Below, piece after piece: positions 1 to 64,000 of a stretch of DNA of 64,000 bases; positions within the stretch are counted from its first letter, which is position 1; every line of letters starts with the position of its first letter. The position numbers and the translations under genes are program-made. This DNA comes from a virus: the IMG/VR virus record IMGVR_UViG_3300002461_000311, positions 1 through 64,000 of that record; one strand, given 5' to 3'. The notes below the pieces were generated by a model. The model saw only the letters and a program-made list of their open reading frames with translations. It was not told the origin of the DNA and searched no databases.

Positions 1-36
1 ATTGCCTCGGTTGAGATCGAGTCGGTAGACCGGCAT
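1..36 (-). CDS. 5' end (12 codons, MPVYRLDLNRGN) of another beta-helix tailspike-like paralog running off the window
   Basis: ATG at 36-34, 3 nt after the stop of 40..513. N-terminus resembles MPVYKIDANRGND of the 60593..62176 protein. Confidence 0.4.
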   Translation of the reverse strand, partial: MPVYRLDLNRGN

Positions 37-39
37 CGC

Positions 40-513
40 TTAACCCGGCTGCGACCGCACAACGAACAGCGCCACCCGAGGCGCACCCGTGCCGCCCCAG
101 ACAGCCCAGATCCCATTCGGGCAGAACACGCCGACACCGCCGCCAGGCCCGATCACGTTCTTGTAGCCGACGACGTTGAAGGTGCCGGTCACGATGCCAG
201 GCGCGAGGTTTATCCCTGCCGCGCTCGTCCCTGCGTGCAGATCCAGCGTCGAGCTGGTGCCGGCGGCCGTCACCTGGTAGCCGTAGATCCAGCACGGGCC
301 GGTGATCGCCTGGGCAGCGGCCACGCCCGTGATCTCGACCATCTCGACCATGGCGCCGCCCCAGTTACGCCAAGCCTGGGAGTCCATGCCCGGCTCGATC
401 GCCTGGTTCGCGACATGCGCCGCGCCCTGCGTGACGTCGACCGTCTCGATCTTGGTGTTGTCGATGGCCTTGGTGCCATGCATTACCTGTCCGACTGTCT
501 TCTCGATACTCAT
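40..513 (-). CDS. hypothetical virion/tail-associated protein (157 aa, Gly/Val-rich)
   Basis: ORF abuts the upstream gene (stop 514-516, start 513) inside the late operon. Confidence 0.6.
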   Translation of the reverse strand: MSIEKTVGQVMHGTKAIDNTKIETVDVTQGAAHVANQAIEPGMDSQAWRNWGGAMVEMVEITGVAAAQAITGPCWIYGYQVTAAGTSSTLDLHAGTSAAGINLAPGIVTGTFNVVGYKNVIGPGGGVGVFCPNGIWAVWGGTGAPRVALFVVRSQPG

Positions 514-1674
514 CTATGCCTCCAGCAACAGGAGCGCCGCGACTGCCGCGGCCACGGCCATCTCTTCTTCGTCGACCAGGCCGCGACCGGATGCGATCGC
601 AGCCTGAGATTCTTCGATCAGGTCCTGGACCTGGCGCGCTGCGACGGCCTCGAGGCCCGCCTCGCTCGCGCCGGCCGCCGGCCCGGACTTCTTCGGCGCC
701 TTCGGCTTCGCCGGCTGCGCCACAACGGATGGCTCAGCGTCGTCGCCGCGATCCGTGGGCTTGGGCTCGATCGCCTGGGCGGGCTTGCCGTACAGGACTT
801 GCGAGCGGCGCTTGCGGATCTTCTCGAACGCGTCCTCATCGGGGCCGCCCGAGAACATCTGCTCGTCGAGCCCGACTGCGCCGATCCTGGGCTGGCCCAC
901 CGCGCTGGTCGGGGCGATGCCCGCCAGGGCAATGACCTGGGGCGCCACGACCGTGGGCGTGCCCACCGCAGCGCTCGAGGCGATGCCGGTGAGCCGGATG
1001 CTCCTGCCGATGTGCGGCTGCCCCACGGCCGCCGTGCTCGCCACGCCGGCCAGGCTGAGGCGCAGGTACAGGCCCGGGGCGCCGACCGCGCTGGCAGGCG
1101 CAATGCCGCTCAGAACGAGCGACTGCGTTGCGCCAGAGAGCGACACCACCGCCGAGCCGATCGCGGCCGCGCTCGCAATGCCCGTGAGCGCGATGACCTG
1201 CTCGGCGAGGATCGTCGGCGTGCCGATCGCGGCCGTCGAACCGATCCCACCCAACGCGAGACGCAACCCGACTCGAGGCGAGCCCACGGCCGCCGCACTG
1301 GCGATGCCGCCGGCTACGATCCTCAGCCCCGCACTGGGCGACCCGATCGCGCTCGTCGGCGCAATGCCGGTCAGGACCAGGGTCTGCGGCGCGCTCGCCA
1401 GGCTGACCACGGGCGAGCCGACCGCCGCAGTGCTCGAGATGCCAGCGAGGATGATGTCCTGCTCGACCCGCAGCGTCGGCGTGCCCACGACCGCGCCGGA
1501 GGCGATGCCAGACGCAGCAATCGATAGCTGGATGTTCGGCGAGCCTACGGCCGCCGTGGAGGCGATGGCTCCTACATTGGAGAGGGTGATGCCACCGGAA
1601 GCCGGCGCCTCGAGCGGCAGCGATCCGATCTCAACTTGCGCTCCATCAAAGAAGATCGAGCGATAGCCGCGCAT
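514..1674 (-). CDS. fibre-like protein with ~11 tandem 20-25 aa repeats (core L-x-G-I-A-S-x-A-A-V-G-x-P)
   Basis: Repeats are visible in the translation, with a 4-unit (~87 aa) super-repeat. The start abuts the upstream stop. Confidence 0.75.
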   Translation of the reverse strand: MRGYRSIFFDGAQVEIGSLPLEAPASGGITLSNVGAIASTAAVGSPNIQLSIAASGIASGAVVGTPTLRVEQDIILAGISSTAAVGSPVVSLASAPQTLVLTGIAPTSAIGSPSAGLRIVAGGIASAAAVGSPRVGLRLALGGIGSTAAIGTPTILAEQVIALTGIASAAAIGSAVVSLSGATQSLVLSGIAPASAVGAPGLYLRLSLAGVASTAAVGQPHIGRSIRLTGIASSAAVGTPTVVAPQVIALAGIAPTSAVGQPRIGAVGLDEQMFSGGPDEDAFEKIRKRRSQVLYGKPAQAIEPKPTDRGDDAEPSVVAQPAKPKAPKKSGPAAGASEAGLEAVAARQVQDLIEESQAAIASGRGLVDEEEMAVAAAVAALLLLEA

Positions 1675-2514
1675 CTATCGCTCTTCGATCAGCTCGAGCA
1701 TCAACATGTTGCTGGTAAACGAGGAGCCGCCAGAGCACAGCACGTCCAGGCATGCATCCTTCTCGATCTCGGAGAGCATGCCGCCGAGGATGTGATCGCG
1801 CTCGGGACTTTGCCCTCGGCCCAGCGAGTCCGCGAAGGAGTTGCTGACCCCAGTCGTATCGCACAGCACGGCCAGCGGCTTGAACAGCACCACGCCGAGG
1901 TTGCCTGCCGTGCCCGTTGACGCCAAGAACGTCACGGCCTCCACCGACAGCACGCCCACATCACCATCGGCGAGCGGCATGAGGATGACGGAGTTCAGCG
2001 TCAACGACGCCGGGAAAGCCGTGATCGCCGTGACACGGTTCGGCGTCCCGGCGCTATTGGTGTACCTGGCCGTGACCGTGATGGGCGTTGCGCCGAGGTT
2101 CGCCCACACTTGCAAGCCGATGCACACGCCCACGCCGCTGGTGTGCCGCGTCAGCGCCGCCGTGGGCAGATTGGTGGTCTGCTCGGTCGGAGTCAGCGGC
2201 GTGACGCTGTTGAGCCCGCCCTGATGCGACAGCCGGTCGATCAGCATGTAGCGCCGATTGCCGCTGCCGCCCTGGCTCATGGTCATCGACTTCGACAACC
2301 AATACTTGGCAGCGCCCGTGCGATGAGCGTTGTTGCGCGCCCACAGCCCGCCGACCGTATTGCCGCCCAGGGCGACCGCGACGGTCGGAACGGCGCCGCC
2401 GCCCACCGTGAATTGCGAAGACCACGTATTCCCGTTATGACCTGCGTTGTTGCCCGCCAGGTGTACCGGGGACCGGCGCGCCTCGTTCGTTGCGGCGAAG
2501 CTCGACCAGGCCAT
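1675..2514 (-). CDS. structural protein, paralog B (279 aa)
   Basis: Internal ATG at 2514 overlaps the upstream TGA by 1 nt. Shares ARYTNxxGxPNRVT and ASTGTxGNxGV motifs with 2514..3350. Confidence 0.7.
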   Translation of the reverse strand: MAWSSFAATNEARRSPVHLAGNNAGHNGNTWSSQFTVGGGAVPTVAVALGGNTVGGLWARNNAHRTGAAKYWLSKSMTMSQGGSGNRRYMLIDRLSHQGGLNSVTPLTPTEQTTNLPTAALTRHTSGVGVCIGLQVWANLGATPITVTARYTNSAGTPNRVTAITAFPASLTLNSVILMPLADGDVGVLSVEAVTFLASTGTAGNLGVVLFKPLAVLCDTTGVSNSFADSLGRGQSPERDHILGGMLSEIEKDACLDVLCSGGSSFTSNMLMLELIEER

Positions 2515-3350
2515 CAGGCGTCCACGAACATCGGGGCCACCACGCCCACGGGCGTGTTGGTGGTCCAGGGCAGGACCGCGAACGCGATACACGCATCGGT
2601 GTCCACCTTCTGAATCGGCGGCAGGCCCGACACGAGATCGCGCATGAGCGGACCGCCGTTGCTGGCGCAGAACGCGCTCATCAACGGGCGAACGACCGTC
2701 ACGCCGAAGTTGCCCACCGTTCCGGTAGAGGCCGACAGCGTGGTGCCCTCGACAGATCGCACGCCAGTATCGCCGCTCTGGAGCACCAGCGGGATCATTC
2801 GCTGCGCCTCGCGCAGCCCGGTGTTGCCGATGCTGACTGCCTGCGTCACTCGGTTCGGGTCGCCGTTCTGGTTCGTGTAGCGCGCGGTGATCGTCCGGCT
2901 GGTGGCGCCGATGAGATCGTAGATCTCAATCCAGATCTGATTGCCCACGCCGCCCGTGTTGCGCGTGAGCGTGCCGCCCACCGCTTGCTCGGTGATTGAT
3001 GTGCCGCTCAAGCCGCTCAAGTGGAGCAGTCGGTCGTACATCAGCAACGTGCCCGGGACCAGGTAGCCCTCGATGCCGAGCAACTGGCGCTCCATGCCGC
3101 CCGCTGCGTTGGCCTGGCCGAGCGCGCCCGCGGTCGTTCGCGTCGGCGCGGACACCGCGCCGGGAAATGTCGAGACCGGGTTGTACGTGTTGTTGTAGTT
3201 CCACAGCGAGATCCAGCGACTGGCTATCGCTGGGATGGCTGCGTTGGCCCCGACGCGAGAGTCATACATGCGCCAGATGCGCTCCGGCGCCCCGGAGCTG
3301 CCGCCACTCGCGCGAGACACGAGATCCGATAGGTCGGCTATCGCGCCCAT
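2514..3350 (-). CDS. structural protein, paralog A (278 aa)
   Basis: Same length and motifs as 1675..2514. Start overlaps the upstream stop. Confidence 0.75.
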   Translation of the reverse strand: MGAIADLSDLVSRASGGSSGAPERIWRMYDSRVGANAAIPAIASRWISLWNYNNTYNPVSTFPGAVSAPTRTTAGALGQANAAGGMERQLLGIEGYLVPGTLLMYDRLLHLSGLSGTSITEQAVGGTLTRNTGGVGNQIWIEIYDLIGATSRTITARYTNQNGDPNRVTQAVSIGNTGLREAQRMIPLVLQSGDTGVRSVEGTTLSASTGTVGNFGVTVVRPLMSAFCASNGGPLMRDLVSGLPPIQKVDTDACIAFAVLPWTTNTPVGVVAPMFVDA

Positions 3351-3793
3351 CAGCCACCCTCAACAATGCGATTGCGCGTCTCGGCGGACAGCAGGCCAGC
3401 GCCGTACAACGCATTGACGCCGCCCACCGTCTCCGGATGCACACGGGATACGCTCTGCGCCCGCTCGAAGCGGTACAACCAGGCTTTGATCGCGTAGTTC
3501 TGATCGGCCGCCGCGAGGATCGAGGCGACCTCGGTGTCCGTCATCAGGCGCAGGAAGTCGATGGGCGCGATCACCACGGGCTCACGGTCTTTGCCATCGC
3601 CGAGCCACGTGTCGCGCATCGCCACAAGTTCGGCGATCTGCTCGCTGGTGAGCGTGACGCCGGCCGCCGCCGCCCAGCTCTCGGGACGCAGGTACTGTCC
3701 GCCGTGAACGCCATGGATCACGCCGTCGACCTCGCCGCGGTAGGTGCGCAGATCGACATCCCAGCCGACCGCGCCATTCGCCAGCGAGATCAT
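3350..3793 (-). CDS. hypothetical late protein (147 aa)
   Basis: ATGA-type overlaps on both sides; normal amino-acid composition. Confidence 0.7.
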   Translation of the reverse strand: MISLANGAVGWDVDLRTYRGEVDGVIHGVHGGQYLRPESWAAAAGVTLTSEQIAELVAMRDTWLGDGKDREPVVIAPIDFLRLMTDTEVASILAAADQNYAIKAWLYRFERAQSVSRVHPETVGGVNALYGAGLLSAETRNRIVEGG

Positions 3794-3987
3794 CCGCCGA
3801 TCACCATGCGGCGACGCGTCGGGTCGTTGCGCAGCAGGCTCTCGCGCTGCCGGGCAAGCACGTCGACCTTCGCATTGGCCGCGCGCTTGACCGCCCGCAG
3901 CTCAATGATTTGCTCGTTGATCTTGCGCACCTCATCCTCGGCCGCAACCAGGTCGGCCTCGATCTTTTCCAGACTGTTCATGCTCAC
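3790..3987 (-). CDS. small coiled-coil late protein (65 aa)
   Basis: Translationally coupled; heptad-like charged sequence. Confidence 0.6.
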   Translation of the reverse strand: MSMNSLEKIEADLVAAEDEVRKINEQIIELRAVKRAANAKVDVLARQRESLLRNDPTRRRMVIGG

Positions 3988-4316
3988 TCCTGAATGATGG
4001 TGGGCGTGCCGACCACGGCGCCAGCCCTGACCCCGCCCGGCATGTACCGGCGCAGATCGCTGTTCCAGGCCGCCTCCTTGCGCACCTCATCCATGATCTT
4101 GGGATGATTGCTCAGCGTGAACGGCAGCCCGGCACGCGCGCACATGGCGCCCTCGTGGATGAGCCGATCGGCCTCGGCGTACTCCTGCGCTTGCAGGCCG
4201 GCGCGGCGCAGCGCAATGGCCAGCTCGAGCGCCTCGCGGTGCCCGATCTCCATGAAGGCCCGATCGTCGATGGCGACGAGCACCTTCGGGCCTTCGCTGC
4301 GAACGCGGACCTTCAC
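3984..4316 (-). CDS. hypothetical late protein (110 aa)
   Basis: Coupled ORF in the late operon. Confidence 0.65.
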   Translation of the reverse strand: MKVRVRSEGPKVLVAIDDRAFMEIGHREALELAIALRRAGLQAQEYAEADRLIHEGAMCARAGLPFTLSNHPKIMDEVRKEAAWNSDLRRYMPGGVRAGAVVGTPTIIQE

Positions 4317-4720
4317 AGGGCGAAGATCCTGTTCGAGCCCGAATCGAACTGAATCGTGATGTCGGCGCCGTTGGGCGTGCAGGGCAAGCCCGTCGCCGTG
4401 TCGACCAGCGCGATCAGATCCTTGGTGGCCTCCGTGCCTGGCGTGTCGTTGAAGAACACCAGCGACTCGAACTGGTCACCGCTCACCGTGGCCACCGTGA
4501 TGTCAGCCGCATCGAACACGCCACCCGTGAACGTCTTGCTCGCCAGGGCGCCGGAGGTGAACACCCGGGCCGGGGCAGTGATGTCGTCCAGGAAGTCGTC
4601 GGTCGCCACGTTGGGCGTGTCATCGGCGTGGTCGACGCCGATGATCTTGATCGAGTCATTCAGATTGACGGTCGCCTGGAGCAATTGCTCCTTGAACGAT
4701 GCAAACAGTGCGTTGGGCAT
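4313..4720 (-). CDS. hypothetical virion protein (135 aa, start MPNALF)
   Basis: ATG at 4720 lies one nt after the portal stop and is preceded by a GAGGAAGGA RBS. Confidence 0.7.
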   Translation of the reverse strand: MPNALFASFKEQLLQATVNLNDSIKIIGVDHADDTPNVATDDFLDDITAPARVFTSGALASKTFTGGVFDAADITVATVSGDQFESLVFFNDTPGTEATKDLIALVDTATGLPCTPNGADITIQFDSGSNRIFAL

Positions 4721-4721
4721 G

Positions 4722-7385
4722 CTAGTCCTTCCTCTTCGCGCCGCTCGCACGGCCGCTCTTGTCGCGCTCGATCACGAGCTTGCCTTTGGGGTCATCGACG
4801 AGCTGCGCTCCCTTGAGCTTGCCGTCCGCGCCCCACTCGAATACCACCCTGCCCTGCTTGCCGGCGGGCGGCTGCTTCGCCTCGATCGTCTTGCCGACCT
4901 CGGCGGCGATCTCTTTGCTCGCCTGGTCCGCCACCTTCTGAGCAATGGCGCCGATGTCCAGCGCGGGCGCTGCCGGCTTCTCGACCTTCTCGCGCTTGGC
5001 CTCACGCTGCTCGGCCTTGGTCTCGACGGTGTCGATCTTCTTCAGCAATTCATTGCGCAGTGATTCGAGTTCCTTGCGCATCGACTCGACCACGCCGTCG
5101 CCGGCCGCACTGAGCCGCGCCACATCGCGGTCCTTGTCGGCGTTGATCTCGGCGATCTCCTTGTCGATCTCCTTGGCGCGCACCACGGCGGCCTGAGACT
5201 TGGCGCCAGCCGCCATGGCCGCGTTGACCTTGGCCAGCTCGCCCAGCAGCTTCTGCTCGCGAACGCCCGCGGTCGAGCGCACCGTGAGCACCTCGGCGGT
5301 GAGCTTGTCGATCTGCTCCTGCGCATTGCGCTGGACCTCGGTCAGGCGCTGCTCGTACTCGGAGCGCACGCTCTCGCCGGCCGGATCGGCATCGAACTCG
5401 CGCAGAGCAGCTTGCGCCTCGGCCTTCAACTTCTCGGCCTTGGCCTCGCGCTCCATCAGGTCGGCGAGCACCATGCGCCGCTGGATGTCGGCCTGCTCGG
5501 CCGCAGCCTCGGCCATCTGCTTCTCTTCCTGCGGCGTGCGCGGCTCGCTGATGCCCATCGCCTTGCGCACCGCATCTGCCATCTCGCGACGCTTCTGAAG
5601 CGAGGTGGCCTCGAGGTAGAACGGCGCGATGGCCGCCTGGAGATCCGGCGGCATGCCCTTCATCACCTCGGCCAGCATCGTCAGCTGCTGCTGACGGTAG
5701 CTCGGCGTGCTCGGCACGTCCTCGAGCGCGACCTTGACCTTGGCCTGGCGCACGTCGTTGATGACGACCTTCTGGCCCGTGTTCTCGTTGAGGATGGTCT
5801 TGTTGAGCACGACGGTCTTGCGCCGGCCGGGCTCGCCCACCATGACCTGGACCTCGCTGCCGATGAGATCCTCGTCGATCAGGTCCACCAGGCGCTCGCC
5901 CACCGTGCGCCGGGCGTAGCGGTAGTTGTCGTTGATCTCGGCCAGCGCCGTCGTGCCCTGCTCGACCAGGCTATCGATGGCCACACCTGAGTTCGCACCA
6001 CCGTCACGGCCGAGCAGCGCGTTGAACACCCCGACGACCTCCTGGACGGCCATCTTGCGCTCTTGCAGGAGCTTGAACTGCTGCTCCGACAATTGCAGGT
6101 TGTCGTCGACGACGAACGCATGCTGCTTGTTCGCCCGGTGCGGGTTGAGCGCCACCCAGGCGTCAGCGCGCGCAATCTCTTCGAGCACGTCCTGCACGGA
6201 GTTCGTCTCGAGATCGAGCGCATCAGCATCGGCCTGCACGCGCTTGGCGCCGAGCAGCCAGTACATCTTCTGCACCCGGGCGTTGACCTCGTCCTGGGGG
6301 CTCAGCATCGCCCGGATCAGGCCATACGGCACGCCCGTGAGATCCTCGCGGTAGCCCCAGAACGGGATGTAGGGGAAGTAGTTGCGCCGGCAAGCGCAGT
6401 CATGCAACCGGTGGGGGCCGGCGAAGATCGCCATGCGCATCTTGGAGTACACGGCCTGCTCGGGGCGCACGCGGCGCGTGGCGAGCAGAGCGAGGTGCAT
6501 GCGATTGCGTACGTCCAGCTCGACCGGCGTGCCGTCCGGCATGCGGATCACGTAGCCACGCACCCATTGACGGTACCAGACCTCATAGAGCGCCAGGCGC
6601 TGGCGGTCACTCATGCGCCAGTCATCCAGCTCGTCGAGCGAGGGGCCGCGCTCGTGGTCGAGATCCTGGCGAAGGTGCGCGCTCATCTGCTCAGAGAGCA
6701 GCTCGTACCTGAGCGGGTCGCCGAAGATCGCCTTCAGGATCTCCTTGTGCTTCGGAAAGTAGGCGACGGCCTGGTCGACGTCGTAGAAGCGCTTGCGCAC
6801 CAGGTACGACGACTGGGTGAGCATCGGGTCATCGTCGTGCCAGTCCCAGAAGATCTCGCGCCGATGGACCGACTGGACCCGGTACGGGTAGTCGAACGGG
6901 TTGTTGCGCCGGCTCACCTCGACCCAGCCCAAGCCCGCCTTGATCTGGCCGGCGTAGCCATCGGAGCAAGCGCGATCGGCGCGTGACTCGCGCTCGGCTT
7001 CCATGAGCTTCGCGCTCTTCGCCTCGGCTACATCCTGCCAGCGATCGTCGTCAGCGGTCAGGCGCCAGTCCGAACGTGTCTTCGCCTCCATGCCGAGCAC
7101 GACGTTGATGATCGGCGCGATCACATTGGTGATCAGCGGACCCATGCCCTTGCGGGCCAGCGCTTGCAGCGTGTCGGCGTCGAGCTGGTTGCCGTCGTAG
7201 TAGTCGACGCACCGATCGGCGTGCCGGCGCCACGGCGGCTGGTTGCGGATGTCCTCCATGAACGAGCACAGCGAGCGATAGCTCAAGCCATCGCTGGGGG
7301 CGTAGCCCTTGCGCTCCTGATGATCGAGGACGTCGAGCACACCGCCTGCGGCGATCGTCGGCGCTACTGCGAGCTGCATGTTCAT
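4722..7385 (-). CDS. portal protein with long C-terminal coiled-coil extension
   Basis: 887 aa, immediately downstream of terminase large subunit. The C-terminal ~250 aa are Ala/Glu/Lys coiled coil, reminiscent of a P22-type barrel. Confidence 0.8.
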   Translation of the reverse strand: MNMQLAVAPTIAAGGVLDVLDHQERKGYAPSDGLSYRSLCSFMEDIRNQPPWRRHADRCVDYYDGNQLDADTLQALARKGMGPLITNVIAPIINVVLGMEAKTRSDWRLTADDDRWQDVAEAKSAKLMEAERESRADRACSDGYAGQIKAGLGWVEVSRRNNPFDYPYRVQSVHRREIFWDWHDDDPMLTQSSYLVRKRFYDVDQAVAYFPKHKEILKAIFGDPLRYELLSEQMSAHLRQDLDHERGPSLDELDDWRMSDRQRLALYEVWYRQWVRGYVIRMPDGTPVELDVRNRMHLALLATRRVRPEQAVYSKMRMAIFAGPHRLHDCACRRNYFPYIPFWGYREDLTGVPYGLIRAMLSPQDEVNARVQKMYWLLGAKRVQADADALDLETNSVQDVLEEIARADAWVALNPHRANKQHAFVVDDNLQLSEQQFKLLQERKMAVQEVVGVFNALLGRDGGANSGVAIDSLVEQGTTALAEINDNYRYARRTVGERLVDLIDEDLIGSEVQVMVGEPGRRKTVVLNKTILNENTGQKVVINDVRQAKVKVALEDVPSTPSYRQQQLTMLAEVMKGMPPDLQAAIAPFYLEATSLQKRREMADAVRKAMGISEPRTPQEEKQMAEAAAEQADIQRRMVLADLMEREAKAEKLKAEAQAALREFDADPAGESVRSEYEQRLTEVQRNAQEQIDKLTAEVLTVRSTAGVREQKLLGELAKVNAAMAAGAKSQAAVVRAKEIDKEIAEINADKDRDVARLSAAGDGVVESMRKELESLRNELLKKIDTVETKAEQREAKREKVEKPAAPALDIGAIAQKVADQASKEIAAEVGKTIEAKQPPAGKQGRVVFEWGADGKLKGAQLVDDPKGKLVIERDKSGRASGAKRKD

Positions 7386-7404
7386 TCGGTTCGAGCCCTC
7401 ATCA

Positions 7405-8946
7405 TCACGCCCTCCAATTCGTTGCTCGGCGGTGATTGATCTTGTTCGGCTTAGGCGGCAGCGCAGCGAAGCGCAGCGTCATGATTGCGTAGCGCGTGGC
7501 GCTCATCAGGTCGTCACGCACCTTGACGATCTTGCCGTCCTTGCGGTGGTAGAGCCTGAACTCCTCGAACCAGTCGTTGAGGTGGCTGAACACCTTCAGC
7601 CGGCCGCCGTTCATGCGCTCGAGCATCTCGGAGATGCCGGCCTCGACGCTGGTGAGGCTTGCCCGGGTGTTCGAGTCCTTGCGGTCACCTTCCTCGGGGA
7701 ACTTGGCCATCTCGGGCAGCATCTTGACGCCCAGGTCCCGGTACTGCGAGGCGAGCTTCGGGCCGGCGGCCGTGTCGTTGTTGCCGTCGTGCGGCCAGGC
7801 CATCGGTATCCACTCGCCGCGGCCCTTGATCGCAGCGGCATGCACAGCCGGCGGCTGCTCGCGAAGCCGGTGGACGTCGTACACGTAGACGATGTCGGCG
7901 TCCCGGTCCCAGGCGATCCAGGCCGCAGCAGTCGGGTGATCCCAACCAAAATCCATCGCGGCCAGTCGCGGCCAGTGCGGGGGCAGCGGGAAGGGCTCGC
8001 ACTTGATGATCGATTCTTCCACCGGAAAGATCCTTCCGCTTCCCAGCACCGGCACGCCCTTGGCTCGAGCCTCGCGCTCGTGGGCCGGGTAGCTCGCCGT
8101 GATCTGGGCGCGCTCCTCTGGGGTGTAGTGCTCTGCGTCGTCGATCGTCATCGAGACGACGTGACGGTCGACCTTGCCCGGATCGTCCTCAGCGGGCAGC
8201 AGGAACCGGCAGACCACGTCCGACATGCCCTTGAGCGGGGTGAACGTCATCGCCACCAGGCCGCGGGTCGTGTTCGTGCGCGTCAGCGTCTCGGTGTAGA
8301 CGCCCAGATCGTCGGGCTCCTCGTCGAGCCAGGCGAAGTCGAGCGTCTCGGCCTGGAACTTCTCCCGGCCCTGCTCGTACGCCTTGAAGGTGAGCTGCGA
8401 CTCGCCGGCCTGCACGTCACCGCCGCCGCCATGCTTCACGACCACGGTATCGATCGAGTCGGCCGCACCGCGCCGCATCGAGTGGTCCTTGATCGCATCC
8501 TTCGGGATCATCCCGGTACCGATCGCGTTCGGCCGGCCCATCAGGATGCGCTGCGCACCGTCGCGCGTCAGTTCAAACGAGACCGAGGCCGACCAGGCCA
8601 CGATCGCCTTGTGCCAGACCCGGCCTTCCCACCAGCTTGGGTACCGGCCGGTGAGATGCATCGCCATCTCGGCGCCGGCCGACAAGGTCTTGCCGACCTG
8701 GTTCGCCGCCATGAGCATGCGCTCACGGTACCGAGCGCCGGCCGCGTGGAACTCGCGCTGCTTGGCGTAGGGCCGATAGCCCTCCAGTCGACGCGCGGCG
8801 AGCGCTTGCTCGAGCTTAGTGCGTAGTGCGAGCAGGGTTGCTCGGCTGGACAGATCCAGCTTTCCCTGCGTCAACTGGTTGAGGTGCGCTAGCTGTGAGA
8901 GCTGCATTGAGTCCTTCAAGGAGCGACTTGGTCTCCTCATAGCCAA
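7405..8946 (-). CDS. terL: terminase large subunit (start codon uncertain; overlaps the terS 3' end)
   Basis: Walker-A-like MAANQVGKT; size and position between terS and portal. Confidence 0.88.
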   Translation of the reverse strand: MAMRRPSRSLKDSMQLSQLAHLNQLTQGKLDLSSRATLLALRTKLEQALAARRLEGYRPYAKQREFHAAGARYRERMLMAANQVGKTLSAGAEMAMHLTGRYPSWWEGRVWHKAIVAWSASVSFELTRDGAQRILMGRPNAIGTGMIPKDAIKDHSMRRGAADSIDTVVVKHGGGGDVQAGESQLTFKAYEQGREKFQAETLDFAWLDEEPDDLGVYTETLTRTNTTRGLVAMTFTPLKGMSDVVCRFLLPAEDDPGKVDRHVVSMTIDDAEHYTPEERAQITASYPAHEREARAKGVPVLGSGRIFPVEESIIKCEPFPLPPHWPRLAAMDFGWDHPTAAAWIAWDRDADIVYVYDVHRLREQPPAVHAAAIKGRGEWIPMAWPHDGNNDTAAGPKLASQYRDLGVKMLPEMAKFPEEGDRKDSNTRASLTSVEAGISEMLERMNGGRLKVFSHLNDWFEEFRLYHRKDGKIVKVRDDLMSATRYAIMTLRFAALPPKPNKINHRRATNWRA

Positions 8947-9382
8947 GATCGTCGAACGGCGAGCGCAGGATCTTGGTCACGTTCACGAACATGCCGAACG
9001 CCTCGCGACCGAACAGCTCGAGCGCCTTGTTCGAGGCGGCGAAGTTAGCAATCCATTCACCAGTGGGCTTGCCTTCGCGGTCGTACACGGGCTCGCCAGC
9101 CTTCGCCTTCATGGCGTTGTCCCAGACCTCGCGCAGCACGTCTTCTCTCGTAACCGCAAGTTTCTCAACGGCTTTCGCGGTCGCTGCCTGCTCTTTGCTA
9201 ACATTTTCGGCAATGAGATTAGCAATGCGCTCCTGCACGTCCTTGCGCTTCTCGACCTTGCAGGCAGCGACGTTCGCCGCCTTGGGCGAGTAGCCTGCGG
9301 TCACGTAGGCTGCGGTCTGCGTCGCACCCTTGGCGCGCTCCTGGCAGTACAGCTCGTGGCGGGCGTTCCTCAGCGCGGGCAT
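8816..9382 (-). CDS. terS: terminase small subunit
   Basis: N-terminus MPALRNARHELYCQERAKGATQTAAYVTAGYSPK is typical of the Terminase_2-type small subunit; sits upstream of terL. Confidence 0.8.
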   Translation of the reverse strand: MPALRNARHELYCQERAKGATQTAAYVTAGYSPKAANVAACKVEKRKDVQERIANLIAENVSKEQAATAKAVEKLAVTREDVLREVWDNAMKAKAGEPVYDREGKPTGEWIANFAASNKALELFGREAFGMFVNVTKILRSPFDDLGYEETKSLLEGLNAALTASAPQPVDAGKAGSVQPSNPARTTH

Positions 9383-9660
9383 CAGTGACGAGCCACTCTG
9401 TCCATGCGGCTGGCGCGGAACAAGCCGAGCCGCTCGCGCACAGTGCGCGGGGCTATTGCGCCGCCAAGGTGGTAGCCCTTGCAGAACTGGCAGCGGTAGG
9501 CGCTGACCTTGCCGTCAGCGTTGCGCCGGATGCGTGAGAGCGCCTGGACGGGGTCGTCGAAGCGCTGCTTGGTCTCGCACTGGTTGCGCCGGATCTCTGC
9601 CTGGGCAATGTGCGCCTCCAGGCGGTGGATCACCTCGGACCAGTTGACTCGGGCGGTCAC
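9382..9660 (-). CDS. small Cys-containing protein (92 aa, GTG start)
   Basis: GTGA overlap with the upstream stop and a GGAGGA RBS 9 nt upstream. The longer ORF N-terminus is Arg-rich shadow sequence. Confidence 0.55.
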   Translation of the reverse strand: MTARVNWSEVIHRLEAHIAQAEIRRNQCETKQRFDDPVQALSRIRRNADGKVSAYRCQFCKGYHLGGAIAPRTVRERLGLFRASRMDRVARH

Positions 9661-10073
9661 TTGCCGGGGTCCTCCGGCGAGAGGAACAGACTGGCGAACG
9701 GCTGCTGCTTCATGTAGCCCGCCAGCATCTCGGTGGGGTACTTCGAGTTCGCCAGGTCGAGCCGGGCCTTCAGCGGGTTCATCATGCCCGCGAACCGCTG
9801 CGTGTCCATCGTTCGAGCCCGATCGAGCAGCGCAGCCGCGGCGCGACGCGATCCGGGATCGACCGCGGCCCGACCCATGTCGTCGAAGCCGACCTCGAGC
9901 AGCATGGTGACCCGCAGGACCTGGAGCAGCTCCTTGAGTTCGCCGAGGTTGTCGCCGCGCTCCTCCAGACGGGAGAGCGCTCGATCGATGGACTCGAGCA
10001 CGGGCAACGCAGAGCGCTCGATCGCCCTCCCGACACTGGTCGGAGCAACGAATGGCTCTGCGTGCTCGCTCAC
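9657..10073 (-). CDS. hypothetical protein (138 aa, GTG start tentative)
   Basis: The C-terminal two-thirds have normal composition. The upstream part of the 178-aa ORF is Arg/Pro-rich and was trimmed. Confidence 0.5.
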   Translation of the reverse strand: MSEHAEPFVAPTSVGRAIERSALPVLESIDRALSRLEERGDNLGELKELLQVLRVTMLLEVGFDDMGRAAVDPGSRRAAAALLDRARTMDTQRFAGMMNPLKARLDLANSKYPTEMLAGYMKQQPFASLFLSPEDPGK

Positions 10074-10081
10074 CGGGGCGC

Positions 10082-10417
10082 TCACTGGTCGGTGGGGCGA
10101 TCGGTGTTGGGGTAGTCGCCGGCAGGGCCAGGCACGGCATGCAGCACCGGGGGCGTCTGACCCGCGGCCACGGCCTTCTGGTACGGCATCCACTCGCAGC
10201 GGTGCTCGTTGGTCACGTAGACGTCGCCATTCTGGGCCAGCGGCACGTTCTGCCGGGGGTGGATGGTGCCATCGGCGCCGAACACCGCGAGGTTCACGCA
10301 GTAGTCGTCATGGACAGCCACCACGATCGCAGCCAGCGGCTGGTCGTTGACCTGGGGGAAGGCGTCATCCTTCGCGGGGAAGTACCAGACGATGCGGCCG
10401 GGCGTGGGCTTAATCAT
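10082..10417 (-). CDS. hypothetical protein (111 aa)
   Basis: ATGA-coupled to the upstream gene. Confidence 0.65.
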   Translation of the reverse strand: MIKPTPGRIVWYFPAKDDAFPQVNDQPLAAIVVAVHDDYCVNLAVFGADGTIHPRQNVPLAQNGDVYVTNEHRCEWMPYQKAVAAGQTPPVLHAVPGPAGDYPNTDRPTDQ

Positions 10418-10749
10418 TCCTCAATTCCTTTTGCAGTGTTTGGGTTGGGCACGAAGCGAGTCGGATCGAAGTAGCAGCCGGACATCCCAGCGATGAAGCG
10501 ATGCCCAGGCATGTGGCCGCACTGTCCGTAACCCTGCGGGGGCGCTCGATCACCCTCGGGGAACGAGGCCGGCGATCTGAACGTAGCGCACCGATCACAG
10601 CGGTGATCGGTGAGAGGGTCGTGGATCACGATGCAGTCCGGCATGAAGAACCTGGGGAAGGAGGAGGACAGAGCCTCGACCGAGGGGAGCACTCGGTCGA
10701 GGATGCCCGCCGGGACCACGCTGCACATCGGAGCCGCCCAGAACCTCAA
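10414..10749 (-). CDS. Cys/His-rich hypothetical protein, first gene of this late block (TTG start uncertain)
   Basis: First ORF after the AT-rich divergent intergenic region; no clear RBS. Confidence 0.5.
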   Translation of the reverse strand: MRFWAAPMCSVVPAGILDRVLPSVEALSSSFPRFFMPDCIVIHDPLTDHRCDRCATFRSPASFPEGDRAPPQGYGQCGHMPGHRFIAGMSGCYFDPTRFVPNPNTAKGIEE

Positions 10750-10872
10750 CGAGAAGAGAACTACCCCAAGGTAGCCGACTTAATCGTTAGAGTTCTTATG
10801 GGTGCAAATGCCATTTTGCATGTCTTTTTGGAGATTTCAAGACCTTTGTAAGTTCTTGATTTATTGTGCCAT

Positions 10873-10901
10873 TTGCATTGTTTTATGACTTGTGGCATAA
10901 T
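10873..10901 (+). promoter_or_regulatory. sigma70-like promoter TTGCAT-17-CATAAT for the 10982..17825 operon
   Basis: Hexamers at 10873-10878 and 10896-10901 in a ~230-bp AT-rich gap. A CCATTTGCA motif overlaps the -35. Confidence 0.5.
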
Positions 10902-10981
10902 GTTTCACGTGAATCGCCGCTGACTCGACGGATTCGAGTTGATCGAAAGCCCGCTCCCTGCCGGGCTACGAAAGGAGAAGC

Positions 10982-11254
10982 ATGAGATACGTCATTGAGT
11001 TTGGTGTGCGTGGCGGCGCACACAAAGAGGCTCTACATCTTCCCTCCGCAAAGCTCGCGCAAGACCTGGCCGCGAGCCTCGTCGCAGTCTTCAACGACGA
11101 CACCAGCTCCCCGTCCGCTACGCCGAGCGCTTGGCGCATGACGGCCAACTGCCCGCGTCTGTCGTGGACCTCCAGCACGCACTTCATCAGCGTCTCGAAG
11201 CTCGACGGGGTCGCTCGCGGCCCGGCGTCGGCGCAACTGTGGAGGAAGGGCTAA
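10982..11254 (+). CDS. hypothetical protein (90 aa)
   Basis: Strong AAAGGAGAAG RBS before the ATG; first gene after the promoter. Confidence 0.6.
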   Translation: MRYVIEFGVRGGAHKEALHLPSAKLAQDLAASLVAVFNDDTSSPSATPSAWRMTANCPRLSWTSSTHFISVSKLDGVARGPASAQLWRKG

Positions 11255-11256
11255 CC

Positions 11257-11508
11257 ATGGACCCTCTCGCCTGCCTCATCGCCTGCGACCAGGCCATCAG
11301 CGACCTGGATCTGGACGCCGCCCGCGAGCGCCTGCGCGACTACAGCAACTGGCGTCGCCGCGGCGGCTTCGAGCCGATAGACGTCGCCGGCACCACCAAG
11401 CGGGGCGACGCCTTCGCGACCTGGTGCTGGCATCGCCTCGACGACATCGAGCGCCAGCAGCGGCTGTTCGGTGACCTCCCCTCCTTCCTTCGTCAGCAAG
11501 CGGAGTAG
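11257..11508 (+). CDS. hypothetical protein (83 aa)
   Basis: Internal ATG with a GGAGGAAGGG RBS; the upstream part of the ORF overlaps the previous gene. Confidence 0.6.
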   Translation: MDPLACLIACDQAISDLDLDAARERLRDYSNWRRRGGFEPIDVAGTTKRGDAFATWCWHRLDDIERQQRLFGDLPSFLRQQAE

Positions 11509-11510
11509 CG

Positions 11511-12266
11511 ATGAACCTCCCCCAGCTCATGGAGAACCCGCACGCCCTGTTCGTGGTGAGTCACAGCGGCGGCAAAGACAGCCAGGCGATGATGATCGAG
11601 TTGGTTCGCCTGATCCCGCAAGACCGTCTCCTCGTCGTCCATGCTTCCCTGGGCGACATGGAGTGGCCGGGCGCCCTCGAGCACGCCCAGGAGCAGGCGC
11701 AGGGCGCTGGCGTGCCGTTCATCGTGGCGCGGGCCGCGAAGTCTCTGCTCGACATGGTGGAGCACCGCTTCGCGACCCGCCCCGAGGTCCCCTCGTGGCC
11801 GAGCGCCTCGACCAGGCAATGCACATCGGATCTCAAGCGCGGCCCGATCAAGCGCGAGGTGCGCCGCTACGCCGAAGCTCACGGCTTCGACGTGGTCGTC
11901 GAGTGCATGGGCCTGCGCGCCGAAGAGAGCCCGTCGCGCGCCAAGCGAGCGGCGTTCTCTGCGAACGCACGGGAGACGAACAGCAAGCGCGCCTGGTTCG
12001 AGTGGCTGCCCATCCACGAATGGACCACGGCCGAGGTGTTCGGCGCGATTGCCGAGGCGGGCCAGCAGCCGCACCCAGCGTATGCCGCTGGCAACGATCG
12101 GCTGAGCTGCGTGTTCTGCATCATGGCCAGCCGAGGCGACCTGCGCAACGGCGCCCGCCACAACCCGACCCTGTTCGCGCGCTACGTCGAGACAGAGCGC
12201 CGCACGGGCTACACGATGCACATGAGCCGCACCCCCCTCGAGCAACTCGTTCAACAACCGGAGTAA
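11511..12266 (+). CDS. PP-loop ATP-pyrophosphatase, PAPS-reductase/DndC-like family
   Basis: SHSGGKDS PP-loop motif near the N-terminus; 251 aa. Confidence 0.85.
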   Translation: MNLPQLMENPHALFVVSHSGGKDSQAMMIELVRLIPQDRLLVVHASLGDMEWPGALEHAQEQAQGAGVPFIVARAAKSLLDMVEHRFATRPEVPSWPSASTRQCTSDLKRGPIKREVRRYAEAHGFDVVVECMGLRAEESPSRAKRAAFSANARETNSKRAWFEWLPIHEWTTAEVFGAIAEAGQQPHPAYAAGNDRLSCVFCIMASRGDLRNGARHNPTLFARYVETERRTGYTMHMSRTPLEQLVQQPE

Positions 12267-12270
12267 CGCC

Positions 12271-12639
12271 ATGACCAAGCGCAAGCCCAAGTTCAAGCCG
12301 TTCGACCTCGCCGTCTCATCGCACGAACTCGACTCGCCGATCTGGCGCATCGTCGCCGTTGAAGGCCCTCGCGTGGCCGTCGTCGACGCGATGCTCGAGC
12401 ACAAGCGCAAGCTCGAGCCCTCCTGGACCGACGCCTCGATCTTCCTCAAGCCGCTGCCCTGGCAAGGCTACATGCCCGCCATGCGGCGCTGCCTGGACGA
12501 GCGCAACCCGCAGGACGCCGCCAACCTCATCGCCAGCGTGCCGGCGCCGATGCAGCACCACGCGATGGATGCCGCCCGCACAGTTGGCTTCCGCGTCGAG
12601 TTCTATGTCGACGGCGTGCGGGTGTACCTGCCCTCGTAA
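12271..12639 (+). CDS. hypothetical protein (122 aa)
   Basis: Tightly spaced in the operon. Confidence 0.65.
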   Translation: MTKRKPKFKPFDLAVSSHELDSPIWRIVAVEGPRVAVVDAMLEHKRKLEPSWTDASIFLKPLPWQGYMPAMRRCLDERNPQDAANLIASVPAPMQHHAMDAARTVGFRVEFYVDGVRVYLPS

Positions 12640-12731
12640 AGCGTAACGGCTCCGGCTGCCTCGTGACAGGGGGCAGCCTGGGCAATGACGCCCAACCAGC
12701 CAACCCATCGAAGACCACGAAAGGGATGCAC

Positions 12732-13793
12732 ATGACGATTCGACCCCAGCAACTGAAAACCCTCCTCGCCGCCACGATCGCCGCCGGTGACCCGGTTCTG
12801 ATCAAGGGCAAGCCCGGCGTGGGCAAGACCAGCATCGTCGAGCAGGCCACCGAAGCCAATGGCGCCGACCTCCTGGTGAGCCACCCCGTCACCGCCGACC
12901 CGACCGACGCGAAGGGCCTGCCGTGGAAGGTCGAAGGGCGCGATGAGGCCACCTTCCTCCCCTATGGCGACCTCAACCGCGCGATGAAGGCAACGAAGCC
13001 CCTGGTCTGGTTCCTGGACGACCTCGGGCAAGCGAGCCCCACCGTGCAGGCAGCATTCATGCAGCTATTGCTTGCCAGGCGCATCAACGGCCACGCCCTG
13101 CCCGACTGCGTGACGTTCGTGGCCGCCACCAACCGGCGCGAGGATCGCGCGGGCGTGCAGGGCATCCTCGAGCCGGTGAAGTCGCGCTTCGTCACGATCG
13201 TGGAGCTGGAGGCGAACATCGACGACTGGTCGGAGTGGGCCTACGACAACGACGTCGACCCGCGCGTGATCGCCTTCAACCGACTGCGCCCGGATCTGCT
13301 CTCGAGCACGTGGGCGGCGAGCGCCGACATCGTCAACAACGCGACGCCGCGCACCTGGGCGCACGCGGACAAGATCCTGAAGTACGGGCTCGATGACGAG
13401 CTGCGCGCCATCGCCCTGGCGGGGGCAATCGGCGAGGGCGCGACGGCCGAGTTCCTCGGGTTCCTGCGCCTCCAGGAGAAGGCGCCCGCGATCGAGGAGT
13501 TCCTGCTCCACCCGGACACCGCGCCGCTGATCGATGACCCGGGCGTGTGCTACGCCGTGGTCTCCGGACTGGCGTATCGCTGCGACACGACCACCTTCGC
13601 CGCGATCCGCACCTATGCCGAGCGGATGTACGCCGCAGGCGCCTCGGGCGAGCACGTCGGGCTCGCCGAGTTCGCGGTGCTGCTGATCCGCGACTGCTAC
13701 AAGCGCCACCGGGCGATCACCCAGACCCGGGCCTACACCGAGCTGGTGACGAGCCCGATCGGCAAGGCGATCTTCGAGGCACTCGCTCAGTAG
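12732..13793 (+). CDS. MoxR/CbbQ-type AAA+ ATPase
   Basis: Walker A GKPGVGKTS and Walker B LVWFLDD; AAGGG RBS 6 nt before the ATG at 12732. Confidence 0.85.
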   Translation: MTIRPQQLKTLLAATIAAGDPVLIKGKPGVGKTSIVEQATEANGADLLVSHPVTADPTDAKGLPWKVEGRDEATFLPYGDLNRAMKATKPLVWFLDDLGQASPTVQAAFMQLLLARRINGHALPDCVTFVAATNRREDRAGVQGILEPVKSRFVTIVELEANIDDWSEWAYDNDVDPRVIAFNRLRPDLLSSTWAASADIVNNATPRTWAHADKILKYGLDDELRAIALAGAIGEGATAEFLGFLRLQEKAPAIEEFLLHPDTAPLIDDPGVCYAVVSGLAYRCDTTTFAAIRTYAERMYAAGASGEHVGLAEFAVLLIRDCYKRHRAITQTRAYTELVTSPIGKAIFEALAQ

Positions 13794-13867
13794 CACGGCT
13801 TCAGCCACTGCCCCGCGAGTCGGGGCAGTCACGGGCGCCGTGCCCGAACATGGAAAGGGATCACCCG

Positions 13868-14722
13868 ATGAGCATCTCTACCAAAGCTATGCTGGTGTCG
13901 TTGAACATAAAAAGCTACGCCGCGCGTCGCTACGACCGCAAGGTCAGCCAAGACGTGGCCGATCAGCACCAGGCCGACCACAAGGTCGGACGGTACAACA
14001 AGTGCCTGATCGACCCGAAGGCGGCATCGTTCCTCGCGCTGAGCAAGGCGCGTCAGGCGGCCTACGACTGGCACTACGAGCAGACCCTGCCCTGGGCGCA
14101 GGACGGGGCGCGCGTGCTGCCCTCGACGAATTACTTCGAGTACGCCGAGGTGGCACAGCAGCACAAGCGCCGGTTCGAGCAGGCCGCGACCGACTTCATC
14201 GCCGACTTCCCCGGCCTCCAGGCCGCCGCCAAGCTCGCCCTCAACGGCCTGTACCGCGAGGCCGACTACCCGAGCATCGAGCGGCTGAAGGCGAAGTTCG
14301 CCTTCGAGGTCACCTTCCTGCCCGTGCCCGACGCGCAGGACTGGCGGGTCGATCTCGGCGTCGAGCAGGAGCAGGCCATTCGCGAGCAGATCACGACCCA
14401 GGTCGAGCGCGCAGCGAACGAGGCGATGCGCGACATCTGGCAGCGCCTCTACGACGCCGTGCAACACATGGTCGAGCGTCTGTCGCAGCCGGACGCCGTC
14501 TTCCGGGACTCCCTCATCGGCAACGTGCGCGAGCTGTGCGCGCTGCTGCCTCGGCTCAACCTCACGCAGGACCCGGCCCTCAACGCCATGATCGACGAGG
14601 TGCGCGCCAAGCTCAGCGGCAACGAGCCCCAGCGGCTTCGCGACGACAAGGACAAGCGCTCGCAAGTCGCCGAGCAGGCCCGAGCGCTGGCCGCGCGGAT
14701 GGCCTCGTACATGGGCGCCTGA
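13868..14722 (+). CDS. conserved hypothetical protein (284 aa); I tentatively recall a DUF3150-like family
   Basis: Sits between the AAA+ and vWA genes; family assignment is from memory only. Confidence 0.6.
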   Translation: MSISTKAMLVSLNIKSYAARRYDRKVSQDVADQHQADHKVGRYNKCLIDPKAASFLALSKARQAAYDWHYEQTLPWAQDGARVLPSTNYFEYAEVAQQHKRRFEQAATDFIADFPGLQAAAKLALNGLYREADYPSIERLKAKFAFEVTFLPVPDAQDWRVDLGVEQEQAIREQITTQVERAANEAMRDIWQRLYDAVQHMVERLSQPDAVFRDSLIGNVRELCALLPRLNLTQDPALNAMIDEVRAKLSGNEPQRLRDDKDKRSQVAEQARALAARMASYMGA

Positions 14723-14759
14723 TCCCGATTTCCCCCCTACAACTTCACAGGATCGAGAC

Positions 14760-15992
14760 ATGAACCTCAACGAACGTATTGTCAAAGCCCGCATGGCTCT
14801 GGTATTGCACCAGCCCTTCTTCGGCAGCCTGGCGCTGCGGCTCAAGCCGGTGTGCGTACCCGAGATCGAGACCGCCGGCACGGACGGCAAGATCCTTGCG
14901 TACGCGCCCGACTTCATCAACGGCCTGACCGACGCGCAGCTTCGGTTCCTGATCGCGCACGAGGTCATGCATTGCTCGAACGGGCACATCTGGCGGCGCG
15001 GGCACCGCGACCCCGAGCGCTGGAACATCGCCTGCGACTACGCGATCGACCCGGTGCTCGACCGGGCCAGCACCAACGCCCGGGGCACGCGCGTCATGGA
15101 GCTGCCGCCCGGCGCGCACATCCGGCCCGAGTTCATCGGCATGTCCGCCGAAGACATCTACGAGCAGCTCACGCAGGAGGCCCGGCAGGAGCAGCAGCAA
15201 CGGCAGCAGCAGGGCCAAGGGCAAGGCCAGGGTGAGGGCCAGGACCAAGGCCAGAGCCAGGGAGACGGCGAAGGCGAAGGCCAAGGCAAGCGCCCGCGCA
15301 AGACCTACGGCCAGGTGCTGGACGCCGCCCCCTCCGAGGCGAGCGAGTCCGAGCAGGAATGGAAGCAGGCCACGATCCAGGCGGCACGCATCGCTAAAGC
15401 GCAGGGCCACCTACCCCGTGGGCTCGAGCGCCTGGTCGAGTCGCTGCATCAACCGGCAGTGAATTGGCGTGCGGTGCTGCGCCGGTTCGTGCAACAGCTC
15501 GCCCGGCTCGACTACGCCTGGGCGCGCCCGAACTCGCGCTACACCGCCATGGGCCTCTACCTGCCGACGATCCAGTCCGAGCAGATGCCGCCGATCGTCG
15601 TCGTCTTCGACACCTCGGGCTCGATCGGCGGTGACGAGCTGTCGGCGTTCGATGCCGAGCTGCGCTCGATCGTCGACGAGTGCCGGCCGGAGGCCACGCA
15701 TCTGGTCTTCTGCGACGCCGCCGTCGACGAGCGATCGTGCGTCGAGCTGCTGCCCGACGACCCGATCGCCTACACCCCGACCGGGGGCGGCGGCACGTCG
15801 TTCATTCCCGCCTTCGAGTGGGTCCAGCGCCAGGGCATCGAGCCGGCCTGCCTGATCTACCTGACCGACTGCTACGGCACCTTCCCCGCCCAGGCGCCCG
15901 ATTACCCCGTGCTCTGGGCGAGCACCACCAAGGAGCCCGGCCGCTACCAGCCGCCCTTCGGCGAGTTCGTCTACATCGGGGGCGCGCAATGA
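14760..15992 (+). CDS. zincin-like + vWA (MIDAS) protein, DUF2201-like
   Basis: HEVMH motif in the N-terminal half and VVVFDTSGS (DxSxS MIDAS) in the C-terminal half, joined by a Q/G/E low-complexity linker. Confidence 0.78.
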   Translation: MNLNERIVKARMALVLHQPFFGSLALRLKPVCVPEIETAGTDGKILAYAPDFINGLTDAQLRFLIAHEVMHCSNGHIWRRGHRDPERWNIACDYAIDPVLDRASTNARGTRVMELPPGAHIRPEFIGMSAEDIYEQLTQEARQEQQQRQQQGQGQGQGEGQDQGQSQGDGEGEGQGKRPRKTYGQVLDAAPSEASESEQEWKQATIQAARIAKAQGHLPRGLERLVESLHQPAVNWRAVLRRFVQQLARLDYAWARPNSRYTAMGLYLPTIQSEQMPPIVVVFDTSGSIGGDELSAFDAELRSIVDECRPEATHLVFCDAAVDERSCVELLPDDPIAYTPTGGGGTSFIPAFEWVQRQGIEPACLIYLTDCYGTFPAQAPDYPVLWASTTKEPGRYQPPFGEFVYIGGAQ

Positions 15993-16306
15993 GCAAGCGC
16001 GCCCGCCGCAGGAGAAAGATCAAGGCCGAGACCCGAAGAGAGCGGCTCTGGCGCGAGATTCGGAAGGCGTCGGCGCTCTACGCGCACAACCGGGGGCGTG
16101 CCATGGGCCGGTACACCGGGGTCTGGACCGCGCAGCTCACCGTGGTGAGCAAAGGGTCGGGCACGATCACGCTGCTGGGAAACTTCGGCAGGCTGACCCT
16201 ATCGAGGCAGGAGGCGCTGCTACTCAAGCTGCGCCCCACGCCTTCGCCCGAGGCCCTGTCGGACGCGCTCGACGGATGGCAAGAAGAACCCGTTCTCCCC
16301 TTCTGA
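15989..16306 (+). CDS. hypothetical basic protein (105 aa)
   Basis: ATGA overlap with the upstream stop. Confidence 0.55.
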   Translation: MSKRARRRRKIKAETRRERLWREIRKASALYAHNRGRAMGRYTGVWTAQLTVVSKGSGTITLLGNFGRLTLSRQEALLLKLRPTPSPEALSDALDGWQEEPVLPF

Positions 16307-16313
16307 GGCCGAC

Positions 16314-16595
16314 ATGAGCAACCACGTCAGACGCAAGCGAGTATCCGACCAGCGGTGGGCGATGATCAGCGCCCTCCCGCTGGGCAGCACGCTGTACGCG
16401 AAGGCCGGCTCGGGCCTGGAGCACAGGCACCTGGTTCTGACTGTCGTCAACCACGGCACGAGGACCCAGCGCTTCGTCGTCCTGAGCGACGGCAGACACC
16501 TGTACCGCAGAACGCCCAACGCCCTCGTGGCGCAGGGCATACAGCCCACGCCGCATGCCGGCGTGATCACCAAACTCCTGGAGGCATCCCTATGA
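16314..16595 (+). CDS. hypothetical protein (93 aa)
   Basis: In-operon ORF with a GAGG RBS. Confidence 0.55.
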   Translation: MSNHVRRKRVSDQRWAMISALPLGSTLYAKAGSGLEHRHLVLTVVNHGTRTQRFVVLSDGRHLYRRTPNALVAQGIQPTPHAGVITKLLEASL

Positions 16596-16996
16596 CCAGC
16601 ATTGCCTATCGTGAATGCCGCGAGGCATACTCGGCGCCCATGAGCAAAGACCGCAAAGAGATCTACCTCGGCGAGGGGTTGCGCCGCGCCCTCAAGGGCC
16701 GGCGGGACTCGCTCACCGCGGCCGTGAACAAGATCGCCGATCGCTACCAGGCCATGGTCGAGGCGTCGCTGCCGGAGCTGAGCGCGGCCGAGTGGGCGCT
16801 GCTCGAGGCGGCCCTCAACCACCCCATGGACCGGGCGCCCGAGGCCGCACACATCGCCGGCCTCCCCGCCATCGTTGGCCACGCGTTGAGGCGCACCCCT
16901 GGCGGCCCCGAACTGGCGGCCAAGCTCGCCGGCATGACCCTGTCCGAGCTGGTGGCCGCGGTCGACCACCTCGAGCGCAGCGGCGGCGCGCAATGA
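16592..16996 (+). CDS. hypothetical protein (134 aa)
   Basis: ATGA overlap; normal composition. Confidence 0.6.
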   Translation: MTSIAYRECREAYSAPMSKDRKEIYLGEGLRRALKGRRDSLTAAVNKIADRYQAMVEASLPELSAAEWALLEAALNHPMDRAPEAAHIAGLPAIVGHALRRTPGGPELAAKLAGMTLSELVAAVDHLERSGGAQ

Positions 16997-17250
16997 GTCT
17001 GCCGAGCGGTTTTTTCAACTGGAACAGCGCCCTGCGGGGCGCCTTCCTGAAGGGTGCCGCCGCTTGCCTGGAAGGACAGCCGATCACCGACTGCCCCTAC
17101 CAGGACAAGCGCAAGTACTGCGGCCGGCTCACATGGTCGCGAGCCTTCATGACCGCCTGGAAGAACGGCTGGGCCTACGCCAACGCAGATCGGGCCGATG
17201 CGCTCATCACCATGGAGCACCGGAACACGCTGCTGAGGGCGTACCGATGA
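16993..17250 (+). CDS. Rmf/CrpP-like small protein
   Basis: GAFLKGAAACLEGQPITDCPYQD...WKNGW resembles the ribosome-modulation-factor/CrpP fold signature; ATGA coupling. Confidence 0.6.
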   Translation: MSLPSGFFNWNSALRGAFLKGAAACLEGQPITDCPYQDKRKYCGRLTWSRAFMTAWKNGWAYANADRADALITMEHRNTLLRAYR

Positions 17251-17825
17251 CCGCCCAGCCCACCCCCAACCCGCTCGGCCCCTACACCCTCTACAACTGG
17301 CTCGCGCTGATGGACCCCGGCATGGAGTGCGTGCTCTCTCTCCACGATCGCACGTCTCCCGCGTCGATCTGGTCCGTGAGCCGGCCCGCGCTGAGCGAGC
17401 TGCGGCAAGCCTTCGTCGTTCGTGGGCCGGACGCCGCCGGGCTCATGCTCAAGCGCATGGGGCTGCCGTTTGAGCCTTCTGTCGACGAACTCAGAAGCAT
17501 CTCGCCCAAGAGCAACCCCGCCGGCCACTTCCTCGAGGGCGACGGCGCGTCCATTGCCGCGCTCGAGCGCATGGCCGCGCGGCACGGCTTTGTCGCAATG
17601 CGCAGGCATCAGTCCGTAAGGGGGGGCACCCCGTACTCGGTCACGCTCACAGTGCAAGGGCAACGATGCTGCATCTATGCGCCGGATTCGCATAACAAGG
17701 TGTCCGTCCAGGTCGGCTCCGACGACGCAATGCACGGCACCCCTGCGCCGTGCGCCACGAACTACCCCGACCTCATCCGACAGATGGAGGCGACCGCCCT
17801 GTCCACGATCCTGGGCGGTCTATGA
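17247..17825 (+). CDS. hypothetical protein (192 aa), last gene of the operon
   Basis: ATGA overlap; the 3' end overlaps the 3' end of the convergent Q-like gene by 6 nt. Confidence 0.6.
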   Translation: MTAQPTPNPLGPYTLYNWLALMDPGMECVLSLHDRTSPASIWSVSRPALSELRQAFVVRGPDAAGLMLKRMGLPFEPSVDELRSISPKSNPAGHFLEGDGASIAALERMAARHGFVAMRRHQSVRGGTPYSVTLTVQGQRCCIYAPDSHNKVSVQVGSDDAMHGTPAPCATNYPDLIRQMEATALSTILGGL

Positions 17826-18431
17826 ACGACCGGTGTGCCGGCCCCTGACCGCCCAGGTCAGGGCGCTGGCCACGTCGCGCTCGGCGCGATCGAGCTGCTC
17901 GAGTAGTTGATCGTGCCGCTTGCGCTCGATCATGATGTCCACGACGCGCTTGCGCCGTGCCGCCTGCGCCGCATCGGACGCCTGCTCCCCCAGCCTGGGG
18001 GGCAGCTTGCGGCCCAGCCAGGGCCGCTCTCGGCGCCCCGTACCCAGGCAGACCCCACACACCCGATGATGCCTGGCGGGCGCGCCCTCGACGTGCTGGT
18101 GGCCCACGCCGCCACACGCTCGGCAATGATCGGATAGCCAGTAGTCGAGCACCCGCTTCGACATCGCCGCGAGCTGCTGCTCGGCTCGCCAGCGGTAGCG
18201 CATGTTCAGATGTCGCGCCATGCGCTGGACGGCCTGGAGCATCGCAGGATAGGCCGCCGCCTCGTTGGCGTACTTCAACGCGACAAGAGCATCGCAGAGG
18301 TCGTGCGATCGACTCGCAATCCCCACCGCGATGATCTTGTCCAGGCGGCCGTCGCGCCAGTCGAGCTTTCTCGACGCCATGGCAACGGCCACCTGTTCCA
18401 TCACACTGGGAGCATCCGCTCCGCGTTTCAT
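17820..18431 (-). CDS. lambda-Q-like antiterminator / late regulator candidate
   Basis: Paired CxxCxGxG zinc knuckles (CRACGGVG, CGVCLGTG), as in lambda Q (CRDCHGTG, CGRCKGVG). Last gene of the rightward early operon. Confidence 0.55.
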   Translation of the reverse strand: MKRGADAPSVMEQVAVAMASRKLDWRDGRLDKIIAVGIASRSHDLCDALVALKYANEAAAYPAMLQAVQRMARHLNMRYRWRAEQQLAAMSKRVLDYWLSDHCRACGGVGHQHVEGAPARHHRVCGVCLGTGRRERPWLGRKLPPRLGEQASDAAQAARRKRVVDIMIERKRHDQLLEQLDRAERDVASALTWAVRGRHTGRS

Positions 18432-18935
18432 TTACTTCGACTTTGCCTTCGCCTTGGTCGCGGGCTTGGTTGCCGGCTTCTTCGCGGGGGCCTTCTTTGC
18501 TACTGCCACGGGCTTCTTCGCTGCCATGATGCTCTCCTTGGTAATGCCCGCCTCTGTCGGCCCGGCGGGCGATGGGCCATCCTTGGGCGCGGAACACGCG
18601 ACCCGCAGAACTCTCTCGATCGTGCCGAGTGCTGCCCCGGCACGGACCTGATCCGCGGAGAAGCGCAGCACTTGCCAGCCCAACTCGGCCGCGGCCGCGT
18701 ACTTCTCCAAGTCCTTCTTGTAGCCGCCAATGGTCTGGTGTCTGCTCTTGCCGTTGCCGACCAACCCTTCGACCTCGACCGCGATCTTGCACGGCAGCGC
18801 GAAGTCAAAGCGCCAGTTCCGCTCGGCATGGAAGCGGTGCTCACGGGCAAAGGGGATGGCGCTGGCGCGCAGTTGCAGCGCCAGCGTCTCCTCGCCCACC
18901 GAGGGCGGCCTAGGGATCTTTGTCGGCACCCCCAC
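18432..18935 (-). CDS. PD-(D/E)xK endonuclease (DUF559/Vsr-like) with histone-H1-like Lys/Ala/Pro tail
   Basis: RFDFALP..KIAVEVEG...GWQVLRF core; C-terminus AAKKPVAVAKKAPAKKPATKPATKAKAKSK. Confidence 0.65.
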   Translation of the reverse strand: MGVPTKIPRPPSVGEETLALQLRASAIPFAREHRFHAERNWRFDFALPCKIAVEVEGLVGNGKSRHQTIGGYKKDLEKYAAAAELGWQVLRFSADQVRAGAALGTIERVLRVACSAPKDGPSPAGPTEAGITKESIMAAKKPVAVAKKAPAKKPATKPATKAKAKSK

Positions 18936-19251
18936 CCCCCACGCCGAGCACGCCTTGATGTATCGCCTGGGTGAGCGCCATCAGAGCGTGCATCAATTGA
19001 TCCCCGTGCTGCGCCTCCCACGACTTCGGCGCCGCATGCAGTTGCTCGTGACAGACCCGGCACAGCGGCAGCACCAGACAATCCGGCGCGCGCTTGCCTG
19101 TCCCTCGGAACATCCCAGTGACGTGGTGTGGATCGCTGGCGCCCTGAGCGCCCGCGCACACCACGCACGGCAACGACTTCACCCACGTCAGGTATGGCCG
19201 ACTGCGCCACGCCTCCACATAACCGGCTGCCAGTGCCGATCTGAAAGACAT
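18910..19251 (-). CDS. DUF968-like (HNH-related) protein
   Basis: YLTWVKSLPCVVCG...DPHHV...GKRAPD...LPLCRVCHEQLH pattern. Start set at the third Met. Confidence 0.65.
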   Translation of the reverse strand: MSFRSALAAGYVEAWRSRPYLTWVKSLPCVVCAGAQGASDPHHVTGMFRGTGKRAPDCLVLPLCRVCHEQLHAAPKSWEAQHGDQLMHALMALTQAIHQGVLGVGGGGADKDP

Positions 19252-19401
19252 GCCGCGCGGCACCATGCTTCCGCCGCCCATGCTACGTCCACCTCCACTT
19301 CGCCTTCGACCGATCGATTGCCCCATTGCCTCCTCCGGCGTACGCGAAAAGCTGCACGCGGACTAGGCAATCGGCATGCCATGCACCCGGGGTTTTCCCG
19401 C

Positions 19402-19878
19402 TCATGCGTTTGCCTCTGCCATCAAGGCGGAGTAGGGCTTGCGGATCGCCTCGTGGAAGATCGCCGAGGCCGAGGGGTTCGTGTCGAGATCCCGACGTGT
19501 TTGGATGTCGCACAGCTCGAGCAGGGCTTCGCGTGCGTCAGATTCGTTACGGATCGGGATGCCGTAGCGATTCGCAAGGAACGTGTGGAACGCAGGCTCC
19601 CGGCAGCGCAACACCGCCCACTGGCACAGCGGCCCAGGCCCGGACGGCGCCTTGGGCGCCTCGTCGTCGCCGATCTCCACCAGCACACAGGCGAAGCGGT
19701 GGCCGGCCGTGTTCCCCTTGCGCACGGTCAGCCCGCGGAACACCTCCAGGTCCTCGGAGTTGGGCAGCCAGAACGTGATCGTGGCCCCGCCCGTGTGCGT
19801 CTCCTTCCATCCCGCGAGCATGACTTCGGACTGAAATGTGGGCCGAATCCCTGAGACGCTTTCCACATCGCTGCTCAT
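19402..19878 (-). CDS. hypothetical early protein (158 aa)
   Basis: ATG at 19878 is coupled to the upstream stop; the longer ORF N-terminus is Arg-rich shadow. Confidence 0.6.
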   Translation of the reverse strand: MSSDVESVSGIRPTFQSEVMLAGWKETHTGGATITFWLPNSEDLEVFRGLTVRKGNTAGHRFACVLVEIGDDEAPKAPSGPGPLCQWAVLRCREPAFHTFLANRYGIPIRNESDAREALLELCDIQTRRDLDTNPSASAIFHEAIRKPYSALMAEANA

Positions 19879-20411
19879 CGGTAGGCATCCTCCAACCACA
19901 ACAACGTCGATGATTCGTCGCCGCCTGCCAGCCCCACGGCCTGGGCCACAAGCGAGAGGACGACTGGCAGCCCGCTCGTGGGGCGCTGCGTCACCGGGGC
20001 GCGCTGGCGCAGGAGCTGATCGATCGAGGCCCGCACCCCGGCCGGCATCGCGGACTTCTTGCCTGCCGGGGGCAACTTGGTGACGTGACGTTGCACAGCC
20101 CGCACGCACGCCATGAACTCCGGCAGCGAGGGCGCGTACCGCTGGCAGTCGGTCTTCACCCGCTCCAGGGCGCGCTTCACGTCATCGACATCGCACCGGG
20201 CAAGCTCGGCCGCCCAGACCTTCTGCGCTGCTAGCACGCCGGTATCGCTGCCGGCCGCATCGACCTGGCCCGATCGGAACTTGTCCATCCACTGGTTCCC
20301 GTAGAACCCATGCAGGACGGCGAAGACACGACGCGCCAGGCGCTCGCCGAACTCATCCGACCCGCTCTGCGGTTCCGTGAATGAAGGCCCCATCGTCTGA
20401 ATGCTGCGCAT
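19875..20411 (-). CDS. lambda-P-like replication (helicase-loader) protein
   Basis: ...QKVWAAEL...YAPSLPEFMACVR parallels lambda P ...RQWVLAF...FLPSPGQFVAWCR; directly downstream of the O-like gene. Confidence 0.6.
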   Translation of the reverse strand: MRSIQTMGPSFTEPQSGSDEFGERLARRVFAVLHGFYGNQWMDKFRSGQVDAAGSDTGVLAAQKVWAAELARCDVDDVKRALERVKTDCQRYAPSLPEFMACVRAVQRHVTKLPPAGKKSAMPAGVRASIDQLLRQRAPVTQRPTSGLPVVLSLVAQAVGLAGGDESSTLLWLEDAYR

Positions 20412-21096
20412 GATCTCTCCCGTAGACCGCGTTGAAGAATCCCGACCGATCGTTCTGCGGGCGCCCCCGGCTCTTCAGGGCGAAGAGCCCGGTCCAGCCC
20501 GCCTCCATCGATTGCCTGATGACCTGCGTCGGGTCGTTGCCCTGCGCCTGCAGCTCGGCAAGGAGCTTGAACTGCCGCTGAGCAAGCGGAGGGCGCACCG
20601 GCTTGCGCAGCTCCTTGGATCGGTACCGCAGCCACGCATCCCAGACCTCGCGGTCCAGCCACGCGGGGACGGTTACTGACGGTTCTATGACGGTTCCTGA
20701 TGGTTCGGGTGCAATAGCTGTTGCACCCTTTTCGACGTCAGGTTGCACCCTTTCTGTCGAAAGTTGCACCCTTTCTGACGCCGGGTTGCACCCTTTTTGT
20801 AAGGGTGCAAGATCTGCACCCTTTATCCATTCCGGGTTGATCCGGTACTCGCGCGGCTGTCCGCGCCCACCCTTCTCATGCCCGACCAGGATCAACCAAC
20901 CCTCGGCCTCCATCTGCCTGAGCTGGTACTGCACGGCGCGCTCGGACTGGCGAGTCTTCGCGGCCAGTGCGGCGACGCTCGGGTACACGTGCGTGCCGTC
21001 TTCGTGAGCGTGGTCGGCCAGAGCGAGTGCTAGCAGCATCTCGCTCCCGCCTCGGTGATAGCGATCGAACACAGCGCTCATCACCTTGACGCTCAT
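20353..21096 (-). CDS. replication initiator (lambda-O-like, N-terminal wHTH) carrying the ori iterons
   Basis: HTH-type N-terminus; iteron array lies inside the gene as in lambda O; GGGAGGA RBS. Confidence 0.7.
   Translation of the reverse strand: MSVKVMSAVFDRYHRGGSEMLLALALADHAHEDGTHVYPSVAALAAKTRQSERAVQYQLRQMEAEGWLILVGHEKGGRGQPREYRINPEWIKGADLAPLQKGCNPASERVQLSTERVQPDVEKGATAIAPEPSGTVIEPSVTVPAWLDREVWDAWLRYRSKELRKPVRPPLAQRQFKLLAELQAQGNDPTQVIRQSMEAGWTGLFALKSRGRPQNDRSGFFNAVYGRDHAQHSDDGAFIHGTAERVG
20709..20826. repeat. origin iterons: TGCACCCTTT x5 direct (starts 20722, 20744, 20765, 20787, 20816) plus one inverted copy (20801-20810)
   Basis: Direct reading; the first four are spaced 21-22 bp (two helical turns). 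Confidence 0.8.
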
Positions 21097-21353
21097 CCCT
21101 CATTCCTCCCATCGCCTGCTTCGACGCGCGATGCGAGTCTGCGGATGCGCCCGATGCGTCCGTAGAGGAAATCCTCGAGGATCTGCCGGCCCAGCTCTGC
21201 CGGCGGGATGCCGTGGATGTGGGCGTACGCGCGGAAGTCTTCGCGCATTTGCTCAGAACAGGGGACGTCAATGCGTGCCGTACACTTGCCCAACAGGTCA
21301 GTCACCCCAGACCGAGACTTCAGCCCGGGTTTTGGCCGTCGCTCCCGACTCAT
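21093..21353 (-). CDS. small early regulator candidate (cII position, 86 aa)
   Basis: ATGA-coupled between the cro-like and O-like genes. Confidence 0.55.
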   Translation of the reverse strand: MSRERRPKPGLKSRSGVTDLLGKCTARIDVPCSEQMREDFRAYAHIHGIPPAELGRQILEDFLYGRIGRIRRLASRVEAGDGRNEG

Positions 21354-21598
21354 CCATATCTCCCAGTTTTTGGCCGAGATCGAGCGCGAGCTTTCTTCGC
21401 GACGGCCCGGCGGTTGCGAAGGTCCACGAGCGCCAGGTACAGCTCGGCGTTCGGGCGTTTGCGCTTCCGGTTCAGGAGCCGGCTGATATGACCCTGCGAA
21501 CACTGGATCTCAGCAGCGATCTCCTGCTGGCTCAGGCCGGCGTCAATCAGCCCCGCCAGCAGCAGCTCCACCGGCATCGTGGTAGGTGTGGTCTTCAT
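21350..21598 (-). CDS. cro: Cro-like HTH regulator (82 aa)
   Basis: HTH LSQQEIAAEIQCSQGHISRLLN; divergent from the cI-like gene across the operator region. Confidence 0.7.
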   Translation of the reverse strand: MKTTPTTMPVELLLAGLIDAGLSQQEIAAEIQCSQGHISRLLNRKRKRPNAELYLALVDLRNRRAVAKKARARSRPKTGRYG

Positions 21599-21607
21599 GA
21601 GGTCGGG

Positions 21608-21661
21608 AGTATATGCCTTTCGGCATCCGATTTCAACGCAAGGCATATGCCCGAGAGCGTG
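21608..21661 (-). promoter_or_regulatory. early rightward-type promoter (TTGAAA-17-TATACT, minus strand) with operator ATATGCC-N4-GGCAT in the spacer and a second half-conserved site
   Basis: -10 at 21608-21613 and -35 at 21631-21636 (plus-strand coordinates). Operator sites at 21611-21626 and 21646-21661. Confidence 0.65.
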
Positions 21662-21709
21662 GCGCCCGGGTTGAAAATGCAGGATGCAAGCGAACGCCGG
21701 GAGGGCGCC

Positions 21710-22363
21710 ATGAAAGAATCATTCGGCCAACGCGTGAAGCGCCTGCGCGAAGAGCTTGGCCTCGAGCAGCAACATCTCGCCCAGGCCGTGGGCTGCACCC
21801 AGGGCACGATCTCCAGGATCGAGGGCGGACGCAACAAGACGAGCCGCCTGCTCATGCGCCTGGCCCCTGCGCTCGGGGTGAGTCCGGAGTACCTCGCCAG
21901 CGGCCAAGGCGAGCGATCGGGCGCGAAGCTAACGCTCGTCCCCCAGCCCGAATCGATCCCGGTCATGCCGCTGAGCAAGAAGCGAACGGCCCAAGGCGCG
22001 GGCACGCCGATCGAACAGATCACGCTCTCTCGCGGGTGGGTCAAAGCGAACCTGCCGCTGCTCAGCTCGCCCGCGCACTTGCGCGTGACGACGATGTTCG
22101 GCAACGCGATGTCGCCGACGATCGACAACGGCGATCTGCTGCTGGTCGATACCGGCGTCACTACGCTCCAGCCCGATGCCGTGCTGCTCCTCTCCACGGA
22201 TGGAGACGTGAGTTGCCGGCGCGCGCAGCGGCGCTATGATGACGGATGGACAGTGCGCGCCGACAACCCGGTCTACGAGCCCCAGCACCTCGAGCGCGAG
22301 GCCGACCTGCGCGGGCGCATCATCGGGCGCGTGCTCTACCGGCTGCGCGGCCTGATGCTGTGA
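21710..22363 (+). CDS. cI: CI-like repressor (XRE HTH + S24 LexA-type peptidase)
   Basis: N-terminal HTH (QQHLAQAVGCTQGTISRIEGG) and a C-terminal S24-like domain (GNAMSPTI...). The 5' 208 codons of the long ORF are rejected. Confidence 0.9.
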   Translation: MKESFGQRVKRLREELGLEQQHLAQAVGCTQGTISRIEGGRNKTSRLLMRLAPALGVSPEYLASGQGERSGAKLTLVPQPESIPVMPLSKKRTAQGAGTPIEQITLSRGWVKANLPLLSSPAHLRVTTMFGNAMSPTIDNGDLLLVDTGVTTLQPDAVLLLSTDGDVSCRRAQRRYDDGWTVRADNPVYEPQHLEREADLRGRIIGRVLYRLRGLML

Positions 22364-22671
22364 TGCACTGGCACGATCGGCTGTTGCTGGCCGCCTCGGC
22401 CGCGGCCGTCCTGGTGCTCTGGGTCGTGGGCGGATCGCTGCTGGGTGCCCTCGGCGCCGTCATCCGCTTCTGGCTGTTGTTCATCGCCGCCGCCGCCCTC
22501 CTCGGGCGCCTGCCCTCGGCGCGGCGCATGTCCCCCATCGCCTACTTCAGCTCGGCCGCGGCCATCGCGCTGTGCCTCGAGGTCGGCATCGAGCTGTACC
22601 TGCCCACGGTCGCCCATCTACCCGGCGACGACGGCCCCTGCTACGACAGGCAAGGCCCCCACGACTGCTAG
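22363..22671 (+). CDS. three-TM membrane protein co-transcribed with cI
   Basis: TGATG overlap with the cI stop; hydrophobic segments. Confidence 0.6.
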   Translation: MHWHDRLLLAASAAAVLVLWVVGGSLLGALGAVIRFWLLFIAAAALLGRLPSARRMSPIAYFSSAAAIALCLEVGIELYLPTVAHLPGDDGPCYDRQGPHDC

Positions 22672-22720
22672 TCCCCACGCCTAAGCGCTGACGAGCTTGC
22701 TCGTCGGTGCTCGGTATTGC

Positions 22721-22769
22721 TTGACTTCTCATATGCCCGGCGGCATAATACGCATATCCCTTGCGGCAT
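22721..22769 (+). promoter_or_regulatory. early leftward-type promoter TTGACT-17-CATAAT with operator ATATGCCCGGCGGCAT in the spacer and a second site ATATCCCTTGCGGCAT
   Basis: Hexamers at 22721-22726 and 22744-22749. Operator sites at 22731-22746 and 22754-22769. Confidence 0.7.
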
Positions 22770-22820
22770 GCAGGCGGATCGACAACTGGCCCCGCCGGGC
22801 TTTTGAACGAGGAGTCCCCG

Positions 22821-23045
22821 ATGTTCGACTACAAAGGCACGATTTACCCTGACCAGCCGCGCTCCATCTTCGCACGGCGCACTTCCTGGCAGCGCATCCT
22901 CGCCTACCTGCTGCTCACCATCATCGCCCTGGGCATCGTGGGCGGACTGATCAGCATCGGCGCGCTGATCCACAACGTCACCGACAAGACCCAGCCCATC
23001 AACCGCTCGCAGATCGAGCGTCCGGTGCTGCGGGTCTGCGCGTGA
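22821..23045 (+). CDS. small single-TM protein (74 aa)
   Basis: GGAG RBS; first gene after the promoter. Confidence 0.55.
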   Translation: MFDYKGTIYPDQPRSIFARRTSWQRILAYLLLTIIALGIVGGLISIGALIHNVTDKTQPINRSQIERPVLRVCA

Positions 23046-23212
23046 GCACGCAATCCACCTTGCCCTTCAAGGCCGGCACGCTCGATGAGCTGATCGAGCG
23101 CAAGGCTCAGGAGGCGCACCGGGAGATCAAGCGCCGGGTCGACTGGGCGCGGCGATCCAACGGCCAGCGGCATCGATACGCCCTCCAACGTCTGCGGGAG
23201 TTTTTGAAGTGA
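23042..23212 (+). CDS. small basic protein (56 aa, GTG start); not in the ORF track
   Basis: GTGA overlaps at both ends (23042-23045 and 23209-23212). Confidence 0.4.
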   Translation: MSTQSTLPFKAGTLDELIERKAQEAHREIKRRVDWARRSNGQRHRYALQRLREFLK

Positions 23213-24078
23213 ACGACATCGTCCGATTCGAGCACAAGCCGCTCACGGCAGCCGACCTGCGCGGCCAGGTCAACCTGGTGCAGGAGGTGATGAAGGCCGT
23301 GATGAAGCAGGGCGTCCACTACGGGATCATCCCCGGGTGCGACAAGCCCTCGTTGTGGAAGCCGGGCGCCGAGGTGCTGTGCGCCACCTTCCGCATCGCC
23401 CCCTCGTTCCGGATCGAGGATCTCTCGCGAGAGGGCGCGGCGCGCTACCGCATCACCTGCGTGGGCACCCACCAGTTGAGCGGCGTGGTGCTCGGCGAGG
23501 GGCTCGGCGAATGCACCTCGCATGAGAGCAAGTACAAGTGGCGCAAGGCGTACCAAACCGAGTTCAATCACACGCCCGAGAACCAGCGTCGTATCCGCCA
23601 CGGCTGGGACACCCGCAAGCGCCAGGAATACGAGATCTTGCAGGTCCGCATCGAGCCGGCCGACGTGCTCAACACGATCCTGAAGATGGCGGCGAAGCGG
23701 GCGCTGATCGCGATGACCCTCAACGTCACGGCCGCCTCGGACATCTTCACGCAAGACATCGAGGACCTGTCCGACGAGGTGCGTCACGTCATCACAGGCG
23801 ACGACCCCGGCGCCCAGCAGGGGGGCGATGAGCCCAAGGTCGAGCAGCCCCGCGCCACCCAGGCCAAGGCCGCCACCAAAGACGCGCCGGCTGACGACGA
23901 GCGGGCGGCGCGCAACGCTCAACCGATGGCCGAGGGGCAGTGGCGAATCATCAAAGCCAAGATGGCGCAGCGCAAGCTCACCGATGAGCAACTCGTTGCG
24001 AAGTTCGGGCCGAAAGAGGCGATCACGTTCGGTCAGTTCGCGGCCATCCAGGGATGGATCGACGGAGGGGCGCAGTAA
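23209..24078 (+). CDS. putative single-strand annealing (recombinase) protein
   Basis: Directly upstream of a PD-(D/E)XK exonuclease. The NTILKMAAKRALIAMTLNV...DIFTQDIED segment resembles phage SSAPs; the exact family was not determined. Confidence 0.55.
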   Translation: MNDIVRFEHKPLTAADLRGQVNLVQEVMKAVMKQGVHYGIIPGCDKPSLWKPGAEVLCATFRIAPSFRIEDLSREGAARYRITCVGTHQLSGVVLGEGLGECTSHESKYKWRKAYQTEFNHTPENQRRIRHGWDTRKRQEYEILQVRIEPADVLNTILKMAAKRALIAMTLNVTAASDIFTQDIEDLSDEVRHVITGDDPGAQQGGDEPKVEQPRATQAKAATKDAPADDERAARNAQPMAEGQWRIIKAKMAQRKLTDEQLVAKFGPKEAITFGQFAAIQGWIDGGAQ

Positions 24079-24674
24079 TGCTCGCCTTCGACGAAGCCAC
24101 GCACACGTACACCTACGATGGCCGGCGGGTGCCCAATGTCACGAGCATCATCTCGTCGCTGACCGACTACAGCATGGTTTATCCGGATGTGCTCGAGCGG
24201 GCGCGCCAGCAGGGTGTCGCGGTCCACAAGATGGTGGAGCTGGACACGAGCGGGGAGCTGGAAGAGTTGCCCGAGTGGATGGACTCCTTCTATCGGGCCT
24301 GGCGCAAGTTCGTCGACGAGACCGGGTTCGTCTGCCAGGACTCTGAAGAGCGGGTCTACCACCCCACCCTGCGCTACGCGGGCACGCTGGACCTGGCCGG
24401 GACGCTGACGAACATCAGCGGAAACATGGCGATCATCGACGTCAAGCGCTCGTTCTACGCCGGCCCCGCGATCGGGCTCCAGACCGCGGCCTACCAGGAA
24501 GCCTACAACGCCACGCCCGGACGCCTGCCCGTCAACCAGCGCTACGCGCTGAAGCTCATGGGGACCGGCGAGTACCGGCTCCAAGCGTTCAACGACAAAG
24601 GCGACTTCACCGCCTTTCTTGCAGCACTCACCCTCCACAGATGGAAGGAGAAGCACGGTGTCCAATCTCGCTGA
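24078..24674 (+). CDS. PD-(D/E)XK recombination exonuclease
   Basis: GTLDLAG ... IIDVKR (D...D-x-K) motifs; TAATG coupling. Confidence 0.7.
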   Translation: MLAFDEATHTYTYDGRRVPNVTSIISSLTDYSMVYPDVLERARQQGVAVHKMVELDTSGELEELPEWMDSFYRAWRKFVDETGFVCQDSEERVYHPTLRYAGTLDLAGTLTNISGNMAIIDVKRSFYAGPAIGLQTAAYQEAYNATPGRLPVNQRYALKLMGTGEYRLQAFNDKGDFTAFLAALTLHRWKEKHGVQSR

Positions 24675-25563
24675 CATTCCGGTCAACACACCCACCAATC
24701 CGTTGAGCGTCACGCTGGTGATGACGCCTGAGATCGCCACCCAGTTGCAGCGCGATGCCGGCGCGCTCGAGGTCGCCCAGGCGTACGTGATCGACGGCGC
24801 CGAAATGGCGACGCTCGCCAACGACGAGCTGAAGGCGGTCAAGGACCGGCTCGACAAGCTCGCCGAGCTGAAGGAAGGGTTCCTGCGCCCGGCGCGCGAG
24901 ATCATCGCCAATGCCGAGGCCCTGTTCGACCCGGCCATCAAGGCCAACAAGGCGGCCGAGGCGCACCTCAAGCAGGCGCTGATCGCCTTCCAGGCCGAAG
25001 AGCGCCGCAAGGTCGAGGAGGCGCGGCGTGCGCAGGAAGAGGCCGAGCGCAAGGCGCGCCAGGAGGCTGCCGCCATCGCCGCCAAGGCGCGCGCAGCGGC
25101 CGAAGAGAAGGCCCGGGAGGCGCGGCGCCAGGCGCAGGAGCTTGAGCGCCAGCGCCAGCAGGCCGAGGCCGAGGGCAATGCGCGCGCCGCGGCAGCGGCT
25201 GCCGCAAAGGCCGCCGAAGCCACCGCCAAGGCCGCCGCCGCGATCGAGAACGGGGAAGCCAAGGCGCAGGAGGTCGAGCTGGCGGCTGCCGCATCCGTCG
25301 CCCCGGTCGAGGTCATCGCCCCGACCAAGCTCGCCGGCTTCAGCACGCGAGCGAAGTGGAGCGCGGTGCTCGCGCCCAACGTGAGCAGCGACTACGAGGC
25401 GATCAAGCTGATCGCCGCCGCCATCCCGACGCGCCCGGACCTGGTCGCTTACCTGGCCATCGATTGGAAGGCGGCGAACAAGACCGCCAGCGCGCAGAAG
25501 GCAGTCATGAGCATCCCTGGCTTGATCGCCAAGGAAGAGCAGATCGGAAACTCTCGGAGATAG
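24658..25563 (+). CDS. Ala/Glu-rich coiled-coil protein (GTG start)
   Basis: GGAAGGAG RBS before the GTG at 24658; long AEAK-type coiled coil. Confidence 0.6.
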   Translation: MSNLADIPVNTPTNPLSVTLVMTPEIATQLQRDAGALEVAQAYVIDGAEMATLANDELKAVKDRLDKLAELKEGFLRPAREIIANAEALFDPAIKANKAAEAHLKQALIAFQAEERRKVEEARRAQEEAERKARQEAAAIAAKARAAAEEKAREARRQAQELERQRQQAEAEGNARAAAAAAAKAAEATAKAAAAIENGEAKAQEVELAAAASVAPVEVIAPTKLAGFSTRAKWSAVLAPNVSSDYEAIKLIAAAIPTRPDLVAYLAIDWKAANKTASAQKAVMSIPGLIAKEEQIGNSRR

Positions 25564-25565
25564 CC

Positions 25566-25793
25566 ATGGGTATCGCACTCAAACCCTGCAAGTCCAGCCA
25601 GATCGAAGGATTTGGCTATGACGCCGGCACCCAGACGCTGGCGGTGAAGTTCAAAAGCGGCGACCTCTACCGCTACAGCGGGGTGCCGCCCGAGATCCAC
25701 GAGGAGATGGGCAAGGCCGAGAGCGTGGGCAAGTTCCTCGGCCAGAAGATCAAGGGTGCGTTCGAGTTCGAGCGCGTGACTGAGAAGGACTAG
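25566..25793 (+). CDS. KTSC-domain protein
   Basis: IEGFGYDAGTQTLAVKFKSGDLYRYSGVP...AESVGKF matches the KTSC pattern. Confidence 0.8.
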   Translation: MGIALKPCKSSQIEGFGYDAGTQTLAVKFKSGDLYRYSGVPPEIHEEMGKAESVGKFLGQKIKGAFEFERVTEKD

Positions 25794-25804
25794 GAGGCGT
25801 AGCC

Positions 25805-26005
25805 ATGCAACACGTCGTTCTCGGCTGGGTGGTGAAGGTCGGGCCTTGGGACTCTGCGGCCAAGGAAAAGCCGAAGGTCGCGAGCAAGCGATTCACCGTG
25901 GAGTCGGCCGCGCAGACGTTCGCCGAGCTGCTGCGCAAGGGCACCCCGGACAAGCGGGTCTGGGTGGAGTCCGTCCACGGGCTCGATGACGCGGGGATCT
26001 CATGA
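25805..26005 (+). CDS. hypothetical protein (66 aa)
   Basis: In-operon ORF coupled to the next gene. Confidence 0.5.
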   Translation: MQHVVLGWVVKVGPWDSAAKEKPKVASKRFTVESAAQTFAELLRKGTPDKRVWVESVHGLDDAGIS

Positions 26006-26241
26006 AGTCACAGACCCAGCGCGTACTCGAGCGCCTGCGCCAGGGGCCGCTCACCCACCTCGAGGCCGAGCGCGAGCTGAGCGTCATGCGCCTGGCGGCA
26101 CGCATCAACGAGTTGCGTCGCGAACACCGCATCGAGACGACGATGATTGAAGTCAAGAACCGGGCGGGAGAGATGTGCCGGATCGCCAGCTACTGGCTCC
26201 GGAACGCCACGCCCACAACACGAGAGGACAGTCATGGCTAG
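26002..26241 (+). CDS. winged-helix DNA-binding protein (HTH_39-like)
   Basis: [36 protein letters not shown] pattern. Confidence 0.65.
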
Positions 26242-26749
26242 CGTTAACAAGGTCATCTTGCTAGGCAATTTGGGGCGCGACCCCGAGACCCGCTACATGC
26301 CCAACGGGGAGGCCGTCACCAACATCAGCATCGCGACGAGCGAGCGATGGAAGGACAAGCAGACCGGCGAGCAGCAGGAGAAAACCGAGTGGCATCGAAT
26401 CACGTTCTACCGCCGGCTCGCCGAGATCGCGGGTGAGTACCTGAAGAAGGGCTCCTCGATCTACGTCGAGGGCAAGCTCGAAACGCGCAAGTGGACCGAC
26501 AAGGACGGCAAGGATCGGTACACGACCGAGATCATCGCCAGCGATCTGCGCATGCTGGGCAGCCCGACCAGTCAGGACGAGGGCCGCGGCGAGCCTCGTC
26601 GGGAGGCGCGCCAAGAGCAGCGCCCGGCGCGCTCTGGTGGCGGAAACTACGATCGGCCACCGCCCAAGGCCGGCGCCAGCATCGCCGATCTTGACGATGA
26701 CATCCCCTTTGCCAACCCCTACCGGGGCGTGCGCTGCTATGTCATCTAA
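26234..26749 (+). CDS. ssb: single-stranded DNA-binding protein
   Basis: [30 protein letters not shown]... OB fold, Gly/Pro-rich linker and a DDDIPF motif. The motif is followed by 12 extra residues. Confidence 0.93.
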
Positions 26750-27197
26750 GCGCTGCATCTGTTGCGGAGAGATCAAGGCGATCGACCAGTTCTACGCGCA
26801 CGAAATGATGCGAGACGGACGCCTAAACAAGTGCTCGGCATGCGTGCGAGCGTATCAACGAGAGCGACGGTACGGCCCTGCGCGGGAGCGCATCCACGCT
26901 TATGACAAGCTGCGCTCAGCATCAAGCGAGCGCCGTCAGCTCAACAGGACCGTCACAGCCAGGTATCGGGCGCAGCATCCACGTCGGCGCGCCGCGCAGA
27001 TTGCACTGTGCAATGCCGTGCGGGACAAGCGGGTCGTTCGCTGGCCAGTCTGCGCCCTGCCTGAGTGCGACTGCACGACGGTCGAGGCGCACCACCCTGA
27101 TTACGACGCGCCGCTCGATGTCGTGTGGCTTTGCCCGTCGCACCACAAGGCGGCCCACGCTCTCGCGAGGCGCCCCAGTACAAGGAGCATCGCATGA
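26739..27197 (+). CDS. HNH-type endonuclease (Cys-rich N-terminus)
   Basis: CICCGE...CSAC zinc-ribbon-like N-terminus and C-terminal VEAHHPDY...[11 protein letters not shown]. Confidence 0.65.
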
Positions 27198-27274
27198 TTG
27201 TCGCAGGATTGCTTTGGGTCACGCTGGGGCTTCTCATCGCGATGCTGTTCGGGCTCTTAGCGCAGAACAACTAG
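27194..27274 (+). CDS. 26-aa hydrophobic micro-ORF ([26 protein letters not shown])
   Basis: ATGA overlap with the upstream stop, AAGGAG RBS, single TM helix. Confidence 0.35.
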   Translation: MIVAGLLWVTLGLLIAMLFGLLAQNN

Positions 27275-27353
27275 GCTTCGCTCAGCCGGCGGATGATCAA
27301 CTTCGGTCGATCACACGGCATCGCCGGCTGAGCAACTCACACGGGAGCAAGCA

Positions 27354-27998
27354 ATGGAGATGGTAAACGAGTGCTCGCACGAGCGGTTCCTGACCGACGT
27401 CGCGGGGCACAAGATGCATATCCTGATGGACAACCCGGACTATCGGCACGTGCTCTTCACGCGGCCGGCGTCGAGCGTCTATCGCTTCGGCCTCATCACG
27501 TGGCCGGGCTACCTCTGCTTTTACGGCGACATGGGCAGCTTCGTGTTCACGCGCCTCAAGGATATGTTCGAGTTCTTCCGCGCGGCCGGCATGAACGCCT
27601 GCGACGGCATCAACCCCAGCTACTGGGGCGAGAAGTGCGTGGCCCTCGATCGCGAGGGCATCAGAAAGTACAGCGCCGAGAAGCTCGAGGCGTGGACCAC
27701 GGCGACGCTCAACGAGTGGATAGAGAGCGCACGGGCGGAAGGCGACTTCACCGACGACGATGCGACCGAGCTTTCCGATGCGTTCAACGCAGAGATGGGC
27801 ATCGTTGCCCATGACGGCACCCATGCCGTGATACACGCGCTCTCGGAGTTCCGCTACGTCGTGCGCAATCATCGCTTCGAGGTGAGCGACTACTGGGAGC
27901 TGGCGCCCTCGTTCGAGGATTACACCTATCGCTTCATCTGGTGCTGCCGCGCCATTGCCTGGGGCATCCGGCAGTACGACGACGCACGGCCGGCATGA
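27354..27998 (+). CDS. hypothetical protein (214 aa)
   Basis: GGGAGCAAGCA RBS; normal composition. Confidence 0.7.
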   Translation: MEMVNECSHERFLTDVAGHKMHILMDNPDYRHVLFTRPASSVYRFGLITWPGYLCFYGDMGSFVFTRLKDMFEFFRAAGMNACDGINPSYWGEKCVALDREGIRKYSAEKLEAWTTATLNEWIESARAEGDFTDDDATELSDAFNAEMGIVAHDGTHAVIHALSEFRYVVRNHRFEVSDYWELAPSFEDYTYRFIWCCRAIAWGIRQYDDARPA

Positions 27999-28186
27999 AC
28001 GCCTACGACGTGATCGCGATCCACATGGGCACGCGGGCCGTGCGGATCATTGCCGCCGGCAAGGGTGATCGTGACGCGGAGGCGATCGTCAACATGGCCG
28101 TGGTCCGGCGCGGGCTGAACGAAGAGTTCTTCGTGATGGTGCCCAGCGGGCGGTATGCAGAAGGAGCGACGTATGTCGGGCACTAA
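27995..28186 (+). CDS. hypothetical protein (63 aa)
   Basis: ATGA coupling. Confidence 0.5.
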   Translation: MNAYDVIAIHMGTRAVRIIAAGKGDRDAEAIVNMAVVRRGLNEEFFVMVPSGRYAEGATYVGH

Positions 28187-28427
28187 TCCGCTCAGCGAAG
28201 AGCAGGTAAAGGAGCTGGTCCTGGAGTACCTCTACCCCACGGCCGAGGAACGCCTGGGCGTGGTGTTGCAGGAGGCGGCCAAGATCGCGGCCGAGGGCTA
28301 CCGGACGCAGATCGCGCGCATAGAGCATACCGTGCGACAGCTTGAGGCAGAGGTGCGCAAGCGCGACCAGCAGATCCAGGAACTCAAGCACGAGATCAAG
28401 AAGCTGAGAGACAGGAGGGAGCAATGA
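28173..28427 (+). CDS. coiled-coil protein (84 aa)
   Basis: AGAAGGAG RBS before the ATG at 28173. Confidence 0.55.
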   Translation: MSGTNPLSEEQVKELVLEYLYPTAEERLGVVLQEAAKIAAEGYRTQIARIEHTVRQLEAEVRKRDQQIQELKHEIKKLRDRREQ

Positions 28428-28609
28428 CAGCACGTGAGCGCGTCGAGCGCATCGAGCAGGAATGCTCTGGCGTATGGGGGCAGTCGGGCGTGAGCACCAG
28501 CGACCGGCAGTTCCTCGCCAGCGTCAAGAGCCGCCAGACGCTGTCGGAAAAGCAGGAGAAGTGGCTCAAGGACATCGAGCAACGAGTGTTCGGGGGCGAC
28601 GATGAATGA
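28424..28609 (+). CDS. hypothetical protein (61 aa)
   Basis: ATGA coupling. Confidence 0.5.
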   Translation: MTARERVERIEQECSGVWGQSGVSTSDRQFLASVKSRQTLSEKQEKWLKDIEQRVFGGDDE

Positions 28610-29180
28610 TCGTGAACTCATCAACTACTGCGACATCCACAGCCGAACCGAGCGCGCCCTTTTCCTTGGGGTCCACGTGAATAGGATGATCGAACTCGCC
28701 GGCCACCCGAGCGATTTCGTGCGCGAAGTCCATCCGGCTCAGTGGGTCAGCGTCAAGGAAGAGATGCAGACCTTGTGCCGACTCGCGCGGGAGCGCCTGA
28801 ACCTCAAGGAGCAACCCGCCTTACCTCAACCAATGGAGAAGACAATGACTCAAGCATTCGTAGAATCGTTCAAGGCGTTGCAGGTCGCAATCCACCAGAC
28901 CGCGCGCTCGAAGGGCTTCTGGGACAAGGAGCGCAACCAGGGCGAGATACTCGCGCTCATCCACAGCGAGGTGAGCGAGGCCCTGGAGGCGCTGCGCCAC
29001 GGCAACCCGCCCGACGACAAGGTGCCGCAGTTCAGGGGCGTCGAAGCCGAGCTGGCCGACGTGATTATTCGCATCATGGACATGGCCGAGGGCTGCAACT
29101 ATCGCGTCGCCGAGGCGATCGTCGCCAAGATGGCGATGAACGCAACCCGCGAGCGCATGAACGGCGGCAAGGCGTTCTAA
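28602..29180 (+). CDS. MazG-like NTP pyrophosphohydrolase with ~78-aa N-terminal extension
   Basis: The C-terminal 110 aa (EILALIHSEVSEALEA...ELADVIIRIMD) are MazG-like. An internal GGAGAA RBS plus ATG at ~28847 could also yield MazG alone. Confidence 0.75.
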   Translation: MNDRELINYCDIHSRTERALFLGVHVNRMIELAGHPSDFVREVHPAQWVSVKEEMQTLCRLARERLNLKEQPALPQPMEKTMTQAFVESFKALQVAIHQTARSKGFWDKERNQGEILALIHSEVSEALEALRHGNPPDDKVPQFRGVEAELADVIIRIMDMAEGCNYRVAEAIVAKMAMNATRERMNGGKAF

Positions 29181-29365
29181 TGAACAAGCTCGAAGCGGGT
29201 CGGGACGCCACGGCACTGATGGAGTGCTGGCCGTACGGCGTGCCGACGTCAGTCAAGCGCAAGCCATCGGTCGTACGGCGGCAGATGGACGACGACCGAT
29301 CCGCTCTCGCGACCAAAAAGCGCGAGGAGCTAAAGCGCATGCGAAACCAGGCGAGAAACCCATGA
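29180..29365 (+). CDS. hypothetical protein (61 aa)
   Basis: TAATG coupling. Confidence 0.5.
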   Translation: MNKLEAGRDATALMECWPYGVPTSVKRKPSVVRRQMDDDRSALATKKREELKRMRNQARNP

Positions 29366-29595
29366 CTGTCAGCGCCTACGAGAAGTTCAAGGTCAAGCTG
29401 CTGGGCGCCCCGGAAGCGAGCGGCACCCGCTGCTACCTGCTCCACTCCTGGACGAAGTGGGACCCGTACACGATCGCCTGGGGGCACCCGATGGCACCGA
29501 TGTCGCTGGAGCTTAGGCAGCGGCGCGCCTGTACGCGCTGCGGCCGGGTGCAAGACCAGAAAGTGCAACTGATCACTCAGAAAGGACCGCGATGA
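29362..29595 (+). CDS. hypothetical protein (77 aa)
   Basis: ATGA coupling. Confidence 0.5.
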   Translation: MTVSAYEKFKVKLLGAPEASGTRCYLLHSWTKWDPYTIAWGHPMAPMSLELRQRRACTRCGRVQDQKVQLITQKGPR

Positions 29596-29825
29596 AAGGG
29601 CTAGTCACGCTCGATACGTGGATCGAGATCAACTACGAGGAGCCCCGCCCGTCGATCTACACGGCGCGGCGCTGGGTCAAGAACGGCAACATCACGCCCA
29701 GACCGCAAAAGCATGGACGCAGCTACTACCTGCGCCCGGATGCCCAGTACCGCAAAGTGGCGCCTGGATCGAGAACCCGACTCATCGACGTGCTCCATGG
29801 TCAGACACAGAACCAGCCGGCGTAA
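29592..29825 (+). CDS. xis: lambda-type excisionase
   Basis: VTLDTWIEINYEEPRPSIYTARRWVKNGNITPRPQKHGRSYYL aligns by eye with lambda Xis LTLQEWNARQRRPRSLETVRRWVRECRIFPPPVKDGREYLF. Confidence 0.85.
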   Translation: MKGLVTLDTWIEINYEEPRPSIYTARRWVKNGNITPRPQKHGRSYYLRPDAQYRKVAPGSRTRLIDVLHGQTQNQPA

Positions 29826-30882
29826 GGGCTTGCCGGCCAACCTCTACGAGCGCGGCGGCTACTACTCCTGGCGAGATCCGCGCACAGGCCAGGAGCACGG
29901 CCTGGGCCGCGATCGGCTCGAGGCGATCGATCAGGCGATCGAGGCCAACCATTTCGTGGCCGGCAGCGAGTCGAAGAAGCGCCTGGTGGACACGCTCGGC
30001 GGCAGAGCGCAGACCCTCAACGAGTGGCTGGATGTTTTCGAGGTCGAGCTGGCAGATCGCGAGCACGCCAGCTCCACTCGGGCGGGCTGGCGCAGCCACG
30101 TCAAGGCCGCACGGGGCGCGCTGGGCGAGCGCGTGATCACCCGCATTACCACCCGCGAGGTCGCCGACTTCATCCAGTCGTACATCGCCACCGGAAAGCA
30201 TCGCACGGCGCAGAGCACACGCTCTCACCTGTTCGAGATATTCCGCGCAGCTCACGAGCGTGGGTGGGTGACATCGAACCCCGTCGAGGCGACCAGGCAC
30301 ATCGCCGTCAAGGTGAAGCGCGCCCGGCTGACGATCGAGTCGTTCATCGCGACCTACGAAGCCGCCGGCAAGATCGGTGTTTGGTTGCAGAACGCCATGG
30401 CCCTGGCGATCGTCACCGGGCAGCGCCGCGAGGACATCTCGAACGCCCTCTTCAAGGACGTCCACGACGACGCCTGGTGGTGCCGCCAGGAGAAGACCGG
30501 CACGGGCGTCATGGTGCCCCTGGGGCTGCGCCTGGACGCGCTGGGTTGGAGCGTGGGGGATGTGGTGCGCCGCTGTCGCGACAACGTCGTGAGCCGCTAC
30601 CTGATCCACCACACGCGCCGCCGCACGAAGAGCAACCCGGGCGACCAGGTCTGGAAGGACACGATCTCGCGTCGCTTTACCGTGGCGCTGACGATGGCCG
30701 AAGTGAAGTGGCCGGACGGTCGCACGGCGCCGACCTTCCACGAGATCCGCTCGCTCTCGGAGCGGCTCTACAAGGCGCAGGGCATCGACACCCAGGCCCT
30801 GCTCGGACACAAGGACCCGCGCACCACGGCGAACTACCACGACAGCCGCGGCGCGGAATGGATAAAGGTGCAACTCGGATGA
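29797..30882 (+). CDS. int: lambda-family tyrosine integrase with arm-binding N-domain
   Basis: LPANLYERGGYYSWRDPRTGQEHGLGRDR, TGQRREDI, TFHEIRSLS and LLGHKDPRTTANYHDSRG parallel lambda Int along the full length. Confidence 0.95.
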   Translation: MVRHRTSRRKGLPANLYERGGYYSWRDPRTGQEHGLGRDRLEAIDQAIEANHFVAGSESKKRLVDTLGGRAQTLNEWLDVFEVELADREHASSTRAGWRSHVKAARGALGERVITRITTREVADFIQSYIATGKHRTAQSTRSHLFEIFRAAHERGWVTSNPVEATRHIAVKVKRARLTIESFIATYEAAGKIGVWLQNAMALAIVTGQRREDISNALFKDVHDDAWWCRQEKTGTGVMVPLGLRLDALGWSVGDVVRRCRDNVVSRYLIHHTRRRTKSNPGDQVWKDTISRRFTVALTMAEVKWPDGRTAPTFHEIRSLSERLYKAQGIDTQALLGHKDPRTTANYHDSRGAEWIKVQLG

Positions 30883-31169
30883 TGACGCAAGCAAAAGCCA
30901 GCAAGAAATGGTGCCCGATGGCGCGTGTCGCGATCCACGCCGGCACCGGCGGCGCGGCTGCGAACAGATCCGTCGACCTCGAGATCCAGAAGCACTGCAT
31001 GTGCGTCGGCCCCGACTGTGCGATGTGGCGCTGGTCGGAGAAGTACGCCTACACCGAAACTGCCCGACAGAAGCCGCACGAGAACGGCATGGAGGTGGAG
31101 GTCAAGGTCAGCCCGCCGTCCGCGCGCCTGGGCTACTGCGGGCTCGCTGGCAAGCCGGAGGTGCAATGA
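30879..31169 (+). CDS. Cys-rich small protein (96 aa)
   Basis: ATG overlaps the int stop. Confidence 0.6.
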   Translation: MMTQAKASKKWCPMARVAIHAGTGGAAANRSVDLEIQKHCMCVGPDCAMWRWSEKYAYTETARQKPHENGMEVEVKVSPPSARLGYCGLAGKPEVQ

Positions 31170-31930
31170 GCACATTCGTGAGGAATGCCTTGCGCATCAA
31201 GTACGCCGCGCCGGAGTGGGCGCTGCTTGAGGAGGTTCACAACCGCACAGGCGGTGGCACGCGCTCGGCCGACGCCATCGCGATGAACCTTTGGGAGTCG
31301 AACGCGTTCCGCATCATCGGCTTCGAGATCAAGGTCTCGCGCTCCGACTGGCTACGCGAGTTGAAAGATCCGAGCAAAGCCGATGTCATCGCAGCGTACT
31401 GCGATATGTGGTTCATCGTCGCCACCCCGGACATCGTGAAGGAAGACGAACTGCCGCCGAACTGGGGCCTCCAGGTGCTCAAAGGAAACGGCCTTCATAT
31501 CGTGAAGAAGGCGCCTCTGCTAGAGGACCGCAAGGCGCTCGATCGCCGCTTCGTGGCAGCGATGATTCGGCGCGCCACTCAGGTCGGCGAGGCGCAGATC
31601 AGCGCAGCACTAGCGACGGCCATAGAGAGCGAGCGAAAGCGCGTGGCCGAGCGCGTGCAGTCCGAGGTCGACCGCCGCACAAGGCGAGCAAAGGAGATCG
31701 CGGATCGCCTCGAGGTCGTGAAGGCGGCGACCGGGATCGATCTGTTGAGCTACTCCTTCGATGGCGAGGATGTCAGCCATGCGATTCGTTACGCGCTGGC
31801 CGAGAGACGGGATCTGGTGGGTCGCTACAACGGGCTGCGCAGCCTTCAAAACAAGCTGCGCAGCTTAGATAAGGCGATCGACGAGCTTGGGGAATTGGTG
31901 CCGCAGGAAAGCGAAGCGAGGGCGACGTGA
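31166..31930 (+). CDS. MmcB-like PD-(D/E)XK family protein with C-terminal coiled coil
   Basis: ADAIAMN...IIGFEIKVSRSD...YCDMWFIV pattern; ATGA coupling. Confidence 0.6.
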   Translation: MSTFVRNALRIKYAAPEWALLEEVHNRTGGGTRSADAIAMNLWESNAFRIIGFEIKVSRSDWLRELKDPSKADVIAAYCDMWFIVATPDIVKEDELPPNWGLQVLKGNGLHIVKKAPLLEDRKALDRRFVAAMIRRATQVGEAQISAALATAIESERKRVAERVQSEVDRRTRRAKEIADRLEVVKAATGIDLLSYSFDGEDVSHAIRYALAERRDLVGRYNGLRSLQNKLRSLDKAIDELGELVPQESEARAT

Positions 31931-31965
31931 GCGGCAAGAAAATTAAGATAAGGAGAGATCTAACC

Positions 31966-32094
31966 ATGAGCCCGCATCAAGAGATCGCGCTACAACACCC
32001 CTGCTTCCTCGCCTGCGAGACGGCGCACCCGCGCTTTGCTCACGACCTGAAAGTGGCCTCGCTCGTTCTCACGGTCAACAGCGGCTATGAATGA
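31966..32094 (+). CDS. 42-aa small ORF (not in track)
   Basis: AAGGAGAG RBS; the stop is adjacent to the next ATG at 32095. Confidence 0.3.
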   Translation: MSPHQEIALQHPCFLACETAHPRFAHDLKVASLVLTVNSGYE

Positions 32095-32406
32095 ATGGAG
32101 AAGAACTTCGGCGGGCCGGTCTGGCACGCGAGTATCAGGACGCGCGGAGGGCAGCGAGAAGAGGTTGCGCGTCGCCTTGCCGTGCGCGCCCTGCTGGGCG
32201 TAGGCGATGAGGCGCTCGGAGAGTGGGAAGAGTCTGGGCGATCGGCGTATCACATACGCCGCCGGCTCAGCCTGCGAGAGCAGATCGAGGCCGGGCTCTC
32301 GATGAGAGACGTGCGCGGCACGGACGAGGCGCGCCGTCGAGTGGCTGAACTCGTGCGGGCATTCCCGGCCCTCCATGACTTTGCCATGACGGAGGCACGC
32401 CTGTGA
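32095..32406 (+). CDS. hypothetical protein (103 aa)
   Basis: In-operon ORF. Confidence 0.55.
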   Translation: MEKNFGGPVWHASIRTRGGQREEVARRLAVRALLGVGDEALGEWEESGRSAYHIRRRLSLREQIEAGLSMRDVRGTDEARRRVAELVRAFPALHDFAMTEARL

Positions 32407-32702
32407 GCGCACCCAAGCCCGTGCGGTTCACCTGGTTTCACGCGGTCATGTGTCGGCTGTTCTGCCCCCAGTACCTGGAGAAGATGCCGACGACGGATGA
32501 CAACGAATGGTACGTGGCCGAGACCTACCGGGTGACCTTGTTCGGCCGAGGGAACACAGTGGCATCGGAGTCCGTCCGCGGACGGGTGAACGCATACAAG
32601 CGCGCTCGCTGGCTGGCGTTGATGGCCGACTGGTTCTGGGTGGAGAGCCACCCGGAGGTTGGCGTCAACTGGGGCGTGACCAAGCAGGAGAACGAGTCAT
32701 GA
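32403..32702 (+). CDS. hypothetical protein (99 aa)
   Basis: Overlap coupling. Confidence 0.55.
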   Translation: MSAPKPVRFTWFHAVMCRLFCPQYLEKMPTTDDNEWYVAETYRVTLFGRGNTVASESVRGRVNAYKRARWLALMADWFWVESHPEVGVNWGVTKQENES

Positions 32703-33040
32703 GCGACGAAGAGAAGCTCGAGCCCCTGCCCTGCGGCGCCAAGGGTGTGCGCGAAGACAATTGCGGCGGCGTTCGTTGCATGAACTGCCTGGCGATCTAC
32801 GGCAGCGTGGCGTGCCCCTGTACCGCGCCGAAGCAAGGCGTGCCACAGCGCACGCTCAAGGTGATCAGCCCCACGGGGGTCGAGGCGTTCGCGATCTGGC
32901 AGAAGGTGGATCGCGCATGGGTCTGCACCAGCACCAGCGGCGGCCTGCTCTGGATGCGCAACAACCGGGCCGATGCGGCGGTCGAGTTCATGAAGAAGAA
33001 CGGGTGGAGGTGGGAATGGCTCGAAAAGCAAAGCAACTAA
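32699..33040 (+). CDS. Cys-rich hypothetical protein (113 aa)
   Basis: ATGA coupling. Confidence 0.55.
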   Translation: MSDEEKLEPLPCGAKGVREDNCGGVRCMNCLAIYGSVACPCTAPKQGVPQRTLKVISPTGVEAFAIWQKVDRAWVCTSTSGGLLWMRNNRADAAVEFMKKNGWRWEWLEKQSN

Positions 33041-33351
33041 GGATCGACGATGCGGCGCCCGCCAAAGCGGGGCCGCAACCCATCGCGGTTTCGATCGACG
33101 TGGCGGCGAAGATGCTGAGCGTGAGCAGAACGACTCTCTACCACTTCCTGGACAAGGAAGGCGGCGTGCCGACGTTCCTTGTGGGCAAGCGACGACTGGT
33201 TCGGGTGTCTGCGCTAGAGCAGTTTGCGGTCGCCATGGAGGCGGCGAATAACCAAAGAAACATCGGCGAGGAAATTGAGCAAGGGCTGGGAGAGATTCGC
33301 GCGTGGAACGATGGCGAGAGGCGCCTGAGAACCACGCGAACCAAGAGCTGA
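33016..33351 (+). CDS. HTH (excisionase/MerR-like) DNA-binding protein
   Basis: AVSIDVAAKMLSVSRTTLYHFLDKEGGVPTFLVGKRRLV motif. Confidence 0.6.
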   Translation: MARKAKQLRIDDAAPAKAGPQPIAVSIDVAAKMLSVSRTTLYHFLDKEGGVPTFLVGKRRLVRVSALEQFAVAMEAANNQRNIGEEIEQGLGEIRAWNDGERRLRTTRTKS

Positions 33352-33356
33352 ACCAC

Positions 33357-33440
33357 GGCATGGCATGGCCGGGCTGGGCGGGGCATGGCGCGGCATGGCA
33401 AGGCCGGGCAAGGCAAGGCAAGGGGCTGCTGGTTGCAGCG
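33357..33440. repeat. pentamer-periodic tract (GGCNN)x13 followed by AAGGGGCTGCTGGTTGCAGCG (unit 1)
   Basis: Direct reading: ggcat ggcat ggccg ggctg ggcgg ggcat ggcgc ggcat ggcaa ggccg ggcaa ggcaa ggcaa. Confidence 0.85.
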
Positions 33441-33475
33441 TCAAGCCCATCGGTGACGGTGGGTTTGGCGATGCA

Positions 33476-33580
33476 GGCGGGGCACGGCGTGGCTGGGAAT
33501 GGCAGGGCGTGGCTCGGCACGGCGCGGCGTGGCGCAGCAAGGGGCTGCTGGTGGCAGCGGGTTGGGCGCAATCCCAACCC
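33476..33580. repeat. pentamer-periodic tract (GGCNN)x12 + AAGGGGCTGCTGGTGGCAGCG + 8-bp-stem hairpin GGGTTGGG/CCCAACCC (unit 2)
   Basis: Direct reading; unit 2 starts 119 bp after unit 1 and has the same architecture. Confidence 0.85.
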
Positions 33581-33608
33581 AGTGCCACTAGACCAAAAGG
33601 AGCGATTC

Positions 33609-34184
33609 ATGCATTTGGCGTTTGTTATATCCGGCACCAACCCGCTGATCATGCAGTCTGATCTGCTTGCTGACCCCCTCTCTGAGGGGGCGAAGAAGCT
33701 GAAGACGTTCTCGTCGAAGAAGAGCAAGACCGACGAAGACCATGCGTCGATTGGCGAGATTGAGTTCACGTGGTCCATGTACTATGACGAAGTGATTGGG
33801 CCGTACATCCCTGCGCAGAACGTCGAGCGAGCCCTGCGGGATGCCGCCGCCCTCAGAAAGGCCGGGAAGAATGTGGAGCGCGCCGTCAGCGTGTTCCCAG
33901 ACAGGATTCCATTGCAGTACGACGGCCCAAGAGACCTGGATGCTCTCATTGCAGATCGACGGTTTCACGACCGAAGATCGGTGGTGGTGAACGGGAAGTC
34001 CCGCGTCATGAGAGAGAGGCCAAGGTTCTCGAATTGGCGGCTAGAGTTTGAGGTGCGGATCGACAAGAACATCATCAAGAGCCGTCAGGAGATGGAGTCG
34101 ATCGTCGAGGAGGCCGGGCTCTACATCGGCCTCGGCACCTTCCGCAAGAGGTTTGGGCGATTCACGGTGGAGAGCGTCAAGTGA
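33609..34184 (+). CDS. hypothetical protein (191 aa), lower-GC cargo gene 1
   Basis: AAAGGAG RBS; about 55-58% GC by hand count. Confidence 0.65.
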   Translation: MHLAFVISGTNPLIMQSDLLADPLSEGAKKLKTFSSKKSKTDEDHASIGEIEFTWSMYYDEVIGPYIPAQNVERALRDAAALRKAGKNVERAVSVFPDRIPLQYDGPRDLDALIADRRFHDRRSVVVNGKSRVMRERPRFSNWRLEFEVRIDKNIIKSRQEMESIVEEAGLYIGLGTFRKRFGRFTVESVK

Positions 34185-34681
34185 GTGATGTCAAAAAATT
34201 CCCCATATGGAAGCAGGCCGTTGAAGATTTTGTATCTCAAGACCCCCCGGCCGCCCCTGGGTACATTCTGCATGACCGCTGGCTGCTTGAGCACTTCGAG
34301 ATGAGCAAGCCGACATCAGGGCTCTATGAAGAGATCGCCCGTTTCAACCTTGCGTTCCTGGATAGCAAAACGAAGTTCTTCGCGGCACTACGAGACAACC
34401 ATCAGATTCAGTTTGCCGAAAGAGACGGCGGCGGCTGGCGCTTGCTTCACCCGGCCGAAGTGGCCAGACACTCGATGAGCGAACTGGCAAAGGCAACAAG
34501 GGCGGCAGCGCTGAAGGCCGGCCGCAGGATCAGCAACGTGGACGTGTCGGAGCTAAACGACAGGCAGCAGGCAGAGCTTGCAGACGCCGCCGCCCGCCTC
34601 TCTCGCGTTCGACAAATCGCCAGGAAAGAAACTCGCTTGCCCAGACCCCCGCAGATTTCTGACCGATCGAATGATGGCTAA
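34181..34681 (+). CDS. hypothetical protein (166 aa), lower-GC cargo gene 2
   Basis: GTGA overlap with gene 1. Confidence 0.6.
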   Translation: MSDVKKFPIWKQAVEDFVSQDPPAAPGYILHDRWLLEHFEMSKPTSGLYEEIARFNLAFLDSKTKFFAALRDNHQIQFAERDGGGWRLLHPAEVARHSMSELAKATRAAALKAGRRISNVDVSELNDRQQAELADAAARLSRVRQIARKETRLPRPPQISDRSNDG

Positions 34682-34735
34682 GGTTGCCAATCTACGGCGT
34701 AAGGTTGTCAATACCGACGAACAGAGGCAAGGACA

Positions 34736-34969
34736 GTGATGGCTCAAACGATATTTGGGACCAGCCCGCCCCGGCGGCTTGGGCGCTCGATCGATGTGTG
34801 GTTTGACTCAAGGGATTTCGACCGCTCGAAGAGCGTGGTGTTCTGCTTCCCCACCAACACAGGCACCAGGCAGCTCTTCTCCCTGGAGATAGACCCGATC
34901 AAGGAGACCCCAGCCACGCTGGCCAAGAAGCTCAACGAGCTGGCCTTGCAACTGGCGATGGAGGGGTGA
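34736..34969 (+). CDS. hypothetical protein (77 aa)
   Basis: ORF with a weak RBS. Confidence 0.4.
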   Translation: MMAQTIFGTSPPRRLGRSIDVWFDSRDFDRSKSVVFCFPTNTGTRQLFSLEIDPIKETPATLAKKLNELALQLAMEG

Positions 34970-35026
34970 TGGAGCGCCGAGGCTTCGAGGTCGCCCGCGC
35001 CTACCACAACAGCGCCGCGAGAGCTT

Positions 35027-35106
35027 GCCATAAGGTACCTTGTGGCAAAACTCCGTGGCCACCCCACTGGGTAACCCAGTGGGCAAGCCATTGGGTAACC
35101 CACTGG
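35027..35106. promoter_or_regulatory. cluster of three palindromes (GCCATAAGGTACCTTGTGGC; CCACTGGGTAACCCAGTGG; CCATTGGGTAACCCACTGG) heading a ~490-bp non-coding, lower-GC region
   Basis: Direct reading at 35027-35046, 35064-35082 and 35088-35106. Confidence 0.6.
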
Positions 35107-35456
35107 CAGACGCCAAGGGGAGTCATCGGCTTAGCACGACTGACGACGCGCGGCTTCGCAACAGCTAGCTGCGGCGAATTTACGTGCGGGACGGAGCGCC
35201 ACTTATCGAATGAATTTCGGAATCTTTTCGATACGGCGGCGCAGCAAATTCGTAGAGCAATGAATTGTATGGGGAATTACGGTCGGATTGGGGCTTGCCG
35301 TCTGTTGCCCATGCACACAAAGAGCACCTTGAATTTCTCTTTGTCATTCATGGTGTTGCGACCCAACTCGCCCCCAAAAATAGGGGGCAAAAAACGCCTA
35401 TACCGACCAAAAGGAATCAATGGGTTAGCACATCATTTCGGAATGGGGATTTTGAC

Positions 35457-35753
35457 ATGAACGACGTGGAGATGGTGGAGTTTGAGCGCGCCGGGGAGCT
35501 TATCCGATGGGCTCGGATGCAGGCTGGGGCCAGCCAGAGGGAGGTGGCGCGCGCCATGGGTCTTGGCGACACACAGCAAAAGACGGTGTTTCACTGGGAG
35601 CGTGGAAGTCGCGAACCCCTGGCAAGCAACTTCATCGCCGCTTGCCAGGCGTGCGGGTTCAACGTGGTCCTGCTGCCGATGTCCGAGGAGGAGCTAGCGC
35701 GACTCGACGCTGCGCCAGTTGGCGCAGAAGGTAGCTTGCCGTCACAGGGTTAA
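35457..35753 (+). CDS. XRE-family HTH protein (98 aa)
   Basis: ASQREVARAMGLGDTQQKTVFHWERG helix-turn-helix; the 3' end overlaps the convergent gene. Confidence 0.6.
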   Translation: MNDVEMVEFERAGELIRWARMQAGASQREVARAMGLGDTQQKTVFHWERGSREPLASNFIAACQACGFNVVLLPMSEEELARLDAAPVGAEGSLPSQG

Positions 35754-36357
35754 TGCCGTGGGCGGCGGCGATGGCCTTATACGTCATTCCCATCGTCCGT
35801 TGCTTGGCCATTGCGAGAACGGCCTCCTCCGAGACCTTGTTTCTCGGCCTTGCTCCGGTCTTGAATGTGCCGCGATTCGTTTCCGCTTGTTGTTTCGGCG
35901 TGGCCCATCGACAGTTGCTTGGCTCGTAGTTGCCGTCTGGGTCTATCCGGTCTAGCGTGGTCCCGAGCGGCCTTTCGCCCATGTCGGCCAGGAAGGTTTC
36001 GAAGCTGGACCAGCTTGCGCAAACCGAGATACCGCGGCCGCCGTACCACGTCCACTGAGGGGCCTCTGGGTTCGAACACCGCCTGCGCATTTCTTTCCAG
36101 GATCTGTAGGTCCTGGTGTCCGACATTCCGTGAGTAGTTGATCGGCGAAGCAGGACGTCTCTTGATAGACAGCCGCAGGACTTGGTGTGCCCAGAGCGCA
36201 ACTTGAGCGAGTTTGCCTCGGTTGCCGCGCCGCAGTCGCAGCGGCACACCCATATCTTTCCTGTGCTGGACCGCCTGCTAGACGGAGAAACAACGATGAG
36301 CCGGCCAAAGCGCAGGCCAACCAAATCCAATGCCCTGGTACCATCGCGAGCAGCCAT
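35659..36357 (-). CDS. homing-endonuclease-like protein (Zn-ribbon + HNH_3-related core + HTH), copy 1
   Basis: CRCDCG...SCGC, YRSWKEMRRRCSNP...YGGRGISVC and LDRIDPDGNYEPSNCRWAT motifs; paralog at 43342..43935. Confidence 0.7.
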   Translation of the reverse strand: MAARDGTRALDLVGLRFGRLIVVSPSSRRSSTGKIWVCRCDCGAATEANSLKLRSGHTKSCGCLSRDVLLRRSTTHGMSDTRTYRSWKEMRRRCSNPEAPQWTWYGGRGISVCASWSSFETFLADMGERPLGTTLDRIDPDGNYEPSNCRWATPKQQAETNRGTFKTGARPRNKVSEEAVLAMAKQRTMGMTYKAIAAAHGINPVTASYLLRQLAQRRVALAPPRTSAAGPR

Positions 36358-36385
36358 TTAACCTCTCTCACAGGTTGTTTGGTCA

Positions 36386-36415
36386 GGTAAAGGGGCGTTG
36401 GCGCGCCCCTTTACC
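36386..36415 (-). terminator. 12-bp perfect-stem hairpin after the lysis cassette (no U-tract)
   Basis: GGTAAAGGGGCG-ttggcg-CGCCCCTTTACC. Confidence 0.35.
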
Positions 36416-36417
36416 GA

Positions 36418-36849
36418 TTATAGTTGAAGACGTCTCGTCTTTTCCCAGGACCGCAGGCCAGCGAGGCCCAGCATCCCAAGCACAAGCTCCATGAGGTTGT
36501 CGCCAACGAGCGGGGGCAACTGGCCGGATATCTCCATCACACCAGCGGCGGCCAGCCATGTCAGCGCCGGGTGAATAATAAAGTTCCAGGCCAGCCCGAA
36601 CGCGCAGATATACCCAATCGAAGGCCGCCAAGACGAGGCGAACCAGTTGCCGCTTGCCGCCTCCGCGCGGTTAACATCGATCTGGCCGATTGCTACGCGC
36701 ACCTGTTGCTCAAATGCAGCCATCTCATTGGCCTGGGCCAGCTTGAACAACTCGACCTCGGCCTGAGCTTTTTTCTCCGGGTCAGGAAACAAGCGCTCGA
36801 TGATTGATCGGCCCATCTCAATCATAGGACCTACAAGCAGGGGATTCAC
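36418..36849 (-). CDS. 3-TM holin-like protein (GTA_holin_3TM/DUF3154-like)
   Basis: FPDPEKKAQAEVEL...NWFASSWRPSIGYICAFGLAWNF pattern; overlaps the endolysin stop. Confidence 0.65.
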   Translation of the reverse strand: MNPLLVGPMIEMGRSIIERLFPDPEKKAQAEVELFKLAQANEMAAFEQQVRVAIGQIDVNRAEAASGNWFASSWRPSIGYICAFGLAWNFIIHPALTWLAAAGVMEISGQLPPLVGDNLMELVLGMLGLAGLRSWEKTRRLQL

Positions 36850-37367
36850 GCCGTCACCCGCAAGGCCGTTTCGACCTTGTCGAACAGGCGCCCGAACCAG
36901 CCGGCGTCCTGCGAGTCGCGGGCGGGGTCTCGCGCAAAGAGCCGGGCGCGATCGACGAACACCAGGCGTAGCACATCGCGCGTCGAGCGGCTGCTCAGCG
37001 CCGCCAGGGTCTTTGGGCCGATCACCCCGTCCGGGAGCGCGCCCACGGCCCGCTGGAGCGCGCGGGCGGCGCGCGGTACGCCGCTGTTGTAGGCGTAGTC
37101 GAAGAGGAACTCGTCGAGAGGCTGCCCGAGCTGGTCGGCCCGGATCGGGTCCCAGTAGTCTTGTCTCGCGATCTCGCGCGCCTGCTCGATCGTCAAGTTC
37201 CTGATGTCCAGATGCGGGTATTGCGCGGCCGAGACCCCGTACTTCGATCCCTTCAGCTCGCCAACACCGACCTTTCCGCCCGTCCAGTTGCCACGATCGT
37301 TCGGGTCCAGGGAGAGCACGCCCTCGTGCAGCTTCAGTCGTTTGAAAACATCGTCGAATCGGTCCAT
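36846..37367 (-). CDS. endolysin (GH108-type muramidase + PG_binding_3)
   Basis: LHEGVLSLDPNDRGNWTGG...YGVS N-terminal signature and a C-terminal peptidoglycan-binding-like part. Confidence 0.8.
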   Translation of the reverse strand: MDRFDDVFKRLKLHEGVLSLDPNDRGNWTGGKVGVGELKGSKYGVSAAQYPHLDIRNLTIEQAREIARQDYWDPIRADQLGQPLDEFLFDYAYNSGVPRAARALQRAVGALPDGVIGPKTLAALSSRSTRDVLRLVFVDRARLFARDPARDSQDAGWFGRLFDKVETALRVTA

Positions 37368-37368
37368 G

Positions 37369-37746
37369 TCACCACCATCCCAAAGATTTGCCTACACTGA
37401 CGACCGCGGCGAACGTCGCCACTGTGCCGACGATCGTCGCCTTCGCCCACTTGGCCAGACTGCACATCGCGTCCAGGTGGTTGTCTAGCCGCTCTGCGGT
37501 GACCAGCAGCCCTGGTCGCCCGAATTGGTTCTCTTTGGTGCGAGAGAAGATCACCTCATCGAACCGATCGATCTTGCGCGACACCTCGTCGACACCGCTC
37601 TTCGCCTCGGCCGCCGCCGCCTGAATCTCGGCCGCCGCCGCTCGCGTCTCGGATGTCATCGCCTCCAGTATTGCTACCCGCTCTACCAAGTTATCCACCC
37701 TTTCCTCGAGGCTCGCGCCTACTCTGCAAACCTTGATATCGCTCAC
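37369..37746 (-). CDS. coiled-coil protein with C-terminal TM anchor (125 aa, GTG start)
   Basis: GGAGGTGAC RBS before the GTG at 37746; C-terminus ATIVGTVATFAAVVSVGKSLGWW. Confidence 0.55.
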   Translation of the reverse strand: MSDIKVCRVGASLEERVDNLVERVAILEAMTSETRAAAAEIQAAAAEAKSGVDEVSRKIDRFDEVIFSRTKENQFGRPGLLVTAERLDNHLDAMCSLAKWAKATIVGTVATFAAVVSVGKSLGWW

Positions 37747-37747
37747 G

Positions 37748-38035
37748 TCACCTCCACACGATTGACCAGGCGCCTTCATGCGCGAGCATGACCAAGCGCG
37801 TGAAGAATGCATATGACAGGTAAGTCGACACCAACAGCACGGCCAGACCGGCGACCGTGAAGCACGTGTACTTGATGATCGAGAGCGCGAGGATCGCGCC
37901 GGGGCTCATGCCTTTGCCCATGAGAATGGCATCGCGAGCGCACTCGCCGTAGCCGGCGAGGGCTTGCAGGACGATGCACAAGCCTATCCCGGCCAGCAGC
38001 AGAATCGCATCGCTGGCCAGGAGTTCCCATTGCAT
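37748..38035 (-). CDS. small multi-TM membrane protein (holin/antiholin candidate, 95 aa)
   Basis: ATG immediately after the giant-gene stop; hydrophobic. Confidence 0.6.
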   Translation of the reverse strand: MQWELLASDAILLLAGIGLCIVLQALAGYGECARDAILMGKGMSPGAILALSIIKYTCFTVAGLAVLLVSTYLSYAFFTRLVMLAHEGAWSIVWR

Positions 38036-41000
38036 CTACTGACCCATCCGCTCCGCGAACTCGCGCTCGATGTCGCGACGCCGGGTAACCTGGCGATCGA
38101 GCCGGGCGTTGAACTCCTCGTCGGAGATGCCGCGACGCTGGCGCTCGCGCCGAGCGGCGCCGATCTTCTGGGAGATCTCGCGCAGCGCCTCATCGCGCTG
38201 GCGGGCAAGGTTCACCCGGCCGGCATCCGCCGGGTAGGAGCCCAGCTTCACGCCAAAGGCCGAGGACAGCGCCTGCGGCAGGTTGCGCTCGCGCCCGAAG
38301 GCGTCGGTCTCGCCGGTACCGGCGGCCTGAATGGCCTTCCAAGAGTAGGTCTGGAAGAGCCCGCGTTGCATCGCGATCGAGTCGGCCGCGTAGCCCACCG
38401 GGTTGGGTAGCGGAAGGTTGGGCATGAGGAACTTGGCGATGTGGTCCATCACCTTCGTCGCGCCCTCGCCGAAGGTGTCGGTCTTGCCGACGATGTCCTT
38501 GCCGGTGAACTGGCTGCGGTTGGAGATCAGCTCGATCATGAGCGCCATCGGGCCGCCCACAGTCATCCACGGCGGCACCGGGATCGCGCTCTTCGAGCCG
38601 TTGAGGTCCATGATGTCGCCACCGGGAATCCAGCGACGCACGTCGAGGAAGACCGGGCTGTCGTTGGCGTCGTTCCAGGGCATGCGAAGGAGCCTCGGGA
38701 ACACCAGCAGCGTGCGCCCAGAGCGCTCGTCGGGCAGTAGCGCCCGCTCCTCCTCCTCGTCGCCGGCCGCGCCCAGCATGCCGTAGGCGAGCGCGTTGAG
38801 CGCATACCCCACGGACAGGTACTTCACCATCTTCCACGGGGTCTTGGTCATCGCGTCGATCAGGATCGGCACGATCCGGTAGGTGAACGCGATGAACGGG
38901 AGCGGGCCGCGGCGCAGGGCCTGAATCCAGGGGGCGTTGATGGAGTAGTCGAGGAACGCCTTGCGGGCGAGCTGCCCCGCCTCGCGGTCAGTCTTGCCGG
39001 CGGCGGTCTCCTTCATGAACTTCGCCAGGCGGAAGACGGCGTCCTCTTGCCGATAGAGGTCGATCATCGCCTTGAAGGGGGCAGCGCCCATCTTGCCCAG
39101 GCGCTTGGCCGTCGAGGTGCTCGCCAGGGCGACGAGCGCCTGCTTGAGGCTGCTGCCGCGCGCCAGGTGGATCGCCTGGATCAGGGACAGGTTCTGCGCC
39201 ACGGTGTCGCGCTCGGACTCCAACTGCTTGAGGATCGGCTCGATCACGTCCTGGCGCATCTCGATGGCAGCGAAGCTGCCGCCCTCGGACCCCGAGTCGT
39301 AGAAGCGCTCCATCATGGCCGAGGCAGCTTCGTCGCCGCGCTTGGCGTCGATGATCGTCACCAGGGCGGCGCGCAGATCCTCCGGCCCCAGGTTGGCCAG
39401 GTCGGCCATGACGACGTTGGCCATCACGTTGTTGGTGTGAACGGCCGGGCTGAGCGCCGTCTTGCTGATCTTCCAGGCGGTCAGAAGATCGTCCCACAGC
39501 CGCCACACGGCCGAGGCGCTGCGGAAGTTCACCGTCGCGCGAATGTCGTTCCAGATGTGCCCAGGAATGAATTGTCCAGCGAGGAGCCCGTACTTCTTGA
39601 GCTTCGTGCCGTAGGCGTTGGTCTTGGGAACTTCCACCCATTCGTTGTCAGCATAGGCGCGCAGGGTCGTCTTCGAGTCGGACGCCTCGGAGATCTTGCC
39701 GCCCGCCGCGATCACCTCCTCCTCGGTCGCCTTGCCGTACTCGGTGCCGACCCACTTGAGGAACTTCGCCGTCTCGATGTCCTGGATGGACGCGAGGGCG
39801 GTGCGTGCGAAGGCGTAGCGGATCTCCTCGATCTCGCCCAGGCGCTCGCGCTCGGGCTTGGAGAGATCGCGCCACATGCCGACGTTGCCATTCTTCTCGA
39901 ACCAGCGCGCCTCCCACACCCCGTCGTTGCGCCAGCCGGCGTGCTTCGCCGGGATGGGCTCGCCCTCTTTGACGTACGCCACGCGCTTGAGCTTGCCCAG
40001 CTCGCCTTCGGCGCCCGGGTCGCGAAGCTCCATGCGCACGTACTTGTCGCCCTTCTGAACACCAGGCAGCCGATCGCCGCTGATGTCGTGACGCAGGCCG
40101 CGTCCCCGATAGGTCTCTGCCCGGATGGCCTTCGCCTTGCGGTTGGCCGACACGAAGGCTGCGCCCTCGACCTCGTGCTTCTGGTAGGAGCGATGCAGGT
40201 ACGCCATCTTGTTGCGCCCGTACGACTCCTCGGAGAGCAGCCCCAGCTCGACAGCATCGCGCCCGAGCTGGTCGATCTGCTCCTTCATCGCCGCGAGAGT
40301 GGCGCGCGAGTCCGCCGGCAGGATCGCCATCATCTGGCGCTCCGCGTCGGTGTCGGGTTTCTCCTGCATCCAGAGGTAGGCGACGCGAGACTCGGCCATG
40401 CTCAGGCTGCCGATCTGGTCGATCATCGCCTTGGACTTGCGCAAGTGCGCATTGACGCGCCGCTCGCGCTCGTCTCGCTCGGAGAGGTAGGGCTCAGGCA
40501 GACCGTAGTCGGCAACGATGCCGTGCGCGATCTGCTGGCGGATGGCGCCGCCCTTGAACCAAGCGGCGGTCGCGCTCGAGACGCGATCGGCGAGCCGGCC
40601 CGTCACCTTGGCGACCGGGGCGAGCGGGAACCGCAGCGCGGCATCCGTTGCCCGGTTGATCGCCTGCGCTGCTTTGGTGACTGGGGCGACGGCCTTGGTC
40701 GCCATCCGCGTTGCGGCGAGCGCCGGCGCCCTCGATGCTTCGATGGCCTCGTCTACAACATCGAGCGCAACGCCAATCGGCTTGAGCGCGGCATCGAGTG
40801 TGCTCGCAACAGTCCGCGCGACTATGCCCGGCTGGTACTCTTGCTCGGCTCGAACGCCGCGATCTCCGCTCGCGACGTCAAGCCCTGGGCGCGCGCTGCG
40901 CGAATAGAGGATAGCTTGGTTCGCAGTGTCGCCTCGGGCCAACATGCCGGGAGAAAGGTGTTTTGAAGATACGCCTCGCTTTCCTCTAGCCCCGGAGGCC

Positions 41001-44000
41001 AAGAGCGATTGCGTAACAATTCCTCGTAGGATAGTTGCGTACCCGCTTCCCGAATCTCGCCCGGCGTCAGTGGCGGCAACGTCGTTTGCCCACTGCTGGA
41101 CTGTTCGCTTGTCGTCTCCACGAGGCACCCTCCACTCGAATTGTGAGGACTCGAAATTATAGCGGGCGGACTTTATTTCGTCTATGGATTGAAGGACATT
41201 CGCATAGGAATCGTAGATCAAAAGACCGAGATTGTAGCGGTCATCGTCGCCGTACTGATCCTCCACTTCTCGCCAGGCATGCTCGACCGATTGGTTCCAC
41301 GAGGGCCTCATCCATTTCGTCGTGCCAAGTCGCAGCGCCGCGCTCATCATCTGGTCGTTGCGACGGATGGCGGCAATCGGCGACACCGCCGCCGGGTCGC
41401 CGATAAAGGTCATCTCATTGTTGGCGGCATACTGCATGGCAACTTGATAGATGGCGCTACCAAGGCCGCTTTCCCGGATGTCGGATGTATCGACCCAGAC
41501 CGTTCGATCGGCGTCGCTTTGGCTAATCAGGCCGCGGATCACGCGGCCACGCCCATCCTTGCCGAGATTGATCGAGAAGGAGTCGTCGCTGAAGTCGTGG
41601 ATGTCGGAGCGGTGGACTAAAGAGCGGTCGCTTTTCTGAATACGCATCCCGAGCGCGATTTCGGTAATCGTCTTCGCGTTCGACCGCCCATAACGAAACG
41701 CTCTTGCGTCGTCCGAGATCTTCAGCCAGGCATCGGCCATGTCCATCAGCCGCCCGGGGGACGGGCGCCCCCCCTCTCCAGGACGCGCAGCACGAGAAAA
41801 CAGAGCCTTCAATGCAGAAGGCCCAGCTTTTTGCTGGGCCTTCGCGGATGCTGCCGGGTTTACTCCAACTCGTCTAGGCGGGGGAATCGGCCGGTCGCGA
41901 TGATTGCCTTTCCCTTCTTCACCTGCTCCGGCGTCAGTTCCGGAATGTCCCCGTTGCGAAACAGCGGGTGATCCGGCTTGAAAGGCCTCCCCTCCTCGAT
42001 CGCCTGCTTGACGAGCCTGTAGTCCTCTTCTCGGGGAAGATACTGCTGTATCCACCACCAAGGAACTGGATCGCCGAATTTTTCCGCGTAGTCCGCGTAA
42101 AGCCTGGCCAAGTCGGTTCCACGGAGTCTTTGAGATGTCGTCGATGAGTCGGAAGGCATGGGGCAACTCCTGCATCATGAGTTCGCGGTTCGTAGTGTAC
42201 GCCCTCACGAGTTGAGCGAAAAGCTCGCGTCGGATTTGGCCGGCCGTCATGGCCTCCCAGTATCCAGTGGCCAGCGGATATTTGAAAAGTTCACTCAACG
42301 GGCCGGTTTCGGCGTCCCAGACAAAAAACACCTCTCGGGCCACCTCGCCGCTCACCTCAATCTTGTCGCCGCTCTTCGTGAGCGCGAATGCGGGATGGAT
42401 CTCCGACAGAAAGCTGCCGTCCTTCTGCTTATCTAAAGCATGACCGAGTTCGTGCGCGATCGTTCCGATGAGGCGCTGCGAGTTGTTGATCGCACGCGGG
42501 ACGCCAGGTGGACCAGCCACATCTTCGTGGACGGTTATGCCATCAAATATGCTCCAGTACGCCCCGTCAATGCCGCCTCGACCCACCATGGCGTCGTCAT
42601 GCACACCCCAGATGATAACGGACTTGGCAGCCCTTTCAAGAATTGGCGAGGCGCGAAGCGTGTCATTGAGAGCTGACGCGATGTTCGCGCGCAGATCTGC
42701 GTGGATGGTACGGTCTAGTCGCCACCTCATCCAGGTCGGGAGCTTTTTATCGCGCCCAGGATCAATGCCGTCGTCCACCCCTACATGCAGGCGTCCATTG
42801 CGATCTTCGCCGACAAACTGAAACAACAACTGCTGGTCGCCGGCTGGGCGACTTAGATCGCCGCGTTGCAGCCACAGCTTGAATGCGTCTACGGTTGGGA
42901 AGGAGGCGATCGATCGAATCCGCTTCTCCCACCCGGCCTCGTATTCGTCTAGGTAGGCGGAGCGAGCCTCTTCCAGGGAGGGGAAGCCCATCATTACCTT
43001 CGCCTCGTCGTGCCTTCCGCTGGGGTTGTTTTGATCAACCACGAACACTGGGCCGTTGTAGTCAAGCGGCATGCCTGGCCTGAGAAAAACATCCACGGCA
43101 TCGCCGTCCTTACCGATGAAGCCGCCTCTGATGTAGCCGTAGTGCGACTTCATCGAGCGCGACCATCGCCTTCCGCCTGCGTCTACGCCAGAGCGGGTAG
43201 ACCCTGCCGGATTCTCGACCGAGATCGACAGTCCGCGCACCACTACCTGGCCGACCTTGTAATTGCCCTGCTTTTTCTGCGCCTCAGTAGGCTCCGGCAA
43301 ATCGTTGGCAGGGGACGTTGCGGCTTGGTGCGCGCCAACGTCTACCGTTGCGCCCGGAGATCCCCGCCTATCAGCGCCCGCTCTATCGGCAAGCCCCGAC
43401 GAATCCTCTCTCGAAGCGTTCGCACTTTCACGCCCAAGCGCCTTGCCCACTTCGGCAGCGTCATCGACTCCCCGTTTAGTGTCAGCATCGCGCTGTCTCG
43501 ACGATCCAGACGTTTCGTATCGAGTTCTCGCCCCGCCCTCGCCCGCCGGTAAAGAGTCTGCGCTGGTTTGCCCAACGCCCTTGCCGCTTCGGCCACCGTC
43601 AGTTGGTGGCCGCCCACCATTACTCGGTGACAATACCGACGATTGGCCGCCTGCTGCTGCCTGGTCGCCCATCGACAGTTGCCTGGCTCGTAGTTGCCGT
43701 CTGGGTCTATCCGATCCAACGTCAACCCCGGGCTCTGCTTTGGCCCGATGTCGCTGAGAAAACGCTCGAAGCTGTGCAGCCAAAGAGGACTGATCGTCAC
43801 GCCCCGCGCCCCGTAGTATTTGAAGTCTGGGCTCTTCGGGTTGAGGCAGCGACGCTTCATGTGCTGCCACGCTTGGTACTCTGCTTTGTACTGGCTTCTG
43901 GGTCCTGGGCTCTTTGCCATCGCTTGTCCTACCATTGGCGCGACCGCGCGACCTTGCTTGGACCTCGAGAGCGGCGTATTTGTTCTCGGTCGGCTGGGGC

Positions 44001-47000
44001 TTATCGTTCTTGGGGGAGGTGGCCGCCTCGTGGGCGGCAGCGTCTACGCTTGCTCGGGCTTCTTGGGCGCCTTCTTCTGCTCGGCGGCCTTCGGCTTCGG
44101 CAAAGCGCCGAAAAAGGTCTGCCCAACGACCCAGGACTGCTGGTAGATTGGGTCGTCCTCCTTCGCGTAAGGAATCCCGAAGAAGTCGTCCTTCTGGGTC
44201 TGCTTGCCAGTCATGGTACGGGTATCCTGTTTCGGCGCCGACAGCGACATAGGACTTCACTTTAGCAGGAAGGTTTCCGCCCTGCACGAGCTTCGTCACC
44301 CCCGCCGCGAACTCCTGGTCGCTCATGACGAACGGCATGCCGTCGTCACCCCTAAAGTTCATGAGCACGATCTCGCGATCGTTCAGGCGGGTGAGCCCCA
44401 TGCCATCGTTCACGTCTCGGCGAACAGCAGCATAAACAGCGCGCAGCTCAGCGTCACCAACATTCGCATCGAAGCTGATCTTCACGCCCTTGGTCGCGCC
44501 GGGGTCGCGCGCAAGCGCGGGGTCGGCGCGGAAGAACGGCACCGCATCCTGACGAAAGACGTACATCCATCCGCGCGCCACGCGCTCCACCACATCGCGG
44601 TCGGCGCGCACCGTGGCAACGGCGTTCGGCGCCACTTGGTTCTCGTAGGCCCCCGCCCCGCCCACAACCTCGAATTGCGAGGGCCTCAGACCGAATGCCC
44701 TGAAATAGACGTCCGGACCACCCTTGCCGAAGACGGCCTTGAGGGCGTTGTCCTGGTAGCGCTGGAGTTCTTCGAGGCTCAGGTTTGCCACCGCCTGGCC
44801 AATCCGTAGCTGCGTCGAGGGGCGCGTCTCTGCCGTGATGGTGGCGCCGGGGCGGCGCCCACGAGACTTCAGGATGTTGCGCACGCTCGCGTCAAAGGCG
44901 CCCGAGTTGCCGAGCGAAGACTTCACGTGCGTCGGCTCGAACGGCATCAGGTGCAGCGTGCCGGGATAGACGCCTTGCATGCCTATGCCGAAGGGGCCGC
45001 GAGCGCGCGGGCCGAACGCCATGTCGGCGTCCATGATGATGCCGTCGTAACCGAGCGCCTCGACCGCCTGGCGAATGATTTCCCCAGGCGACACCAGTTC
45101 GCCGTTGCTGTCATACGCCTCGGAGAGTCCGCTGCGCACCAGGGCCGCGGCGTCGTACGCGCTCTTGCCCTCCGGATCGCTCAGTAGATCAGTAAGCGCC
45201 TCGGAGGCATCGGCATCGTAGGTGGATGCCACGTCGCGGATGGCGTTCGCGAAATCGACGAGCGTGCCGCCCTCGCTGACGATGTCCTCGCCGTCCTCGC
45301 TATACTCAATCTCAGAGGTGAGCTGCAAGCCGCTCGGGCGCATGTCGAACGGGTTCTTCATCTTCACCCAGAGGGGCATGATCAACCCCTTGGAGTCGCC
45401 AGCCACCGCCGCCCTCGCGGATTGCGCGACGGCCTTCTCGAAGAGCAGGTCGCGCACGGTCTCTTTCTGCGCATCGGTCAGCTCGCCATAGTCGAGATCC
45501 GCAAGCGCAACCCCCAGCTCCTCTGCCGCGCGGCGCGCGTCCTCCGGGTTCTTGTCGAGGTGATCGGCCATCGCTTCGTCGAGCGCGAAACTGTCGTCGC
45601 GCCATGCATCGGCGAGCTGCTCTTTGGAGCGCTCGATGCGACCGGTCAGGTCCGGCCCCTCGCCCGCGTAGTTGATGCTCGCGTCGTCGCGCGAGGTCGT
45701 CACATAGAAGCCGTTGCCCAGCCAGCCTTCGGCGGTGCCGGCCCGGGGCGCCGTGTCGATCTCCTGAATGTTCGAGTGCGTCGTGCCGTGGAAGGCTTCA
45801 AACACTGCTGGCCCGCCCTCGTAGTCCTCCGTCTGCTCGGCGCGAACCACGGGCATGCCCTCGGACCAGCGCTTGAAGGCATCGGTGTCGATCTGATCGG
45901 GCGGCGGGACGAACTGCTCCTGGCGAGCAGCGGCACCGCGGGACTTGAGGGCCTCCATGTCGCGCTTCACGCCCGAGGCGGCCGGCGTCGGGCTCGCCGA
46001 CTCGGACTTGACCCAGTCGGCCGTAGCCTGAGCGAGCGCCTTGCGGGCCGCGTCGAGATCCTTGATGTACTGAGCGGACTCCAGGCCGGGCCGGCCGAGA
46101 CCGAGCTTCGAGCGGATCACATCCAGGGTCAGCATCACCGCGTCGCGGATCTTCATCACCATGGAGCGATCGAGCCCCTTCAGCACCTGGCGCCAGAACT
46201 CGGGCTCGTTCATCCGATCGCCGAGCATGTCGGCCATCAGCTCCTCGGTGACCAGATCCTCGGAGGCGCGCGCCTTCGGGTTGTCGGTCTCCTCCTGGAT
46301 GGCGGCGTCGAGCCACGCGCGATAGCGCGCGGTGTCGCGCATCAACGGCGCCATCCGGGCGACCAGCGTGCGGTAGACGGCGCCGTTGGAGCGGCGCAGC
46401 GAGTGCAACAACTCGTGGCCAATGATGGCCAGGTGGGAGCGGGTCGCGTCCGCGTTGATGTAGATCGTCGACGGGTCGCTCGGGATGATGAATCCCTGGG
46501 CCTGGTCTTCGGGCTTTACGGGCTTGGCGTACCGGAAGAAGACGACGCGTCGCTTGAAGATGTCTCGGGCGACTCGCAGTCCTGCTGCAACATCAGCGGA
46601 AGCAGGCACCTCAGCCTCGGTCGCGAGACGGGCGAGCCCTCCGGTGGCGGCGGTGACGCGCACCCCTTCGTTGGGTCGGGGTGCGTCGCCCCGGCGCCAC
46701 ATGGGCGGGGTGTCGTCGGTACCGGTGGCTTCGGTGTCATTGAGCGTTCCCTCTCGCAGGGCCTTGCGATACTCGGTCGCGCGGCGGGTGAGGCGCCACG
46801 CGCCGCTCGGCGTAGGATAGCCGAAGCCCAGCTCGATCGCGCGGCGGCGCTCGGACTGGTTGAGCCGCTCGCCCTTGAACAGGCGCTCGGCCCAGTTCTG
46901 ATCGTTGGCGCTCGGGGCCTGCTCGCGCAGAGCAGTGCGCCGCGCCAGCTCGCCGGCCGCGCGCTCTTGCGCTTGCTTGGCGCCTTTCCTGGCAACGAAT

Positions 47001-48793
47001 CGCAGGGTGTTGTCGTTCAGATCGCGCGGGTCGTTGCCCAGCACCTTGCGCTGAGCGTCCTCCAGATCTCGGTCGGCCTGCTCCTTGGGCGTCTTGCGGA
47101 ACTGGTTTGGATTGATCCCGGCCTGCTCGAGCGCGAGCCCCAGCGGCGAGGTGAGCGGCGGGGCACCCATATCCACGCCCGCCGACACGGCATCGGCGAC
47201 CGCCACCGAGAGATCGCGCTGGCGCTGCGACTCCTGGGCGAGCATCTCCAGCTCACGATCCCGCTGCGCTTCGCGCTCGCGTTCCGCAAGGTCAAGCGCT
47301 GCCCGGGCCTGGTCGGACACGCGCGGCGGACGCGGGGCGATCGTCTGCCCCGGGGTCGCGCTCGGCGCCGGAGCGGCCATGCCGGTCGCCTCCGCAAGCG
47401 CCTGGCGCGCGCCGGCAGCGTCGTAGGGGATGGCATCCGCCGCGGACGCCGGCTGCGCCTGCGGCTCTGCTGGCGGGCTTGCCGGGGAGAAATCGACCCC
47501 TTCGTCGCCCGGCTCGCGCCAGGTCGTCGTGGCCTCGATCTCGCGGCGCTCACGCTCCTGGTTGGCGCGATCCTGCGCTTCGATGCGCGCCATCTCGGCC
47601 TGCTCGCGATCGTACGGGATGGTTTCCAGGCCGGAGGCGCCGGCGCCAGTCGTGGTCCCGGGCTCTTCGGTGCCGAGGACATCACCGGCCGGAATGGGCG
47701 CGTTCTCGGGCGCGGGCGCTTCTGCGCTTCGACCGAAGATCGCGTTCTGTCCGGCGCCCTGCACCGAGCCGATGGCGAGGCCGCCCAGGCCCTCGTTGAG
47801 GGCGCCCTGGGTGAGCGGACGCTCCGGGTCGACCGCGCGCATGGCGACGTTCTCGCCGACCTTGGAGAGGTAGCTTTGCGGGAACTCCTCGAGCAGGCCC
47901 TCGCTCACAGCGCCCGTGGCCGCGCGGCGCGCGAGCCCGCCGGCCTGGCCGGCAATGGCCTTGGCCAGCGCCCGGTCACCCAGGCCGCCGAACACGCCCG
48001 TCGCCACGCCCGCCAGCACCATCGCCCGGCTCTTCACGTCCCGGATGATCTGGTCTTTTGCCGCCTCGTAGGTGAGCCCCTCGAACATCAGCGACTTGAT
48101 GACCTCGGAGTCGCGAAGCTGGGCGTCCGGAATGCGGCGGATCTCCTCCTCGACGTTCTGCGCCGCCCCGCCGGCCGCGAACGCCGCCTCGGTGCTGCGG
48201 CCCGCCATCATGGCCGTGCGTGCAGCCGCCTTCCCGGCGGCCACCTTGTCGCCAGTCTTCTCGAGCGCAGTCTTGTAGGCCGAGCGCGCCAACACCTGGG
48301 CCGGCGCCATCGACAAGATCTGCTCGGGCAGCGACTCTGCGATGCCCCGCGTGTAGGTGCGCCAGTCGGACCAGGCATCGCCGAACGTGCCGGCCTCCTC
48401 ATCCCACCATTGCTTGCGCCCTGCCGCCTGGAATCCGGGCGAGTAGCTCTGCTCGAGCCCCTCGGCCGCCCCTTTCAGGGCCTCCTTGGTACGGTCGCCA
48501 CCCATCGCCGGGCGCACGATCCTGGCTGCGCGTTCGATCATCCCCAGGCCGGGGATGTGCTCGACCACCGGGCGGATGACCTCGTCGAGCGAAGCGGGCG
48601 CCCGCAGCGCGCCACGGGCAAGGCCCACGCCCACGTCTTTGACCGTCTCGATGGCCGAATCGAGGAAGGACGACTCTTTCCCCTCGTCGAAGGACATCGG
48701 CGCCGGAGCCGGAGCCGACCAGTTGCGCTCCCAGGGCTTGCGCTCCTCGGATGCGCCCGTCTGCCCAGACCAGTTACGCTCCCATGGTTTCAC
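38036..48793 (-). CDS. giant multidomain virion (polyvalent/ejection-type) protein, ~3585 aa
   Basis: Uninterrupted ORF; the likely start is GTG at 48793 (GTGA coupling, GGGAGG RBS), and the track start is 48808. Contains two HExxH zincin motifs (HELLH, HELGH), an ART-like FHGT..GNGFYVT segment, a pyrophosphatase-like GKDGDAVDVF segment and a TM-containing C-terminal ~900 aa. Frame anomalies at 40.8-44.3 kb are described in the findings. Confidence 0.75.
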   Translation of the reverse strand: MKPWERNWSGQTGASEERKPWERNWSAPAPAPMSFDEGKESSFLDSAIETVKDVGVGLARGALRAPASLDEVIRPVVEHIPGLGMIERAARIVRPAMGGDRTKEALKGAAEGLEQSYSPGFQAAGRKQWWDEEAGTFGDAWSDWRTYTRGIAESLPEQILSMAPAQVLARSAYKTALEKTGDKVAAGKAAARTAMMAGRSTEAAFAAGGAAQNVEEEIRRIPDAQLRDSEVIKSLMFEGLTYEAAKDQIIRDVKSRAMVLAGVATGVFGGLGDRALAKAIAGQAGGLARRAATGAVSEGLLEEFPQSYLSKVGENVAMRAVDPERPLTQGALNEGLGGLAIGSVQGAGQNAIFGRSAEAPAPENAPIPAGDVLGTEEPGTTTGAGASGLETIPYDREQAEMARIEAQDRANQERERREIEATTTWREPGDEGVDFSPASPPAEPQAQPASAADAIPYDAAGARQALAEATGMAAPAPSATPGQTIAPRPPRVSDQARAALDLAEREREAQRDRELEMLAQESQRQRDLSVAVADAVSAGVDMGAPPLTSPLGLALEQAGINPNQFRKTPKEQADRDLEDAQRKVLGNDPRDLNDNTLRFVARKGAKQAQERAAGELARRTALREQAPSANDQNWAERLFKGERLNQSERRRAIELGFGYPTPSGAWRLTRRATEYRKALREGTLNDTEATGTDDTPPMWRRGDAPRPNEGVRVTAATGGLARLATEAEVPASADVAAGLRVARDIFKRRVVFFRYAKPVKPEDQAQGFIIPSDPSTIYINADATRSHLAIIGHELLHSLRRSNGAVYRTLVARMAPLMRDTARYRAWLDAAIQEETDNPKARASEDLVTEELMADMLGDRMNEPEFWRQVLKGLDRSMVMKIRDAVMLTLDVIRSKLGLGRPGLESAQYIKDLDAARKALAQATADWVKSESASPTPAASGVKRDMEALKSRGAAARQEQFVPPPDQIDTDAFKRWSEGMPVVRAEQTEDYEGGPAVFEAFHGTTHSNIQEIDTAPRAGTAEGWLGNGFYVTTSRDDASINYAGEGPDLTGRIERSKEQLADAWRDDSFALDEAMADHLDKNPEDARRAAEELGVALADLDYGELTDAQKETVRDLLFEKAVAQSARAAVAGDSKGLIMPLWVKMKNPFDMRPSGLQLTSEIEYSEDGEDIVSEGGTLVDFANAIRDVASTYDADASEALTDLLSDPEGKSAYDAAALVRSGLSEAYDSNGELVSPGEIIRQAVEALGYDGIIMDADMAFGPRARGPFGIGMQGVYPGTLHLMPFEPTHVKSSLGNSGAFDASVRNILKSRGRRPGATITAETRPSTQLRIGQAVANLSLEELQRYQDNALKAVFGKGGPDVYFRAFGLRPSQFEVVGGAGAYENQVAPNAVATVRADRDVVERVARGWMYVFRQDAVPFFRADPALARDPGATKGVKISFDANVGDAELRAVYAAVRRDVNDGMGLTRLNDREIVLMNFRGDDGMPFVMSDQEFAAGVTKLVQGGNLPAKVKSYVAVGAETGYPYHDWQADPEGRLLRDSLREGGRPNLPAVLGRWADLFRRFAEAEGRRAEEGAQEARASVDAAAHEAATSPKNDKPQPTENKYAALEVQARSRGRANGRTSDGKEPRTQKPVQSRVPSVAAHEASLPQPEEPRLQILRGAGRDDQSSLAAQLRAFSQRHRAKAEPGVDVGSDRPRRQLRARQLSMGDQAAAGGQSSVLSPSNGGRPPTDGGRSGKGVGQTSADSLPAGEGGARTRYETSGSSRQRDADTKRGVDDAAEVGKALGRESANASREDSSGLADRAGADRRGSPGATVDVGAHQAATSPANDLPEPTEAQKKQGNYKVGQVVVRGLSISVENPAGSTRSGVDAGGRRWSRSMKSHYGYIRGGFIGKDGDAVDVFLRPGMPLDYNGPVFVVDQNNPSGRHDEAKVMMGFPSLEEARSAYLDEYEAGWEKRIRSIASFPTVDAFKLWLQRGDLSRPAGDQQLLFQFVGEDRNGRLHVGVDDGIDPGRDKKLPTWMRWRLDRTIHADLRANIASALNDTLRASPILERAAKSVIIWGVHDDAMVGRGGIDGAYWSIFDGITVHEDVAGPPGVPRAINNSQRLIGTIAHELGHALDKQKDGSFLSEIHPAFALTKSGDKIEVSGEVAREVFFVWDAETGPLSELFKYPLATGYWEAMTAGQIRRELFAQLVRAYTTNRELMMQELPHAFRLIDDISKTPWNRLGQALRGLRGKIRRSSSLVVDTAVSSPRRGLQARQAGDRGGEAFQAGSPAVSQRGHSGTDAGAGEEGKGNHRDRPIPPPRRVGVNPAASAKAQQKAGPSALKALFSRAARPGEGGRPSPGRLMDMADAWLKISDDARAFRYGRSNAKTITEIALGMRIQKSDRSLVHRSDIHDFSDDSFSINLGKDGRGRVIRGLISQSDADRTVWVDTSDIRESGLGSAIYQVAMQYAANNEMTFIGDPAAVSPIAAIRRNDQMMSAALRLGTTKWMRPSWNQSVEHAWREVEDQYGDDDRYNLGLLIYDSYANVLQSIDEIKSARYNFESSQFEWRVPRGDDKRTVQQWANDVAATDAGRDSGSGYATILRGIVTQSLLASGARGKRGVSSKHLSPGMLARGDTANQAILYSRSARPGLDVASGDRGVRAEQEYQPGIVARTVASTLDAALKPIGVALDVVDEAIEASRAPALAATRMATKAVAPVTKAAQAINRATDAALRFPLAPVAKVTGRLADRVSSATAAWFKGGAIRQQIAHGIVADYGLPEPYLSERDERERRVNAHLRKSKAMIDQIGSLSMAESRVAYLWMQEKPDTDAERQMMAILPADSRATLAAMKEQIDQLGRDAVELGLLSEESYGRNKMAYLHRSYQKHEVEGAAFVSANRKAKAIRAETYRGRGLRHDISGDRLPGVQKGDKYVRMELRDPGAEGELGKLKRVAYVKEGEPIPAKHAGWRNDGVWEARWFEKNGNVGMWRDLSKPERERLGEIEEIRYAFARTALASIQDIETAKFLKWVGTEYGKATEEEVIAAGGKISEASDSKTTLRAYADNEWVEVPKTNAYGTKLKKYGLLAGQFIPGHIWNDIRATVNFRSASAVWRLWDDLLTAWKISKTALSPAVHTNNVMANVVMADLANLGPEDLRAALVTIIDAKRGDEAASAMMERFYDSGSEGGSFAAIEMRQDVIEPILKQLESERDTVAQNLSLIQAIHLARGSSLKQALVALASTSTAKRLGKMGAAPFKAMIDLYRQEDAVFRLAKFMKETAAGKTDREAGQLARKAFLDYSINAPWIQALRRGPLPFIAFTYRIVPILIDAMTKTPWKMVKYLSVGYALNALAYGMLGAAGDEEEERALLPDERSGRTLLVFPRLLRMPWNDANDSPVFLDVRRWIPGGDIMDLNGSKSAIPVPPWMTVGGPMALMIELISNRSQFTGKDIVGKTDTFGEGATKVMDHIAKFLMPNLPLPNPVGYAADSIAMQRGLFQTYSWKAIQAAGTGETDAFGRERNLPQALSSAFGVKLGSYPADAGRVNLARQRDEALREISQKIGAARRERQRRGISDEEFNARLDRQVTRRRDIEREFAERMGQ
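40822..41121 (-). CDS. +1-frame ORF nested in the giant gene (99 codons, GTG); weak coding evidence
   Basis: Protein-like composition (LTPGEIREAGTQLSYEELLRN...), but third-position GC does not discriminate it from frame 0. Confidence 0.2.
   Translation of the reverse strand: METTSEQSSSGQTTLPPLTPGEIREAGTQLSYEELLRNRSWPPGLEESEAYLQNTFLPACWPEATLRTKLSSIRAARAQGLTSRAEIAAFEPSKSTSRA
41815..41841 (-). terminator. 11-bp-stem hairpin GAAGGCCCAGC-N5-GCTGGGCCTTC inside the giant ORF, 19 nt after the +1-frame stop at 41860
   Basis: Direct reading; no clean U-tract. Confidence 0.4.
41860..42159 (-). CDS. +1-frame coding segment nested in the giant gene (99 codons; ...DLARLYADYAEKFGDPVPWWWIQQYLPREEDY...)
   Basis: Third-position GC is ~76% in the +1 frame from codon 15 onward, against my rough estimate of ~40% in frame 0. 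Balanced Trp/Lys/Glu composition; ends TAA then a hairpin. Confidence 0.5.
   Translation of the reverse strand: MPSDSSTTSQRLRGTDLARLYADYAEKFGDPVPWWWIQQYLPREEDYRLVKQAIEEGRPFKPDHPLFRNGDIPELTPEQVKKGKAIIATGRFPRLDELE
43280..44046 (-). mobile_element. endonuclease-gene cassette bounded by ~62-bp imperfect direct repeats (44046-43985 and 43344-43283)
   Basis: Both repeats start TAGACG and are 44/62 identical by hand alignment. In frame 0 both encode VDxxAHxAATSPxNDxPxPTE. Confidence 0.45.
43342..43935 (-). CDS. homing-endonuclease-like protein (HNH_3-related core + 2 HTH), copy 2, nested in the +1 frame of the giant gene
   Basis: About 50% aa identity to copy 1 across YxxWxxMxxRCxNP...YGxRG...LDRIDPDGNYEPxNCRWAT. 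AGGA RBS before the second ATG (43920). Confidence 0.72.
   Translation of the reverse strand: MVGQAMAKSPGPRSQYKAEYQAWQHMKRRCLNPKSPDFKYYGARGVTISPLWLHSFERFLSDIGPKQSPGLTLDRIDPDGNYEPGNCRWATRQQQAANRRYCHRVMVGGHQLTVAEAARALGKPAQTLYRRARAGRELDTKRLDRRDSAMLTLNGESMTLPKWARRLGVKVRTLRERIRRGLPIERALIGGDLRAQR
44044..44250 (-). CDS. +1-frame coding segment nested in the giant gene (68 codons; ...KQTQKDDFFGIPYAKEDDPIYQQSWVVGQTFFGALPKPKAAEQKKAPKKPEQA)
   Basis: Third-position GC is 57/68 (84%) in the +1 frame versus 28/68 (41%) in frame 0 by hand count. Ends TAG. Confidence 0.45.
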   Translation of the reverse strand: MSLSAPKQDTRTMTGKQTQKDDFFGIPYAKEDDPIYQQSWVVGQTFFGALPKPKAAEQKKAPKKPEQA

Positions 48794-50310
48794 CGTGCCG
48801 CCTCCCACGAGCTGGGCGAGTTCGGGTCGCCACCCTTGAATCGGAAGCCATCGACGACGCCACCCACCACCGGGCCGCCGGCTGACCTGGGATTGCGATT
48901 GCCGATCGGCTCCAGGCCGGGGGCGCCGCGGATCTGCTTGGTCTCGGCCCCCAATGCGGCGGTGACGCGGGCCGCTTCGGCCTTGCTCAGCTTGGTAGCC
49001 GGCAGGAGGCGACGCACATCGTCAGCGCTCCATCCGCCCTCTTCCACCATGCGGCGGACGAACGCCGCCAGCGCCTTGTTCTTCGTCTCATCGCGATAGT
49101 TGCCTTTCTCTGACGCGCTCAGCGCCGAGCGCAGCGTCTCATCGAGCGACACGGCCCGGTCGCGGAACTCGTAGTAGACGGTCTCGAACGCGGTCTCGGG
49201 GTTGGAACCGCTGCGGATGCGCTCGCCCAGCGCGCTCTTCATCGCCGGCAGCAAGGTCATCATGCCGTTGACGTTGAACTTCGCATCCTCCTTGGCCTGC
49301 TCACCCTCGAGCAGGCGCCGGTACCCGAGCGCGCCCTTCTCGATCAGATCGTTGACGTCCTTGGGCTTGAGCCCGCCGCCGCTGGTTTCGCGGCGAAGGT
49401 TCAGGGTGGCGTTCCGGTAGCTCTGGATCGCGTCGATCTCTGCCTTCTTGAGTTTCTCGTTTGCCTGGTTGTGCCGCACCGTCTCTGCCTGGGCCGCCTC
49501 CCGGGTCGCAACCTCGCGCTTCTTCAGCCCGACGTTCGGGTCCTTGTCCCACTCCCAGAGCTTCTGGGCGCGGGCGCGCGATTGCTGGTAGTCGATCTCC
49601 ATCGACTTGGTCGGGTCAGACATCATGGCGATGTGACTCTCCAGCTCCTGCTCGGTCATCGTCTTCGGGATGCGCTGCCCGTTGTACTCGAAGACCATGG
49701 CGTAGGCGCGCTCGCCCTTCTCGTTGGTCGTCGGCTTGAACGATGCCGGGTCGATCTTGCCGCCGTCGCCCCAGAGGTTGTTGTAGACATCGACCACGCC
49801 GGACGCGTCGCCCGTGGTCTTGAGCCGAGCGTAGGCATCGCCCGCCGTGCGCTTGCGCAGATCCGCGCGCATGGCCGCAGCGCGCTGGAGATGCTGGTCA
49901 GCCAGATCGATCCGGCCGCGCGCCGCGTAGGCATTCGCCATGGCCTCGGCCGCCGCCGCAGCCGCGCCCTCGCGACCGAACCGGCTCGGTGTACCGGGGC
50001 GCGCCGCCTGCTCGAGCGCCTCCTCGGGCGGGCGCTCGAAGAGATCGCCATCATCCCCAGCCGATGGGCCGGGCATCGCGGGCGCCGCCGGCCCGCCCAT
50101 GGCGCGCTCGAACGCAGTTCGACCCGCTTCGCGCGCCTCGTTGTTCAGGCGCTCGATGTCGTCGGCCGTGCGCTTCTCGCGCTCGGAGCGATCCCGCTCG
50201 AACTCGAAGCGTTGCTTGTCCCGATCGTCGCGCTCCTGCTTCGAGCGACGATCGACCGCCGTCTGATACCCAGCAATGCCTCCAGAGAGGAACGCCCCGA
50301 GTCGACTCAT
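48790..50310 (-). CDS. internal virion / ejection-associated protein (506 aa)
   Basis: Charged coiled-coil-rich protein immediately upstream of the giant gene and coupled to it. Confidence 0.7.
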   Translation of the reverse strand: MSRLGAFLSGGIAGYQTAVDRRSKQERDDRDKQRFEFERDRSEREKRTADDIERLNNEAREAGRTAFERAMGGPAAPAMPGPSAGDDGDLFERPPEEALEQAARPGTPSRFGREGAAAAAAEAMANAYAARGRIDLADQHLQRAAAMRADLRKRTAGDAYARLKTTGDASGVVDVYNNLWGDGGKIDPASFKPTTNEKGERAYAMVFEYNGQRIPKTMTEQELESHIAMMSDPTKSMEIDYQQSRARAQKLWEWDKDPNVGLKKREVATREAAQAETVRHNQANEKLKKAEIDAIQSYRNATLNLRRETSGGGLKPKDVNDLIEKGALGYRRLLEGEQAKEDAKFNVNGMMTLLPAMKSALGERIRSGSNPETAFETVYYEFRDRAVSLDETLRSALSASEKGNYRDETKNKALAAFVRRMVEEGGWSADDVRRLLPATKLSKAEAARVTAALGAETKQIRGAPGLEPIGNRNPRSAGGPVVGGVVDGFRFKGGDPNSPSSWEAAR

Positions 50311-51503
50311 GCAGCCACCCTCCGCGGTTCGGTGTCACGTTTCGCAGCGCGCTTGATCGGCGCCAGGCCAGCGCCCTCCTCGAGCTTCTTCACCTTGCGG
50401 GCGAGCGCCTGGAGGCCGGCCATCGTGAGGCCATTCATGGTCACAGGATCGATGGACGTACCGCCGGGGGCCGCCTCCTCGCCGAACACGGCGTTCACGT
50501 CCTGCGCATAGGGGCCGATGTGCTGGCCGCCGTCTGCCGCCCCGTCCTTGTACTTCCAGGACTCGACCGGAATCTCGGTCAGGCCATCAAGGATCAGGTT
50601 GGCGTCGACCGGCTCCTTGTCTTCCTTCTCGTTCTCGTCGGAGAGCCAGGTCGAGATCAGGGCGCTGCCCGCCTTGGAGCCCGCGAACTGCCCGGCAATG
50701 TTGCCCAGCGCACCGAACATGCCGTTGCTCGACTGTTGCGATGCGTTGTAGCCCGCCATCTGATTGGCATACGCCTGGTTCATGATGTTGCCGGCCTGGC
50801 CGATGCCCGAGAGCCCGGCCTGGGTGAAGGGCAGCGAGCTTGCCGCACCGCGAATGCCGGAGTCCGCTACCCCGAGCTGGTTCTGCACGGCCGAGTTGCC
50901 CGCGGTGAGCCCCACTTGCGTGGAGGAGACCTGGTTCGCCGGCAGGTTGCGACCGAGCTGGGCGGCGTTGAGCTTGCGCGCCACGCCCGCGTCCTGCACC
51001 GCGCGTCGCGCATTGTTCATCGCCGCCGACTCATCGGCCGCGCTCACGAGCCCCATCTTGTAGTCTTGCCGCGAGATCTCGTCCGCGCTGACGGGGCCGA
51101 AGCGTCCGGCCGTGCGCGCCCCCGACTGGCGTTGGCGATCGTAGGCGCCGCGCACTTCGGAGCCCGCGCGCTGCGCCTCGGCCTCCTGGCGCTGCGGACT
51201 GTCGTACTCCTGCGCGTCCTTGACGATGTCACGCTCCAGGGGGCGGAACGTGTCGAACATATACTGGGTATAGTTGTCGGCGAGCGCCTCGTTCTTTCGA
51301 GACGACTCAATCTGCTGCTCGATGACAGGAGCAAGGAGCCTCCGATCGCCCAGCTCGCGCTGCTTCTGGTACTCGAGCTGCTCGCGCCCGAGCTGAACCT
51401 GCTCGAGGCCGACTCGCTCGGACGCCTGTGCCACGGGGCCGTAGTCCGGCGGCGGCGGCGCCTTGCTGCCCCCGCCGAAAATCGCGTCAACCAGTCCGCC
51501 CAT
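50307..51503 (-). CDS. virion protein with C-terminal S74-type intramolecular chaperone-like domain
   Basis: C-terminus LSDENEKEDKEPVD...IPVESWKYKDG...HIGPYAQDV...TMNGLTMAGLQALARKVKKLE resembles the endosialidase chaperone domain. Confidence 0.65.
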   Translation of the reverse strand: MGGLVDAIFGGGSKAPPPPDYGPVAQASERVGLEQVQLGREQLEYQKQRELGDRRLLAPVIEQQIESSRKNEALADNYTQYMFDTFRPLERDIVKDAQEYDSPQRQEAEAQRAGSEVRGAYDRQRQSGARTAGRFGPVSADEISRQDYKMGLVSAADESAAMNNARRAVQDAGVARKLNAAQLGRNLPANQVSSTQVGLTAGNSAVQNQLGVADSGIRGAASSLPFTQAGLSGIGQAGNIMNQAYANQMAGYNASQQSSNGMFGALGNIAGQFAGSKAGSALISTWLSDENEKEDKEPVDANLILDGLTEIPVESWKYKDGAADGGQHIGPYAQDVNAVFGEEAAPGGTSIDPVTMNGLTMAGLQALARKVKKLEEGAGLAPIKRAAKRDTEPRRVAA

Positions 51504-51930
51504 GCTCTCGTCTCCTTGAAAACCACATCAGCTCACGTCGTACGCGGTAGACGCGCACATTTTCATCCTGGCGCTTGAGGACCGCGCCACACCTCACGAC
51601 GAAGTAGCGCGCTGCGTCGTCGTGCGCGTCGACCCAAGCCTCGAGTTCCCCGCCGTTCTTGAGCGCGTCGCGCAAAACCCGCTCCAAGTCACGCAGCCAG
51701 CGCCCCTTCGCCCAGGGATGAATGGCCACGTGAATGCGCCCCTGCCCCAATGCGATCACGCCCGCCACGCCGCCATCGAGCACCACGGCATGCAGCCAGA
51801 AGCGGCTCTTCGCCCAGGCGATGAACTGCTCGCGCGTCCACCCATGCTTGTCGGCGATCAGCTTCGCCTCGCGCGAGTGCAGGTCGAACCACAGCCCCGC
51901 AAGAGCATCTCTTTCTGCCGCGGCAAGCAT
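51487..51930 (-). CDS. hypothetical protein (147 aa), possibly GNAT-like
   Basis: ORF in the operon; the acetyltransferase resemblance is weak. Confidence 0.5.
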   Translation of the reverse strand: MLAAAERDALAGLWFDLHSREAKLIADKHGWTREQFIAWAKSRFWLHAVVLDGGVAGVIALGQGRIHVAIHPWAKGRWLRDLERVLRDALKNGGELEAWVDAHDDAARYFVVRCGAVLKRQDENVRVYRVRRELMWFSRRREHGRTG

Positions 51931-52127
51931 CAGTCTTGCAGCGTCGCGATGATCTCGTTGATCTTGGCAGCGATCTCGGCCGTGCTCGCCGTTGAGGCGA
52001 GGGGCGAGATGCGCCCGCCCAGTCGGCCGGTGATGGCCTTGAGCTGCTGGCGCACAGCGGCGTCGAACGCCTGACGATTGTGCAAGCTGGCCGTCGCCGG
52101 CACGCTCGGGATCTCGAGCTTCTTCAT
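51930..52127 (-). CDS. small virion-module protein (65 aa)
   Basis: Internal ATG with ATGA overlap to the upstream stop; the longer ORF N-terminus is shadow. Confidence 0.5.
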   Translation of the reverse strand: MKKLEIPSVPATASLHNRQAFDAAVRQQLKAITGRLGGRISPLASTASTAEIAAKINEIIATLQD

Positions 52128-54139
52128 GCCGCGGCGAGCCCCTTCATCGTCTCGGCCACCGTGATGCTGCGCACGATCACGTTCGCGCTCACCCGGATGG
52201 CAAAGTTGTCGGCCTTGTACCCGGCCGGCAGGCGAAACGCCTTCTGCGACTTCACCTGGGTGGTGAACTTCGCCTCGTTGTCCGCGTAGAGCGTGAATCC
52301 GATGTAGTCGAACACCAGCGGCGGCGGCGTCTGGATGGCGTCCCCAGCCAAGGCGTGCGCGCACAAGGCGGAAGCCCCCAGCGCGCCACCGGAGTTGCCG
52401 CCCGAGATGAGCGCCGCGTTCAACGCCACGACCGCGTCATACGCCGCCTGAGCCGCGGCCTTCTCCTCGCTTGTCATGGCCGAATCGAAGTCGATCTTGG
52501 CTGCGCCCAAGTTGATGGGTGTTGGCAGCTTGTACTCCTTCGACAGCCAGTCGCTCACGTAGCGCATGCCGATGTCGGCGTCCCACTGGTAGATCGTCTG
52601 GCCGAGGGCGAGGTACAGCTCGCCGTTTCGAGGATCGGCGTACATCGCCGAGGGCGCGGCCGAGGCGATCGACAACTGCGCCCGCTCGGCGAAGTCGAAG
52701 GTCAGCATCTGGGTCTCGGAGTTCAGCGGCGTGAACGCCACGTAGTAGCGGCCCTGGTGCGTGGCTGCGAACATGCTCGTCGGGTTGAGCGGACTCCACT
52801 CGTCTTTGGTGTAGAGCAGACGCGCCGGGCGCTGCGGCCCGGAGGCGGTCAGCAAGACCGGGCCACTGGCGCCGACGTACGCCGTGCCCACGCCCACCCC
52901 GCGCACCGAGCGCTTGGACAGGCAATGCATGTCCTCGACCTCGAAGCGCTCCATCGAGATCGACGAAGGGTCGGCCACGGTGGCCACGTAGGGAAAGCCC
53001 TCGGTGGCGACCCCGATGTTGGTGCCGAATGCGCCGATGCCGACAATCTGAAAGTCGCACGTCTTGCTGTTGTCCGCCGGCCAGGCGTGCGGCTGGAGCG
53101 GCTCCGACACCCGGATGACGTTGCCATCGAAGCCTGCCAAGCTGCCGTTGGCGAGCACGCACAGTCCGCGCATGCCGACCGGCGGCATCTCGTAGTCGGC
53201 CGACACCAGCGACCCCGTGGGCACGGTGTTGCCCGCGACGTTCGTGCTCGTCGTGGCCACCGGCACGTTGGCCACCAGCTCATAGGCGCCCGTCGTCGCG
53301 TTGCTCCAGTAGACGTTCTTCGTCATTCCGGAGACGTTGTGCGGCGCTAAGCGCGTCGCCGTGCCGGTCTGATCGGTGATCGTGCCCGGGTCGTCCATGG
53401 CGATCGTGATCGTCGTCGATCCAGCCACCGATCGCACGGGCCAGGTCGCGTTGAGCGATGTCGGCGCCAGGCCGGTGATCGCAATGTTCTCGCCCTTGCG
53501 CAGGCCGAAGTTCGTGCTGACCGTGAGGGTCAGTACCCCGCCCAGCCAGGAGGCGGCCGAGATGGTGTAGCTATTCGGTGGCGCGGCGTCCATGCTGGCC
53601 ACCGTCCAGGTGCCATCCGTTCTGCCGGCGGTCGAAGTCGAGGGCGGCGAGGGTTGCGACTCTTCGCCGTACTGCGTGACGAAGGTGTAGATGAACGCCC
53701 GGTTGATCACCGAGCCCGACCCGCCGCCGTGACTCACCGAAGGGGCGGTGATCGGGCGCGTCACGCCGAGCACGAAGAAGTTCTTCGGGTAGTCGTTGCC
53801 CAAGCCCGAGATCGCCTGCGCCAACACGGTCATGCGAGGTTCGCCGTCGCCCGTGTAGTAGACGCGCTGGAGCACGTCGCCGGCCACCGGCCCGCGCACG
53901 GCGTCGACATCGTCGCTCCAGGTGAGCCAATACTCGCCGCCCGCATCCTCGAGGCGCATCATCGTCTTGATGTCGCCAGGCTTGGTCACCGACTTGATCT
54001 GGAGCGGGCGGCGCAGCGCCACGATGTCGCCCGTGGTGAGCTTCACGTTGACCGCGCTCTGGGCGAAGTGGTCCTGAATGAGGTGCCGGGCCGTGCGAGG
54101 AACCATGCCGCCCATGGCGGTGATGCGAGCCGCAAACAT
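52124..54139 (-). CDS. tail tubular-B / nozzle-like protein (671 aa)
   Basis: Size, position and the FIYTFVTQYGEESQPSPPS motif are typical of podoviral nozzle proteins (from memory). Confidence 0.55.
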   Translation of the reverse strand: MFAARITAMGGMVPRTARHLIQDHFAQSAVNVKLTTGDIVALRRPLQIKSVTKPGDIKTMMRLEDAGGEYWLTWSDDVDAVRGPVAGDVLQRVYYTGDGEPRMTVLAQAISGLGNDYPKNFFVLGVTRPITAPSVSHGGGSGSVINRAFIYTFVTQYGEESQPSPPSTSTAGRTDGTWTVASMDAAPPNSYTISAASWLGGVLTLTVSTNFGLRKGENIAITGLAPTSLNATWPVRSVAGSTTITIAMDDPGTITDQTGTATRLAPHNVSGMTKNVYWSNATTGAYELVANVPVATTSTNVAGNTVPTGSLVSADYEMPPVGMRGLCVLANGSLAGFDGNVIRVSEPLQPHAWPADNSKTCDFQIVGIGAFGTNIGVATEGFPYVATVADPSSISMERFEVEDMHCLSKRSVRGVGVGTAYVGASGPVLLTASGPQRPARLLYTKDEWSPLNPTSMFAATHQGRYYVAFTPLNSETQMLTFDFAERAQLSIASAAPSAMYADPRNGELYLALGQTIYQWDADIGMRYVSDWLSKEYKLPTPINLGAAKIDFDSAMTSEEKAAAQAAYDAVVALNAALISGGNSGGALGASALCAHALAGDAIQTPPPLVFDYIGFTLYADNEAKFTTQVKSQKAFRLPAGYKADNFAIRVSANVIVRSITVAETMKGLAAA

Positions 54140-54468
54140 CAGCGACGCCCGCTCGATCTCACGTCGACGGCCTTCATCTCCTCGACCATTCGTTGCTGCG
54201 AGACGCCGGCCACCTGGGCCACGGCCGCCACCAGGCGCTGCAACATCGGGTCGCGCGAAAGACGCTCGTCCACCTCGTCGACCGCGGACACGACCGTGCC
54301 CGGATTGTGCGCGGCGATCACGGCCTCGATCGCTGCGCGCTGCGCTGGGGGGCAGTCTTCCAGGAAGCGCACGCCCTCGCGGGTCCAGGCACAGCGCGCG
54401 TTCTCGATGCCTGCGCGCCGAAGTTCGAGCCCGAAGGTCTCGCCGATGGGTGTCATGATCCAGCTCAT
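54139..54468 (-). CDS. hypothetical tail-module protein (109 aa)
   Basis: Coupled ORF. Confidence 0.6.
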   Translation of the reverse strand: MSWIMTPIGETFGLELRRAGIENARCAWTREGVRFLEDCPPAQRAAIEAVIAAHNPGTVVSAVDEVDERLSRDPMLQRLVAAVAQVAGVSQQRMVEEMKAVDVRSSGRR

Positions 54469-55964
54469 AACCCGCTGCCTCCCGTTTGATAGGACAGCCC
54501 GCAGTAGCCGCTCAACACCGTGGGGTTGGTCCCACCGATGTGACCGGTCAGCAGCGTGACGTAGTTGAAGCCATCGACCGCCGCATGAAACGCATTGTGC
54601 GCGACTTGGTTGGTGTAGCCCTCGCCGTGAGGTGACGAGCCGATGCCAACGATGCCCGATGGGGATGACGTGCTATTGAGCCCAATGCCCGCGTAGATCG
54701 TGGCCGTGCCGGCGGTCGCCTCGAGACCTGCCGTGGTTCCCGTGACATAGACGGCCTCGCCCGCCCAAAGCAGCATCCGGCATTGCAGCGCAGCCGTCAG
54801 CTCACCCCAAGGAGCGTAGCCCAAGATCAAGTCAGCACCACCGAGAACCATGCGCCCAGCAATGCCGCGATCGTTGTAGAACGAGCGCACGTACCGGAAC
54901 CCGTTCTCGTCAGCGAACTGGGTAGACGGGTTCATGTATACCTGACCCACCAGCACCGCGCCTGAGTCGGTGTTGTGGATGACATTGCCGTAATTGCTAT
55001 CTCGAACGTGCATGCCAGCGCTCAGCCTGAGCACGACGGCGCTGCCATTCCACTCGGCGTAAACGTAGTAGCGCGTGCCGACCACAGGTGAGCCGCCCTC
55101 CTTGAGCGCGGCTGAGTTGCTCACCGTCACCCCGGCGTGCGGGATCTCGCGCCACGAGCCGGCGATGAAGATGTGCCGGCCGCCGCGGCGCACCAGGGCA
55201 ATGGACGTGGCGCCCACAAAGACCAGCTCGCACTGGCCGAATTGGTTGGCGAAGCTCCCGGCGGCGAGAGCGGTCTGCAACGACGGTTGATGCAATACCG
55301 CTCGCCATTCGGCGTTCGAGTCGTGCTCCTTGCGGAACACGAAGACGTCCCCGTCGCCGATCACCAGGTTCGCCGCGCCCGGCAGAATCAGGTTCGTCGC
55401 GTTGTGCGTGAGGCTCAGCGACCCGCCCGTGATAGAGAAGCGCAACGTCATCTGCGTGCCGGCAGGCAGACTCGCGCCGCCCAGGCTCGCGATGGCCGTC
55501 GTCCCCGCGCCGTGCGTGATCGTCAGGTAGTTGCCTGTCGCGGCGCCCAGATCGATGCTCGAGGCCGAGGCGATGCTGCTGCCCCGGTCTTCTCGCAGCA
55601 CACCCACCACGCCGAGTCCATCGGTGAAGACGGGGTTCTCGCCCTTCTGCGCCATGCCCTCCATGGACGATCGCGTCAGCCGCATCTCGAAGAGCGCGCC
55701 GGCCGACCAGGTCAGCGCGGTGGTGCCCTGCTGGCCGCGGGCGATCGTCAATGACGACGAGGAGACCGCGTGCGCCGTGATCCTGACGATCTCGTGGTTG
55801 CCCAGGACATCGCGCAGCACACCCCACGCCCAGTCGGGCGCGGTGACCGTGGCGAACTCTGGGGCGTCCGGCGCCTGGATCGTGATCGTCACGTCCCCGG
55901 GCGCGATCCCCGAGGCCAGCGTGGAGATCGCGAGATTGCTGAACTTCTCTTGTGGCATGGTCAT
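54465..55964 (-). CDS. tail fibre / receptor-binding-like protein (499 aa)
   Basis: Gly/Ser/Thr/Ala-rich beta-type composition within the tail module. Confidence 0.6.
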   Translation of the reverse strand: MTMPQEKFSNLAISTLASGIAPGDVTITIQAPDAPEFATVTAPDWAWGVLRDVLGNHEIVRITAHAVSSSSLTIARGQQGTTALTWSAGALFEMRLTRSSMEGMAQKGENPVFTDGLGVVGVLREDRGSSIASASSIDLGAATGNYLTITHGAGTTAIASLGGASLPAGTQMTLRFSITGGSLSLTHNATNLILPGAANLVIGDGDVFVFRKEHDSNAEWRAVLHQPSLQTALAAGSFANQFGQCELVFVGATSIALVRRGGRHIFIAGSWREIPHAGVTVSNSAALKEGGSPVVGTRYYVYAEWNGSAVVLRLSAGMHVRDSNYGNVIHNTDSGAVLVGQVYMNPSTQFADENGFRYVRSFYNDRGIAGRMVLGGADLILGYAPWGELTAALQCRMLLWAGEAVYVTGTTAGLEATAGTATIYAGIGLNSTSSPSGIVGIGSSPHGEGYTNQVAHNAFHAAVDGFNYVTLLTGHIGGTNPTVLSGYCGLSYQTGGSGL

Positions 55965-56605
55965 TCAATCCCGTGGCTGGTTCGGGTGCGCAGGGGCTTG
56001 CGGGTGAACGCCTTGGCAAGCGCCCCGCTCGCGCGCCCCGCGCCCATGAAGAACTCGCGCATGTGGTAGGTGGCGAGGTCCAGGTTCGTGTAGGTCTTCT
56101 TGGGCGAGATCATCGCTTGCCACTTCGCCCCGTGAGCGATCGTGGCGCGGTACTGCCGCCAGATGATGTCGTCCACCCCGGTGGCGTCGCCCGCCGGCTT
56201 GACCGCGACCTTCAGCACGAGCCCGCCCGTGAGGCTCGCCTGCGGCACCAGCACGAGCCGGATGGTCTCGGCGTCGTCCTGGGTGTAGTAGCTCACGTCG
56301 CCCTGCTCCGTGCGCCAGTCCGCGCGCCAGGCATCCAGCTCAGCCGGCGCGCCGGGCACGATCTCGCGGCCAGCGTACTCAGCGCGCGTGACGACGACCG
56401 GGTCCAGACCCGCGCCTGGTACCAGGGCGTAGCTCGGGGTGGCCGCCACCACATTGATGGCTGGGTGATCCACGACCCACACGCGCGAGTGCTCGCAGAA
56501 CATGATGGCCGCCTCGCGGATGTAGTGATCCGCAGCCGCACCCGCCGGGAGCCCGGGCAGATCCGGGAGCACCCAGTCGTAGAAGTCCGACCAGAGCTTG
56601 CTCAT
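55961..56605 (-). CDS. virion structural protein (adaptor / tail tubular-A candidate, 214 aa)
   Basis: Position between the head-completion and tail genes. Confidence 0.5.
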   Translation of the reverse strand: MSKLWSDFYDWVLPDLPGLPAGAAADHYIREAAIMFCEHSRVWVVDHPAINVVAATPSYALVPGAGLDPVVVTRAEYAGREIVPGAPAELDAWRADWRTEQGDVSYYTQDDAETIRLVLVPQASLTGGLVLKVAVKPAGDATGVDDIIWRQYRATIAHGAKWQAMISPKKTYTNLDLATYHMREFFMGAGRASGALAKAFTRKPLRTRTSHGIE

Positions 56606-56931
56606 GCGGGCACGACTCCACCGAAGGCGTTCATGTAGGCCGCAGCCCGACCGCTGTTGACGTGCTCATCGTCCTTGCCCTCGCAGCGCGCCGTCGCGTA
56701 GTCAGCAATCACCTGGACGTAGGCGTCCGGTAGGGGGAAGGGCGAGCCCGCCGTCATCGCCAACGAAGGCGGCGAGTCGAGCTGGCCGATGAACAGATCC
56801 GGGCGCCCGCGATAGGCGCCCAGCAGCCCGTGGACCACGTGGCGAAGAATGGTGGCGTCCGGGTAGCGCGTGGCGGCGTCGTCGTTGAGCGGCTCGCGCG
56901 CCAGGTCGATCACGTCCTGGAGGGTCGCCAT
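56602..56931 (-). CDS. head-tail connector-like protein (109 aa)
   Basis: Position and size only. Confidence 0.5.
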   Translation of the reverse strand: MATLQDVIDLAREPLNDDAATRYPDATILRHVVHGLLGAYRGRPDLFIGQLDSPPSLAMTAGSPFPLPDAYVQVIADYATARCEGKDDEHVNSGRAAAYMNAFGGVVPA

Positions 56932-56934
56932 CGC

Positions 56935-57312
56935 TTAGAACGCGCCCATCAGTTGCACCACCCGGCGCTGCATCTGCGGCAGGGTGATGTCAGGGGCGAA
57001 GCGCTCGTTGAAGTTCATCAACGCATAGCGCTCGAGCGCATCGCGCGAGAGGTTGTCGACGCGGATGGCCGGCGGCGTCTCGTCGAGCGGACGGCGAATG
57101 TACGCCGGCACCTTGGGCGCAGGCACCAACGGGTCCTTGCGCTTGGCCTTGGCCGGGCGCGCGTCCTGCCAGGTGTCGTCGTAGCGCACGAGCTGCTCGG
57201 CCAGCTCCCAGGGGACCTGCCTGACTTCGCCCGTGCTCCACCAGCCCGAGCCGCAGTTGCTGTCTTCGTAGCGCTCGCTCGGGCCGATGTATTGGATTGG
57301 AATAATCTTCAA
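56935..57312 (-). CDS. hypothetical structural protein (125 aa, TTG start)
   Basis: Only the C-terminal part of the 316-aa ORF is protein-like. GAGGAA RBS before the TTG at 57312. Confidence 0.45.
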   Translation of the reverse strand: MKIIPIQYIGPSERYEDSNCGSGWWSTGEVRQVPWELAEQLVRYDDTWQDARPAKAKRKDPLVPAPKVPAYIRRPLDETPPAIRVDNLSRDALERYALMNFNERFAPDITLPQMQRRVVQLMGAF

Positions 57313-57371
57313 TGGGGATTCCTCGGTGAAGCCGCCCCGAAGGGCGGCTGTGCTGCAACTCAGGCGCCGAG

Positions 57372-57824
57372 TTACCGGACGCCGACTGCCCGACCCAGGA
57401 CGTTCACCGACAGCAGACCCGTAGCCGGCGTGGTGACCGCGCTGTTGATCAGGATGTCGAGGAAGACGTCGAACTCGAGCTTCAGGGGTTGGAAGCGCAT
57501 CAACCATGCGCCGTTCTGGATCGCCGCGAACGGCGCCGTCAGCGTTGCCCCACCGCTGAAGTAGTTGTTGTTGGCCGCCGGGCCGTCCGCGGCGTTGACC
57601 GGAGTGAATCCGAACACCGCGTTGCCGCCCGAGGCGCACAGCGCCGGGCAGGCATAGCCGATGGCGAGCACTTCGAGTCCCGCCTGGAGGATGCCCATGC
57701 GGAAGATGTCGGCGTTCGCCCAGGTGTTCGGGACGTTCAAACTGAACCCGATGCCGATGAGATCGCCATAGGCGCTCATGTGGCGCTGACGGCTCATGAG
57801 GTCTGCTGCGTTGAAGGTAGGCAT
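57372..57824 (-). CDS. capsid-associated protein (decoration candidate, 150 aa)
   Basis: Immediately downstream of the major capsid gene. Confidence 0.6.
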   Translation of the reverse strand: MPTFNAADLMSRQRHMSAYGDLIGIGFSLNVPNTWANADIFRMGILQAGLEVLAIGYACPALCASGGNAVFGFTPVNAADGPAANNNYFSGGATLTAPFAAIQNGAWLMRFQPLKLEFDVFLDILINSAVTTPATGLLSVNVLGRAVGVR

Positions 57825-57861
57825 TGCTGTTTCCTTTTCGTGAGAAGTGGGTGCGCGAGCA

Positions 57862-57877
57862 GGCGGCCGAAGCCGCC
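57862..57877 (-). promoter_or_regulatory. GGCGGC-UUCG-GCCGCC hairpin just after the major capsid stop
   Basis: Direct reading; no U-tract. Confidence 0.3.
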
Positions 57878-57885
57878 CAGCTCAC

Positions 57886-59181
57886 TTAGCCGACAGTGAC
57901 GTCCAGCGCCATGACGCCCAGGTCGGTCGGCTCGTTGTTGCCCGCCCCGTCCGCGACGTTGAAGCGCACCTTGGTCTTGCCGTTCATGCACTCGCCCATG
58001 GCCTCGTAGTTGCGGTCCCAGTTGTAGGTCCGCTCCTTGAAGGTCGTGTAGTAGTCGGTCGCGGCGTTGCGGCCGTACACGTTGGCAAGCGCCTGAGCGC
58101 CCAGGAGCAGGCAGCGCTCCACCACGCGGCTGGTGTTGACCGTCGCGCCGGTTTCGGTACCGGCATAACGGTTGGCGACGGCCACGTAGTTGTAGGCGTT
58201 GTCGCCCGCCTCGAAGCCCGCGACGCTCGCCCCCACGAAGCGGATCGAGCGCGGCATCTTGCGAACGAGAATGCCGTTCCACATCCCCACCTCGCCGCGG
58301 AACAAGGGGTGCTTGCTGCCGTGGCTCGCCCGGTTGAAGGCGTTCTGCTGGAAGCTGCGGATGTTGCCGTTGGCGGTGGTGTCCTGGATCAGGTCCGCAA
58401 ACGCACGCGGCCCCACCAGCAGCATCCACATCGGCTCGTCTTCGGCCGCAGGATCGTCGGGGATCTTGATCTGCTGGAGGCCGAACTCGAGGTCATCGAG
58501 GATCTCGCGCAACTGGTCGATGTGCGAGAGCTTGAGCGTGTCGCCCGAGCCCAGCGAAGCCGTTTGCAGGCCACCCTGAGTCAGGTTCGCGCCGTTGACG
58601 ACGTAGTGCCGGTTGTAGGTCGGCGCCCGCACCGTGTTCACCATGATGCTGGCGAAGTCCGAGTCGGTTGCCTTCGGCACCACCCAATCGATTCCCGCCT
58701 GGGCGCCACGTGCGCCGGCCAGGTGAACCAGCGCCTGCTGGACCTCGAGGCGCGGGAAGTAGCCCATCAGGGTGGCCATGGCCACGCCACGCAGGCTGTG
58801 CTTGGTGCGCTGCTGGGCCATCTTGCCGCCGGCATCGACGACCTTGGTGGTCAGGTCGATCTTGGCGTCCATGCTGGACCAGGTGAGCTTCTCGCCCTTG
58901 CCTTCGGCGTTGACGTCGCCGATCAGGGGCTTGCCGCCGATGATGTTGAACAGATCCATGGAGATGGCATCGCCCTGGGTCTTCGACAGATCGGTGACGC
59001 GCACGACCGGCATGTCGGGGCTGGTCTGCCCCTTGAGCTTCGCTTCGGCGGCGGCCTGCTTCGGTGCCGGGCCGGTCATGTTCTTGAGCAGGGTGTTCGC
59101 GCGCTGGGTGCCCGCGAACATGGCCACGCTGAACTCTTTGACGGTCAGCGAGGAACTGGAAGGAACGGAAGTTTGAGCCAT
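57886..59181 (-). CDS. major capsid protein (N4-gp56/DUF4043-like)
   Basis: 431 aa following the scaffold gene. VVRVTDLSKTQGDAISMDLFNIIGGKPLIGDVNAEGKGEKL matches the family signature as I recall it. Confidence 0.85.
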   Translation of the reverse strand: MAQTSVPSSSSLTVKEFSVAMFAGTQRANTLLKNMTGPAPKQAAAEAKLKGQTSPDMPVVRVTDLSKTQGDAISMDLFNIIGGKPLIGDVNAEGKGEKLTWSSMDAKIDLTTKVVDAGGKMAQQRTKHSLRGVAMATLMGYFPRLEVQQALVHLAGARGAQAGIDWVVPKATDSDFASIMVNTVRAPTYNRHYVVNGANLTQGGLQTASLGSGDTLKLSHIDQLREILDDLEFGLQQIKIPDDPAAEDEPMWMLLVGPRAFADLIQDTTANGNIRSFQQNAFNRASHGSKHPLFRGEVGMWNGILVRKMPRSIRFVGASVAGFEAGDNAYNYVAVANRYAGTETGATVNTSRVVERCLLLGAQALANVYGRNAATDYYTTFKERTYNWDRNYEAMGECMNGKTKVRFNVADGAGNNEPTDLGVMALDVTVG

Positions 59182-59256
59182 TGCTCACTCCTTGAGATAG
59201 ATTGCTGTGAGCCGCCTGGACGGCGGCGCTCAAGGGGGTTGCCGGTGACGGAGGGC

Positions 59257-60315
59257 TTATCCGAACTGCGAGAGGACCTGATCCATGGGGACACCACGGT
59301 CGAGCTGGGCGGCGATCTTCTCCTCCAGCTCATTGACGGTCATGTCCTCGAATCGACGGTCGTCGCGATTCGGCGAGACGCCACCCGGAAGATCCGAAAG
59401 GGTGAAGGACTGATCCTTCTCCTTCGGCGGCTTCACTTCGGCGCGCTCTTTTGCATCACCTGTACCGCTACTGCTTTTGCTGGATGACCCCTGGGGCCGA
59501 TACGTCTCGGGGAGGTCGGTCTTGCCGTATGTCACATGCATCGCCTTCACGACGCGCTCGAATCGATCGTCGACCGACATGCCGCGATTGGCAGGGTCTT
59601 CTCTCAGGAGCTTGTCGATCTGGGCCGCTCGGTTGAACGTCTCCGCGTCCTCGTTCTGCCAGTAGCGCAGGTAGGGGTTGCGGTCGATCGCCTGTTGAAC
59701 GGCATCGGCGGCCGTGTTCACGCGCTCATCGCGGGTGACGGCCACTTCCTGGCTCAGCTCGTTGACCTTGCTCTGGAGAGCGTTGATCGTCTGAGCCATC
59801 GGCTTGAGCAGATCGCGCAGAGCCGGTACCTCTTCGGTCAGCTCTTCGAGCTGAGCGAGCAGATCCTGGGTCGTCTCCCCAGTCTCACGCTTGTCGGCCT
59901 CGGTCTGAGTGCCGGCCTGCGCTCGCCTGAGTTGCTCTTCCAGGGCCTTGGCCCGCTCGGTCGCTTCCTGCGCCACGCGCTCAGCATCGGCGCGTGCTCT
60001 GCGGTCAGCCTCGAGCACTGCATACGGAATGACATGCTTGCCATCCTTGGCCAGCACGCCCTCTGGTCTTTCCTCCTTGGCGCCGGACGTATCGCCTTCG
60101 GTCGGCGTCGTGGTGGTCGTGTCGCCTTCGGGGTTGGGGTTGGAATTGCCCTCGCCCTGAGCGTCATCGCCCTGCCCTTTGCCTGCCGTATCGTCCTGCC
60201 CGTCAACCACACCTTCCGCGCCCAGCACGAGCTTGGCTATCTCGTCCGGATCGGTCGGCATGTCTTCGGGGTTGTGGAGGTAGTCATCCAGTGTTCTTGC
60301 TGTTGCGGTTGTCAT
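59257..60315 (-). CDS. scaffolding protein
   Basis: Acidic coiled-coil 352-aa protein directly upstream of the capsid gene. Confidence 0.75.
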   Translation of the reverse strand: MTTATARTLDDYLHNPEDMPTDPDEIAKLVLGAEGVVDGQDDTAGKGQGDDAQGEGNSNPNPEGDTTTTTPTEGDTSGAKEERPEGVLAKDGKHVIPYAVLEADRRARADAERVAQEATERAKALEEQLRRAQAGTQTEADKRETGETTQDLLAQLEELTEEVPALRDLLKPMAQTINALQSKVNELSQEVAVTRDERVNTAADAVQQAIDRNPYLRYWQNEDAETFNRAAQIDKLLREDPANRGMSVDDRFERVVKAMHVTYGKTDLPETYRPQGSSSKSSSGTGDAKERAEVKPPKEKDQSFTLSDLPGGVSPNRDDRRFEDMTVNELEEKIAAQLDRGVPMDQVLSQFG

Positions 60316-60340
60316 AGTTCCTCTATCGCTCGGAGTGCGG

Positions 60341-60371
60341 AAACAAAAAAGCCCGAGGGGCTCTCGGGCTT
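60341..60371 (-). terminator. intrinsic terminator AGCCCGAG-N5-CTCGGGCT + TTTTTGTTT (minus strand)
   Basis: 8-bp GC stem at 60351-60371 with a T-run at 60350-60341 on the minus strand. Confidence 0.7.
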
Positions 60372-60428
60372 TGGGGTGTCAGAACCTCTGACGTGGCTGC
60401 TGGTATCGCCCAGCAGGGGCGTAAGCTG

Positions 60429-60596
60429 TTAGCGCCTGCGCGCCTCTTCCCTCGGCACGATGCTCAGCACGCGCAGGGGCTCGACGCGAGGTCTGATCGC
60501 GGAGCCGAATGCCGCAGCAATCGATTGAGAGATGATGGAGGGGCGCAGGTACGTCACCTCGACGGTGCGCGCTGAGAGTGCTGGGTGCATGGTCAT
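60429..60596 (-). CDS. 55-aa small ORF (not in track)
   Basis: ATGA overlap with the stop of 60593..62176. Confidence 0.3.
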   Translation of the reverse strand: MTMHPALSARTVEVTYLRPSIISQSIAAAFGSAIRPRVEPLRVLSIVPREEARRR

Positions 60597-62176
60597 GCCC
60601 TTATCAATGCCACCGGCCGCGGCGGCTCATAGGCGTACGCCCCGATGTCTGCCGGCACGCGCTGCGGCTGGCCGTTCATGTGGCGCACGCCTGGGATGAA
60701 TTGGCCGGCACCGATGAGGGGAGACCCCGGCAGAAGCCGACCGGATGCGTCGATAAGCGGAGCACCGCTCACTGTTCCGGTAGGCGTGATCGGCGAAGCC
60801 GCCGCTTGATATGTCTCTGCAAGCGCACGGAAGCCGTACTCGGCGTTGTTGGCGATCGTGCCGGTAGCCGCAGACCCAAGCTCGATCGCGGCGTTTGCAG
60901 GAGCGGACGGATGCTTCGTGAACAAGTTATTGCGCAGATCAACAGCAAAGTCCCGGTACGTCCACCAGCCGATACCACCCATTTGCACGGGGCCGCTAGG
61001 TGGTACAGGAGCGCCCGCGTTGATGATGGTGTTGTTGTAGGCTCGGTGATTAGTGGCTCCAGCGCCCGACCAGTCATCCAACTTCATCGCGGCAAAGCAG
61101 TTCAGGACCACATTGCCCATCCACGTCGAGCGCCGGCCGCTGTTGTCCTCAAACGCGCAATGCGAGTCGGTCACCAGGTTGCCAGCGATGACCGCTCTGT
61201 CCGATCCAATTTCCGTGTATATCGCGCACCCATCCTGCTGGTGGTGGATGGTGCCGTACCTTGCCCCACGATGCCGGTTACCCGTTACCAGCGTCCACGC
61301 CTGGCGAGTCTGCAGGTACACCTGGCCTTGCGGGTATCCTCGATTGCCGCCGCTGAAATCGTTGTTGCGAATGGTGAGCGAGCCGAGCAGCACGTTAGAT
61401 GCGTTGTACGTGGCAATGTGCGAGCTTTGGCTTTCGTTGAACTTGCTGTCATACACTTCGATCGTGCAGTTGGAGCCGGTGTCCGGGTAGAACGACAGCG
61501 CCACAGTTGCATCATCTGCCTCGATGTCCCGGAATATCAGAGTTCGAGGAAGGTCCGACGTGTAGTAGTTGGCGAGCCCAGCGCCGTCGCAGATATGGAG
61601 CTTCTCGACGATGAGGAAGCGCGCATAGCCGTTGCACGCGAAAGTCTTTGACGAGTGACCGAACTCGACTGAGCCGTAGTAGTGAACCGGGTTGATGCCT
61701 GGGGGCGAGTAGATGTAAAGCCTTGTGCCTGACTCCAGCCACGTGCGGTCTATCTTTAGGTCCTTCATGGTCGAAAGCGCAGCCTCCATGCGCAGACCGT
61801 CCATACCGCCCAGGCGCACAAAGCAATGCCAGTTCAGCGCTGCTGCGGACATACCCACGGCATCGAAGTACCAGCCGTCAGCATCGGATGCGAAATCGCC
61901 CGCGACAAGAGTGCGGCGCAGCGAGATGCGCGGCTTGTAGAGCGAAGCCCCCGCAGGGTCGTAGCTGGTGATCAGCACTGGCGCTGCCCTGGTGCCCGCA
62001 GTGTTGTACGCCATCGACACGCGGTTCGTGGGGCGGAACCACGAATCGCTCGCCAGGGCTATGACGTCGCCTGAAACGGGCGTGAATGACCCAAGGCGCG
62101 ACAAGTTCTGCCAGGGCGCAGTGATGCCATCGTTGGCGTCATTGCCCCGGTTGGCGTCGATCTTGTAGACAGGCAT
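60593..62176 (-). CDS. right-handed beta-helix (pectate-lyase-fold) tailspike/depolymerase-like protein 1
   Basis: NN-rich beta-helix repeats (IRNNDFSG, AGNLV, MGNVV, YNNTI). Conserved C-terminus PGSPLIGAG..IPGVRHMNG....PADIGAYAY. Confidence 0.75.
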   Translation of the reverse strand: MPVYKIDANRGNDANDGITAPWQNLSRLGSFTPVSGDVIALASDSWFRPTNRVSMAYNTAGTRAAPVLITSYDPAGASLYKPRISLRRTLVAGDFASDADGWYFDAVGMSAAALNWHCFVRLGGMDGLRMEAALSTMKDLKIDRTWLESGTRLYIYSPPGINPVHYYGSVEFGHSSKTFACNGYARFLIVEKLHICDGAGLANYYTSDLPRTLIFRDIEADDATVALSFYPDTGSNCTIEVYDSKFNESQSSHIATYNASNVLLGSLTIRNNDFSGGNRGYPQGQVYLQTRQAWTLVTGNRHRGARYGTIHHQQDGCAIYTEIGSDRAVIAGNLVTDSHCAFEDNSGRRSTWMGNVVLNCFAAMKLDDWSGAGATNHRAYNNTIINAGAPVPPSGPVQMGGIGWWTYRDFAVDLRNNLFTKHPSAPANAAIELGSAATGTIANNAEYGFRALAETYQAAASPITPTGTVSGAPLIDASGRLLPGSPLIGAGQFIPGVRHMNGQPQRVPADIGAYAYEPPRPVALIRA

Positions 62177-63771
62177 TACGCAACCCTCCGAACCCGCGGC
62201 GCAGGGTGATACCGATACGCCCCGATGTCGGCGTACGGCCGCAGACGACGGCCACCCATGTGGACGGCATCGGCGATGTGGATGCCCGCAGCAATGCAGG
62301 GGGAGCCTGGGCGAAGGCGGAAGTCTGGCGTCAGCATTGCGTCAGTGCCGACGATGCTGTTTGCGCCCTGCGAGATCCCGACATAGGGGGTCGTCGACCC
62401 GAATATGCCGCTGTAGTTCTCGTCCATCCCAGGGTTCGATCCAATGGAGTACCCGATCGGGCAGTCGACGAGCAGGTTGTTGCGGCAGATCTGGGTTCCT
62501 GCCATGACGATGCTGCCGATCTTCGTGATCCCGATCTCGCACCGCACGAGCGTGTTGTTGATGAGCCTGTTCCCGGTCTCAATAGCGCTGCCGTAGCTGG
62601 CGCCTCGGTAGCAGTCGACCGCCAGATTGCCCATGAAGGTCGCATTGGTGGCCTCCCAGAAAGAGAGCGCCGTGCCGCTGTTGGTGATCCCCGTCGACAC
62701 CAGATCGCTGATCCGGTTGCCCCACGCAGCACCGCCAATGGTCAGGTTGTCGAGGAAGATGCCGTTGCCGTCGATCGGGAAGCCGCCTTGGTACGAGGCC
62801 AGCGGCGTGCCGCTGCGCACGCCCTTGATGTCGTTGTCCCAGATCAACGGGTAGATGTTCTTCGCCGTCTGGATGCCGGCGCCCTGGACGAGCACGTCTT
62901 CGACCCGATTTTTGTAGCACTTCGGCCCACGGAAGCCGCTGAAGCTGATGCCGCCCGGCAGGCCGAACGAGCCACCAGGGCGCGTGCCGTTGCGCCTGGA
63001 CGTGTTGCGACGAATGGTGAGCGCGGACGAGTAGACCACCGGATGCAGCGCCGGATCGATGCTGCCCATGCGCACCCAGATCCCGCCGCCACAGCCCTCC
63101 ACGAGGTTGTCCTCAATGACGAGGCCATCAAACACAGCCGTGTCCCACGCCGCCGTTTCCACGGTGATTCGTAGGCCCGAGTCCGGCGTGCCGATGATGC
63201 GGTTGCGCCGAATGAACCAGTTCTGCGGCGTGGCTCCGACCCCAGAGATCAGGTACGCGATGCCGCGACCGCTGCTGCCAGGCGTCCCGCCGATGCTATG
63301 GATGTAGTTGTCTTCGATGTAGACGCCGCTGAACGAAAAGCCGCCGCCGAACGCAAGCGCCGACGTGACGCCGGCCCCAGTTACTTCGCACCGACGCACT
63401 GCCTGATGCGTGGGCGCCTCAAAGACCAGCGCAGAGCCGGCCGCGCCCGTCCTGCGGACTAGCAGGTCGTGGAACTCGGTGTAGTTGCGGGCGCAGTAGA
63501 AGAACGCTCCATCCAGGTCGACGCCGCCTCGCGCATACTCGCTCGCCCCAGAGATGATGACAGGAGCAGCGGCCGATGACGCGCCGTGCGCCCCGACGTT
63601 GAAGCTGCCTCCCGATCTGGGGAACATGCCGTGCAAGACGAGCGTATCCCCGCCGACGACGCCCGCGCCGCCCCACACGATCGAGGTCCAGCCCTGCCAT
63701 GCGTTAGCATAGGTGGTCCCGTTGTTGGAGCCGCCGTGCGATGCGTCAGGACGTGCGTGCCAGATTGCCAT
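62176..63771 (-). CDS. beta-helix tailspike/depolymerase-like protein 2
   Basis: Same repeat type and C-terminal motif (PGSPCIAAG..IADAVHMGG....YADIGAYRY); TAATG coupling at both ends. Confidence 0.75.
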   Translation of the reverse strand: MAIWHARPDASHGGSNNGTTYANAWQGWTSIVWGGAGVVGGDTLVLHGMFPRSGGSFNVGAHGASSAAAPVIISGASEYARGGVDLDGAFFYCARNYTEFHDLLVRRTGAAGSALVFEAPTHQAVRRCEVTGAGVTSALAFGGGFSFSGVYIEDNYIHSIGGTPGSSGRGIAYLISGVGATPQNWFIRRNRIIGTPDSGLRITVETAAWDTAVFDGLVIEDNLVEGCGGGIWVRMGSIDPALHPVVYSSALTIRRNTSRRNGTRPGGSFGLPGGISFSGFRGPKCYKNRVEDVLVQGAGIQTAKNIYPLIWDNDIKGVRSGTPLASYQGGFPIDGNGIFLDNLTIGGAAWGNRISDLVSTGITNSGTALSFWEATNATFMGNLAVDCYRGASYGSAIETGNRLINNTLVRCEIGITKIGSIVMAGTQICRNNLLVDCPIGYSIGSNPGMDENYSGIFGSTTPYVGISQGANSIVGTDAMLTPDFRLRPGSPCIAAGIHIADAVHMGGRRLRPYADIGAYRYHPAPRVRRVA

Positions 63772-64000
63772 TATCCCGCCACCTCCCGAGGCTCGACGTA
63801 CCCAAAGGCCCCGATGTCAGCAGGCATCCGCATGGGCATGCCACCCATGTGACGGACGCCTGGGATGTAGACGCCCGCGCCACGGCAAGGGGAGTCGGGG
63901 AGAAGGCGGTAGGCGCTAGTCAAGCGCGGATCGGCGGGAATGGTCTCGGTGACAGCCGGAGAAACTGCCGCGCCGTTATAGGCCGCAGCCGCAGTGCCGA
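63771..64000 (-). CDS. 3' end of beta-helix tailspike-like protein 3 (5' end beyond the window)
   Basis: Hand translation ends ...PDSPCRGAGVYIPGVRHMGGMPMRMPADIGAFGYVEPREVAG*, the same C-terminal motif. Confidence 0.6.
   Translation of the reverse strand, partial: GTAAAAYNGAAVSPAVTETIPADPRLTSAYRLLPDSPCRGAGVYIPGVRHMGGMPMRMPADIGAFGYVEPREVAG

Follow-up and report, generated by a model that had tools for sequence, protein, structure and literature searches.

The window analysed here is a stretch of 64,000 nucleotides of viral DNA with about 66% GC. Between positions 10982 and 17825 it is filled by 12 tightly packed plus-strand open reading frames (g1 to g12) behind a sigma70-like promoter. All 12 have a GC3 of 0.78-0.92 in the called frame, and gene calling done independently on further contigs of this phage gave identical products of 353, 284, 410, 105, 93, 134 and 85 aa. 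The promoter, located by a consensus scan, combines a -35 element TTTGCA (10872-10877), an 18-nt spacer and a TG-extended -10 element CATAAT (10896-10901). It has nine of 12 consensus matches plus the TG extension, is one of three promoter-like sites in 9.3 kb (0.7 expected), and has a near-identical counterpart in the nearest relative, contig L005. An earlier note had described a 12-gene operon with its own sigma70-like promoter, and the ORF calls, GC3 and promoter scan confirmed it. The ATGA/GTGA overlaps proposed between its genes held only in part: ATGA overlaps occur at four of 11 junctions (g7/g8, g9/g10, g10/g11 and g11/g12) and GTGA overlaps at none. Four other junctions are gaps of 2-7 nt, and larger gaps precede g5 (86 nt), g6 (74 nt) and g7 (37 nt).

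The phage is of the lambdoid temperate type, with a P22-like portal. One flank of the operon holds the terminase genes (7405-9382, minus strand), and the opposite flank holds a DUF968/NinG-like gene (18910-19326, minus strand) and a helicase-loader-like gene. As the earlier note described, the operon lies in opposite orientation, with the last early-right gene on one side and the late genes on the other, and this position is kept in the related phage contigs L005 and L006. Two other parts of that description were not upheld. The neighbor called Q-like, a 203-aa protein encoded at 17820-18431 (minus strand), sits where Q would be expected, but Pfam, PHROG and PDB gave no match for it, and reading the operon as a PR'/moron-type unit is contradicted by the immunity operator at its promoter (see below). 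The last gene, g12, converges on the minus-strand gene ending at 17820. At these gene ends lies a perfect 11-nt inverted repeat (CCTGGGCGGTC / GACCGCCCAGG, 17810-17857), which is possibly a bidirectional stop; it has no T tract and was not called by the terminator scan.

The proposed family assignments were all reproduced: a PAPS-reductase/PP-loop enzyme, an AAA_5/MoxR ATPase, a 284-aa DUF3150 relative, a zincin plus vWA protein and an Rmf/CrpP-like protein. The MoxR-class AAA_5 ATPase is encoded by g5 (12726-13793; 355 aa, or 353 aa from 12732), which matches Pfam AAA_5 (39.7 bits against a cut-off of 22, 6.2e-10) and phrog_1297 (1.7e-65) and has Midasin AAA modules as its nearest solved sequences. 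Walker A (GxPGxGKT), Walker B (D[D/E]), the sensor-1 N and the Arg finger are conserved across 78 relatives; the Walker B of this copy is D-D, not D-E, which counts against the reading that we prefer below. The 284-aa product of g6 (13868-14722) had no direct Pfam match, but DUF3150 (PF11348) was found in its homologues, a family of 9,943 clusters at 50% identity. Its AF2 model (pLDDT 84.5) matched only DUF3150 proteins in BFVD (best E value 5.8e-18) and no fold in the PDB. An invariant loop, PxPDAxDFRV (residues 152-161), coincides with the sole low-confidence segment of the model, where residues 156-161 alone fall below 50.

The third of these proteins, encoded by g7 (14760-15992, 410 aa), consists of an N-terminal zincin, a variable Q/G/E-rich linker and a C-terminal vWA domain, with Pfam matches to DUF2201_N (168.6 bits, 2.8e-49) and DUF2201 (84.5 bits, 8e-24). 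The zincin motif HEVMH (HExxH) with H76 and a complete MIDAS (D284-x-S286-x-S288, T346, D370) are invariant or nearly so among 36 sequences. Foldseek matched its AF2 model (pLDDT 85.9) to the vWA domains of integrin I, MDN1-MIDAS and NorD and to the selecase-like zincin selecase; the MDN1-MIDAS and NorD matches bear out the suggestion of an AAA+/vWA pair of the MoxR/chelatase type.

We then examined the company that these genes keep. DUF3150 was used to retrieve 160 loci, of which at least 152 had the complete trio. The 80 IMG/VR loci contained MoxR in every case and DUF2201 in 79, and in 79 the three genes were co-directional and kept their order; among 80 genomic loci, DUF2201 was found in all and MoxR in 74. 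The conserved unit is the trio MoxR, DUF3150, zincin-vWA, in that order, and not the four-gene set of the earlier note, of which these three co-occurred very strongly while the PAPS reductase was in none of the 80 viral loci. The strict order and conservation of catalytic residues show the trio, at least, to be a single functional unit. Its hosts include lytic phage contigs, cyanophage MinM2, Burkholderiales conjugative plasmids and alphaproteobacterial mobile elements; at the alphaproteobacterial loci, E2-ThiF-JAB fusions are among the neighbors. At the viral loci, DNA polymerase A is encoded downstream of the trio and on its strand, and in lytic contigs the trio is co-oriented with the DNA polymerase, not with the terminase. 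The suspected likeness to cassettes of conjugative elements was well founded: DUF3150 matches 62 plasmid records, 29 of them typed as conjugative, and the trio is carried by a Simplicispira MOBH/MPF_F plasmid and by B. vietnamiensis pBVIE02.

The genes around the trio turn over. Both g1 (10982-11254, 90 aa, RBS AAAGGAG) and g2 (11257-11508, 83 aa) have homologues in L005 (71% and 81% identical, respectively) and no family match. Five other genes replace g3-g4 in L005, and g4 (12271-12639, 122 aa, GC3 0.91) has no family match and no homologue in any fetched locus, whether of the trio or of g3 relatives. Variant contigs L249 and L251 carry one 129-aa gene in place of g8 (15989-16306, 105 aa, with a basic N-terminus) and g9 (16314-16595, 93 aa, with a 35% identical homologue in L005). 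Homologues of g10 (16592-16996, 134 aa) occur in L005 (56%) and L088 (46%). The Rmf/CrpP-family assignment of g11 (16993-17250, 85 aa) comes from NF041886 (31 bits against a cut-off of 28; NF041887 gave 25 against 40), and g12 (17247-17825, 192 aa, GC3 0.85) is an ORFan with no homologue besides itself among 5.8 billion clusters.

The SGGKDS PP-loop gene g3 (11511-12266, 251 aa) matches PF01507 PAPS_reduct (49.4 bits against a cut-off of 22.5, 6.8e-13) and phrog_424 (4e-45). It shares its PP-loop and PAPS_reduct domain with the sulfurtransferases DndC, SspD and BrxP, and its best PADLOC matches are a BrxP domain (2.3e-22), SspD and DndC. However, it falls far below the equivalog cut-offs of DndC (25.8 bits against 290.4) and CysH (17.8 against 154), and it lacks DndA/D/E partners. 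A phage PAPS domain confers anti-Dnd activity in the PAPS-Dam protein (Piel et al. 2022; preprint 10.1101/2021.05.05.442762); like that protein g3 is phage-borne and lies in a variable region, but it stands alone without a Dam fusion. One could imagine a single DNA-modification pathway in which the MoxR-vWA machinery, acting like a chelatase or NorQD, supplies g3 with a metal or Fe-S cofactor by maturation or loading, and g3 thiolates or otherwise alters phage DNA to escape restriction. Metalloenzyme maturation is typical of MoxR-vWA systems, and three conserved cysteines of g3 (C104, C201 and C204) are compatible with a 3-Cys Fe-S site. Moreover, in 28 of 80 genomic loci, mostly alphaproteobacterial MAGs, MoxR is preceded directly, on its own strand and at a distance of up to 1.5 kb, by a g3-like gene (~50% identity). 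The present operon adds a second lineage with this adjacency, and between the two the trio proteins share only 29-40% identity. Against this, the PAPS reductase is missing from the 80 viral trio loci, from all plasmids examined and from L005, none of the 80 closest viral relatives of g3 adjoins a trio, and the pathway leaves the conserved zincin active site without a role. We consider it unlikely; the PAPS reductase is facultative cargo of the trio.

The cargo turnover could also be taken to mean that the operon is a mosaic of unrelated, merely co-transcribed accessory genes, with the trio a housekeeping-type chaperone for replication proteins, near whose genes it lies in lytic phages. That account, which we rate no higher than the previous one, runs against the strict conservation of trio order and catalytic residues and leaves the fused protease unexplained.

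We next considered how the operon might be controlled. An operator-like palindrome (ATGACTTGTGGCAT, 10885-10898), one mismatch from perfect, overlaps the spacer and -10 of the operon promoter. The putative phage operator, ATGNC-N4-GGCAT, lies in the same register over the -10 at the operon, PL-like and PR-like promoters. A perfect copy (ATGCCTTTCGGCAT, 21613-21626) sits between the cro-like gene (21350-21598, minus strand; HTH) and the cI-like gene (21710-22363; HTH and Peptidase_S24), over the -10 of the minus-strand PR-like promoter TTGAAA-17-TATACT, where the sequence covering the -10 is ATGCCGAAAGGCAT. Another (ATGCCCGGCGGCAT, 22733-22746) covers the -10 of the PL-like promoter TTGACT-17-CATAAT (22721-22749), which has a second operator site at 22756-22769. 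With up to one mismatch, ATGCC-N4-GGCAT occurs at 12 sites (3.2 expected); the exact form ATGNC-N4-GGCATAAT, with 0.18 occurrences expected, is confined to 10885 in the operon promoter and 22733 in the PL-like promoter. A perfect operator-like site also lies inside g10 (16615-16628). All three operator sites are also present in L005, whose immunity type is the same, while the heteroimmune relative L088 covaries, with TTGACA-N4-TTAGCG-N6-GCTA at both its operon promoter and its PR-like promoter. The operator was assigned from this sequence pattern and its covariation across four phages. An immunity operator over the -10 suggests that the operon is probably repressor-controlled and immediate-early, most likely a third immediate-early operon that would be silent in the lysogen. 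The operator at the operon promoter is new here.

The trio is a variant of MoxR-vWA systems. With NorQ/NorD, CbbQ/CbbO, RavA/ViaA, CoxD/CoxE and Midasin/Rea1 it shares an AAA_5 ATPase and a vWA/MIDAS partner side by side, the likeness extending to fold for the g7 vWA (NorD, MDN1-MIDAS) and to sequence for g5 (Midasin). In contrast to these classical pairs, its vWA partner bears a conserved N-terminal zincin, it has a dedicated third protein, DUF3150, and it occurs on mobile elements without a metalloenzyme client operon. A MoxR-like ATPase and a VWA protein are also encoded by ORF100-103 in the backbone of IncP-7 plasmid pCAR1, a module of MOBH-type conjugative elements said to be conserved in R478, Rts1, SXT and R391 (PMC2642839). 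This module probably represents a family parallel to that of the trio. When g6 and g7 were searched against PLSDB by tblastn, they matched Burkholderiales, actinobacterial and cyanobacterial plasmids, with no enterobacterial or Vibrio genus among the commonest genera listed.

Further counterparts are the phage pairs of MoxR and metallopeptidase-vWA proteins in N4-like phages (gp24/gp25), group 2.2 jumbo phages (Iyer et al. 2021), Bacillus phage G (gp576) and Thermus phage phiFa. They share phrog_1297 and phrog_1314, with 28-35% identity over 97-99% of g7 by tblastn, and their genes are adjacent and co-oriented, but no DUF3150 gene lies between them, and because these phages are lytic they are without repressor control. 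MoxR/vWA pairs occur in 531 phage records; GenBank often mislabels the phage vWA protein as "HNH endonuclease". N4 gp24 (an unknown protein) and gp25 (vWFA) belong to the 14 core genes of N4-like phages and are transcribed as middle genes, ahead of the late ones (PMC4193335). Iyer et al. (2021, PMC7824862) predicted for exactly this pair in jumbo phages a role in virion assembly, in which it would fold and proteolytically process structural proteins, and in Acidianus two-tailed virus such a role of the MoxR-vWA pair is documented. Our phage has very large virion-type proteins that might need processing, including a 3661-aa polyvalent protein, and RPP1 has a "second structural module" near gp24/25 (PMC4193335). 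Yet conjugative plasmids and chromosomal mobile elements carry the trio and make no virions, the operon is divergent from the late genes and bears an immunity operator, the trios of lytic contigs are oriented with the polymerase rather than the terminase, and N4 gp24/25 are middle transcripts; we regard an assembly role as improbable. Equally improbable is an element-borne defence or exclusion system against competing invaders: mobile elements often bear such systems, E2-ThiF-JAB fusions neighbor some trios, and vWA-MoxR-VMAP/iSTAND ternary systems (Kaur et al. 2020, eLife; PMC12839542) and those of a BREX paper likewise combine MoxR with a regulatory protein and with a vWA protein that carries a peptidase-type effector, but here the peptidase is N-terminal with an intact active-site motif, a VMAP or iSTAND component is absent and its place is taken by DUF3150, for which the PDB gave no fold match, the trio is borne by invaders and not in host defence islands, PADLOC matched none of g5, g6 or g7, the pair belongs to the core genes of strictly lytic N4-like phages, and the operator predicts that the operon is off in the lysogen, just where a defence gene ought to be active.

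Taken together, these data lead us to prefer, tentatively and at somewhat less than even odds, an establishment-stage accessory operon, the third immediate-early operon of the phage, whose core is an ATP-driven, MIDAS-targeted protease. The cI/Cro-type repressor would hold it silent, and it would fire on infection or induction alongside the PL- and PR-like promoters. Its products would form a three-protein machine of a g5 ring, g6 and g7. By analogy with Midasin, NorQ/NorD and CbbQ/CbbO, the g7 MIDAS would grip an acidic residue of a client, which g5 would pull on or remodel; unlike in those systems, the fused zincin would then cut it. DUF3150 may be a MIDAS-docked adaptor or pro-substrate, engaging through its flexible invariant loop. 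Its absence from N4-like phages and Thermus phiFa counts against this reading and means that it cannot be the obligatory client of every MoxR/zincin-vWA pair; nor does any PADLOC or anti-defence annotation directly back a conflict role. Since the trio lies in early/replication regions of lytic phages and is carried by conjugative plasmids and mobile elements, it most likely acts at the establishment stage, where it would target a host or element protein instead of serving virion assembly. Around this core, g3, the Rmf/CrpP-like g11 and the ORFans are best explained as exchangeable cargo of an anti-restriction or host-takeover type.

The window, with a GC content of ~66%, covers most of the ~65-kb genome of a temperate phage, and the exact protein encoded by g7 also occurs on other contigs from metagenome runs, up to 65,454 bp. 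Its - strand late genes include a small terminase (8816-9382), a large terminase (7405-8976) and a P22-type portal (4722-7478), the nearest terminases being ~55% identical and coming from Rhizobium, Achromobacter and Xylella podophages. The early-right operon, also on the - strand, carries a DUF968/NinG-like gene (18910-19326) and a helicase-loader-like gene (19875-20411), and a lambda-type integrase lies at 29713-30882 on the + strand. We recovered all twelve + strand ORFs, g1-g12 (10982-17825), where the earlier note had placed them, flanked by the late genes on one side and by the end of the early-right operon on the other. GC3 is 0.78-0.92 in all twelve, and seven were reproduced by independent gene calls on sister contigs. 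The tight coupling claimed for these genes held for ATGA overlaps, which we found at four junctions, but not for GTGA overlaps, which we found at none; four other junctions have gaps of 2-7 nt, and larger gaps of 86, 74 and 37 nt precede g5, g6 and g7. The neighboring gene described as Q-like (17820-18431) did not bear out that name, as its product has no Pfam, PHROG or PDB sequence match and resembles lambdoid Q only by position and a CxxC...CxxC motif. A perfect inverted repeat at 17810-17857, with 11-nt arms, a 26-nt spacer and no T tract, spans the 6-nt overlap of this gene with the convergent g12 and may limit convergent read-through. By megablast, the operon had no match among 50,697 phage records, and Rfam and tRNA scans across the whole window found nothing.

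Elsewhere in the window, a single - strand ORF of 3661 aa (38036-49021), with InPase, LPD37 and weak ART-PolyVal domains, is a phage-type polyvalent protein, a class predicted to be packaged and injected (Iyer et al. 2017). An MmcB-like nuclease-family gene (30908-31930, + strand) lies directly 3' of the integrase, and the stretch from 33000 to 37000, where GC falls to 0.58-0.62 without confident genes, is possibly the attP region or foreign cargo.

At the center of the operon is a trio of genes encoding a MoxR ATPase (g5), a 284-aa relative of DUF3150 (g6) and a zincin-vWA protein (g7). The product of g5 passes the Pfam AAA_5 model (39.7 bits against a cut-off of 22), and its GKPGVGKT, FLDD and TNR motifs and a conserved arginine correspond to Walker A, Walker B (D-D in this copy), sensor 1 and the arginine finger; its nearest solved sequences are the AAA modules of Midasin. 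This ATPase is paired with a vWA/MIDAS protein, g7 starting 966 nt downstream of g5. For g7, Pfam gives a DUF2201_N zincin followed by a DUF2201 vWA domain, and its AF2 model has a pLDDT of 85.9. Across 36 sequences the MIDAS residues D284, S286, S288, T346 and D370 are invariant, and in Foldseek the vWA domain matched integrin I domains and the MDN1 MIDAS domain with probabilities of 0.96-1.00, and NorD with 0.72. In the same sequences, conservation is at least 90% at H67, E68 and H71 of the zincin HExxH motif, complete at H76 and nearly complete at D93; which residue serves as the third zinc ligand is something that we infer. The N-terminal fold resembles selecase, a minimal zincin (probability 0.99 over 72 residues), and DUF2201_N is a member of clan Peptidase_MA; a PDB sequence search with g7 gave only insignificant matches. 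The zincin-vWA protein is labeled "HNH endonuclease" in PHROGs (phrog_1314) and in many GenBank/RefSeq phage records (e.g., H2, H9, H11-H16). As Pfam gives DUF2201_N plus DUF2201 and no HNH domain, this label is a propagated misannotation.

The g6 product had no direct match to Pfam models at E ≤ 0.01. Its homologues at 40-47% identity carry PF11348, however, and a phage homologue 30% identical to it is annotated as DUF3150. The AF2 model of g6 (pLDDT, 84.5) returned only DUF3150 proteins from BFVD, the best with an E value of 5.8e-18, while Foldseek against the PDB found no informative fold neighbor (best E, 0.3) and a PDB sequence search found nothing. The family is very large, with 9,943 clusters at 50% identity (E ≤ 1e-3). 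The model predicts an alpha/beta N-terminal part and a helical-bundle C-terminal part linked by an invariant PxPDAxDFRV loop, the sole segment of g6 with a pLDDT below 50. On the per-gene results, the families first read from the sequence, namely, PAPS reductase (g3), MoxR (g5), zincin plus vWA (g7) and Rmf/CrpP (g11), were all correctly assigned.

Gene-neighborhood searches, suggested as a check on the proposed four-family set, gave a split answer: MoxR, DUF3150 and zincin-vWA genes are near-invariably together, but the PAPS reductase is in none of the 80 viral trio loci. Among these 80 IMG/VR loci, fetched through DUF3150, MoxR lies upstream of DUF3150 in every case (median gap, 110 nt) and zincin-vWA downstream in 79, the one exception being a contig end; order and strand are identical in 79 of the 80. 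On lytic metagenomic contigs, the trio shares its strand with DNA polymerase A, the terminase being on the other strand. In a sample of 80 genomic loci, most of them from alphaproteobacterial MAGs and often present as multiple copies in one genome, DUF2201 was found in 80 and MoxR in 74. The trio is also present in cyanophage MinM2, on the Burkholderia vietnamiensis plasmid pBVIE02 and on a Simplicispira MOBH/MPF_F plasmid, the two plasmids being in keeping with the resemblance to conjugative elements that the earlier note had drawn, and PLSDB searches matched 62 plasmid records for DUF3150 and 122 for g7. In phages, plasmids and other mobile elements alike, the three genes thus make up a single, strictly conserved unit. 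The pair of MoxR and zincin-vWA without DUF3150 is much wider, occurring in 531 cultured-phage records, including N4-like phages, phage G and Thermus phage phiFa, while DUF3150 was detectable in only three. We also considered homology of the trio to the MoxR-VWA module of SXT/pCAR1, for which the PLSDB searches gave no support; a paper on plasmid leading regions does not mention vWA, AAA or PAPS genes.

The PAPS reductase behaves differently. The product of g3 passes PAPS_reduct (PF01507; 49.4 bits against a Pfam cut-off of 22.5) and matches phrog_424, and both its PP-loop (SHSGGKDS, residues 17-24) and three cysteines are conserved in an alignment of g3 with 94 distinct relatives. PADLOC matched it to the BrxP domain (2.3e-22), SspD and DndC. 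The PP-loop part of its description as a DndC/PAPS-reductase-family enzyme stands, but it scored 25.8 bits against the 290.4 of the DndC equivalog TIGR03183, and the similarity to DndC is confined to the domain level. It is likewise below the CysH equivalog cut-offs (NF002537, 17.8 bits against 154; TIGR02055, 18.6 against 235.3). No g3-like gene occurs in the nearest relative of the phage (L005) or in MinM2, phiFa or the two plasmids (L001-L004), and no trio lies within 8 kb of any of the 80 viral genes most closely related to g3 (59-69% identity). Of the 80 genomic loci, however, 28 have a g3-like gene (~50% identity) immediately upstream of MoxR, and 34 have one anywhere in the locus. The association of PAPS reductase and trio is therefore recurrent but facultative, and an obligate joint pathway was set aside as the leading interpretation, given the absence of either from the viral loci of the other (0/80 both ways). 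That the trio is linked to maturation of the g3 enzyme remains a minority possibility. Vibrio phages gained anti-Dnd activity together with a PAPS-Dam fusion gene (preprint 10.1101/2021.05.05.442762), a precedent that makes anti-restriction DNA modification our best guess for what g3 may do.

Genomic elements with a g3-like gene also carry a giant ParB_N protein, a Strawberry-notch helicase, an E2-ThiF-JAB fusion and a Mu-type transposase. Alphaproteobacterial MAGs (L093-L167, e.g., L094, L114 and L162) hold up to six element copies per genome, in the order PAPS reductase-MoxR-DUF3150-zincin/vWA, an ~880-aa ParB_N protein and an ~600-aa conserved protein; some add a 1546-aa Strawberry-notch helicase, with the E2-ThiF-JAB fusion and transposase nearby. 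These are candidate ICEs or transposable elements.

Other genes around the trio also turn over. The window operon and that of L005 have just g1, g2, the trio, g9 and g10 in common, L005 having five other genes in place of g3-g4. Two sister contigs (L249 and L251) encode the same g7 protein, with g8-g9 (105 and 93 aa; 15989-16595) replaced by one 129-aa gene, which is microdiversity within the operon. Because the surrounding genes are exchanged in this way, the trio is the fixed core of a cargo hotspot. The g11 product passes the Rmf/CrpP family model (NF041886, 31 bits against 28) and falls below the ICE-type CrpP_fam (16.7 against 55) and Rmf equivalog (15.2 against 40) cut-offs. No family match was found for g1, g2, g4, g8-g10 or g12 in Pfam, PHROG, other profile or PADLOC searches, and g12 is an ORFan for which a homologue search found none.

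Layout is conserved in related phages. Both L005 and L006, whose DUF3150 proteins are 71% and 50% identical to g6, have a + strand trio operon between - strand late genes and the - strand end of the early-right operon. A terminase was identified on the late side only in L005, L006 having DUF5675 and unnamed genes there; the early-right end is marked by DUF968 in L005 and YbcO/DUF1367 in L006.

The operon has its own sigma70-like promoter, as the earlier note had stated: a TG-extended TTTGCA-18-CATAAT on the + strand (10872-10901), in an AT-rich divergent intergenic region. The immunity region encodes a cI-like repressor with HTH and S24 domains (21710-22363) and, divergent from it, a cro-like HTH protein (21350-21598, - strand). 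The palindrome ATGCC-N4-GGCAT, allowing one mismatch, occurs 12 times in the window against 3.2 expected. Perfect copies cover the -10 elements of a - strand PR-like promoter (TTGAAA-17-TATACT; palindrome at 21613-26) and a + strand PL-like promoter (TTGACT-17-CATAAT; palindrome at 22733-46, with a second PL site at 22756). At the operon promoter, a one-mismatch copy, ATGACTTGTGGCAT (10885-98), covers the -10 in the same register, and exact matches to the extended form ATGNC-N4-GGCATAAT are confined to the operon and PL-like promoters, both on the + strand (0.18 expected). L005, which has the same immunity type, carries an identical operon-promoter site, and perfect copies of its own lie at its cro/cI and PL-like promoters. 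In a heteroimmune relative (L088, an Enterobacteriaceae MAG), a different operator, TTGACA-N4-TTAGCG-N6-GCTA, is found at both the operon promoter and the PR-like promoter. Overlap with the promoter core, sharing with the immunity region and covariation together point to a repressor-controlled early promoter of the lambdoid PL/PR type, and covariation is the strongest available evidence for this predicted control by the immunity repressor. So controlled, the genes would form a third immediate-early operon rather than a lysogen-expressed moron or a late unit, a reading that displaces the earlier comparison with the PR'/moron slot of lambdoid phages.

Several further sites were seen. Inside g10, ACT follows a perfect palindrome, ATGCCGCGAGGCAT (16615-16628), a weak TTGCCT lies 18 nt upstream of CATACT, and the L005 homologue has a one-mismatch counterpart at the same place (12361-12374); the site may be a promoter within the operon that drives g11-g12 under repressor control, or merely conserved coding sequence (E-C-x-x-A-Y-S). 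Divergent from the operon, a - strand promoter-like site, TTGAAA-16-CAAAAT (10840-10813), precedes - strand genes at 10414-10749 and 10082-10417. The operator-like ATGCCATTTTGCAT (10808-10821) over its -10, considered as a putative fourth operator, differs in register and has no conserved counterpart in L005. Lastly, a + strand ORF of up to 141 aa (22246-22671), without a family match, separates the cI-like gene from the PL-like promoter; its true start is later, as its 5' end overlaps cI. In lambda, rexAB sits between cI and PL, and this ORF is a candidate lysogen-expressed moron.

What might the trio do? In MoxR-vWA systems such as Midasin/Rea1, NorQD, CbbQO and RavA-ViaA, a client is engaged at an acidic residue by the MIDAS and is remodeled by the AAA+ ring (PMC7159879). 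In the present trio, a zincin whose active site is intact is joined to the vWA domain in one protein, which suggests that remodeling is coupled to cleavage: the trio would remodel a client and then cleave it through g7. The MIDAS ligand is proposed, by pure inference, to be the PxPDAxDFRV loop of g6, which may also be where cleavage occurs. A role of the MoxR/zincin-vWA pair in virion assembly was proposed by Iyer 2021 (PMC7824862); the presence of the trio on elements without virions and the predicted early control of the operon argue against it. As for known three-part systems, the trio parallels the structure of vWA-MoxR-VMAP ternary systems, but it lacks a VMAP or iSTAND component, and PADLOC matched none of g5, g6 and g7, so it falls outside that group and is instead a variant of the MoxR-vWA theme. 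A defense role sits poorly with predicted silence in lysogens and with core status in lytic phages. Independently of the operator sites, the pair in N4 (gp24/gp25) is transcribed in the middle phase and is part of the 14-gene N4-like core (PMC4193335). A further reading, speculative and rather unlikely, is that mobile DNA in general uses the trio as a weapon for establishment: an ATP-powered, MIDAS-guided protease, switched on at entry, that would extract and cut a conserved host protein (e.g., a defense or nucleoid/repair factor), with DUF3150 as a docked adaptor or pro-substrate.

The MoxR/zincin-vWA pair is in the literature only as an unstudied annotation, in Iyer 2021 and N4-like core gene lists. 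Within the available text of the sources, the module's function is not described under its DUF names; the paper on N4-like Delftia phage RG-2014 names DUF2201 (PMC5735904). Nor do searchable papers describe the unit in which DUF3150 is an obligatory third gene, the range of phages, plasmids and other elements that carry it, or its placement behind an operator-bearing early promoter. The copy in this window is an ordinary member of a very large family, and its interest lies in the function of that family, at the scale of 531 cultured-phage records for the pair and ~10,000 DUF3150 clusters at 50% identity, and in the concrete tests it offers. Conservation of the trio, intact catalytic and MIDAS residues and a promoter bearing the immunity operator in temperate phages replace a vague "chaperone?" annotation with a testable model that names residues to mutate and predicts when the trio acts. 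The PAPS reductase, now apart from the trio, would be independent anti-restriction-type cargo, which bears on its annotation as a sulfur-metabolism AMG. If the trio is indeed an establishment weapon, it would be the first MoxR-vWA system in counter-defense or host takeover, and the N4-like core genes gp24/gp25 would gain a function.

What the first reader, a model, noticed from the sequence alone, without database searches (positions are those of the whole stretch)
33352..33608. Twin pentanucleotide-periodic (GGCNN)12-13 tracts, each capped by the same 21-nt hairpin-forming box
This intergenic region is the first sizeable one downstream of int. Unit 1 (33357-33440) has 13 consecutive GGCNN pentamers followed by AAGGGGCTGCTGGTTGCAGCG. 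Unit 2 (33476-33559) has 12 pentamers and the same box with one change, followed by the 8-bp stem GGGTTGGG/CCCAACCC. A 5-nt period cannot be coding and is not CRISPR-like. GG every half helical turn suggests a multimeric protein-binding array, a protein-sponge RNA, a two-tetrad G-quadruplex-prone element or a recombination/packaging site. I know of no described phage element with this architecture.
Basis: seen in the sequence. Interest (0 to 1): 0.72.

Follow-up and report, generated by a model that had tools for sequence, protein, structure and literature searches.

The report
VIPR guide-RNA array in a phage
The two GGCNN tracts are very probably the guide RNAs (vrRNAs) of a phage VIPR system, a CRISPR-related RNA-guided DNA-silencing system first described in two 2026 preprints, so this is a real but already explained kind of element.

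Summary
Window 33357-33421 has 13 in-phase GGCNN pentamers. Window 33476-33540 has 11 GGCNN plus GGAAT and AGCAA. Each tract is followed by the same 21-nt box, with one difference in the hairpin loop. Nowhere else in the window exceeds 5 of 13 in phase.

The tracts lie directly upstream of a 191-aa gene (33609-34184). Its product matches PDB 36pp 'SUSP1 Vipr protein' (E 3e-31; family profile 1.7e-67; 38% identity) and models as a Cas7/Csm3-like RAMP (pLDDT 96). The next gene (34181-34681) is homologous to SUSP1 vap1.

This is the type II VIPR layout of bioRxiv 10.64898/2026.04.26.720920 and .720927. In that system, vrRNAs carry 9-16 GGY/NN repeats and a structured 3' tail. One Vipr protomer binds each repeat, and the NN dinucleotides pair with DNA while skipping every third target base.

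In 80 related viral loci I found 204 such tracts on the vipr strand and 2 on the other. NN positions have near-maximal entropy and the tail hairpins covary.

I found no convincing natural target and there are no expression data. New details are modest: a co-varying Q/T replacement of the G1-reading H/D pair, and a single SNP between two environmental copies that falls on a guide NN. Verdict: new member of a known kind.

The parts
33357..33421 (+). vrRNA1 repeat tract: 13 x GGCNN. NN = AT AT CG TG GG AT GC AT AA CG AA AA, then the conserved terminal AA.
   Evidence: The GGY/NN architecture is as defined for vrRNAs in 10.64898/2026.04.26.720920.
33422..33475 (+). vrRNA1 3' tail. Hairpin 1 is GCUGC(33425-33429)/GCAGC(33435-33439) with loop UGGUU. 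Hairpin 2 is predicted at 33439-33452 / 33457-33470.
   Evidence: Fold z-score -5.8. Hairpin 1 covaries across loci and hairpin 2 also covaries. Coordinates.
33476..33540 (+). vrRNA2 repeat tract: 11 x GGCNN, one degenerate GGAAT (repeat 5) and a terminal AGCAA. NN = GG AC GT TG AT AG GT TC AC GC GT GC, then AA.
   Evidence: Position 33500 (second N of repeat 5) is the only difference from an independent 2.3-kb environmental copy.
33541..33591 (+). vrRNA2 3' tail. Hairpin 1 is GCUGC(33544-33548)/GCAGC(33554-33558) with loop UGGUG. Hairpin 2 is GGGUUGGG(33559-33566)/CCCAACCC(33573-33580). An alternative outer helix is 33548-33556 / 33583-33591.
33596..33602 (+). Shine-Dalgarno-like AAAGGAG, 6 nt before the vipr ATG.
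   Evidence: Homologues are also about 190 aa and align from this start.
33609..34184 (+). vipr: a 191-aa RAMP (Cas7-like) protein, predicted to polymerise with one protomer per pentamer on the vrRNA.
   Evidence: PDB 36pp_D 'SUSP1 Vipr protein' E 3.1e-31; family profile E 1.7e-67. 38% identity to the phiSUSP1 gene. phrog_4652 E 1e-49. AF2 pLDDT 96.4. Foldseek top hits are Csm3/Cmr4/type VII Cas7.
34181..34681 (+). vap1-like accessory gene (166 aa). Its GTG start overlaps the vipr stop codon (GTGA).
   Evidence: phrog_5926 E 4e-15. 26% identity, E 3e-7 to phiSUSP1 vap1. 31% identity, E 2e-14 to the LESphi2 neighbour. A homologue is present in 85 of 88 related loci, and immediately downstream of vipr in 80.
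33016..33351 (+). Context only: an HTH_17 / excisionase-like gene whose stop codon lies 5 nt before the first repeat. Read-through from this operon is the likely source of the vrRNA precursor (inferred).
   Evidence: Pfam HTH_17 E 2e-6. No sigma-70-like promoter or terminator in 32500-34500.

Best explanation
The region is the guide-RNA array of a type II-like VIPR (Viral Interference Programmable Repeat) system carried by a temperate phage.

Inferred steps, by homology with the SUSP1 and P. fulva systems:
- The + strand is transcribed, probably by read-through from the int-xis-like operon.
- The transcript is processed into two vrRNAs of about 100-120 nt. Each has 12 variable GGC-NN repeats, a conserved GGCAA/AGCAA repeat and a structured 3' tail (the '21-nt box' hairpin plus a second hairpin).
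- The product of the next gene, Vipr (33609-34184), polymerises along each vrRNA with one protomer per pentamer. It buries each GGY and exposes the NN dinucleotides.
- The exposed NN read double-stranded DNA by the '1-nt skip' code, so the target has the form NNxNNxNN...
- Binding forms a gapped R-loop/triplex that blocks transcription. The downstream vap1-like protein enhances the effect.
- Predicted target patterns are ATnATnCGnTGnGGnATnGCnATnAAnCGnAAnAA for vrRNA1 and GGnACnGTnTGnATnAGnGTnTCnACnGCnGTnGC for vrRNA2.
- The biological role is most likely silencing of a competing phage or mobile element.

Shown here: the sequence architecture, the protein homology and fold, the gene synteny, the strand-locked co-occurrence of tracts with vipr, NN hypervariability and tail covariation.

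Inferred only: transcription, processing, filament assembly, the DNA-targeting rule and the repression outcome for this particular locus.
For: 1. Tracts and boxes are verified and far beyond chance.
2. The adjacent protein is a Vipr. It matches PDB 36pp_D 'SUSP1 Vipr protein' at E 3e-31 and the family profile at 1.7e-67. It is 38% identical to the phiSUSP1 gene. The AF2 model has pLDDT 96.4, and Cas7-family RAMPs are its best structural matches.
3. Key SUSP1 RNA/DNA-contact residues named are kept: R137 (=R138, invariant), R179, K32 (=K33) and aromatic F178 (=W178).
4. A vap1 homologue lies immediately downstream with overlapping stop and start codons.
5. The same architecture (GGY-NN tract, then GGG-hairpin) flanks vipr homologues in Pseudomonas LESphi2 and Medea1, Felix-O1-like BPS15Q2, phiSUSP1 itself, Gordonia MakoManhole, and Xanthomonas and Contendobacter contigs.
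6. In 80 IMG/VR loci there are 204 tracts on the vipr strand and 2 on the opposite strand, and 70 of 80 loci have at least one tract.
7. Repeat positions 4 and 5 have entropy 1.94 and 2.00 bits.
8. Tail hairpin 1 is 92% paired, with 21 compensatory cells; 0 of 500 shuffles reach this and all slid registers score far lower. In the RNAalifold consensus of the tail, 11 of 16 pairs show compensatory changes.
10. There is no self-target of 19/24 or better in the window, as the preprint reports for natural systems.
Against: - There are no transcript, processing or binding data for this locus.
- No sigma-70-like promoter was found upstream. The tract starts 5 nt after the preceding stop codon.
- No convincing natural target was found in IMG/VR, GTDB genomes or JGI metagenomes. 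The few 20-base pattern hits are at the number expected by chance.
- SUSP1 D177, whose alanine mutant is inactive, is T177 here, and H17 is Q16. This is a clade-wide coupled change, but it is untested.
- vrRNA2 has one non-GGY repeat (GGA).
- The SUSP1-type pseudoknot is not evident in vrRNA1.
- The repeat-position statistics for positions 1-3 are partly circular, because tracts were detected by GGY.
Confidence: 0.93

Rival explanations
1. It is a genuine VIPR locus that is decayed or idle. The RNAs may still bind Vipr, but the system no longer targets anything, or Vipr is impaired by loss of the H/D pair that reads G1.
For: No natural target was found. D177, essential in SUSP1, is T here. There is one degenerate GGA repeat.
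Against: The Q/T pair is shared by 7 of 51 family members and co-varies perfectly with H/D, which argues for a functional alternative rather than decay. Vipr and vap ORFs are intact. 24 of 25 non-terminal repeats keep GGC. Both tails are intact. The target databases searched do not include the source sample, and only exact sub-patterns could be scanned.
Confidence: 0.05
2. The tracts act in cis as an RNA leader or decoy. Vipr would bind its own 5' UTR to autoregulate translation, or the RNA would sequester a host or phage protein (a sponge), without guiding DNA recognition.
For: The array lies directly 5' of vipr on the same strand, and vrRNA2's tail ends about 18 nt before the start codon. 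The multi-site periodic layout resembles sponge RNAs and the TRAP leader (my own knowledge).
Against: In related loci the same units lie downstream of vap, or between vipr and vap, as often as upstream: 129 upstream and 75 downstream. That is not expected of a leader. NN positions are maximally variable while GGY is fixed, which fits guides and not a fixed binding site. Guide function was shown experimentally for homologues at 38% identity.
Confidence: 0.02
3. It is a DNA-level element: an att/pac/ori-type protein-binding array, a G-quadruplex-prone tract or a host REP-like repeat.
For: It is near int and an excisionase-like gene. GG recurs every half helical turn.
Against: The 204:2 strand bias relative to vipr points to a transcribed product. 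Compensatory changes in the hairpins point to RNA structure. The element travels with vipr into unrelated contexts: next to a DNA ligase in Felix-O1-like phages, between terminase and portal in L008, and near tail genes in Medea1. No other copies exist in the window, so it is not a dispersed REP.
Confidence: 0.01

Closest known systems
Type II VIPR systems (Escherichia phage SUSP1; Pseudomonas fulva prophage), bioRxiv 10.64898/2026.04.26.720920 and 10.64898/2026.04.26.720927
   Same: - vipr followed by vap1.
- vrRNAs with 12-13 GGY/NN pentamers and a conserved structured 3' tail, on the same strand as vipr.
- Phage-borne.
- The array lies upstream of vipr, as in the P. fulva locus (vrRNA1-3, vipr, vap1).
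- The G-loop, the thumb arginine, and the K and R contacts are conserved.
   Different: - Only 38% (Vipr) and 26% (vap1) identity to SUSP1.
- Y is almost always C, whereas it is U in SUSP1.
- The G1-reading pair H17/D177 is replaced by Q16/T177.
- The tail appears to be hairpin 1 plus hairpin 2; the SUSP1 loop-to-downstream pseudoknot is not clear in vrRNA1.
- No own promoter was detected.
- The natural target is unknown.
Class 1 CRISPR effector backbones (Cas7/Csm3/Cmr4 filaments on crRNA)
   Same: The protein has a RAMP fold with a glycine-rich loop and a thumb (Foldseek E 2e-6 to 1e-4, TM about 0.5). The protein polymerises periodically on a guide RNA that ends in a structured handle. Thumb-induced base flipping gives gapped pairing.
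   Different: - The period is 5 nt with 3 guide bases sequestered and 2 read, versus 6 nt with 5 read.
- The repeats lie inside the guide.
- There is no CRISPR array, no cas1/cas2 adaptation genes, no PAM and no nuclease in this type.
- The system is encoded by phages.
TRAP-trp leader RNA and CsrB/RsmZ-type sponge RNAs (my own knowledge, not tested here)
   Same: Short G-rich motifs are repeated many times with 2-3 nt spacers. They are bound by a multimeric protein with one motif per subunit.
   Different: Those RNAs regulate or titrate their binding protein and carry no programmable information in the spacers. There is no homology between the proteins. Here the spacers are hypervariable and act as the guide.

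Membership tests
VIPR system (type II) | A Vipr protein: a small (~20 kDa) single-RRM RAMP with a G-loop and thumb, homologous to characterised Vipr. | tested here: met
   PDB 36pp_D 'SUSP1 Vipr protein' E 3.1e-31 over residues 5-189; profile E 1.7e-67. 38% identity to the phiSUSP1 gene. AF2 pLDDT 96.4. Csm3/Cas7 are the best folds. The G-loop GLGTFRKRFGRF and R137 are conserved.
VIPR system (type II) | vrRNA: 9-16 tandem YNNGG (GGY/NN) pentamers next to vipr, on the same strand. | tested here: met
   13 and 12(+1) pentamers at 33357-33421 and 33476-33540, 73 nt or more upstream of vipr on the + strand. In related loci the strand ratio is 204:2.
VIPR system (type II) | GGY conserved while NN is hypervariable. 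| tested here: met
   In the window, G1 is 25/26, G2 is 26/26 and C3 is 25/26, while NN uses all four bases. Across 186 distinct tracts, positions 4 and 5 have 1.94 and 2.00 bits of entropy. Positions 1-3 are partly fixed by the way tracts were detected. The only SNP between two copies of this phage is in an NN.
VIPR system (type II) | An invariable, structured 3' tail capping the repeat tract. | tested here: met
   The two 21-nt boxes differ at 1 loop base. Hairpin 1 is 92% paired with 21 compensatory cells, and 0 of 500 shuffles reach this. Hairpin 2 covaries. Tail folds have z-scores of -5.8 and -3.4. The SUSP1-clade pseudoknot is not clearly present, and the preprint restricts it to that clade.
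VIPR system (type II) | A vap1 accessory gene adjacent to vipr. | tested here: met
   34181-34681 is phrog_5926. E 3e-7 to phiSUSP1 vap1 and E 2e-14 to the LESphi2 neighbour. A homologue is found in 85 of 88 related loci. Its DNA-binding fold was not tested: there were no homologues in the word-indexed search to build an alignment and no PDB match.
VIPR system (type II) | Viral or proviral genomic context. | tested here: met
   Lambda-type integrase, excisionase-like HTH, RecT-like protein, SSB, GH108 endolysin and holin are in the window. The source is a 65,454-bp metagenome contig.
VIPR system (type II) | vrRNAs are expressed as ~100-nt RNAs and co-purify with Vipr. | not testable with these tools
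   This needs sRNA-seq or a pull-down. It has been shown only for SUSP1, P. fulva and some type III/V loci.
VIPR system (type II) | NN dinucleotides match natural DNA targets under the 1-nt skip rule (>=80% NN match), with no self-target. | tested here: inconclusive
   No self-target of 19/24 or better in the window. No exact full-length or 10-NN matches in IMG/VR. One GTDB hit and three JGI hits to a 20-base sub-pattern of vrRNA1 are at chance expectation. Three of the four lie in a conserved argJ motif with the skipped base at codon position 1. Only exact patterns could be scanned, so targets with mismatches would be missed.
CRISPR-Cas (class 1) | A CRISPR array of direct repeats separated by unique spacers, with cas adaptation and effector genes. 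| tested here: not met
   There is no repeat-spacer array. There are no cas genes among the neighbours by Pfam or PHROGs. Only the RAMP fold is shared.
Known Rfam RNA families | A match to a curated covariance model. | tested here: not met
   No family reaches its gathering score anywhere in the window.

The most novel reading that the evidence does not exclude
This locus belongs to a Vipr subclade in which both residues that read the first guanine of every repeat in SUSP1 (H17 and D177; D177A is inactive) are jointly replaced by Q and T. This subclade might read its repeats through different chemistry, or even with a slightly different pairing or skip rule. A different rule would also explain why the published 1-nt-skip search found no target here.
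Probability: 0.1. Interest if true: 0.5.

Novelty: new member of a known kind. Interest (0 to 1): 0.3.

Why it matters
VIPR is a newly described form of RNA-guided DNA recognition and a proposed ancestor of the CRISPR RAMP effectors. Each new, well-delimited locus adds natural guides, tails and protein variants to a family with only a few characterised members. This locus gives:
- a compact two-guide array in a GC-rich temperate phage;
- a natural Q/T variant of the G1-recognition pair;
- a possible example of guide change by point mutation.

It does not open a new question by itself. As a test of the scan, it shows that the first-stage reader picked out a real and biologically important element from raw sequence alone.

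Tried and rejected
1. Rfam at gathering threshold on the whole window found nothing. ARAGORN found nothing. The promoter/terminator scan of 32500-34500 found nothing.
2. blastn of 33000-34700 and megablast of 36001-61000 against GenBank phages gave no match. The phage has no close sequenced relative and the host stays unknown.
3. Target prediction with the published 1-nt skip rule:
   - Full-length patterns and four 10-NN sub-patterns in IMG/VR gave 0 hits.
   - An 11-NN vrRNA2 pattern in JGI metagenomes gave 0 hits.
   - The 10-NN vrRNA1 pattern gave 1 hit in GTDB genomes (Enterococcus aquimarinus argJ) and 3 in JGI metagenomes: two more argJ sites and a 1.3-kb contig with no clear gene.
   - I rejected these as targets. 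About one hit per database is expected by chance for 20 specified bases. The argJ matches put the skipped base at codon position 1. The organisms have 41-55% G+C against 65% for this phage.
4. The 21-nt box is absent from IMG/VR.
5. No fetched VIPR locus, nor the window itself, carries a match of 19/24 or better to either guide. Shuffled guides reach 16-19.
6. A vap alignment for structure prediction could not be built, because the word-indexed search returned only the query itself. There is no PDB sequence match. The vap fold was therefore not modelled.
7. The long ORF 33303-34184, in frame with vipr across the tracts, was rejected as a gene. It exists only because GGCNN repeats contain no stop codons. 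Homologues start at the ATG at 33609, which has its own Shine-Dalgarno sequence.
8. The first related-loci run failed because the alignment was too diverse. It was repeated with a closer alignment.

Full report
**1. Observation**

Reading 32800-34200 and counting GGC by 5-nt phase confirm the description.
- 33357-33421 holds 13 consecutive GGCNN pentamers.
- 33476-33535 holds 11 GGCNN and one GGAAT, followed by AGCAA.
- The boxes AAGGGGCTGCTGGTTGCAGCG (33420-33440) and AAGGGGCTGCTGGTGGCAGCG (33539-33559) differ at one loop base.
- The 8-bp stem lies at 33559-33566 / 33573-33580.
- Elsewhere in the 64-kb window no 13-pentamer stretch has more than 5 (+ strand) or 4 (- strand) in-phase GGC.
- A relaxed GGY/GG scan finds no other tract on either strand.
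- Tandem Repeats Finder also reports period 5 at both places.

**2. Surroundings**

The tracts fill the gap between two genes.
- Upstream is an HTH_17 / excisionase-like gene (33016-33351), whose stop codon is 5 nt before the first repeat.
- Downstream is a 191-aa ORF (33609-34184) preceded by AAAGGAG.
- Its stop codon overlaps the GTG start of a 166-aa ORF (34181-34681).
- Pfam finds nothing significant in either downstream protein. PHROGs places them in phrog_4652 (E 1e-49) and phrog_5926 (E 4e-15), both of unknown function.
- The wider window is a temperate phage. It carries a lambda-type integrase at 29713-30882, RecT-like and SSB genes, a GH108 endolysin and a holin.
- The window is identical to an ENA activated-carbon metagenome contig of 65,454 bp.

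**3. The lead from relatives**

tblastn of the 191-aa protein found homologues in 131 GenBank phages, all annotated as hypothetical. They include Felix-O1-like coliphages and Salmonella phages, Pseudomonas LESphi2 and Medea1, and Gordonia and Mycobacterium phages.

The intergenic DNA next to these genes shows the same architecture despite very different base composition.
- LESphi2 has three GGCNN tracts, each ending in GGGCTG-loop-CAGCG.
- Salmonella phage BPS15Q2 has GGTNN tracts ending in GGGTAG...CTAC or GGGTGG...CCAC, behind a consensus-like TTGACA-17-TATACT promoter.
- Gordonia MakoManhole has one tract.

A periodic tract plus hairpin is therefore a conserved partner of this protein family.

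**4. Identification**

A profile of the family matches one PDB entry, 36pp 'SUSP1 Vipr protein', at E 1.7e-67. The window protein alone matches at E 3.1e-31.

[quoted passage not shown] The companion cryo-EM preprint is 10.64898/2026.04.26.720927. Together they define VIPR systems as follows.
- A small RAMP protein (Vipr) and usually one accessory gene (vap).
- vrRNAs made of 9-16 YNNGG repeats, with conserved GGY alternating with hypervariable NN, capped by an invariable structured 3' tail.
- One Vipr protomer binds each repeat in a helical filament.
- GGY is sequestered and the NN bases pair with DNA while every third target base is skipped.
- Binding represses transcription. Natural targets are mostly competing phages and satellites.
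- Type II is exemplified by SUSP1 and a P. fulva prophage and carries vap1.

**5. Membership tests run here**

Protein:
- It is 38% identical to the phiSUSP1 vipr product (L016 28474-29061).
- The AF2 model has pLDDT 96.4.
- Its best PDB folds are Csm3, Cmr4 and type VII Cas7 subunits. That fold library predates 36pp.

Accessory gene:
- It is 26% identical (E 3e-7) to phiSUSP1 vap1 and 31% identical to the LESphi2 neighbour.
- An iterative search from the window's vap finds a homologue in 85 of 88 related loci. In 80 of them it lies immediately after vipr, usually with the same 4-nt overlap.

RNA:
- In 80 IMG/VR loci encoding relatives, a simple detector finds 204 tracts on the vipr strand and 2 on the other.
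- 70 of 80 loci have at least one tract. 129 tracts are upstream of vipr and 75 are downstream.
- The commonest tract lengths are 9-14 repeats.
- Positions 4-5 have 1.94 and 2.00 bits of entropy across 186 distinct tracts.
- Conservation at positions 1-3 is partly imposed by the detector.

Tail:
- Hairpin 1 is 92% paired, with 21 compensatory cells (GCUG/CAGC, GCGG/CCGC, GCCG/CGGC, GCUA/UAGC). This exceeds 500 of 500 shuffles and all slid registers.
- The RNAalifold consensus of the tail has compensatory changes in 11 of 16 pairs, mostly in the second hairpin.
- The window's two tails fold with z-scores of -5.8 and -3.4.
- An alternative helix pairs the 3' half of hairpin 1 with sequence beyond hairpin 2. 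It is predicted in both the alignment and vrRNA2, so the exact tail topology is not settled.
- The SUSP1-type loop pseudoknot, visible, is not evident in vrRNA1.

**6. Mechanism for this locus**

All of this is inferred by homology.
- The + strand is transcribed. No promoter-like site was found, so read-through from the upstream operon is the simplest source.
- The transcript is processed into two vrRNAs.
- Each vrRNA carries 12 guide dinucleotides. The 13th repeat (GGCAA / AGCAA) is conserved across loci and probably belongs to the handle.
- About 12-13 Vipr protomers coat each RNA.
- The filament binds DNA of the form NNxNNx... and silences it, assisted by the vap1-like protein.
- The contact residues named for SUSP1 are mostly kept: R137, R179, K32 and aromatic F178. 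The G1-reading pair H17/D177 is Q16/T177.
- In the 51-sequence alignment these two positions co-vary perfectly: H/D 39, H/E 4, N/D 1, Q/T 7.

**7. Targets**

I converted the guides by the published rule.
- There is no self-match within 3 mismatches or at 19/24 or better in the window. This agrees with the preprint's controls.
- Exact scans with full-length and 10-NN patterns found nothing in IMG/VR.
- An 11-NN vrRNA2 pattern found nothing in JGI metagenomes.
- The 10-NN vrRNA1 pattern gave one GTDB hit and three JGI hits.
- Three of the four lie in the conserved (V/I)DGDTSTND motif of argJ in low- to mid-GC organisms, with the skipped base at codon position 1. The fourth is on a 1.3-kb contig with no convincing gene.
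- With 20 specified bases in about 10^12 bases, roughly one chance hit per database is expected. I treat these as chance.
- The natural target is unknown.

**8. Comparison and novelty**

The element works like, and passes every testable criterion for, a type II VIPR system. It shares only the RAMP-filament principle with class 1 CRISPR. It has no repeat-spacer array and no cas genes.

The kind is already described, but this metagenomic phage locus is a new member. Differences from the characterised members:
- low identity (38% and 26%);
- C rather than U at the Y position;
- the Q/T pair in place of H/D;
- a tail that looks like two hairpins rather than a pseudoknot;
- no promoter of its own.

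**9. Verdict**

A multimeric protein-binding RNA array is right. Sponge, G4 and packaging roles, and 'not CRISPR-like', are not supported.
- Best explanation: a VIPR vrRNA array, confidence 0.93.
- Interest is 0.3. The finding is real and belongs to an important, very recently discovered class, but the published work now explains it. The locus-specific novelties are incremental.

Noticed in passing
window 33500 (vrRNA2, repeat 5, second N): An independent Logan contig (SRR28154522, 2313 bp = window 32123-34435) is identical to the window except for one base, 33500 T>C. That base is a guide NN position (GGAAT -> GGAAC). About 50 of the 2313 positions are guide NN, so the chance of this is about 2%, but it is a single event.
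   Followed up: partly
window 33609-34184, residues Q16 and T177: The two residues that read G1 of each repeat in SUSP1 Vipr (H17, D177; D177A is inactive) are Q and T here. The two positions co-vary perfectly in a 51-sequence alignment: H/D 39, H/E 4, N/D 1, Q/T 7. The Q/T loci still have GGC repeats.
   Followed up: partly
L004 (Gordonia phage MakoManhole, PQ184807.1) 1650-1693, 2985-3026, 3103-3144: The vrRNA tracts of this actinophage VIPR locus are flanked by three copies of a tRNA-like minihelix: an acceptor-like stem GCUCGG/CCGAGC plus a T-arm with a GGUUCGACUCC loop and a discriminator A. It looks like an RNase P / RNase Z processing signal. ARAGORN and Rfam do not call it, and the VIPR preprint mentions hammerhead-interspersed arrays but not tRNA-like ones.
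   Followed up: partly
L011 268-296, L012 3969-3997, L013 3687-3715: The first 10 NN of vrRNA1 match the reverse strand of the conserved argJ (ornithine acetyltransferase) motif (V/I)DGDTSTND in Enterococcus aquimarinus and two metagenome contigs, at 21-23 of 24 guide positions. I judged this to be chance: the number of hits is as expected, the codon register is wrong and the G+C content does not fit.
   Followed up: yes
window 35063-35106: A 12-nt tandem repeat (CCCACTGGGTAA x 3.7) lies in the ~490-nt non-coding gap upstream of an HTH_3 / cI-like gene (35457-35753). It may be a set of operator or iteron sites.
   Followed up: no
window 20720-20796: A 22-nt tandem repeat (GTTGCACCCTTTCTGACGCCAG x 3.5), with a 10-nt repeat just upstream at 20668-20705. 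It is iteron-like and lies upstream of the recombination/replication genes.
   Followed up: no
window 38036-48808 (- strand): A single 3590-aa ORF follows the lysis genes. It contains a segment resembling the HNH-like gene at 35659-36357. It is presumably a giant virion or ejected protein.
   Followed up: no
L020 2583-3283 and L026 3824-4128 (IMG/VR loci): Some relatives carry long arrays of 6-9 vrRNA units. Those of L026 are packed back to back with almost no tail between tracts, which resembles the 'staggered arrays' mentioned in the preprint.
   Followed up: no

Follow-up and report, generated by a model that had tools for sequence, protein, structure and literature searches.

Endonuclease genes hidden inside other genes

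Arsenault, Gosselin and Gogarten (2025) described the ShiLan domain, in which 'hidden' HNH endonuclease genes are inserted out of frame in the DNA methylase genes of actinophages (PMC11855218). In ShiLan-type insertions the host ORF is uninterrupted, and the insert has at its 5' end a short repeat of its 3' flank (PMC11855218). Gosselin et al. reported inteins whose homing endonuclease occupies a separate reading frame; in the published examples the enzyme is endonuclease VII-like and encoded in frame 3 (bioRxiv 10.1101/2025.01.02.630785). In the bypass cassette of phage T4 mobA and gene 60, the ribosome reportedly hops over 50 nt (bioRxiv 10.1101/2022.08.31.505936).

The window analysed here, a stretch of 64,000 nt from IMG/VR virus record IMGVR_UViG_3300002461_000311, contains an endonuclease-like gene nested in the ORF of a giant virion-type polyvalent protein. 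As in ShiLan, an endonuclease ORF of ~190–200 aa lies wholly within the host ORF in another frame, its stop codon stands at the extreme end of the insert, the insertion preserves phase and leaves the host frame without stops, there is no intron or intein signature, and the predicted in-frame product lacks structure. In both, the host-frame reading of the insert opens with a repeat of the residues found after the insertion site, 11 aa long in ShiLan and 21 aa long in the window. The two differ in host gene (the ShiLan host being a methylase), in genome (65% GC and not an actinophage), in insertion place (an inter-module linker rather than the inside of a catalytic domain), in endonuclease frame (+1, i.e. 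frame 2, rather than frame 3) and in start codon (ATG behind a clear Shine–Dalgarno (SD) sequence, against the leaderless GTG proposed for ShiLan). The endonuclease family also differs, having a D-R core plus two helix-turn-helix (HTH) units and no zinc fingers. Because it matches the ShiLan-type hidden out-of-frame HNH elements (PMC11855218), the window element is to be regarded as a member of a known, very young class, and not as a new kind of element.

The inteins of Gosselin et al. share with the window a free-standing-type endonuclease gene nested out of frame while the host frame stays open. Their read-through peptide leaves with the intein by protein splicing, whereas the window has no splicing domain and a putative nuclease of another family. 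The T4 cassette resembles the window in combining a mobile endonuclease cassette in a coding region with a device that preserves synthesis of the host protein. Unlike in gene 60, nothing in the window suggests a bypass of 640 nt, which the open frame would make needless.

Phage genes can also be split by homing endonuclease genes (HEGs), the host ORF then being broken into two cistrons whose products reassemble as subunits. The free-standing HEG mobE reportedly splits nrdA of Aeromonas phage Aeh1, as Gibb and Edgell are said to have found in 2007. There, as in the window, an HNH-type gene has entered a conserved gene where an insertion is tolerated, and one related locus, L083, resembles the split state; the host ORF is broken in nrdA but continuous in the window. 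Rickettsia palindromic elements are selfish DNA tolerated in host proteins as an in-phase, stop-free, translated extra peptide. Unlike the window cassette, they are short (~100–150 bp), non-coding and without a gene of their own.

The host gene and the nested endonuclease-like gene

The host gene is a very large ORF joining unrelated effector modules, including polyvalent-specific domains, as in polyvalent proteins in the sense of Iyer et al. (2017); ART-PolyVal, InPase and LPD37 were all detected with Pfam models. Gene callers place its start five codons further in, giving 3585 aa, and the ORF was also found in four public assemblies. It shows mosaic homology to the polyvalent ORF of locus L082, and its distant phage matches are annotated as DarB-like. 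The closest DNA matches of the genome are phages of Achromobacter, Agrobacterium and Sinorhizobium. GC3 along the giant ORF is 0.79–0.93 over aa 1–1500, 0.53–0.73 over aa 1801–2700, the block right of the cassette, and 0.89–0.95 thereafter. Two more +1 ORFs, 44044–44250 and 41860–42159, are nested in the giant gene, which stays open across both.

Table 1. Coordinates of the nested gene, its paralog and the host-gene features around the cassette.
Feature	Position	Strand	Details
Giant polyvalent-protein ORF (host gene)	38036..48808	(-)	3590 codons from GTG 48808
Upstream copy of InPase lead-in motif	43985..44047	(-)	encodes VDAAAHEAATSPKNDKPQPTE, aa 1588-1608; cut off after PTE
Host-frame read-through of cassette	43346..43984	(-)	213 codons, aa 1609-1821, no stop
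Cassette 5' leader	43921..43984	(-)	AGGA Shine-Dalgarno 43930-43927 and ATG 43935; host-frame reading NKYAALEVQARSRGRANGRTSDG
Nested HNH-family (by annotation) endonuclease-like gene	43342..43920	(-)	192 aa + stop; +1 frame vs host
Downstream copy of InPase lead-in motif	43283..43345	(-)	encodes VDVGAHQAATSPANDLPEPTE, aa 1822-1842
InPase (PF18823) module of giant protein	42869..43285	(-)	aa 1842-1980; Pfam; AF2 pLDDT 90-98
Free-standing paralog of endonuclease-like gene	35659..36357	(-)	232 aa

The nested ORF lies entirely inside the giant ORF, on the same strand and in its +1 frame, which codon-position GC and LLR over the gene both indicate to be coding. A longer version (43342..43935, 197 aa) begins at an alternative upstream ATG. 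The first-pass annotation had placed the probable start at the second ATG, 43920, and AGGA indeed stands six bases upstream of it. The paralogy that it drew to the free-standing gene was borne out by 47% identity over 104 aa (E 3e-32), confined to the N-terminal core, the HTH parts at the C-terminus being dissimilar. The free-standing paralog has three stops in the frame that stays stop-free in the nested copy.

That annotation had also called the gene homing-endonuclease-like and had allowed for its lacking homologs; database homologs number 6215 at E<=1e-10. The nuclease assignment is one of annotation: the gene belongs to a very large phage family annotated as HNH endonucleases, with strong matches to the PHROG 'HNH endonuclease' families phrog_3377 (E 3.5e-52) and phrog_374 (E 1.5e-37). 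The product consists of an N-terminal core domain followed by two HTH units. Its AlphaFold2 (AF2) model has a mean pLDDT of 91.7, and its structural neighbours in BFVD carry the labels HNH, HTH homing endonuclease or AP2. No Pfam HNH model matched at E<=1 and no NCBIfam model matched, and a PDB fold search gave nothing at E<=0.001, the best nuclease being PacI (E = 3).

The AF2 model has strands at residues 67–70 and 82–85 followed by a helix at 87–92, and the catalytic His of the canonical (D/H)-H is absent, the family having a near-invariant D69 and an invariant R70 there, a placement that is our own reading of the alignment. N81 is invariant in the family and N93 near-invariant. The product is best termed a putative homing nuclease, 'homing endonuclease' being an annotation-level label.

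The flanking repeat is the lead-in motif of the InPase module

An imperfect direct repeat had been noted around the cassette, with 44 of 62 positions matched by hand. Its copies, 43283–43351 and 43985–44053, are identical at 49 of 69 nt (71%) and lie 702 nt apart (3x234); compared in frame, 45 of 63 nt agree. The pair has a z of 8.2, and the next-best 69-nt match in the window, on both strands, reaches 36/69. The TAGACG strings that the first-pass annotation saw at both stops arise where the GTA GAC codons for V-D in the motif are read in +1, and so the endonuclease ORF and the preceding +1 ORF (44044..44250) both end on motif sequence; the nested-gene TAG (43344–43342) falls within GTAGAC of the downstream copy. 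The frame-0 peptides that it read from the two copies are those of Table 1, alike at 15 of 21 residues, and the second does continue directly into AQKKQGNYKVGQ, the start of InPase. Codon usage in the upstream copy points to the host frame.

The lead-in motif occurs once, contiguous with GNYxKGH, in >15 InPase homologs, and a second copy was found in none of the InPase homologs compared. Homologs with a single contiguous motif and InPase represent distant 'empty sites'. The search for an empty site that had been proposed succeeded at this distance, but no close relative of the phage was found in any collection searched, and hence no close cassette-free relative, true empty site or presence/absence polymorphism. 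At other loci the motif acts as a module junction: it occurs without InPase in L082, and L002 and L083 differ at it.

The two copies are near saturation at synonymous sites (pS 0.61) while pN is 0.18 (dN/dS ~0.16), and each keeps the consensus peptide with ~2 departures. A fresh target-site duplication was rejected on these grounds. The saturated synonymous sites and the low dN/dS make separate lineages the most likely source of the copies and favour their joining by endonuclease-associated recombination. All the features noted in the first pass were found at the positions given for them, and the footprint proposed there, an endonuclease-gene insertion at a module boundary between copies of a host motif with the host ORF left open, is supported. 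It is strengthened by the single motif of the homologs, by the similar L001, L002 and L083 and by the in-phase, stop-free host frame, but it is not that of a fresh target-site duplication.

The host frame across the cassette and in related loci

The host ORF had been described as left open, and the cassette plus one 21-codon motif copy adds exactly 702 nt, or 234 codons, in phase and stop-free. The read-through is rich in R, G, S, A and Q, poor in hydrophobic residues (12.7% versus 27%) and predicted to be disordered; its pLDDT is 30–45, against 90–98 in the adjacent InPase, a low value that stems partly from the absence of aligned homologs. No host-frame stop was observed in the cassette, against 5.0 expected from synonymous shuffles (P 0.0008–0.002). 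The empirical chance of such an open stretch is ~5–10% in this genome and 0–2% in genes with similarly low GC3; free-standing homologs have 1.5–14.9 stops per 100 codons in the corresponding frame. Open -1 frames of ~200 codons are not rare at 65% GC, and taken by itself the stop-free host frame of the window is only moderately significant.

Other polyvalent genes, at L001, L002 and L083, have related endonuclease genes at the corresponding place. Those of L001 and L002 are likewise nested in +1 relative to the host, immediately upstream of InPase modules; both have SD sites, and both host ORFs remain open, although gene callers break that of L001 into two. The right junction of L002 is identical, with TAG inside GTAGAT of VDAAAHEAATSP. 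L083 is a close relative of L002 in which the upstream module lies in a different frame, which shows that the host frame need not be continuous.

Inteins, too, contain out-of-frame nested members of this endonuclease family: those of L028, L050 and L068 (48–50% GC), where Hint splicing blocks, a terminal HN and a C/S/T +1 residue surround the nested genes (...HNC), and those of P0166 and P0169. L028, L050 and L068 have 0 host-frame stops against 9–13 expected (P<2e-4). At ~50% GC, the open host frame of these three loci cannot be chance.

Alternative explanations

Were the cassette a self-splicing intron of group I (or II) that houses the endonuclease ORF, the giant mRNA would be spliced and the repeat would reflect pairing of exon and guide sequence. 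Group I introns often carry phage HNH endonuclease genes (PMC3943268), and similarity between insert start and 3' flank was taken as an intron hint for ShiLan (PMC11855218). The intron is nevertheless very improbable. A search of Rfam, including group I/II introns, gave no match at E<=10 on either strand of 42500–44800; outside the ORF the cassette has just ~64 nt on the 5' side and none on the 3' side, too short for a ribozyme core; and the endonuclease stop would fall inside an exon. Furthermore, an intron needs no in-phase, stop-free host frame, yet such a frame recurs in six loci. Removal of the insert as an intein or by proteolysis, to leave a mature protein without it, has a parallel in the inteins of L028, L050, L068 and P0169 and in those already reported (bioRxiv 10.1101/2025.01.02.630785). 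It is exceedingly improbable here, since the giant protein has no Hint/intein Pfam match and the insert borders, ...PTE/NKY and ...GAT/VDV, have neither a Cys, Ser or Thr +1 residue nor an HN junction; proteolytic trimming may still take place.

The giant ORF could instead comprise two genes with a free-standing endonuclease gene between them, its open in-phase frame a chance product of GC content and its downstream half started independently. The frequency of open 200-codon alternative frames given above, the split version in L083 and the similar splitting of L001 by gene callers would all fit. This is quite unlikely, however, since frame 0 has no stop that would keep ribosomes from running on into InPase in any case, and the product of phase (1/3) and openness (0.001–0.1) is small. 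The giant ORF is also open across two additional +1-coded stretches, no SD-equipped start codon stands ahead of the downstream motif, and L001, L002 and the low-GC intein loci show equal continuity. Alternatively, the repeat may be an old in-situ tandem duplication, made by slippage or unequal crossover independently of the endonuclease, whose gene landed between the copies later. Copies just 71% identical and a motif that is a module junction elsewhere agree with this, but a redundant copy should decay and both have kept the consensus peptide under constraint. As no homolog has two copies and ShiLan-type elements have an equivalent insert/flank repeat, such a duplication is unlikely.

Proposed origin and expression

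The explanation that we consider probable is that an endonuclease gene has been captured in the giant gene, where it is read through, internally initiated and not spliced. A gene of free-standing type would have been captured inside the polyvalent coding sequence, in the linker that immediately precedes InPase. Judging from the reading frames, ribosomes most likely read straight through the cassette and on into InPase. Structure prediction suggests that read-through would insert a disordered, low-complexity stretch of ~213 residues and a second motif copy, ~234 residues in all, between two modules. For the endonuclease, ribosomes would initiate internally at ATG 43920, which follows AGGA, in the +1 frame, and its translation would end on the TAG within the GTA GAC codons of the motif. 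Neither RNA nor protein splicing would take part. Selection would keep the ORF continuous, as the polyvalent protein presumably needs its modules physically linked for joint delivery.

The upstream motif copy would be the recipient gene's own. Another polyvalent gene would have donated the downstream copy, together with the endonuclease gene and the InPase-to-LPD37 block, which differs in composition. The least certain steps concern the recombination, which may have been homologous at the InPase end and illegitimate at the opposite end, and was plausibly begun by a cut in motif-coding DNA.

Implications for polyvalent protein genes

The first description of selfish genes that live within another gene and use neither RNA nor protein splicing dates from 2025, and the host gene is new here. 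It is conceivable, though doubtful, that a stop-free -1 frame has arisen in the family as a general, splicing-free strategy for dwelling in ORFs, that its preferred target is DNA encoding the InPase lead-in or junction motif, and that inter-module linkers accept any stop-free sequence while modules must stay covalently linked. On the same tentative reading, the giant gene would tolerate the cassette and the +1 genes 44044–44250 and 41860–42159 because its linkers are permissive and its modules linked. If this is true, polyvalent protein genes would be driven to exchange modules by the cuts of the endonuclease; the polyvalent gene would be a habitat for overprinted genes, and the endonuclease an engine of mosaicism.

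A gene nested out of frame in a giant polyvalent-protein gene

The window has a GC content of 65% and a phage-like character, and its terminase is related to that of Achromobacter phage CF418P1 in a megablast search of a phage collection. Pfam domains ART-PolyVal, InPase (aa 1842-1980) and LPD37 occur together in its giant ORF, which is therefore described as encoding a polyvalent protein. The distant DNA matches of this ORF are annotated DarB-like antirestriction genes of Agrobacterium and Sinorhizobium phages. An assembly artefact is rejected, since contigs of 53-65 kb in the NCBI (LNFM01), JGI, ENA and Logan assemblies all encode the 3,585-aa product. Among four cluster variants of the giant protein, mutual differences amount to only 1-2 residues (one of them the start residue), and none falls within the cassette.

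Features of the giant gene and its surroundings in the window
Feature	Position	Strand	Frame relative to giant ORF	Remarks
Giant polyvalent-protein ORF	38036-48808	minus		3,590 codons
Cassette	43346-43984			read-through, giant aa 1609-1821
Nested endonuclease-like ORF	43342-43935	minus	+1	197 codons
Upstream motif copy	43985-44047			21 codons
Downstream motif copy	43283-43345			21 codons
Direct repeat	43283-43351 and 43985-44053			
Second +1-frame coding stretch	44044-44278	minus	+1	giant aa ~1511-1585
ORF within the second stretch	44044-44250	minus	+1	68 aa, MSLSAPKQDTRTMTGK...; strong native-like codon usage
Third nested ORF	41860-42159	minus	+1	99 aa, MPSDSSTTSQRLRGTDLARLYADYAEKFGDPVPWWWIQQYLPREEDY...; giant aa ~2217-2316; AGGAG 7 nt upstream
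Free-standing paralog	35659-36357			

The nested ORF represents a genuine gene. PHROG 'HNH endonuclease' families match it (phrog_3377, E 3.5e-52), 1,137 phage records contain homologs by tblastn, and a large protein database has 6,215 homologs at E<=1e-10, the best of which is ~60% identical over the full length. An AlphaFold2 model built with 80 homologs as input has a mean pLDDT of 91.7, and the viral proteins closest to it in structure bear the annotations HNH, HTH homing endonuclease or AP2. The second ATG, at 43920, lies six bases downstream of an AGGA, and the gene would be translated by internal initiation; no convincing promoter or terminator internal to the locus was found on the coding strand. 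The first-pass annotation had called this gene a paralog of the free-standing gene, which holds for the N-terminal core (47% identity over 104 aa, E 3e-32), the part for which similarity is reported.

Searches of the nested product against Pfam HNH, NCBIfam and the PDB (by sequence and by fold) gave no significant match, and the family carries a near-invariant D69 and an invariant R70 at the place of the catalytic (D/H)-H of HNH enzymes. The name 'endonuclease' thus stays at the level of annotation, and nuclease activity is predicted. No Pfam or PDB match covers the core domain of the family.

Between 43948 and 43400, codon-position GC and codon-usage log-likelihood both point to the +1 frame instead of the host frame, which they favour again at the downstream motif. 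Translated in the host frame, the cassette is rich in R, G, S, A and Q, with 12.7% hydrophobic and aromatic residues compared with 27% in the rest of the protein. The modelled insert has a pLDDT of 30-45, against 90-98 in the adjacent InPase domain, although its lack of aligned homologs itself depresses confidence. Host-frame translation presumably continues through the insert.

Openness of the host frame

The two repeat starts are 702 nt apart (3x234), and no stop interrupts the host frame across the 192 endonuclease codons. When the synonymous codons of the nested gene are shuffled, 5.0 stops are expected, with P(0) = 0.0008-0.002. An empirical control, which is more conservative than the shuffle, found that 8-10% of 198-214-codon windows in other genes of the window are open in the same relative frame, a fraction that drops to 0-2% where gene GC3 is below 0.78. 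In free-standing homologs from loci at 62-80% GC, this relative frame contains on average 1.5 stops per 100 codons, and the paralog has three stops in the frame that the nested gene keeps open. For the window alone, the probability of host-frame openness is roughly 0.001-0.1, multiplied by 1/3 for phase. Statistical and comparative evidence together support a host ORF that has been kept open.

The flanking repeat and the InPase lead-in motif

The top direct repeat returned by a repeat search flanks the nested gene and matches at 49/69 nt; no other 69-nt match in the window exceeds 36/69, and the real pair has z = 8.2. The nested ORF and imperfect flanking repeat noted in the first-pass annotation are confirmed. 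Within the repeat, the two motif copies match in frame at 45/63 nt and encode VDAAAHEAATSPKNDKPQPTE and VDVGAHQAATSPANDLPEPTE, a peptide found at just these two places in the window. The two TAGACG strings that had been remarked on are present, and correspond to the motif V-D codons GTA GAC seen in the +1 frame.

In more than 15 InPase-bearing homologs the motif occurs once, as (I/V)DxAAHEAATSPxNxLPEPTEAQKxAGNYxKGH, contiguous with the InPase domain. These homologs are distant 'empty sites', and they are what the proposed BLAST search for an uninterrupted site yielded, no close relative having been found. A HEG-less site, uninterrupted near PTE|AQK, would read ...GCAAGCGTAGACGCTGCCGCCCACGAGGCGGCCACCTCCCCCAAGAACGATAAGCCCCAGCCGACCGAG joined to GCGCAGAAAAAGCAGGGCAATTACAAGGTC.... 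Viral and genome contigs contained neither a close relative nor a true empty site when queried with the reconstructed HEG-less junction, and a domain-X alignment against genome and viral contigs and a megablast search of the phage collection likewise gave no close relative. A flank-only query of metagenome contigs recovered the distant locus L082 alone, and a junction protein search matched the InPase part only. Searched against a library of 1.84 billion representatives, the read-through peptide found the window's own protein and two weak hosts; a read-through profile built from six sequences found two proteins only. Protein databases under-sample the out-of-frame nested arrangement.

Recurrence in other loci

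In four of 80 IMG/VR loci with homologs of the nested gene, the endonuclease gene is spanned, at the same frame offset, by an ORF exceeding 900 codons. Locus L001 contains the second-closest homolog, P0047 (55% identity), inside an ORF of 1,898 codons or more that carries InPase, RadC and LPD38; this host ORF is open across the P0047 gene in the same +1 relation. The P0047 gene has a strong AAGGAG site, and InPase starts ~30 codons past its stop. In L002 (64% GC), whose polyvalent ORF carries InPase and LPD38, the endonuclease gene again ends on a TAG that belongs to the motif, the one within GTAGAT of VDAAAHEAATSP. The proposal that an endonuclease gene had inserted at a module boundary and left the host ORF open is supported by this recurrence in L001 and L002, together with the phase-preserving spacing and the stop-free host frame.

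A comparison of L083 (3141-5435) with L002 (3076-5051) showed 72-84% nt identity. In L083, the endonuclease gene adjoins the InPase/LPD38 ORF, and the upstream module is in another frame, that gene ending at 3938. L002 reads through the endonuclease gene, which abuts the motif, whereas L083 has ~410 extra nt (~135 codons) between gene and motif. By its sequence, L083 appears to be a split version of the arrangement.

The endonuclease family is also nested in the +1 frame inside inteins with ...HNC junctions in L028 (2326-3057), L050 (3800-4420) and L068 (3968-4543), at 48-50% GC, where the hosts are an SNF2 helicase, a protein without a Pfam match and a terminase, respectively. These host frames have no stops against 9-13 expected (P<2e-4); at 48-50% GC, the equivalent frame of free-standing homologs contains 8.8 stops per 100 codons. 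Members of the family are likewise nested +1 in inteins in P0166 and P0169, the latter having two such inteins in a 1192-aa protein.

Alternative explanations and origin of the repeat

Splicing of the cassette as an intron is rejected, as a search of Rfam at E<=10 over 42500-44800 returned nothing relevant and the cassette has only ~64 nt outside the endonuclease ORF, too little room for a ribozyme. An intein is likewise rejected, there being no Hint or intein matches and no junction residues. Tandem duplication of the endonuclease 3' end together with the motif was also rejected: the endonuclease gene shows no similarity with the +1 ORF that lies 5' of the first copy, and repetition at the DNA level ends at GTAGAC. 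The motif copies differ at 9.5/15.5 synonymous and 8.5/47.5 non-synonymous sites (pS 0.61, pN 0.18, dN/dS ~0.16), and each departs from the family consensus at ~2 positions. A redundant copy made in place would be expected to decay; retention of both copies therefore fits two lineages, in each of which the motif may once have been the sole functional one.

GC3 in the giant ORF is 0.79-0.93 to aa 1500, 0.53-0.73 at aa 1801-2700 and 0.89-0.95 beyond. The low-GC3 block extends from InPase to LPD37 (window 40700-43400), with the endonuclease cassette at its left edge, which suggests a mosaic origin of the giant ORF and is consistent with joint arrival of the cassette and the block. Elsewhere, the motif also behaves as a module junction. 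In L082 (~7699-7743, ORF aa 821-835), a distant polyvalent ORF, VDQAAHEAATSPRND leads into a short linker rich in R and then LPD37, without InPase, so the 'InPase lead-in' can be a bare module junction, and L002 and L083 differ by their ~410 nt exactly there.

It is proposed that the locus arose by recombination with a donor polyvalent gene, homologous at the InPase side and illegitimate at the other. The recipient motif, cut after PTE, would thereby have been placed upstream of a donor leader-endonuclease-motif segment, and only phase-preserving, stop-free recombinants would have survived. An endonuclease cut in motif DNA is a plausible start of this presumed history.

Further +1-frame stretches

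A second +1-frame coding stretch lies directly upstream of the cassette. Host-frame GC3 collapses to 0.38 over the 68-aa ORF within it, which terminates at the TAG contained in the GTAGAC of the upstream motif copy. Read in the host frame, the stretch has true homology to the L082 polyvalent ORF (43% identity), and the +1 ORF has a counterpart there at 6560-6946. Divergence from L082 by codon position is flat across the stretch, at 0.29/0.31/0.29 compared with 0.46/0.35/0.62 upstream, a dual-coding signature. This +1 ORF has no Pfam, PHROG or phage match.

For the third nested ORF, codon usage fits the +1 frame better between 42118 and 41908. At this position, between a protease-like region and LPD37, the host frame is R/G/S/A-rich, and the ORF has no Pfam, PHROG or phage tblastn match.

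Relation to known elements and significance

[quoted passage not shown] Read in frame, the insert is predicted to yield an unstructured product, and the first 11 residues of the insert repeat those past the insertion site (PMC11855218). Inteins with an endonuclease in a separate frame have also been described (bioRxiv 10.1101/2025.01.02.630785). The present cassette has the ShiLan arrangement of an out-of-frame ORF in an open host frame, but occurs in another phage group, with another endonuclease-like family and a giant multi-module virion-type host protein. It belongs to this recently described class, and what is new is the host gene and the endonuclease-like family. A literature search found no paper tying polyvalent proteins to nested endonuclease genes.

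Public databases list the giant ORF of the window in full and omit the nested gene, and in L001 (286-5699) the endonuclease gene is annotated while the host ORF is cut short, with its start placed after that gene. Gene callers either swallow the nested gene or split the host, and annotation therefore systematically misses such elements.

Survival of HEGs in essential genes has been thought to be limited to introns, inteins or gene splitting. An out-of-frame HEG, with the host frame left open and the extra peptide tolerated, is a third route, described in 2025 in actinophage methylases. To this route, the window adds quantitative evidence of stop-codon depletion and recurrence at one conserved junction motif.
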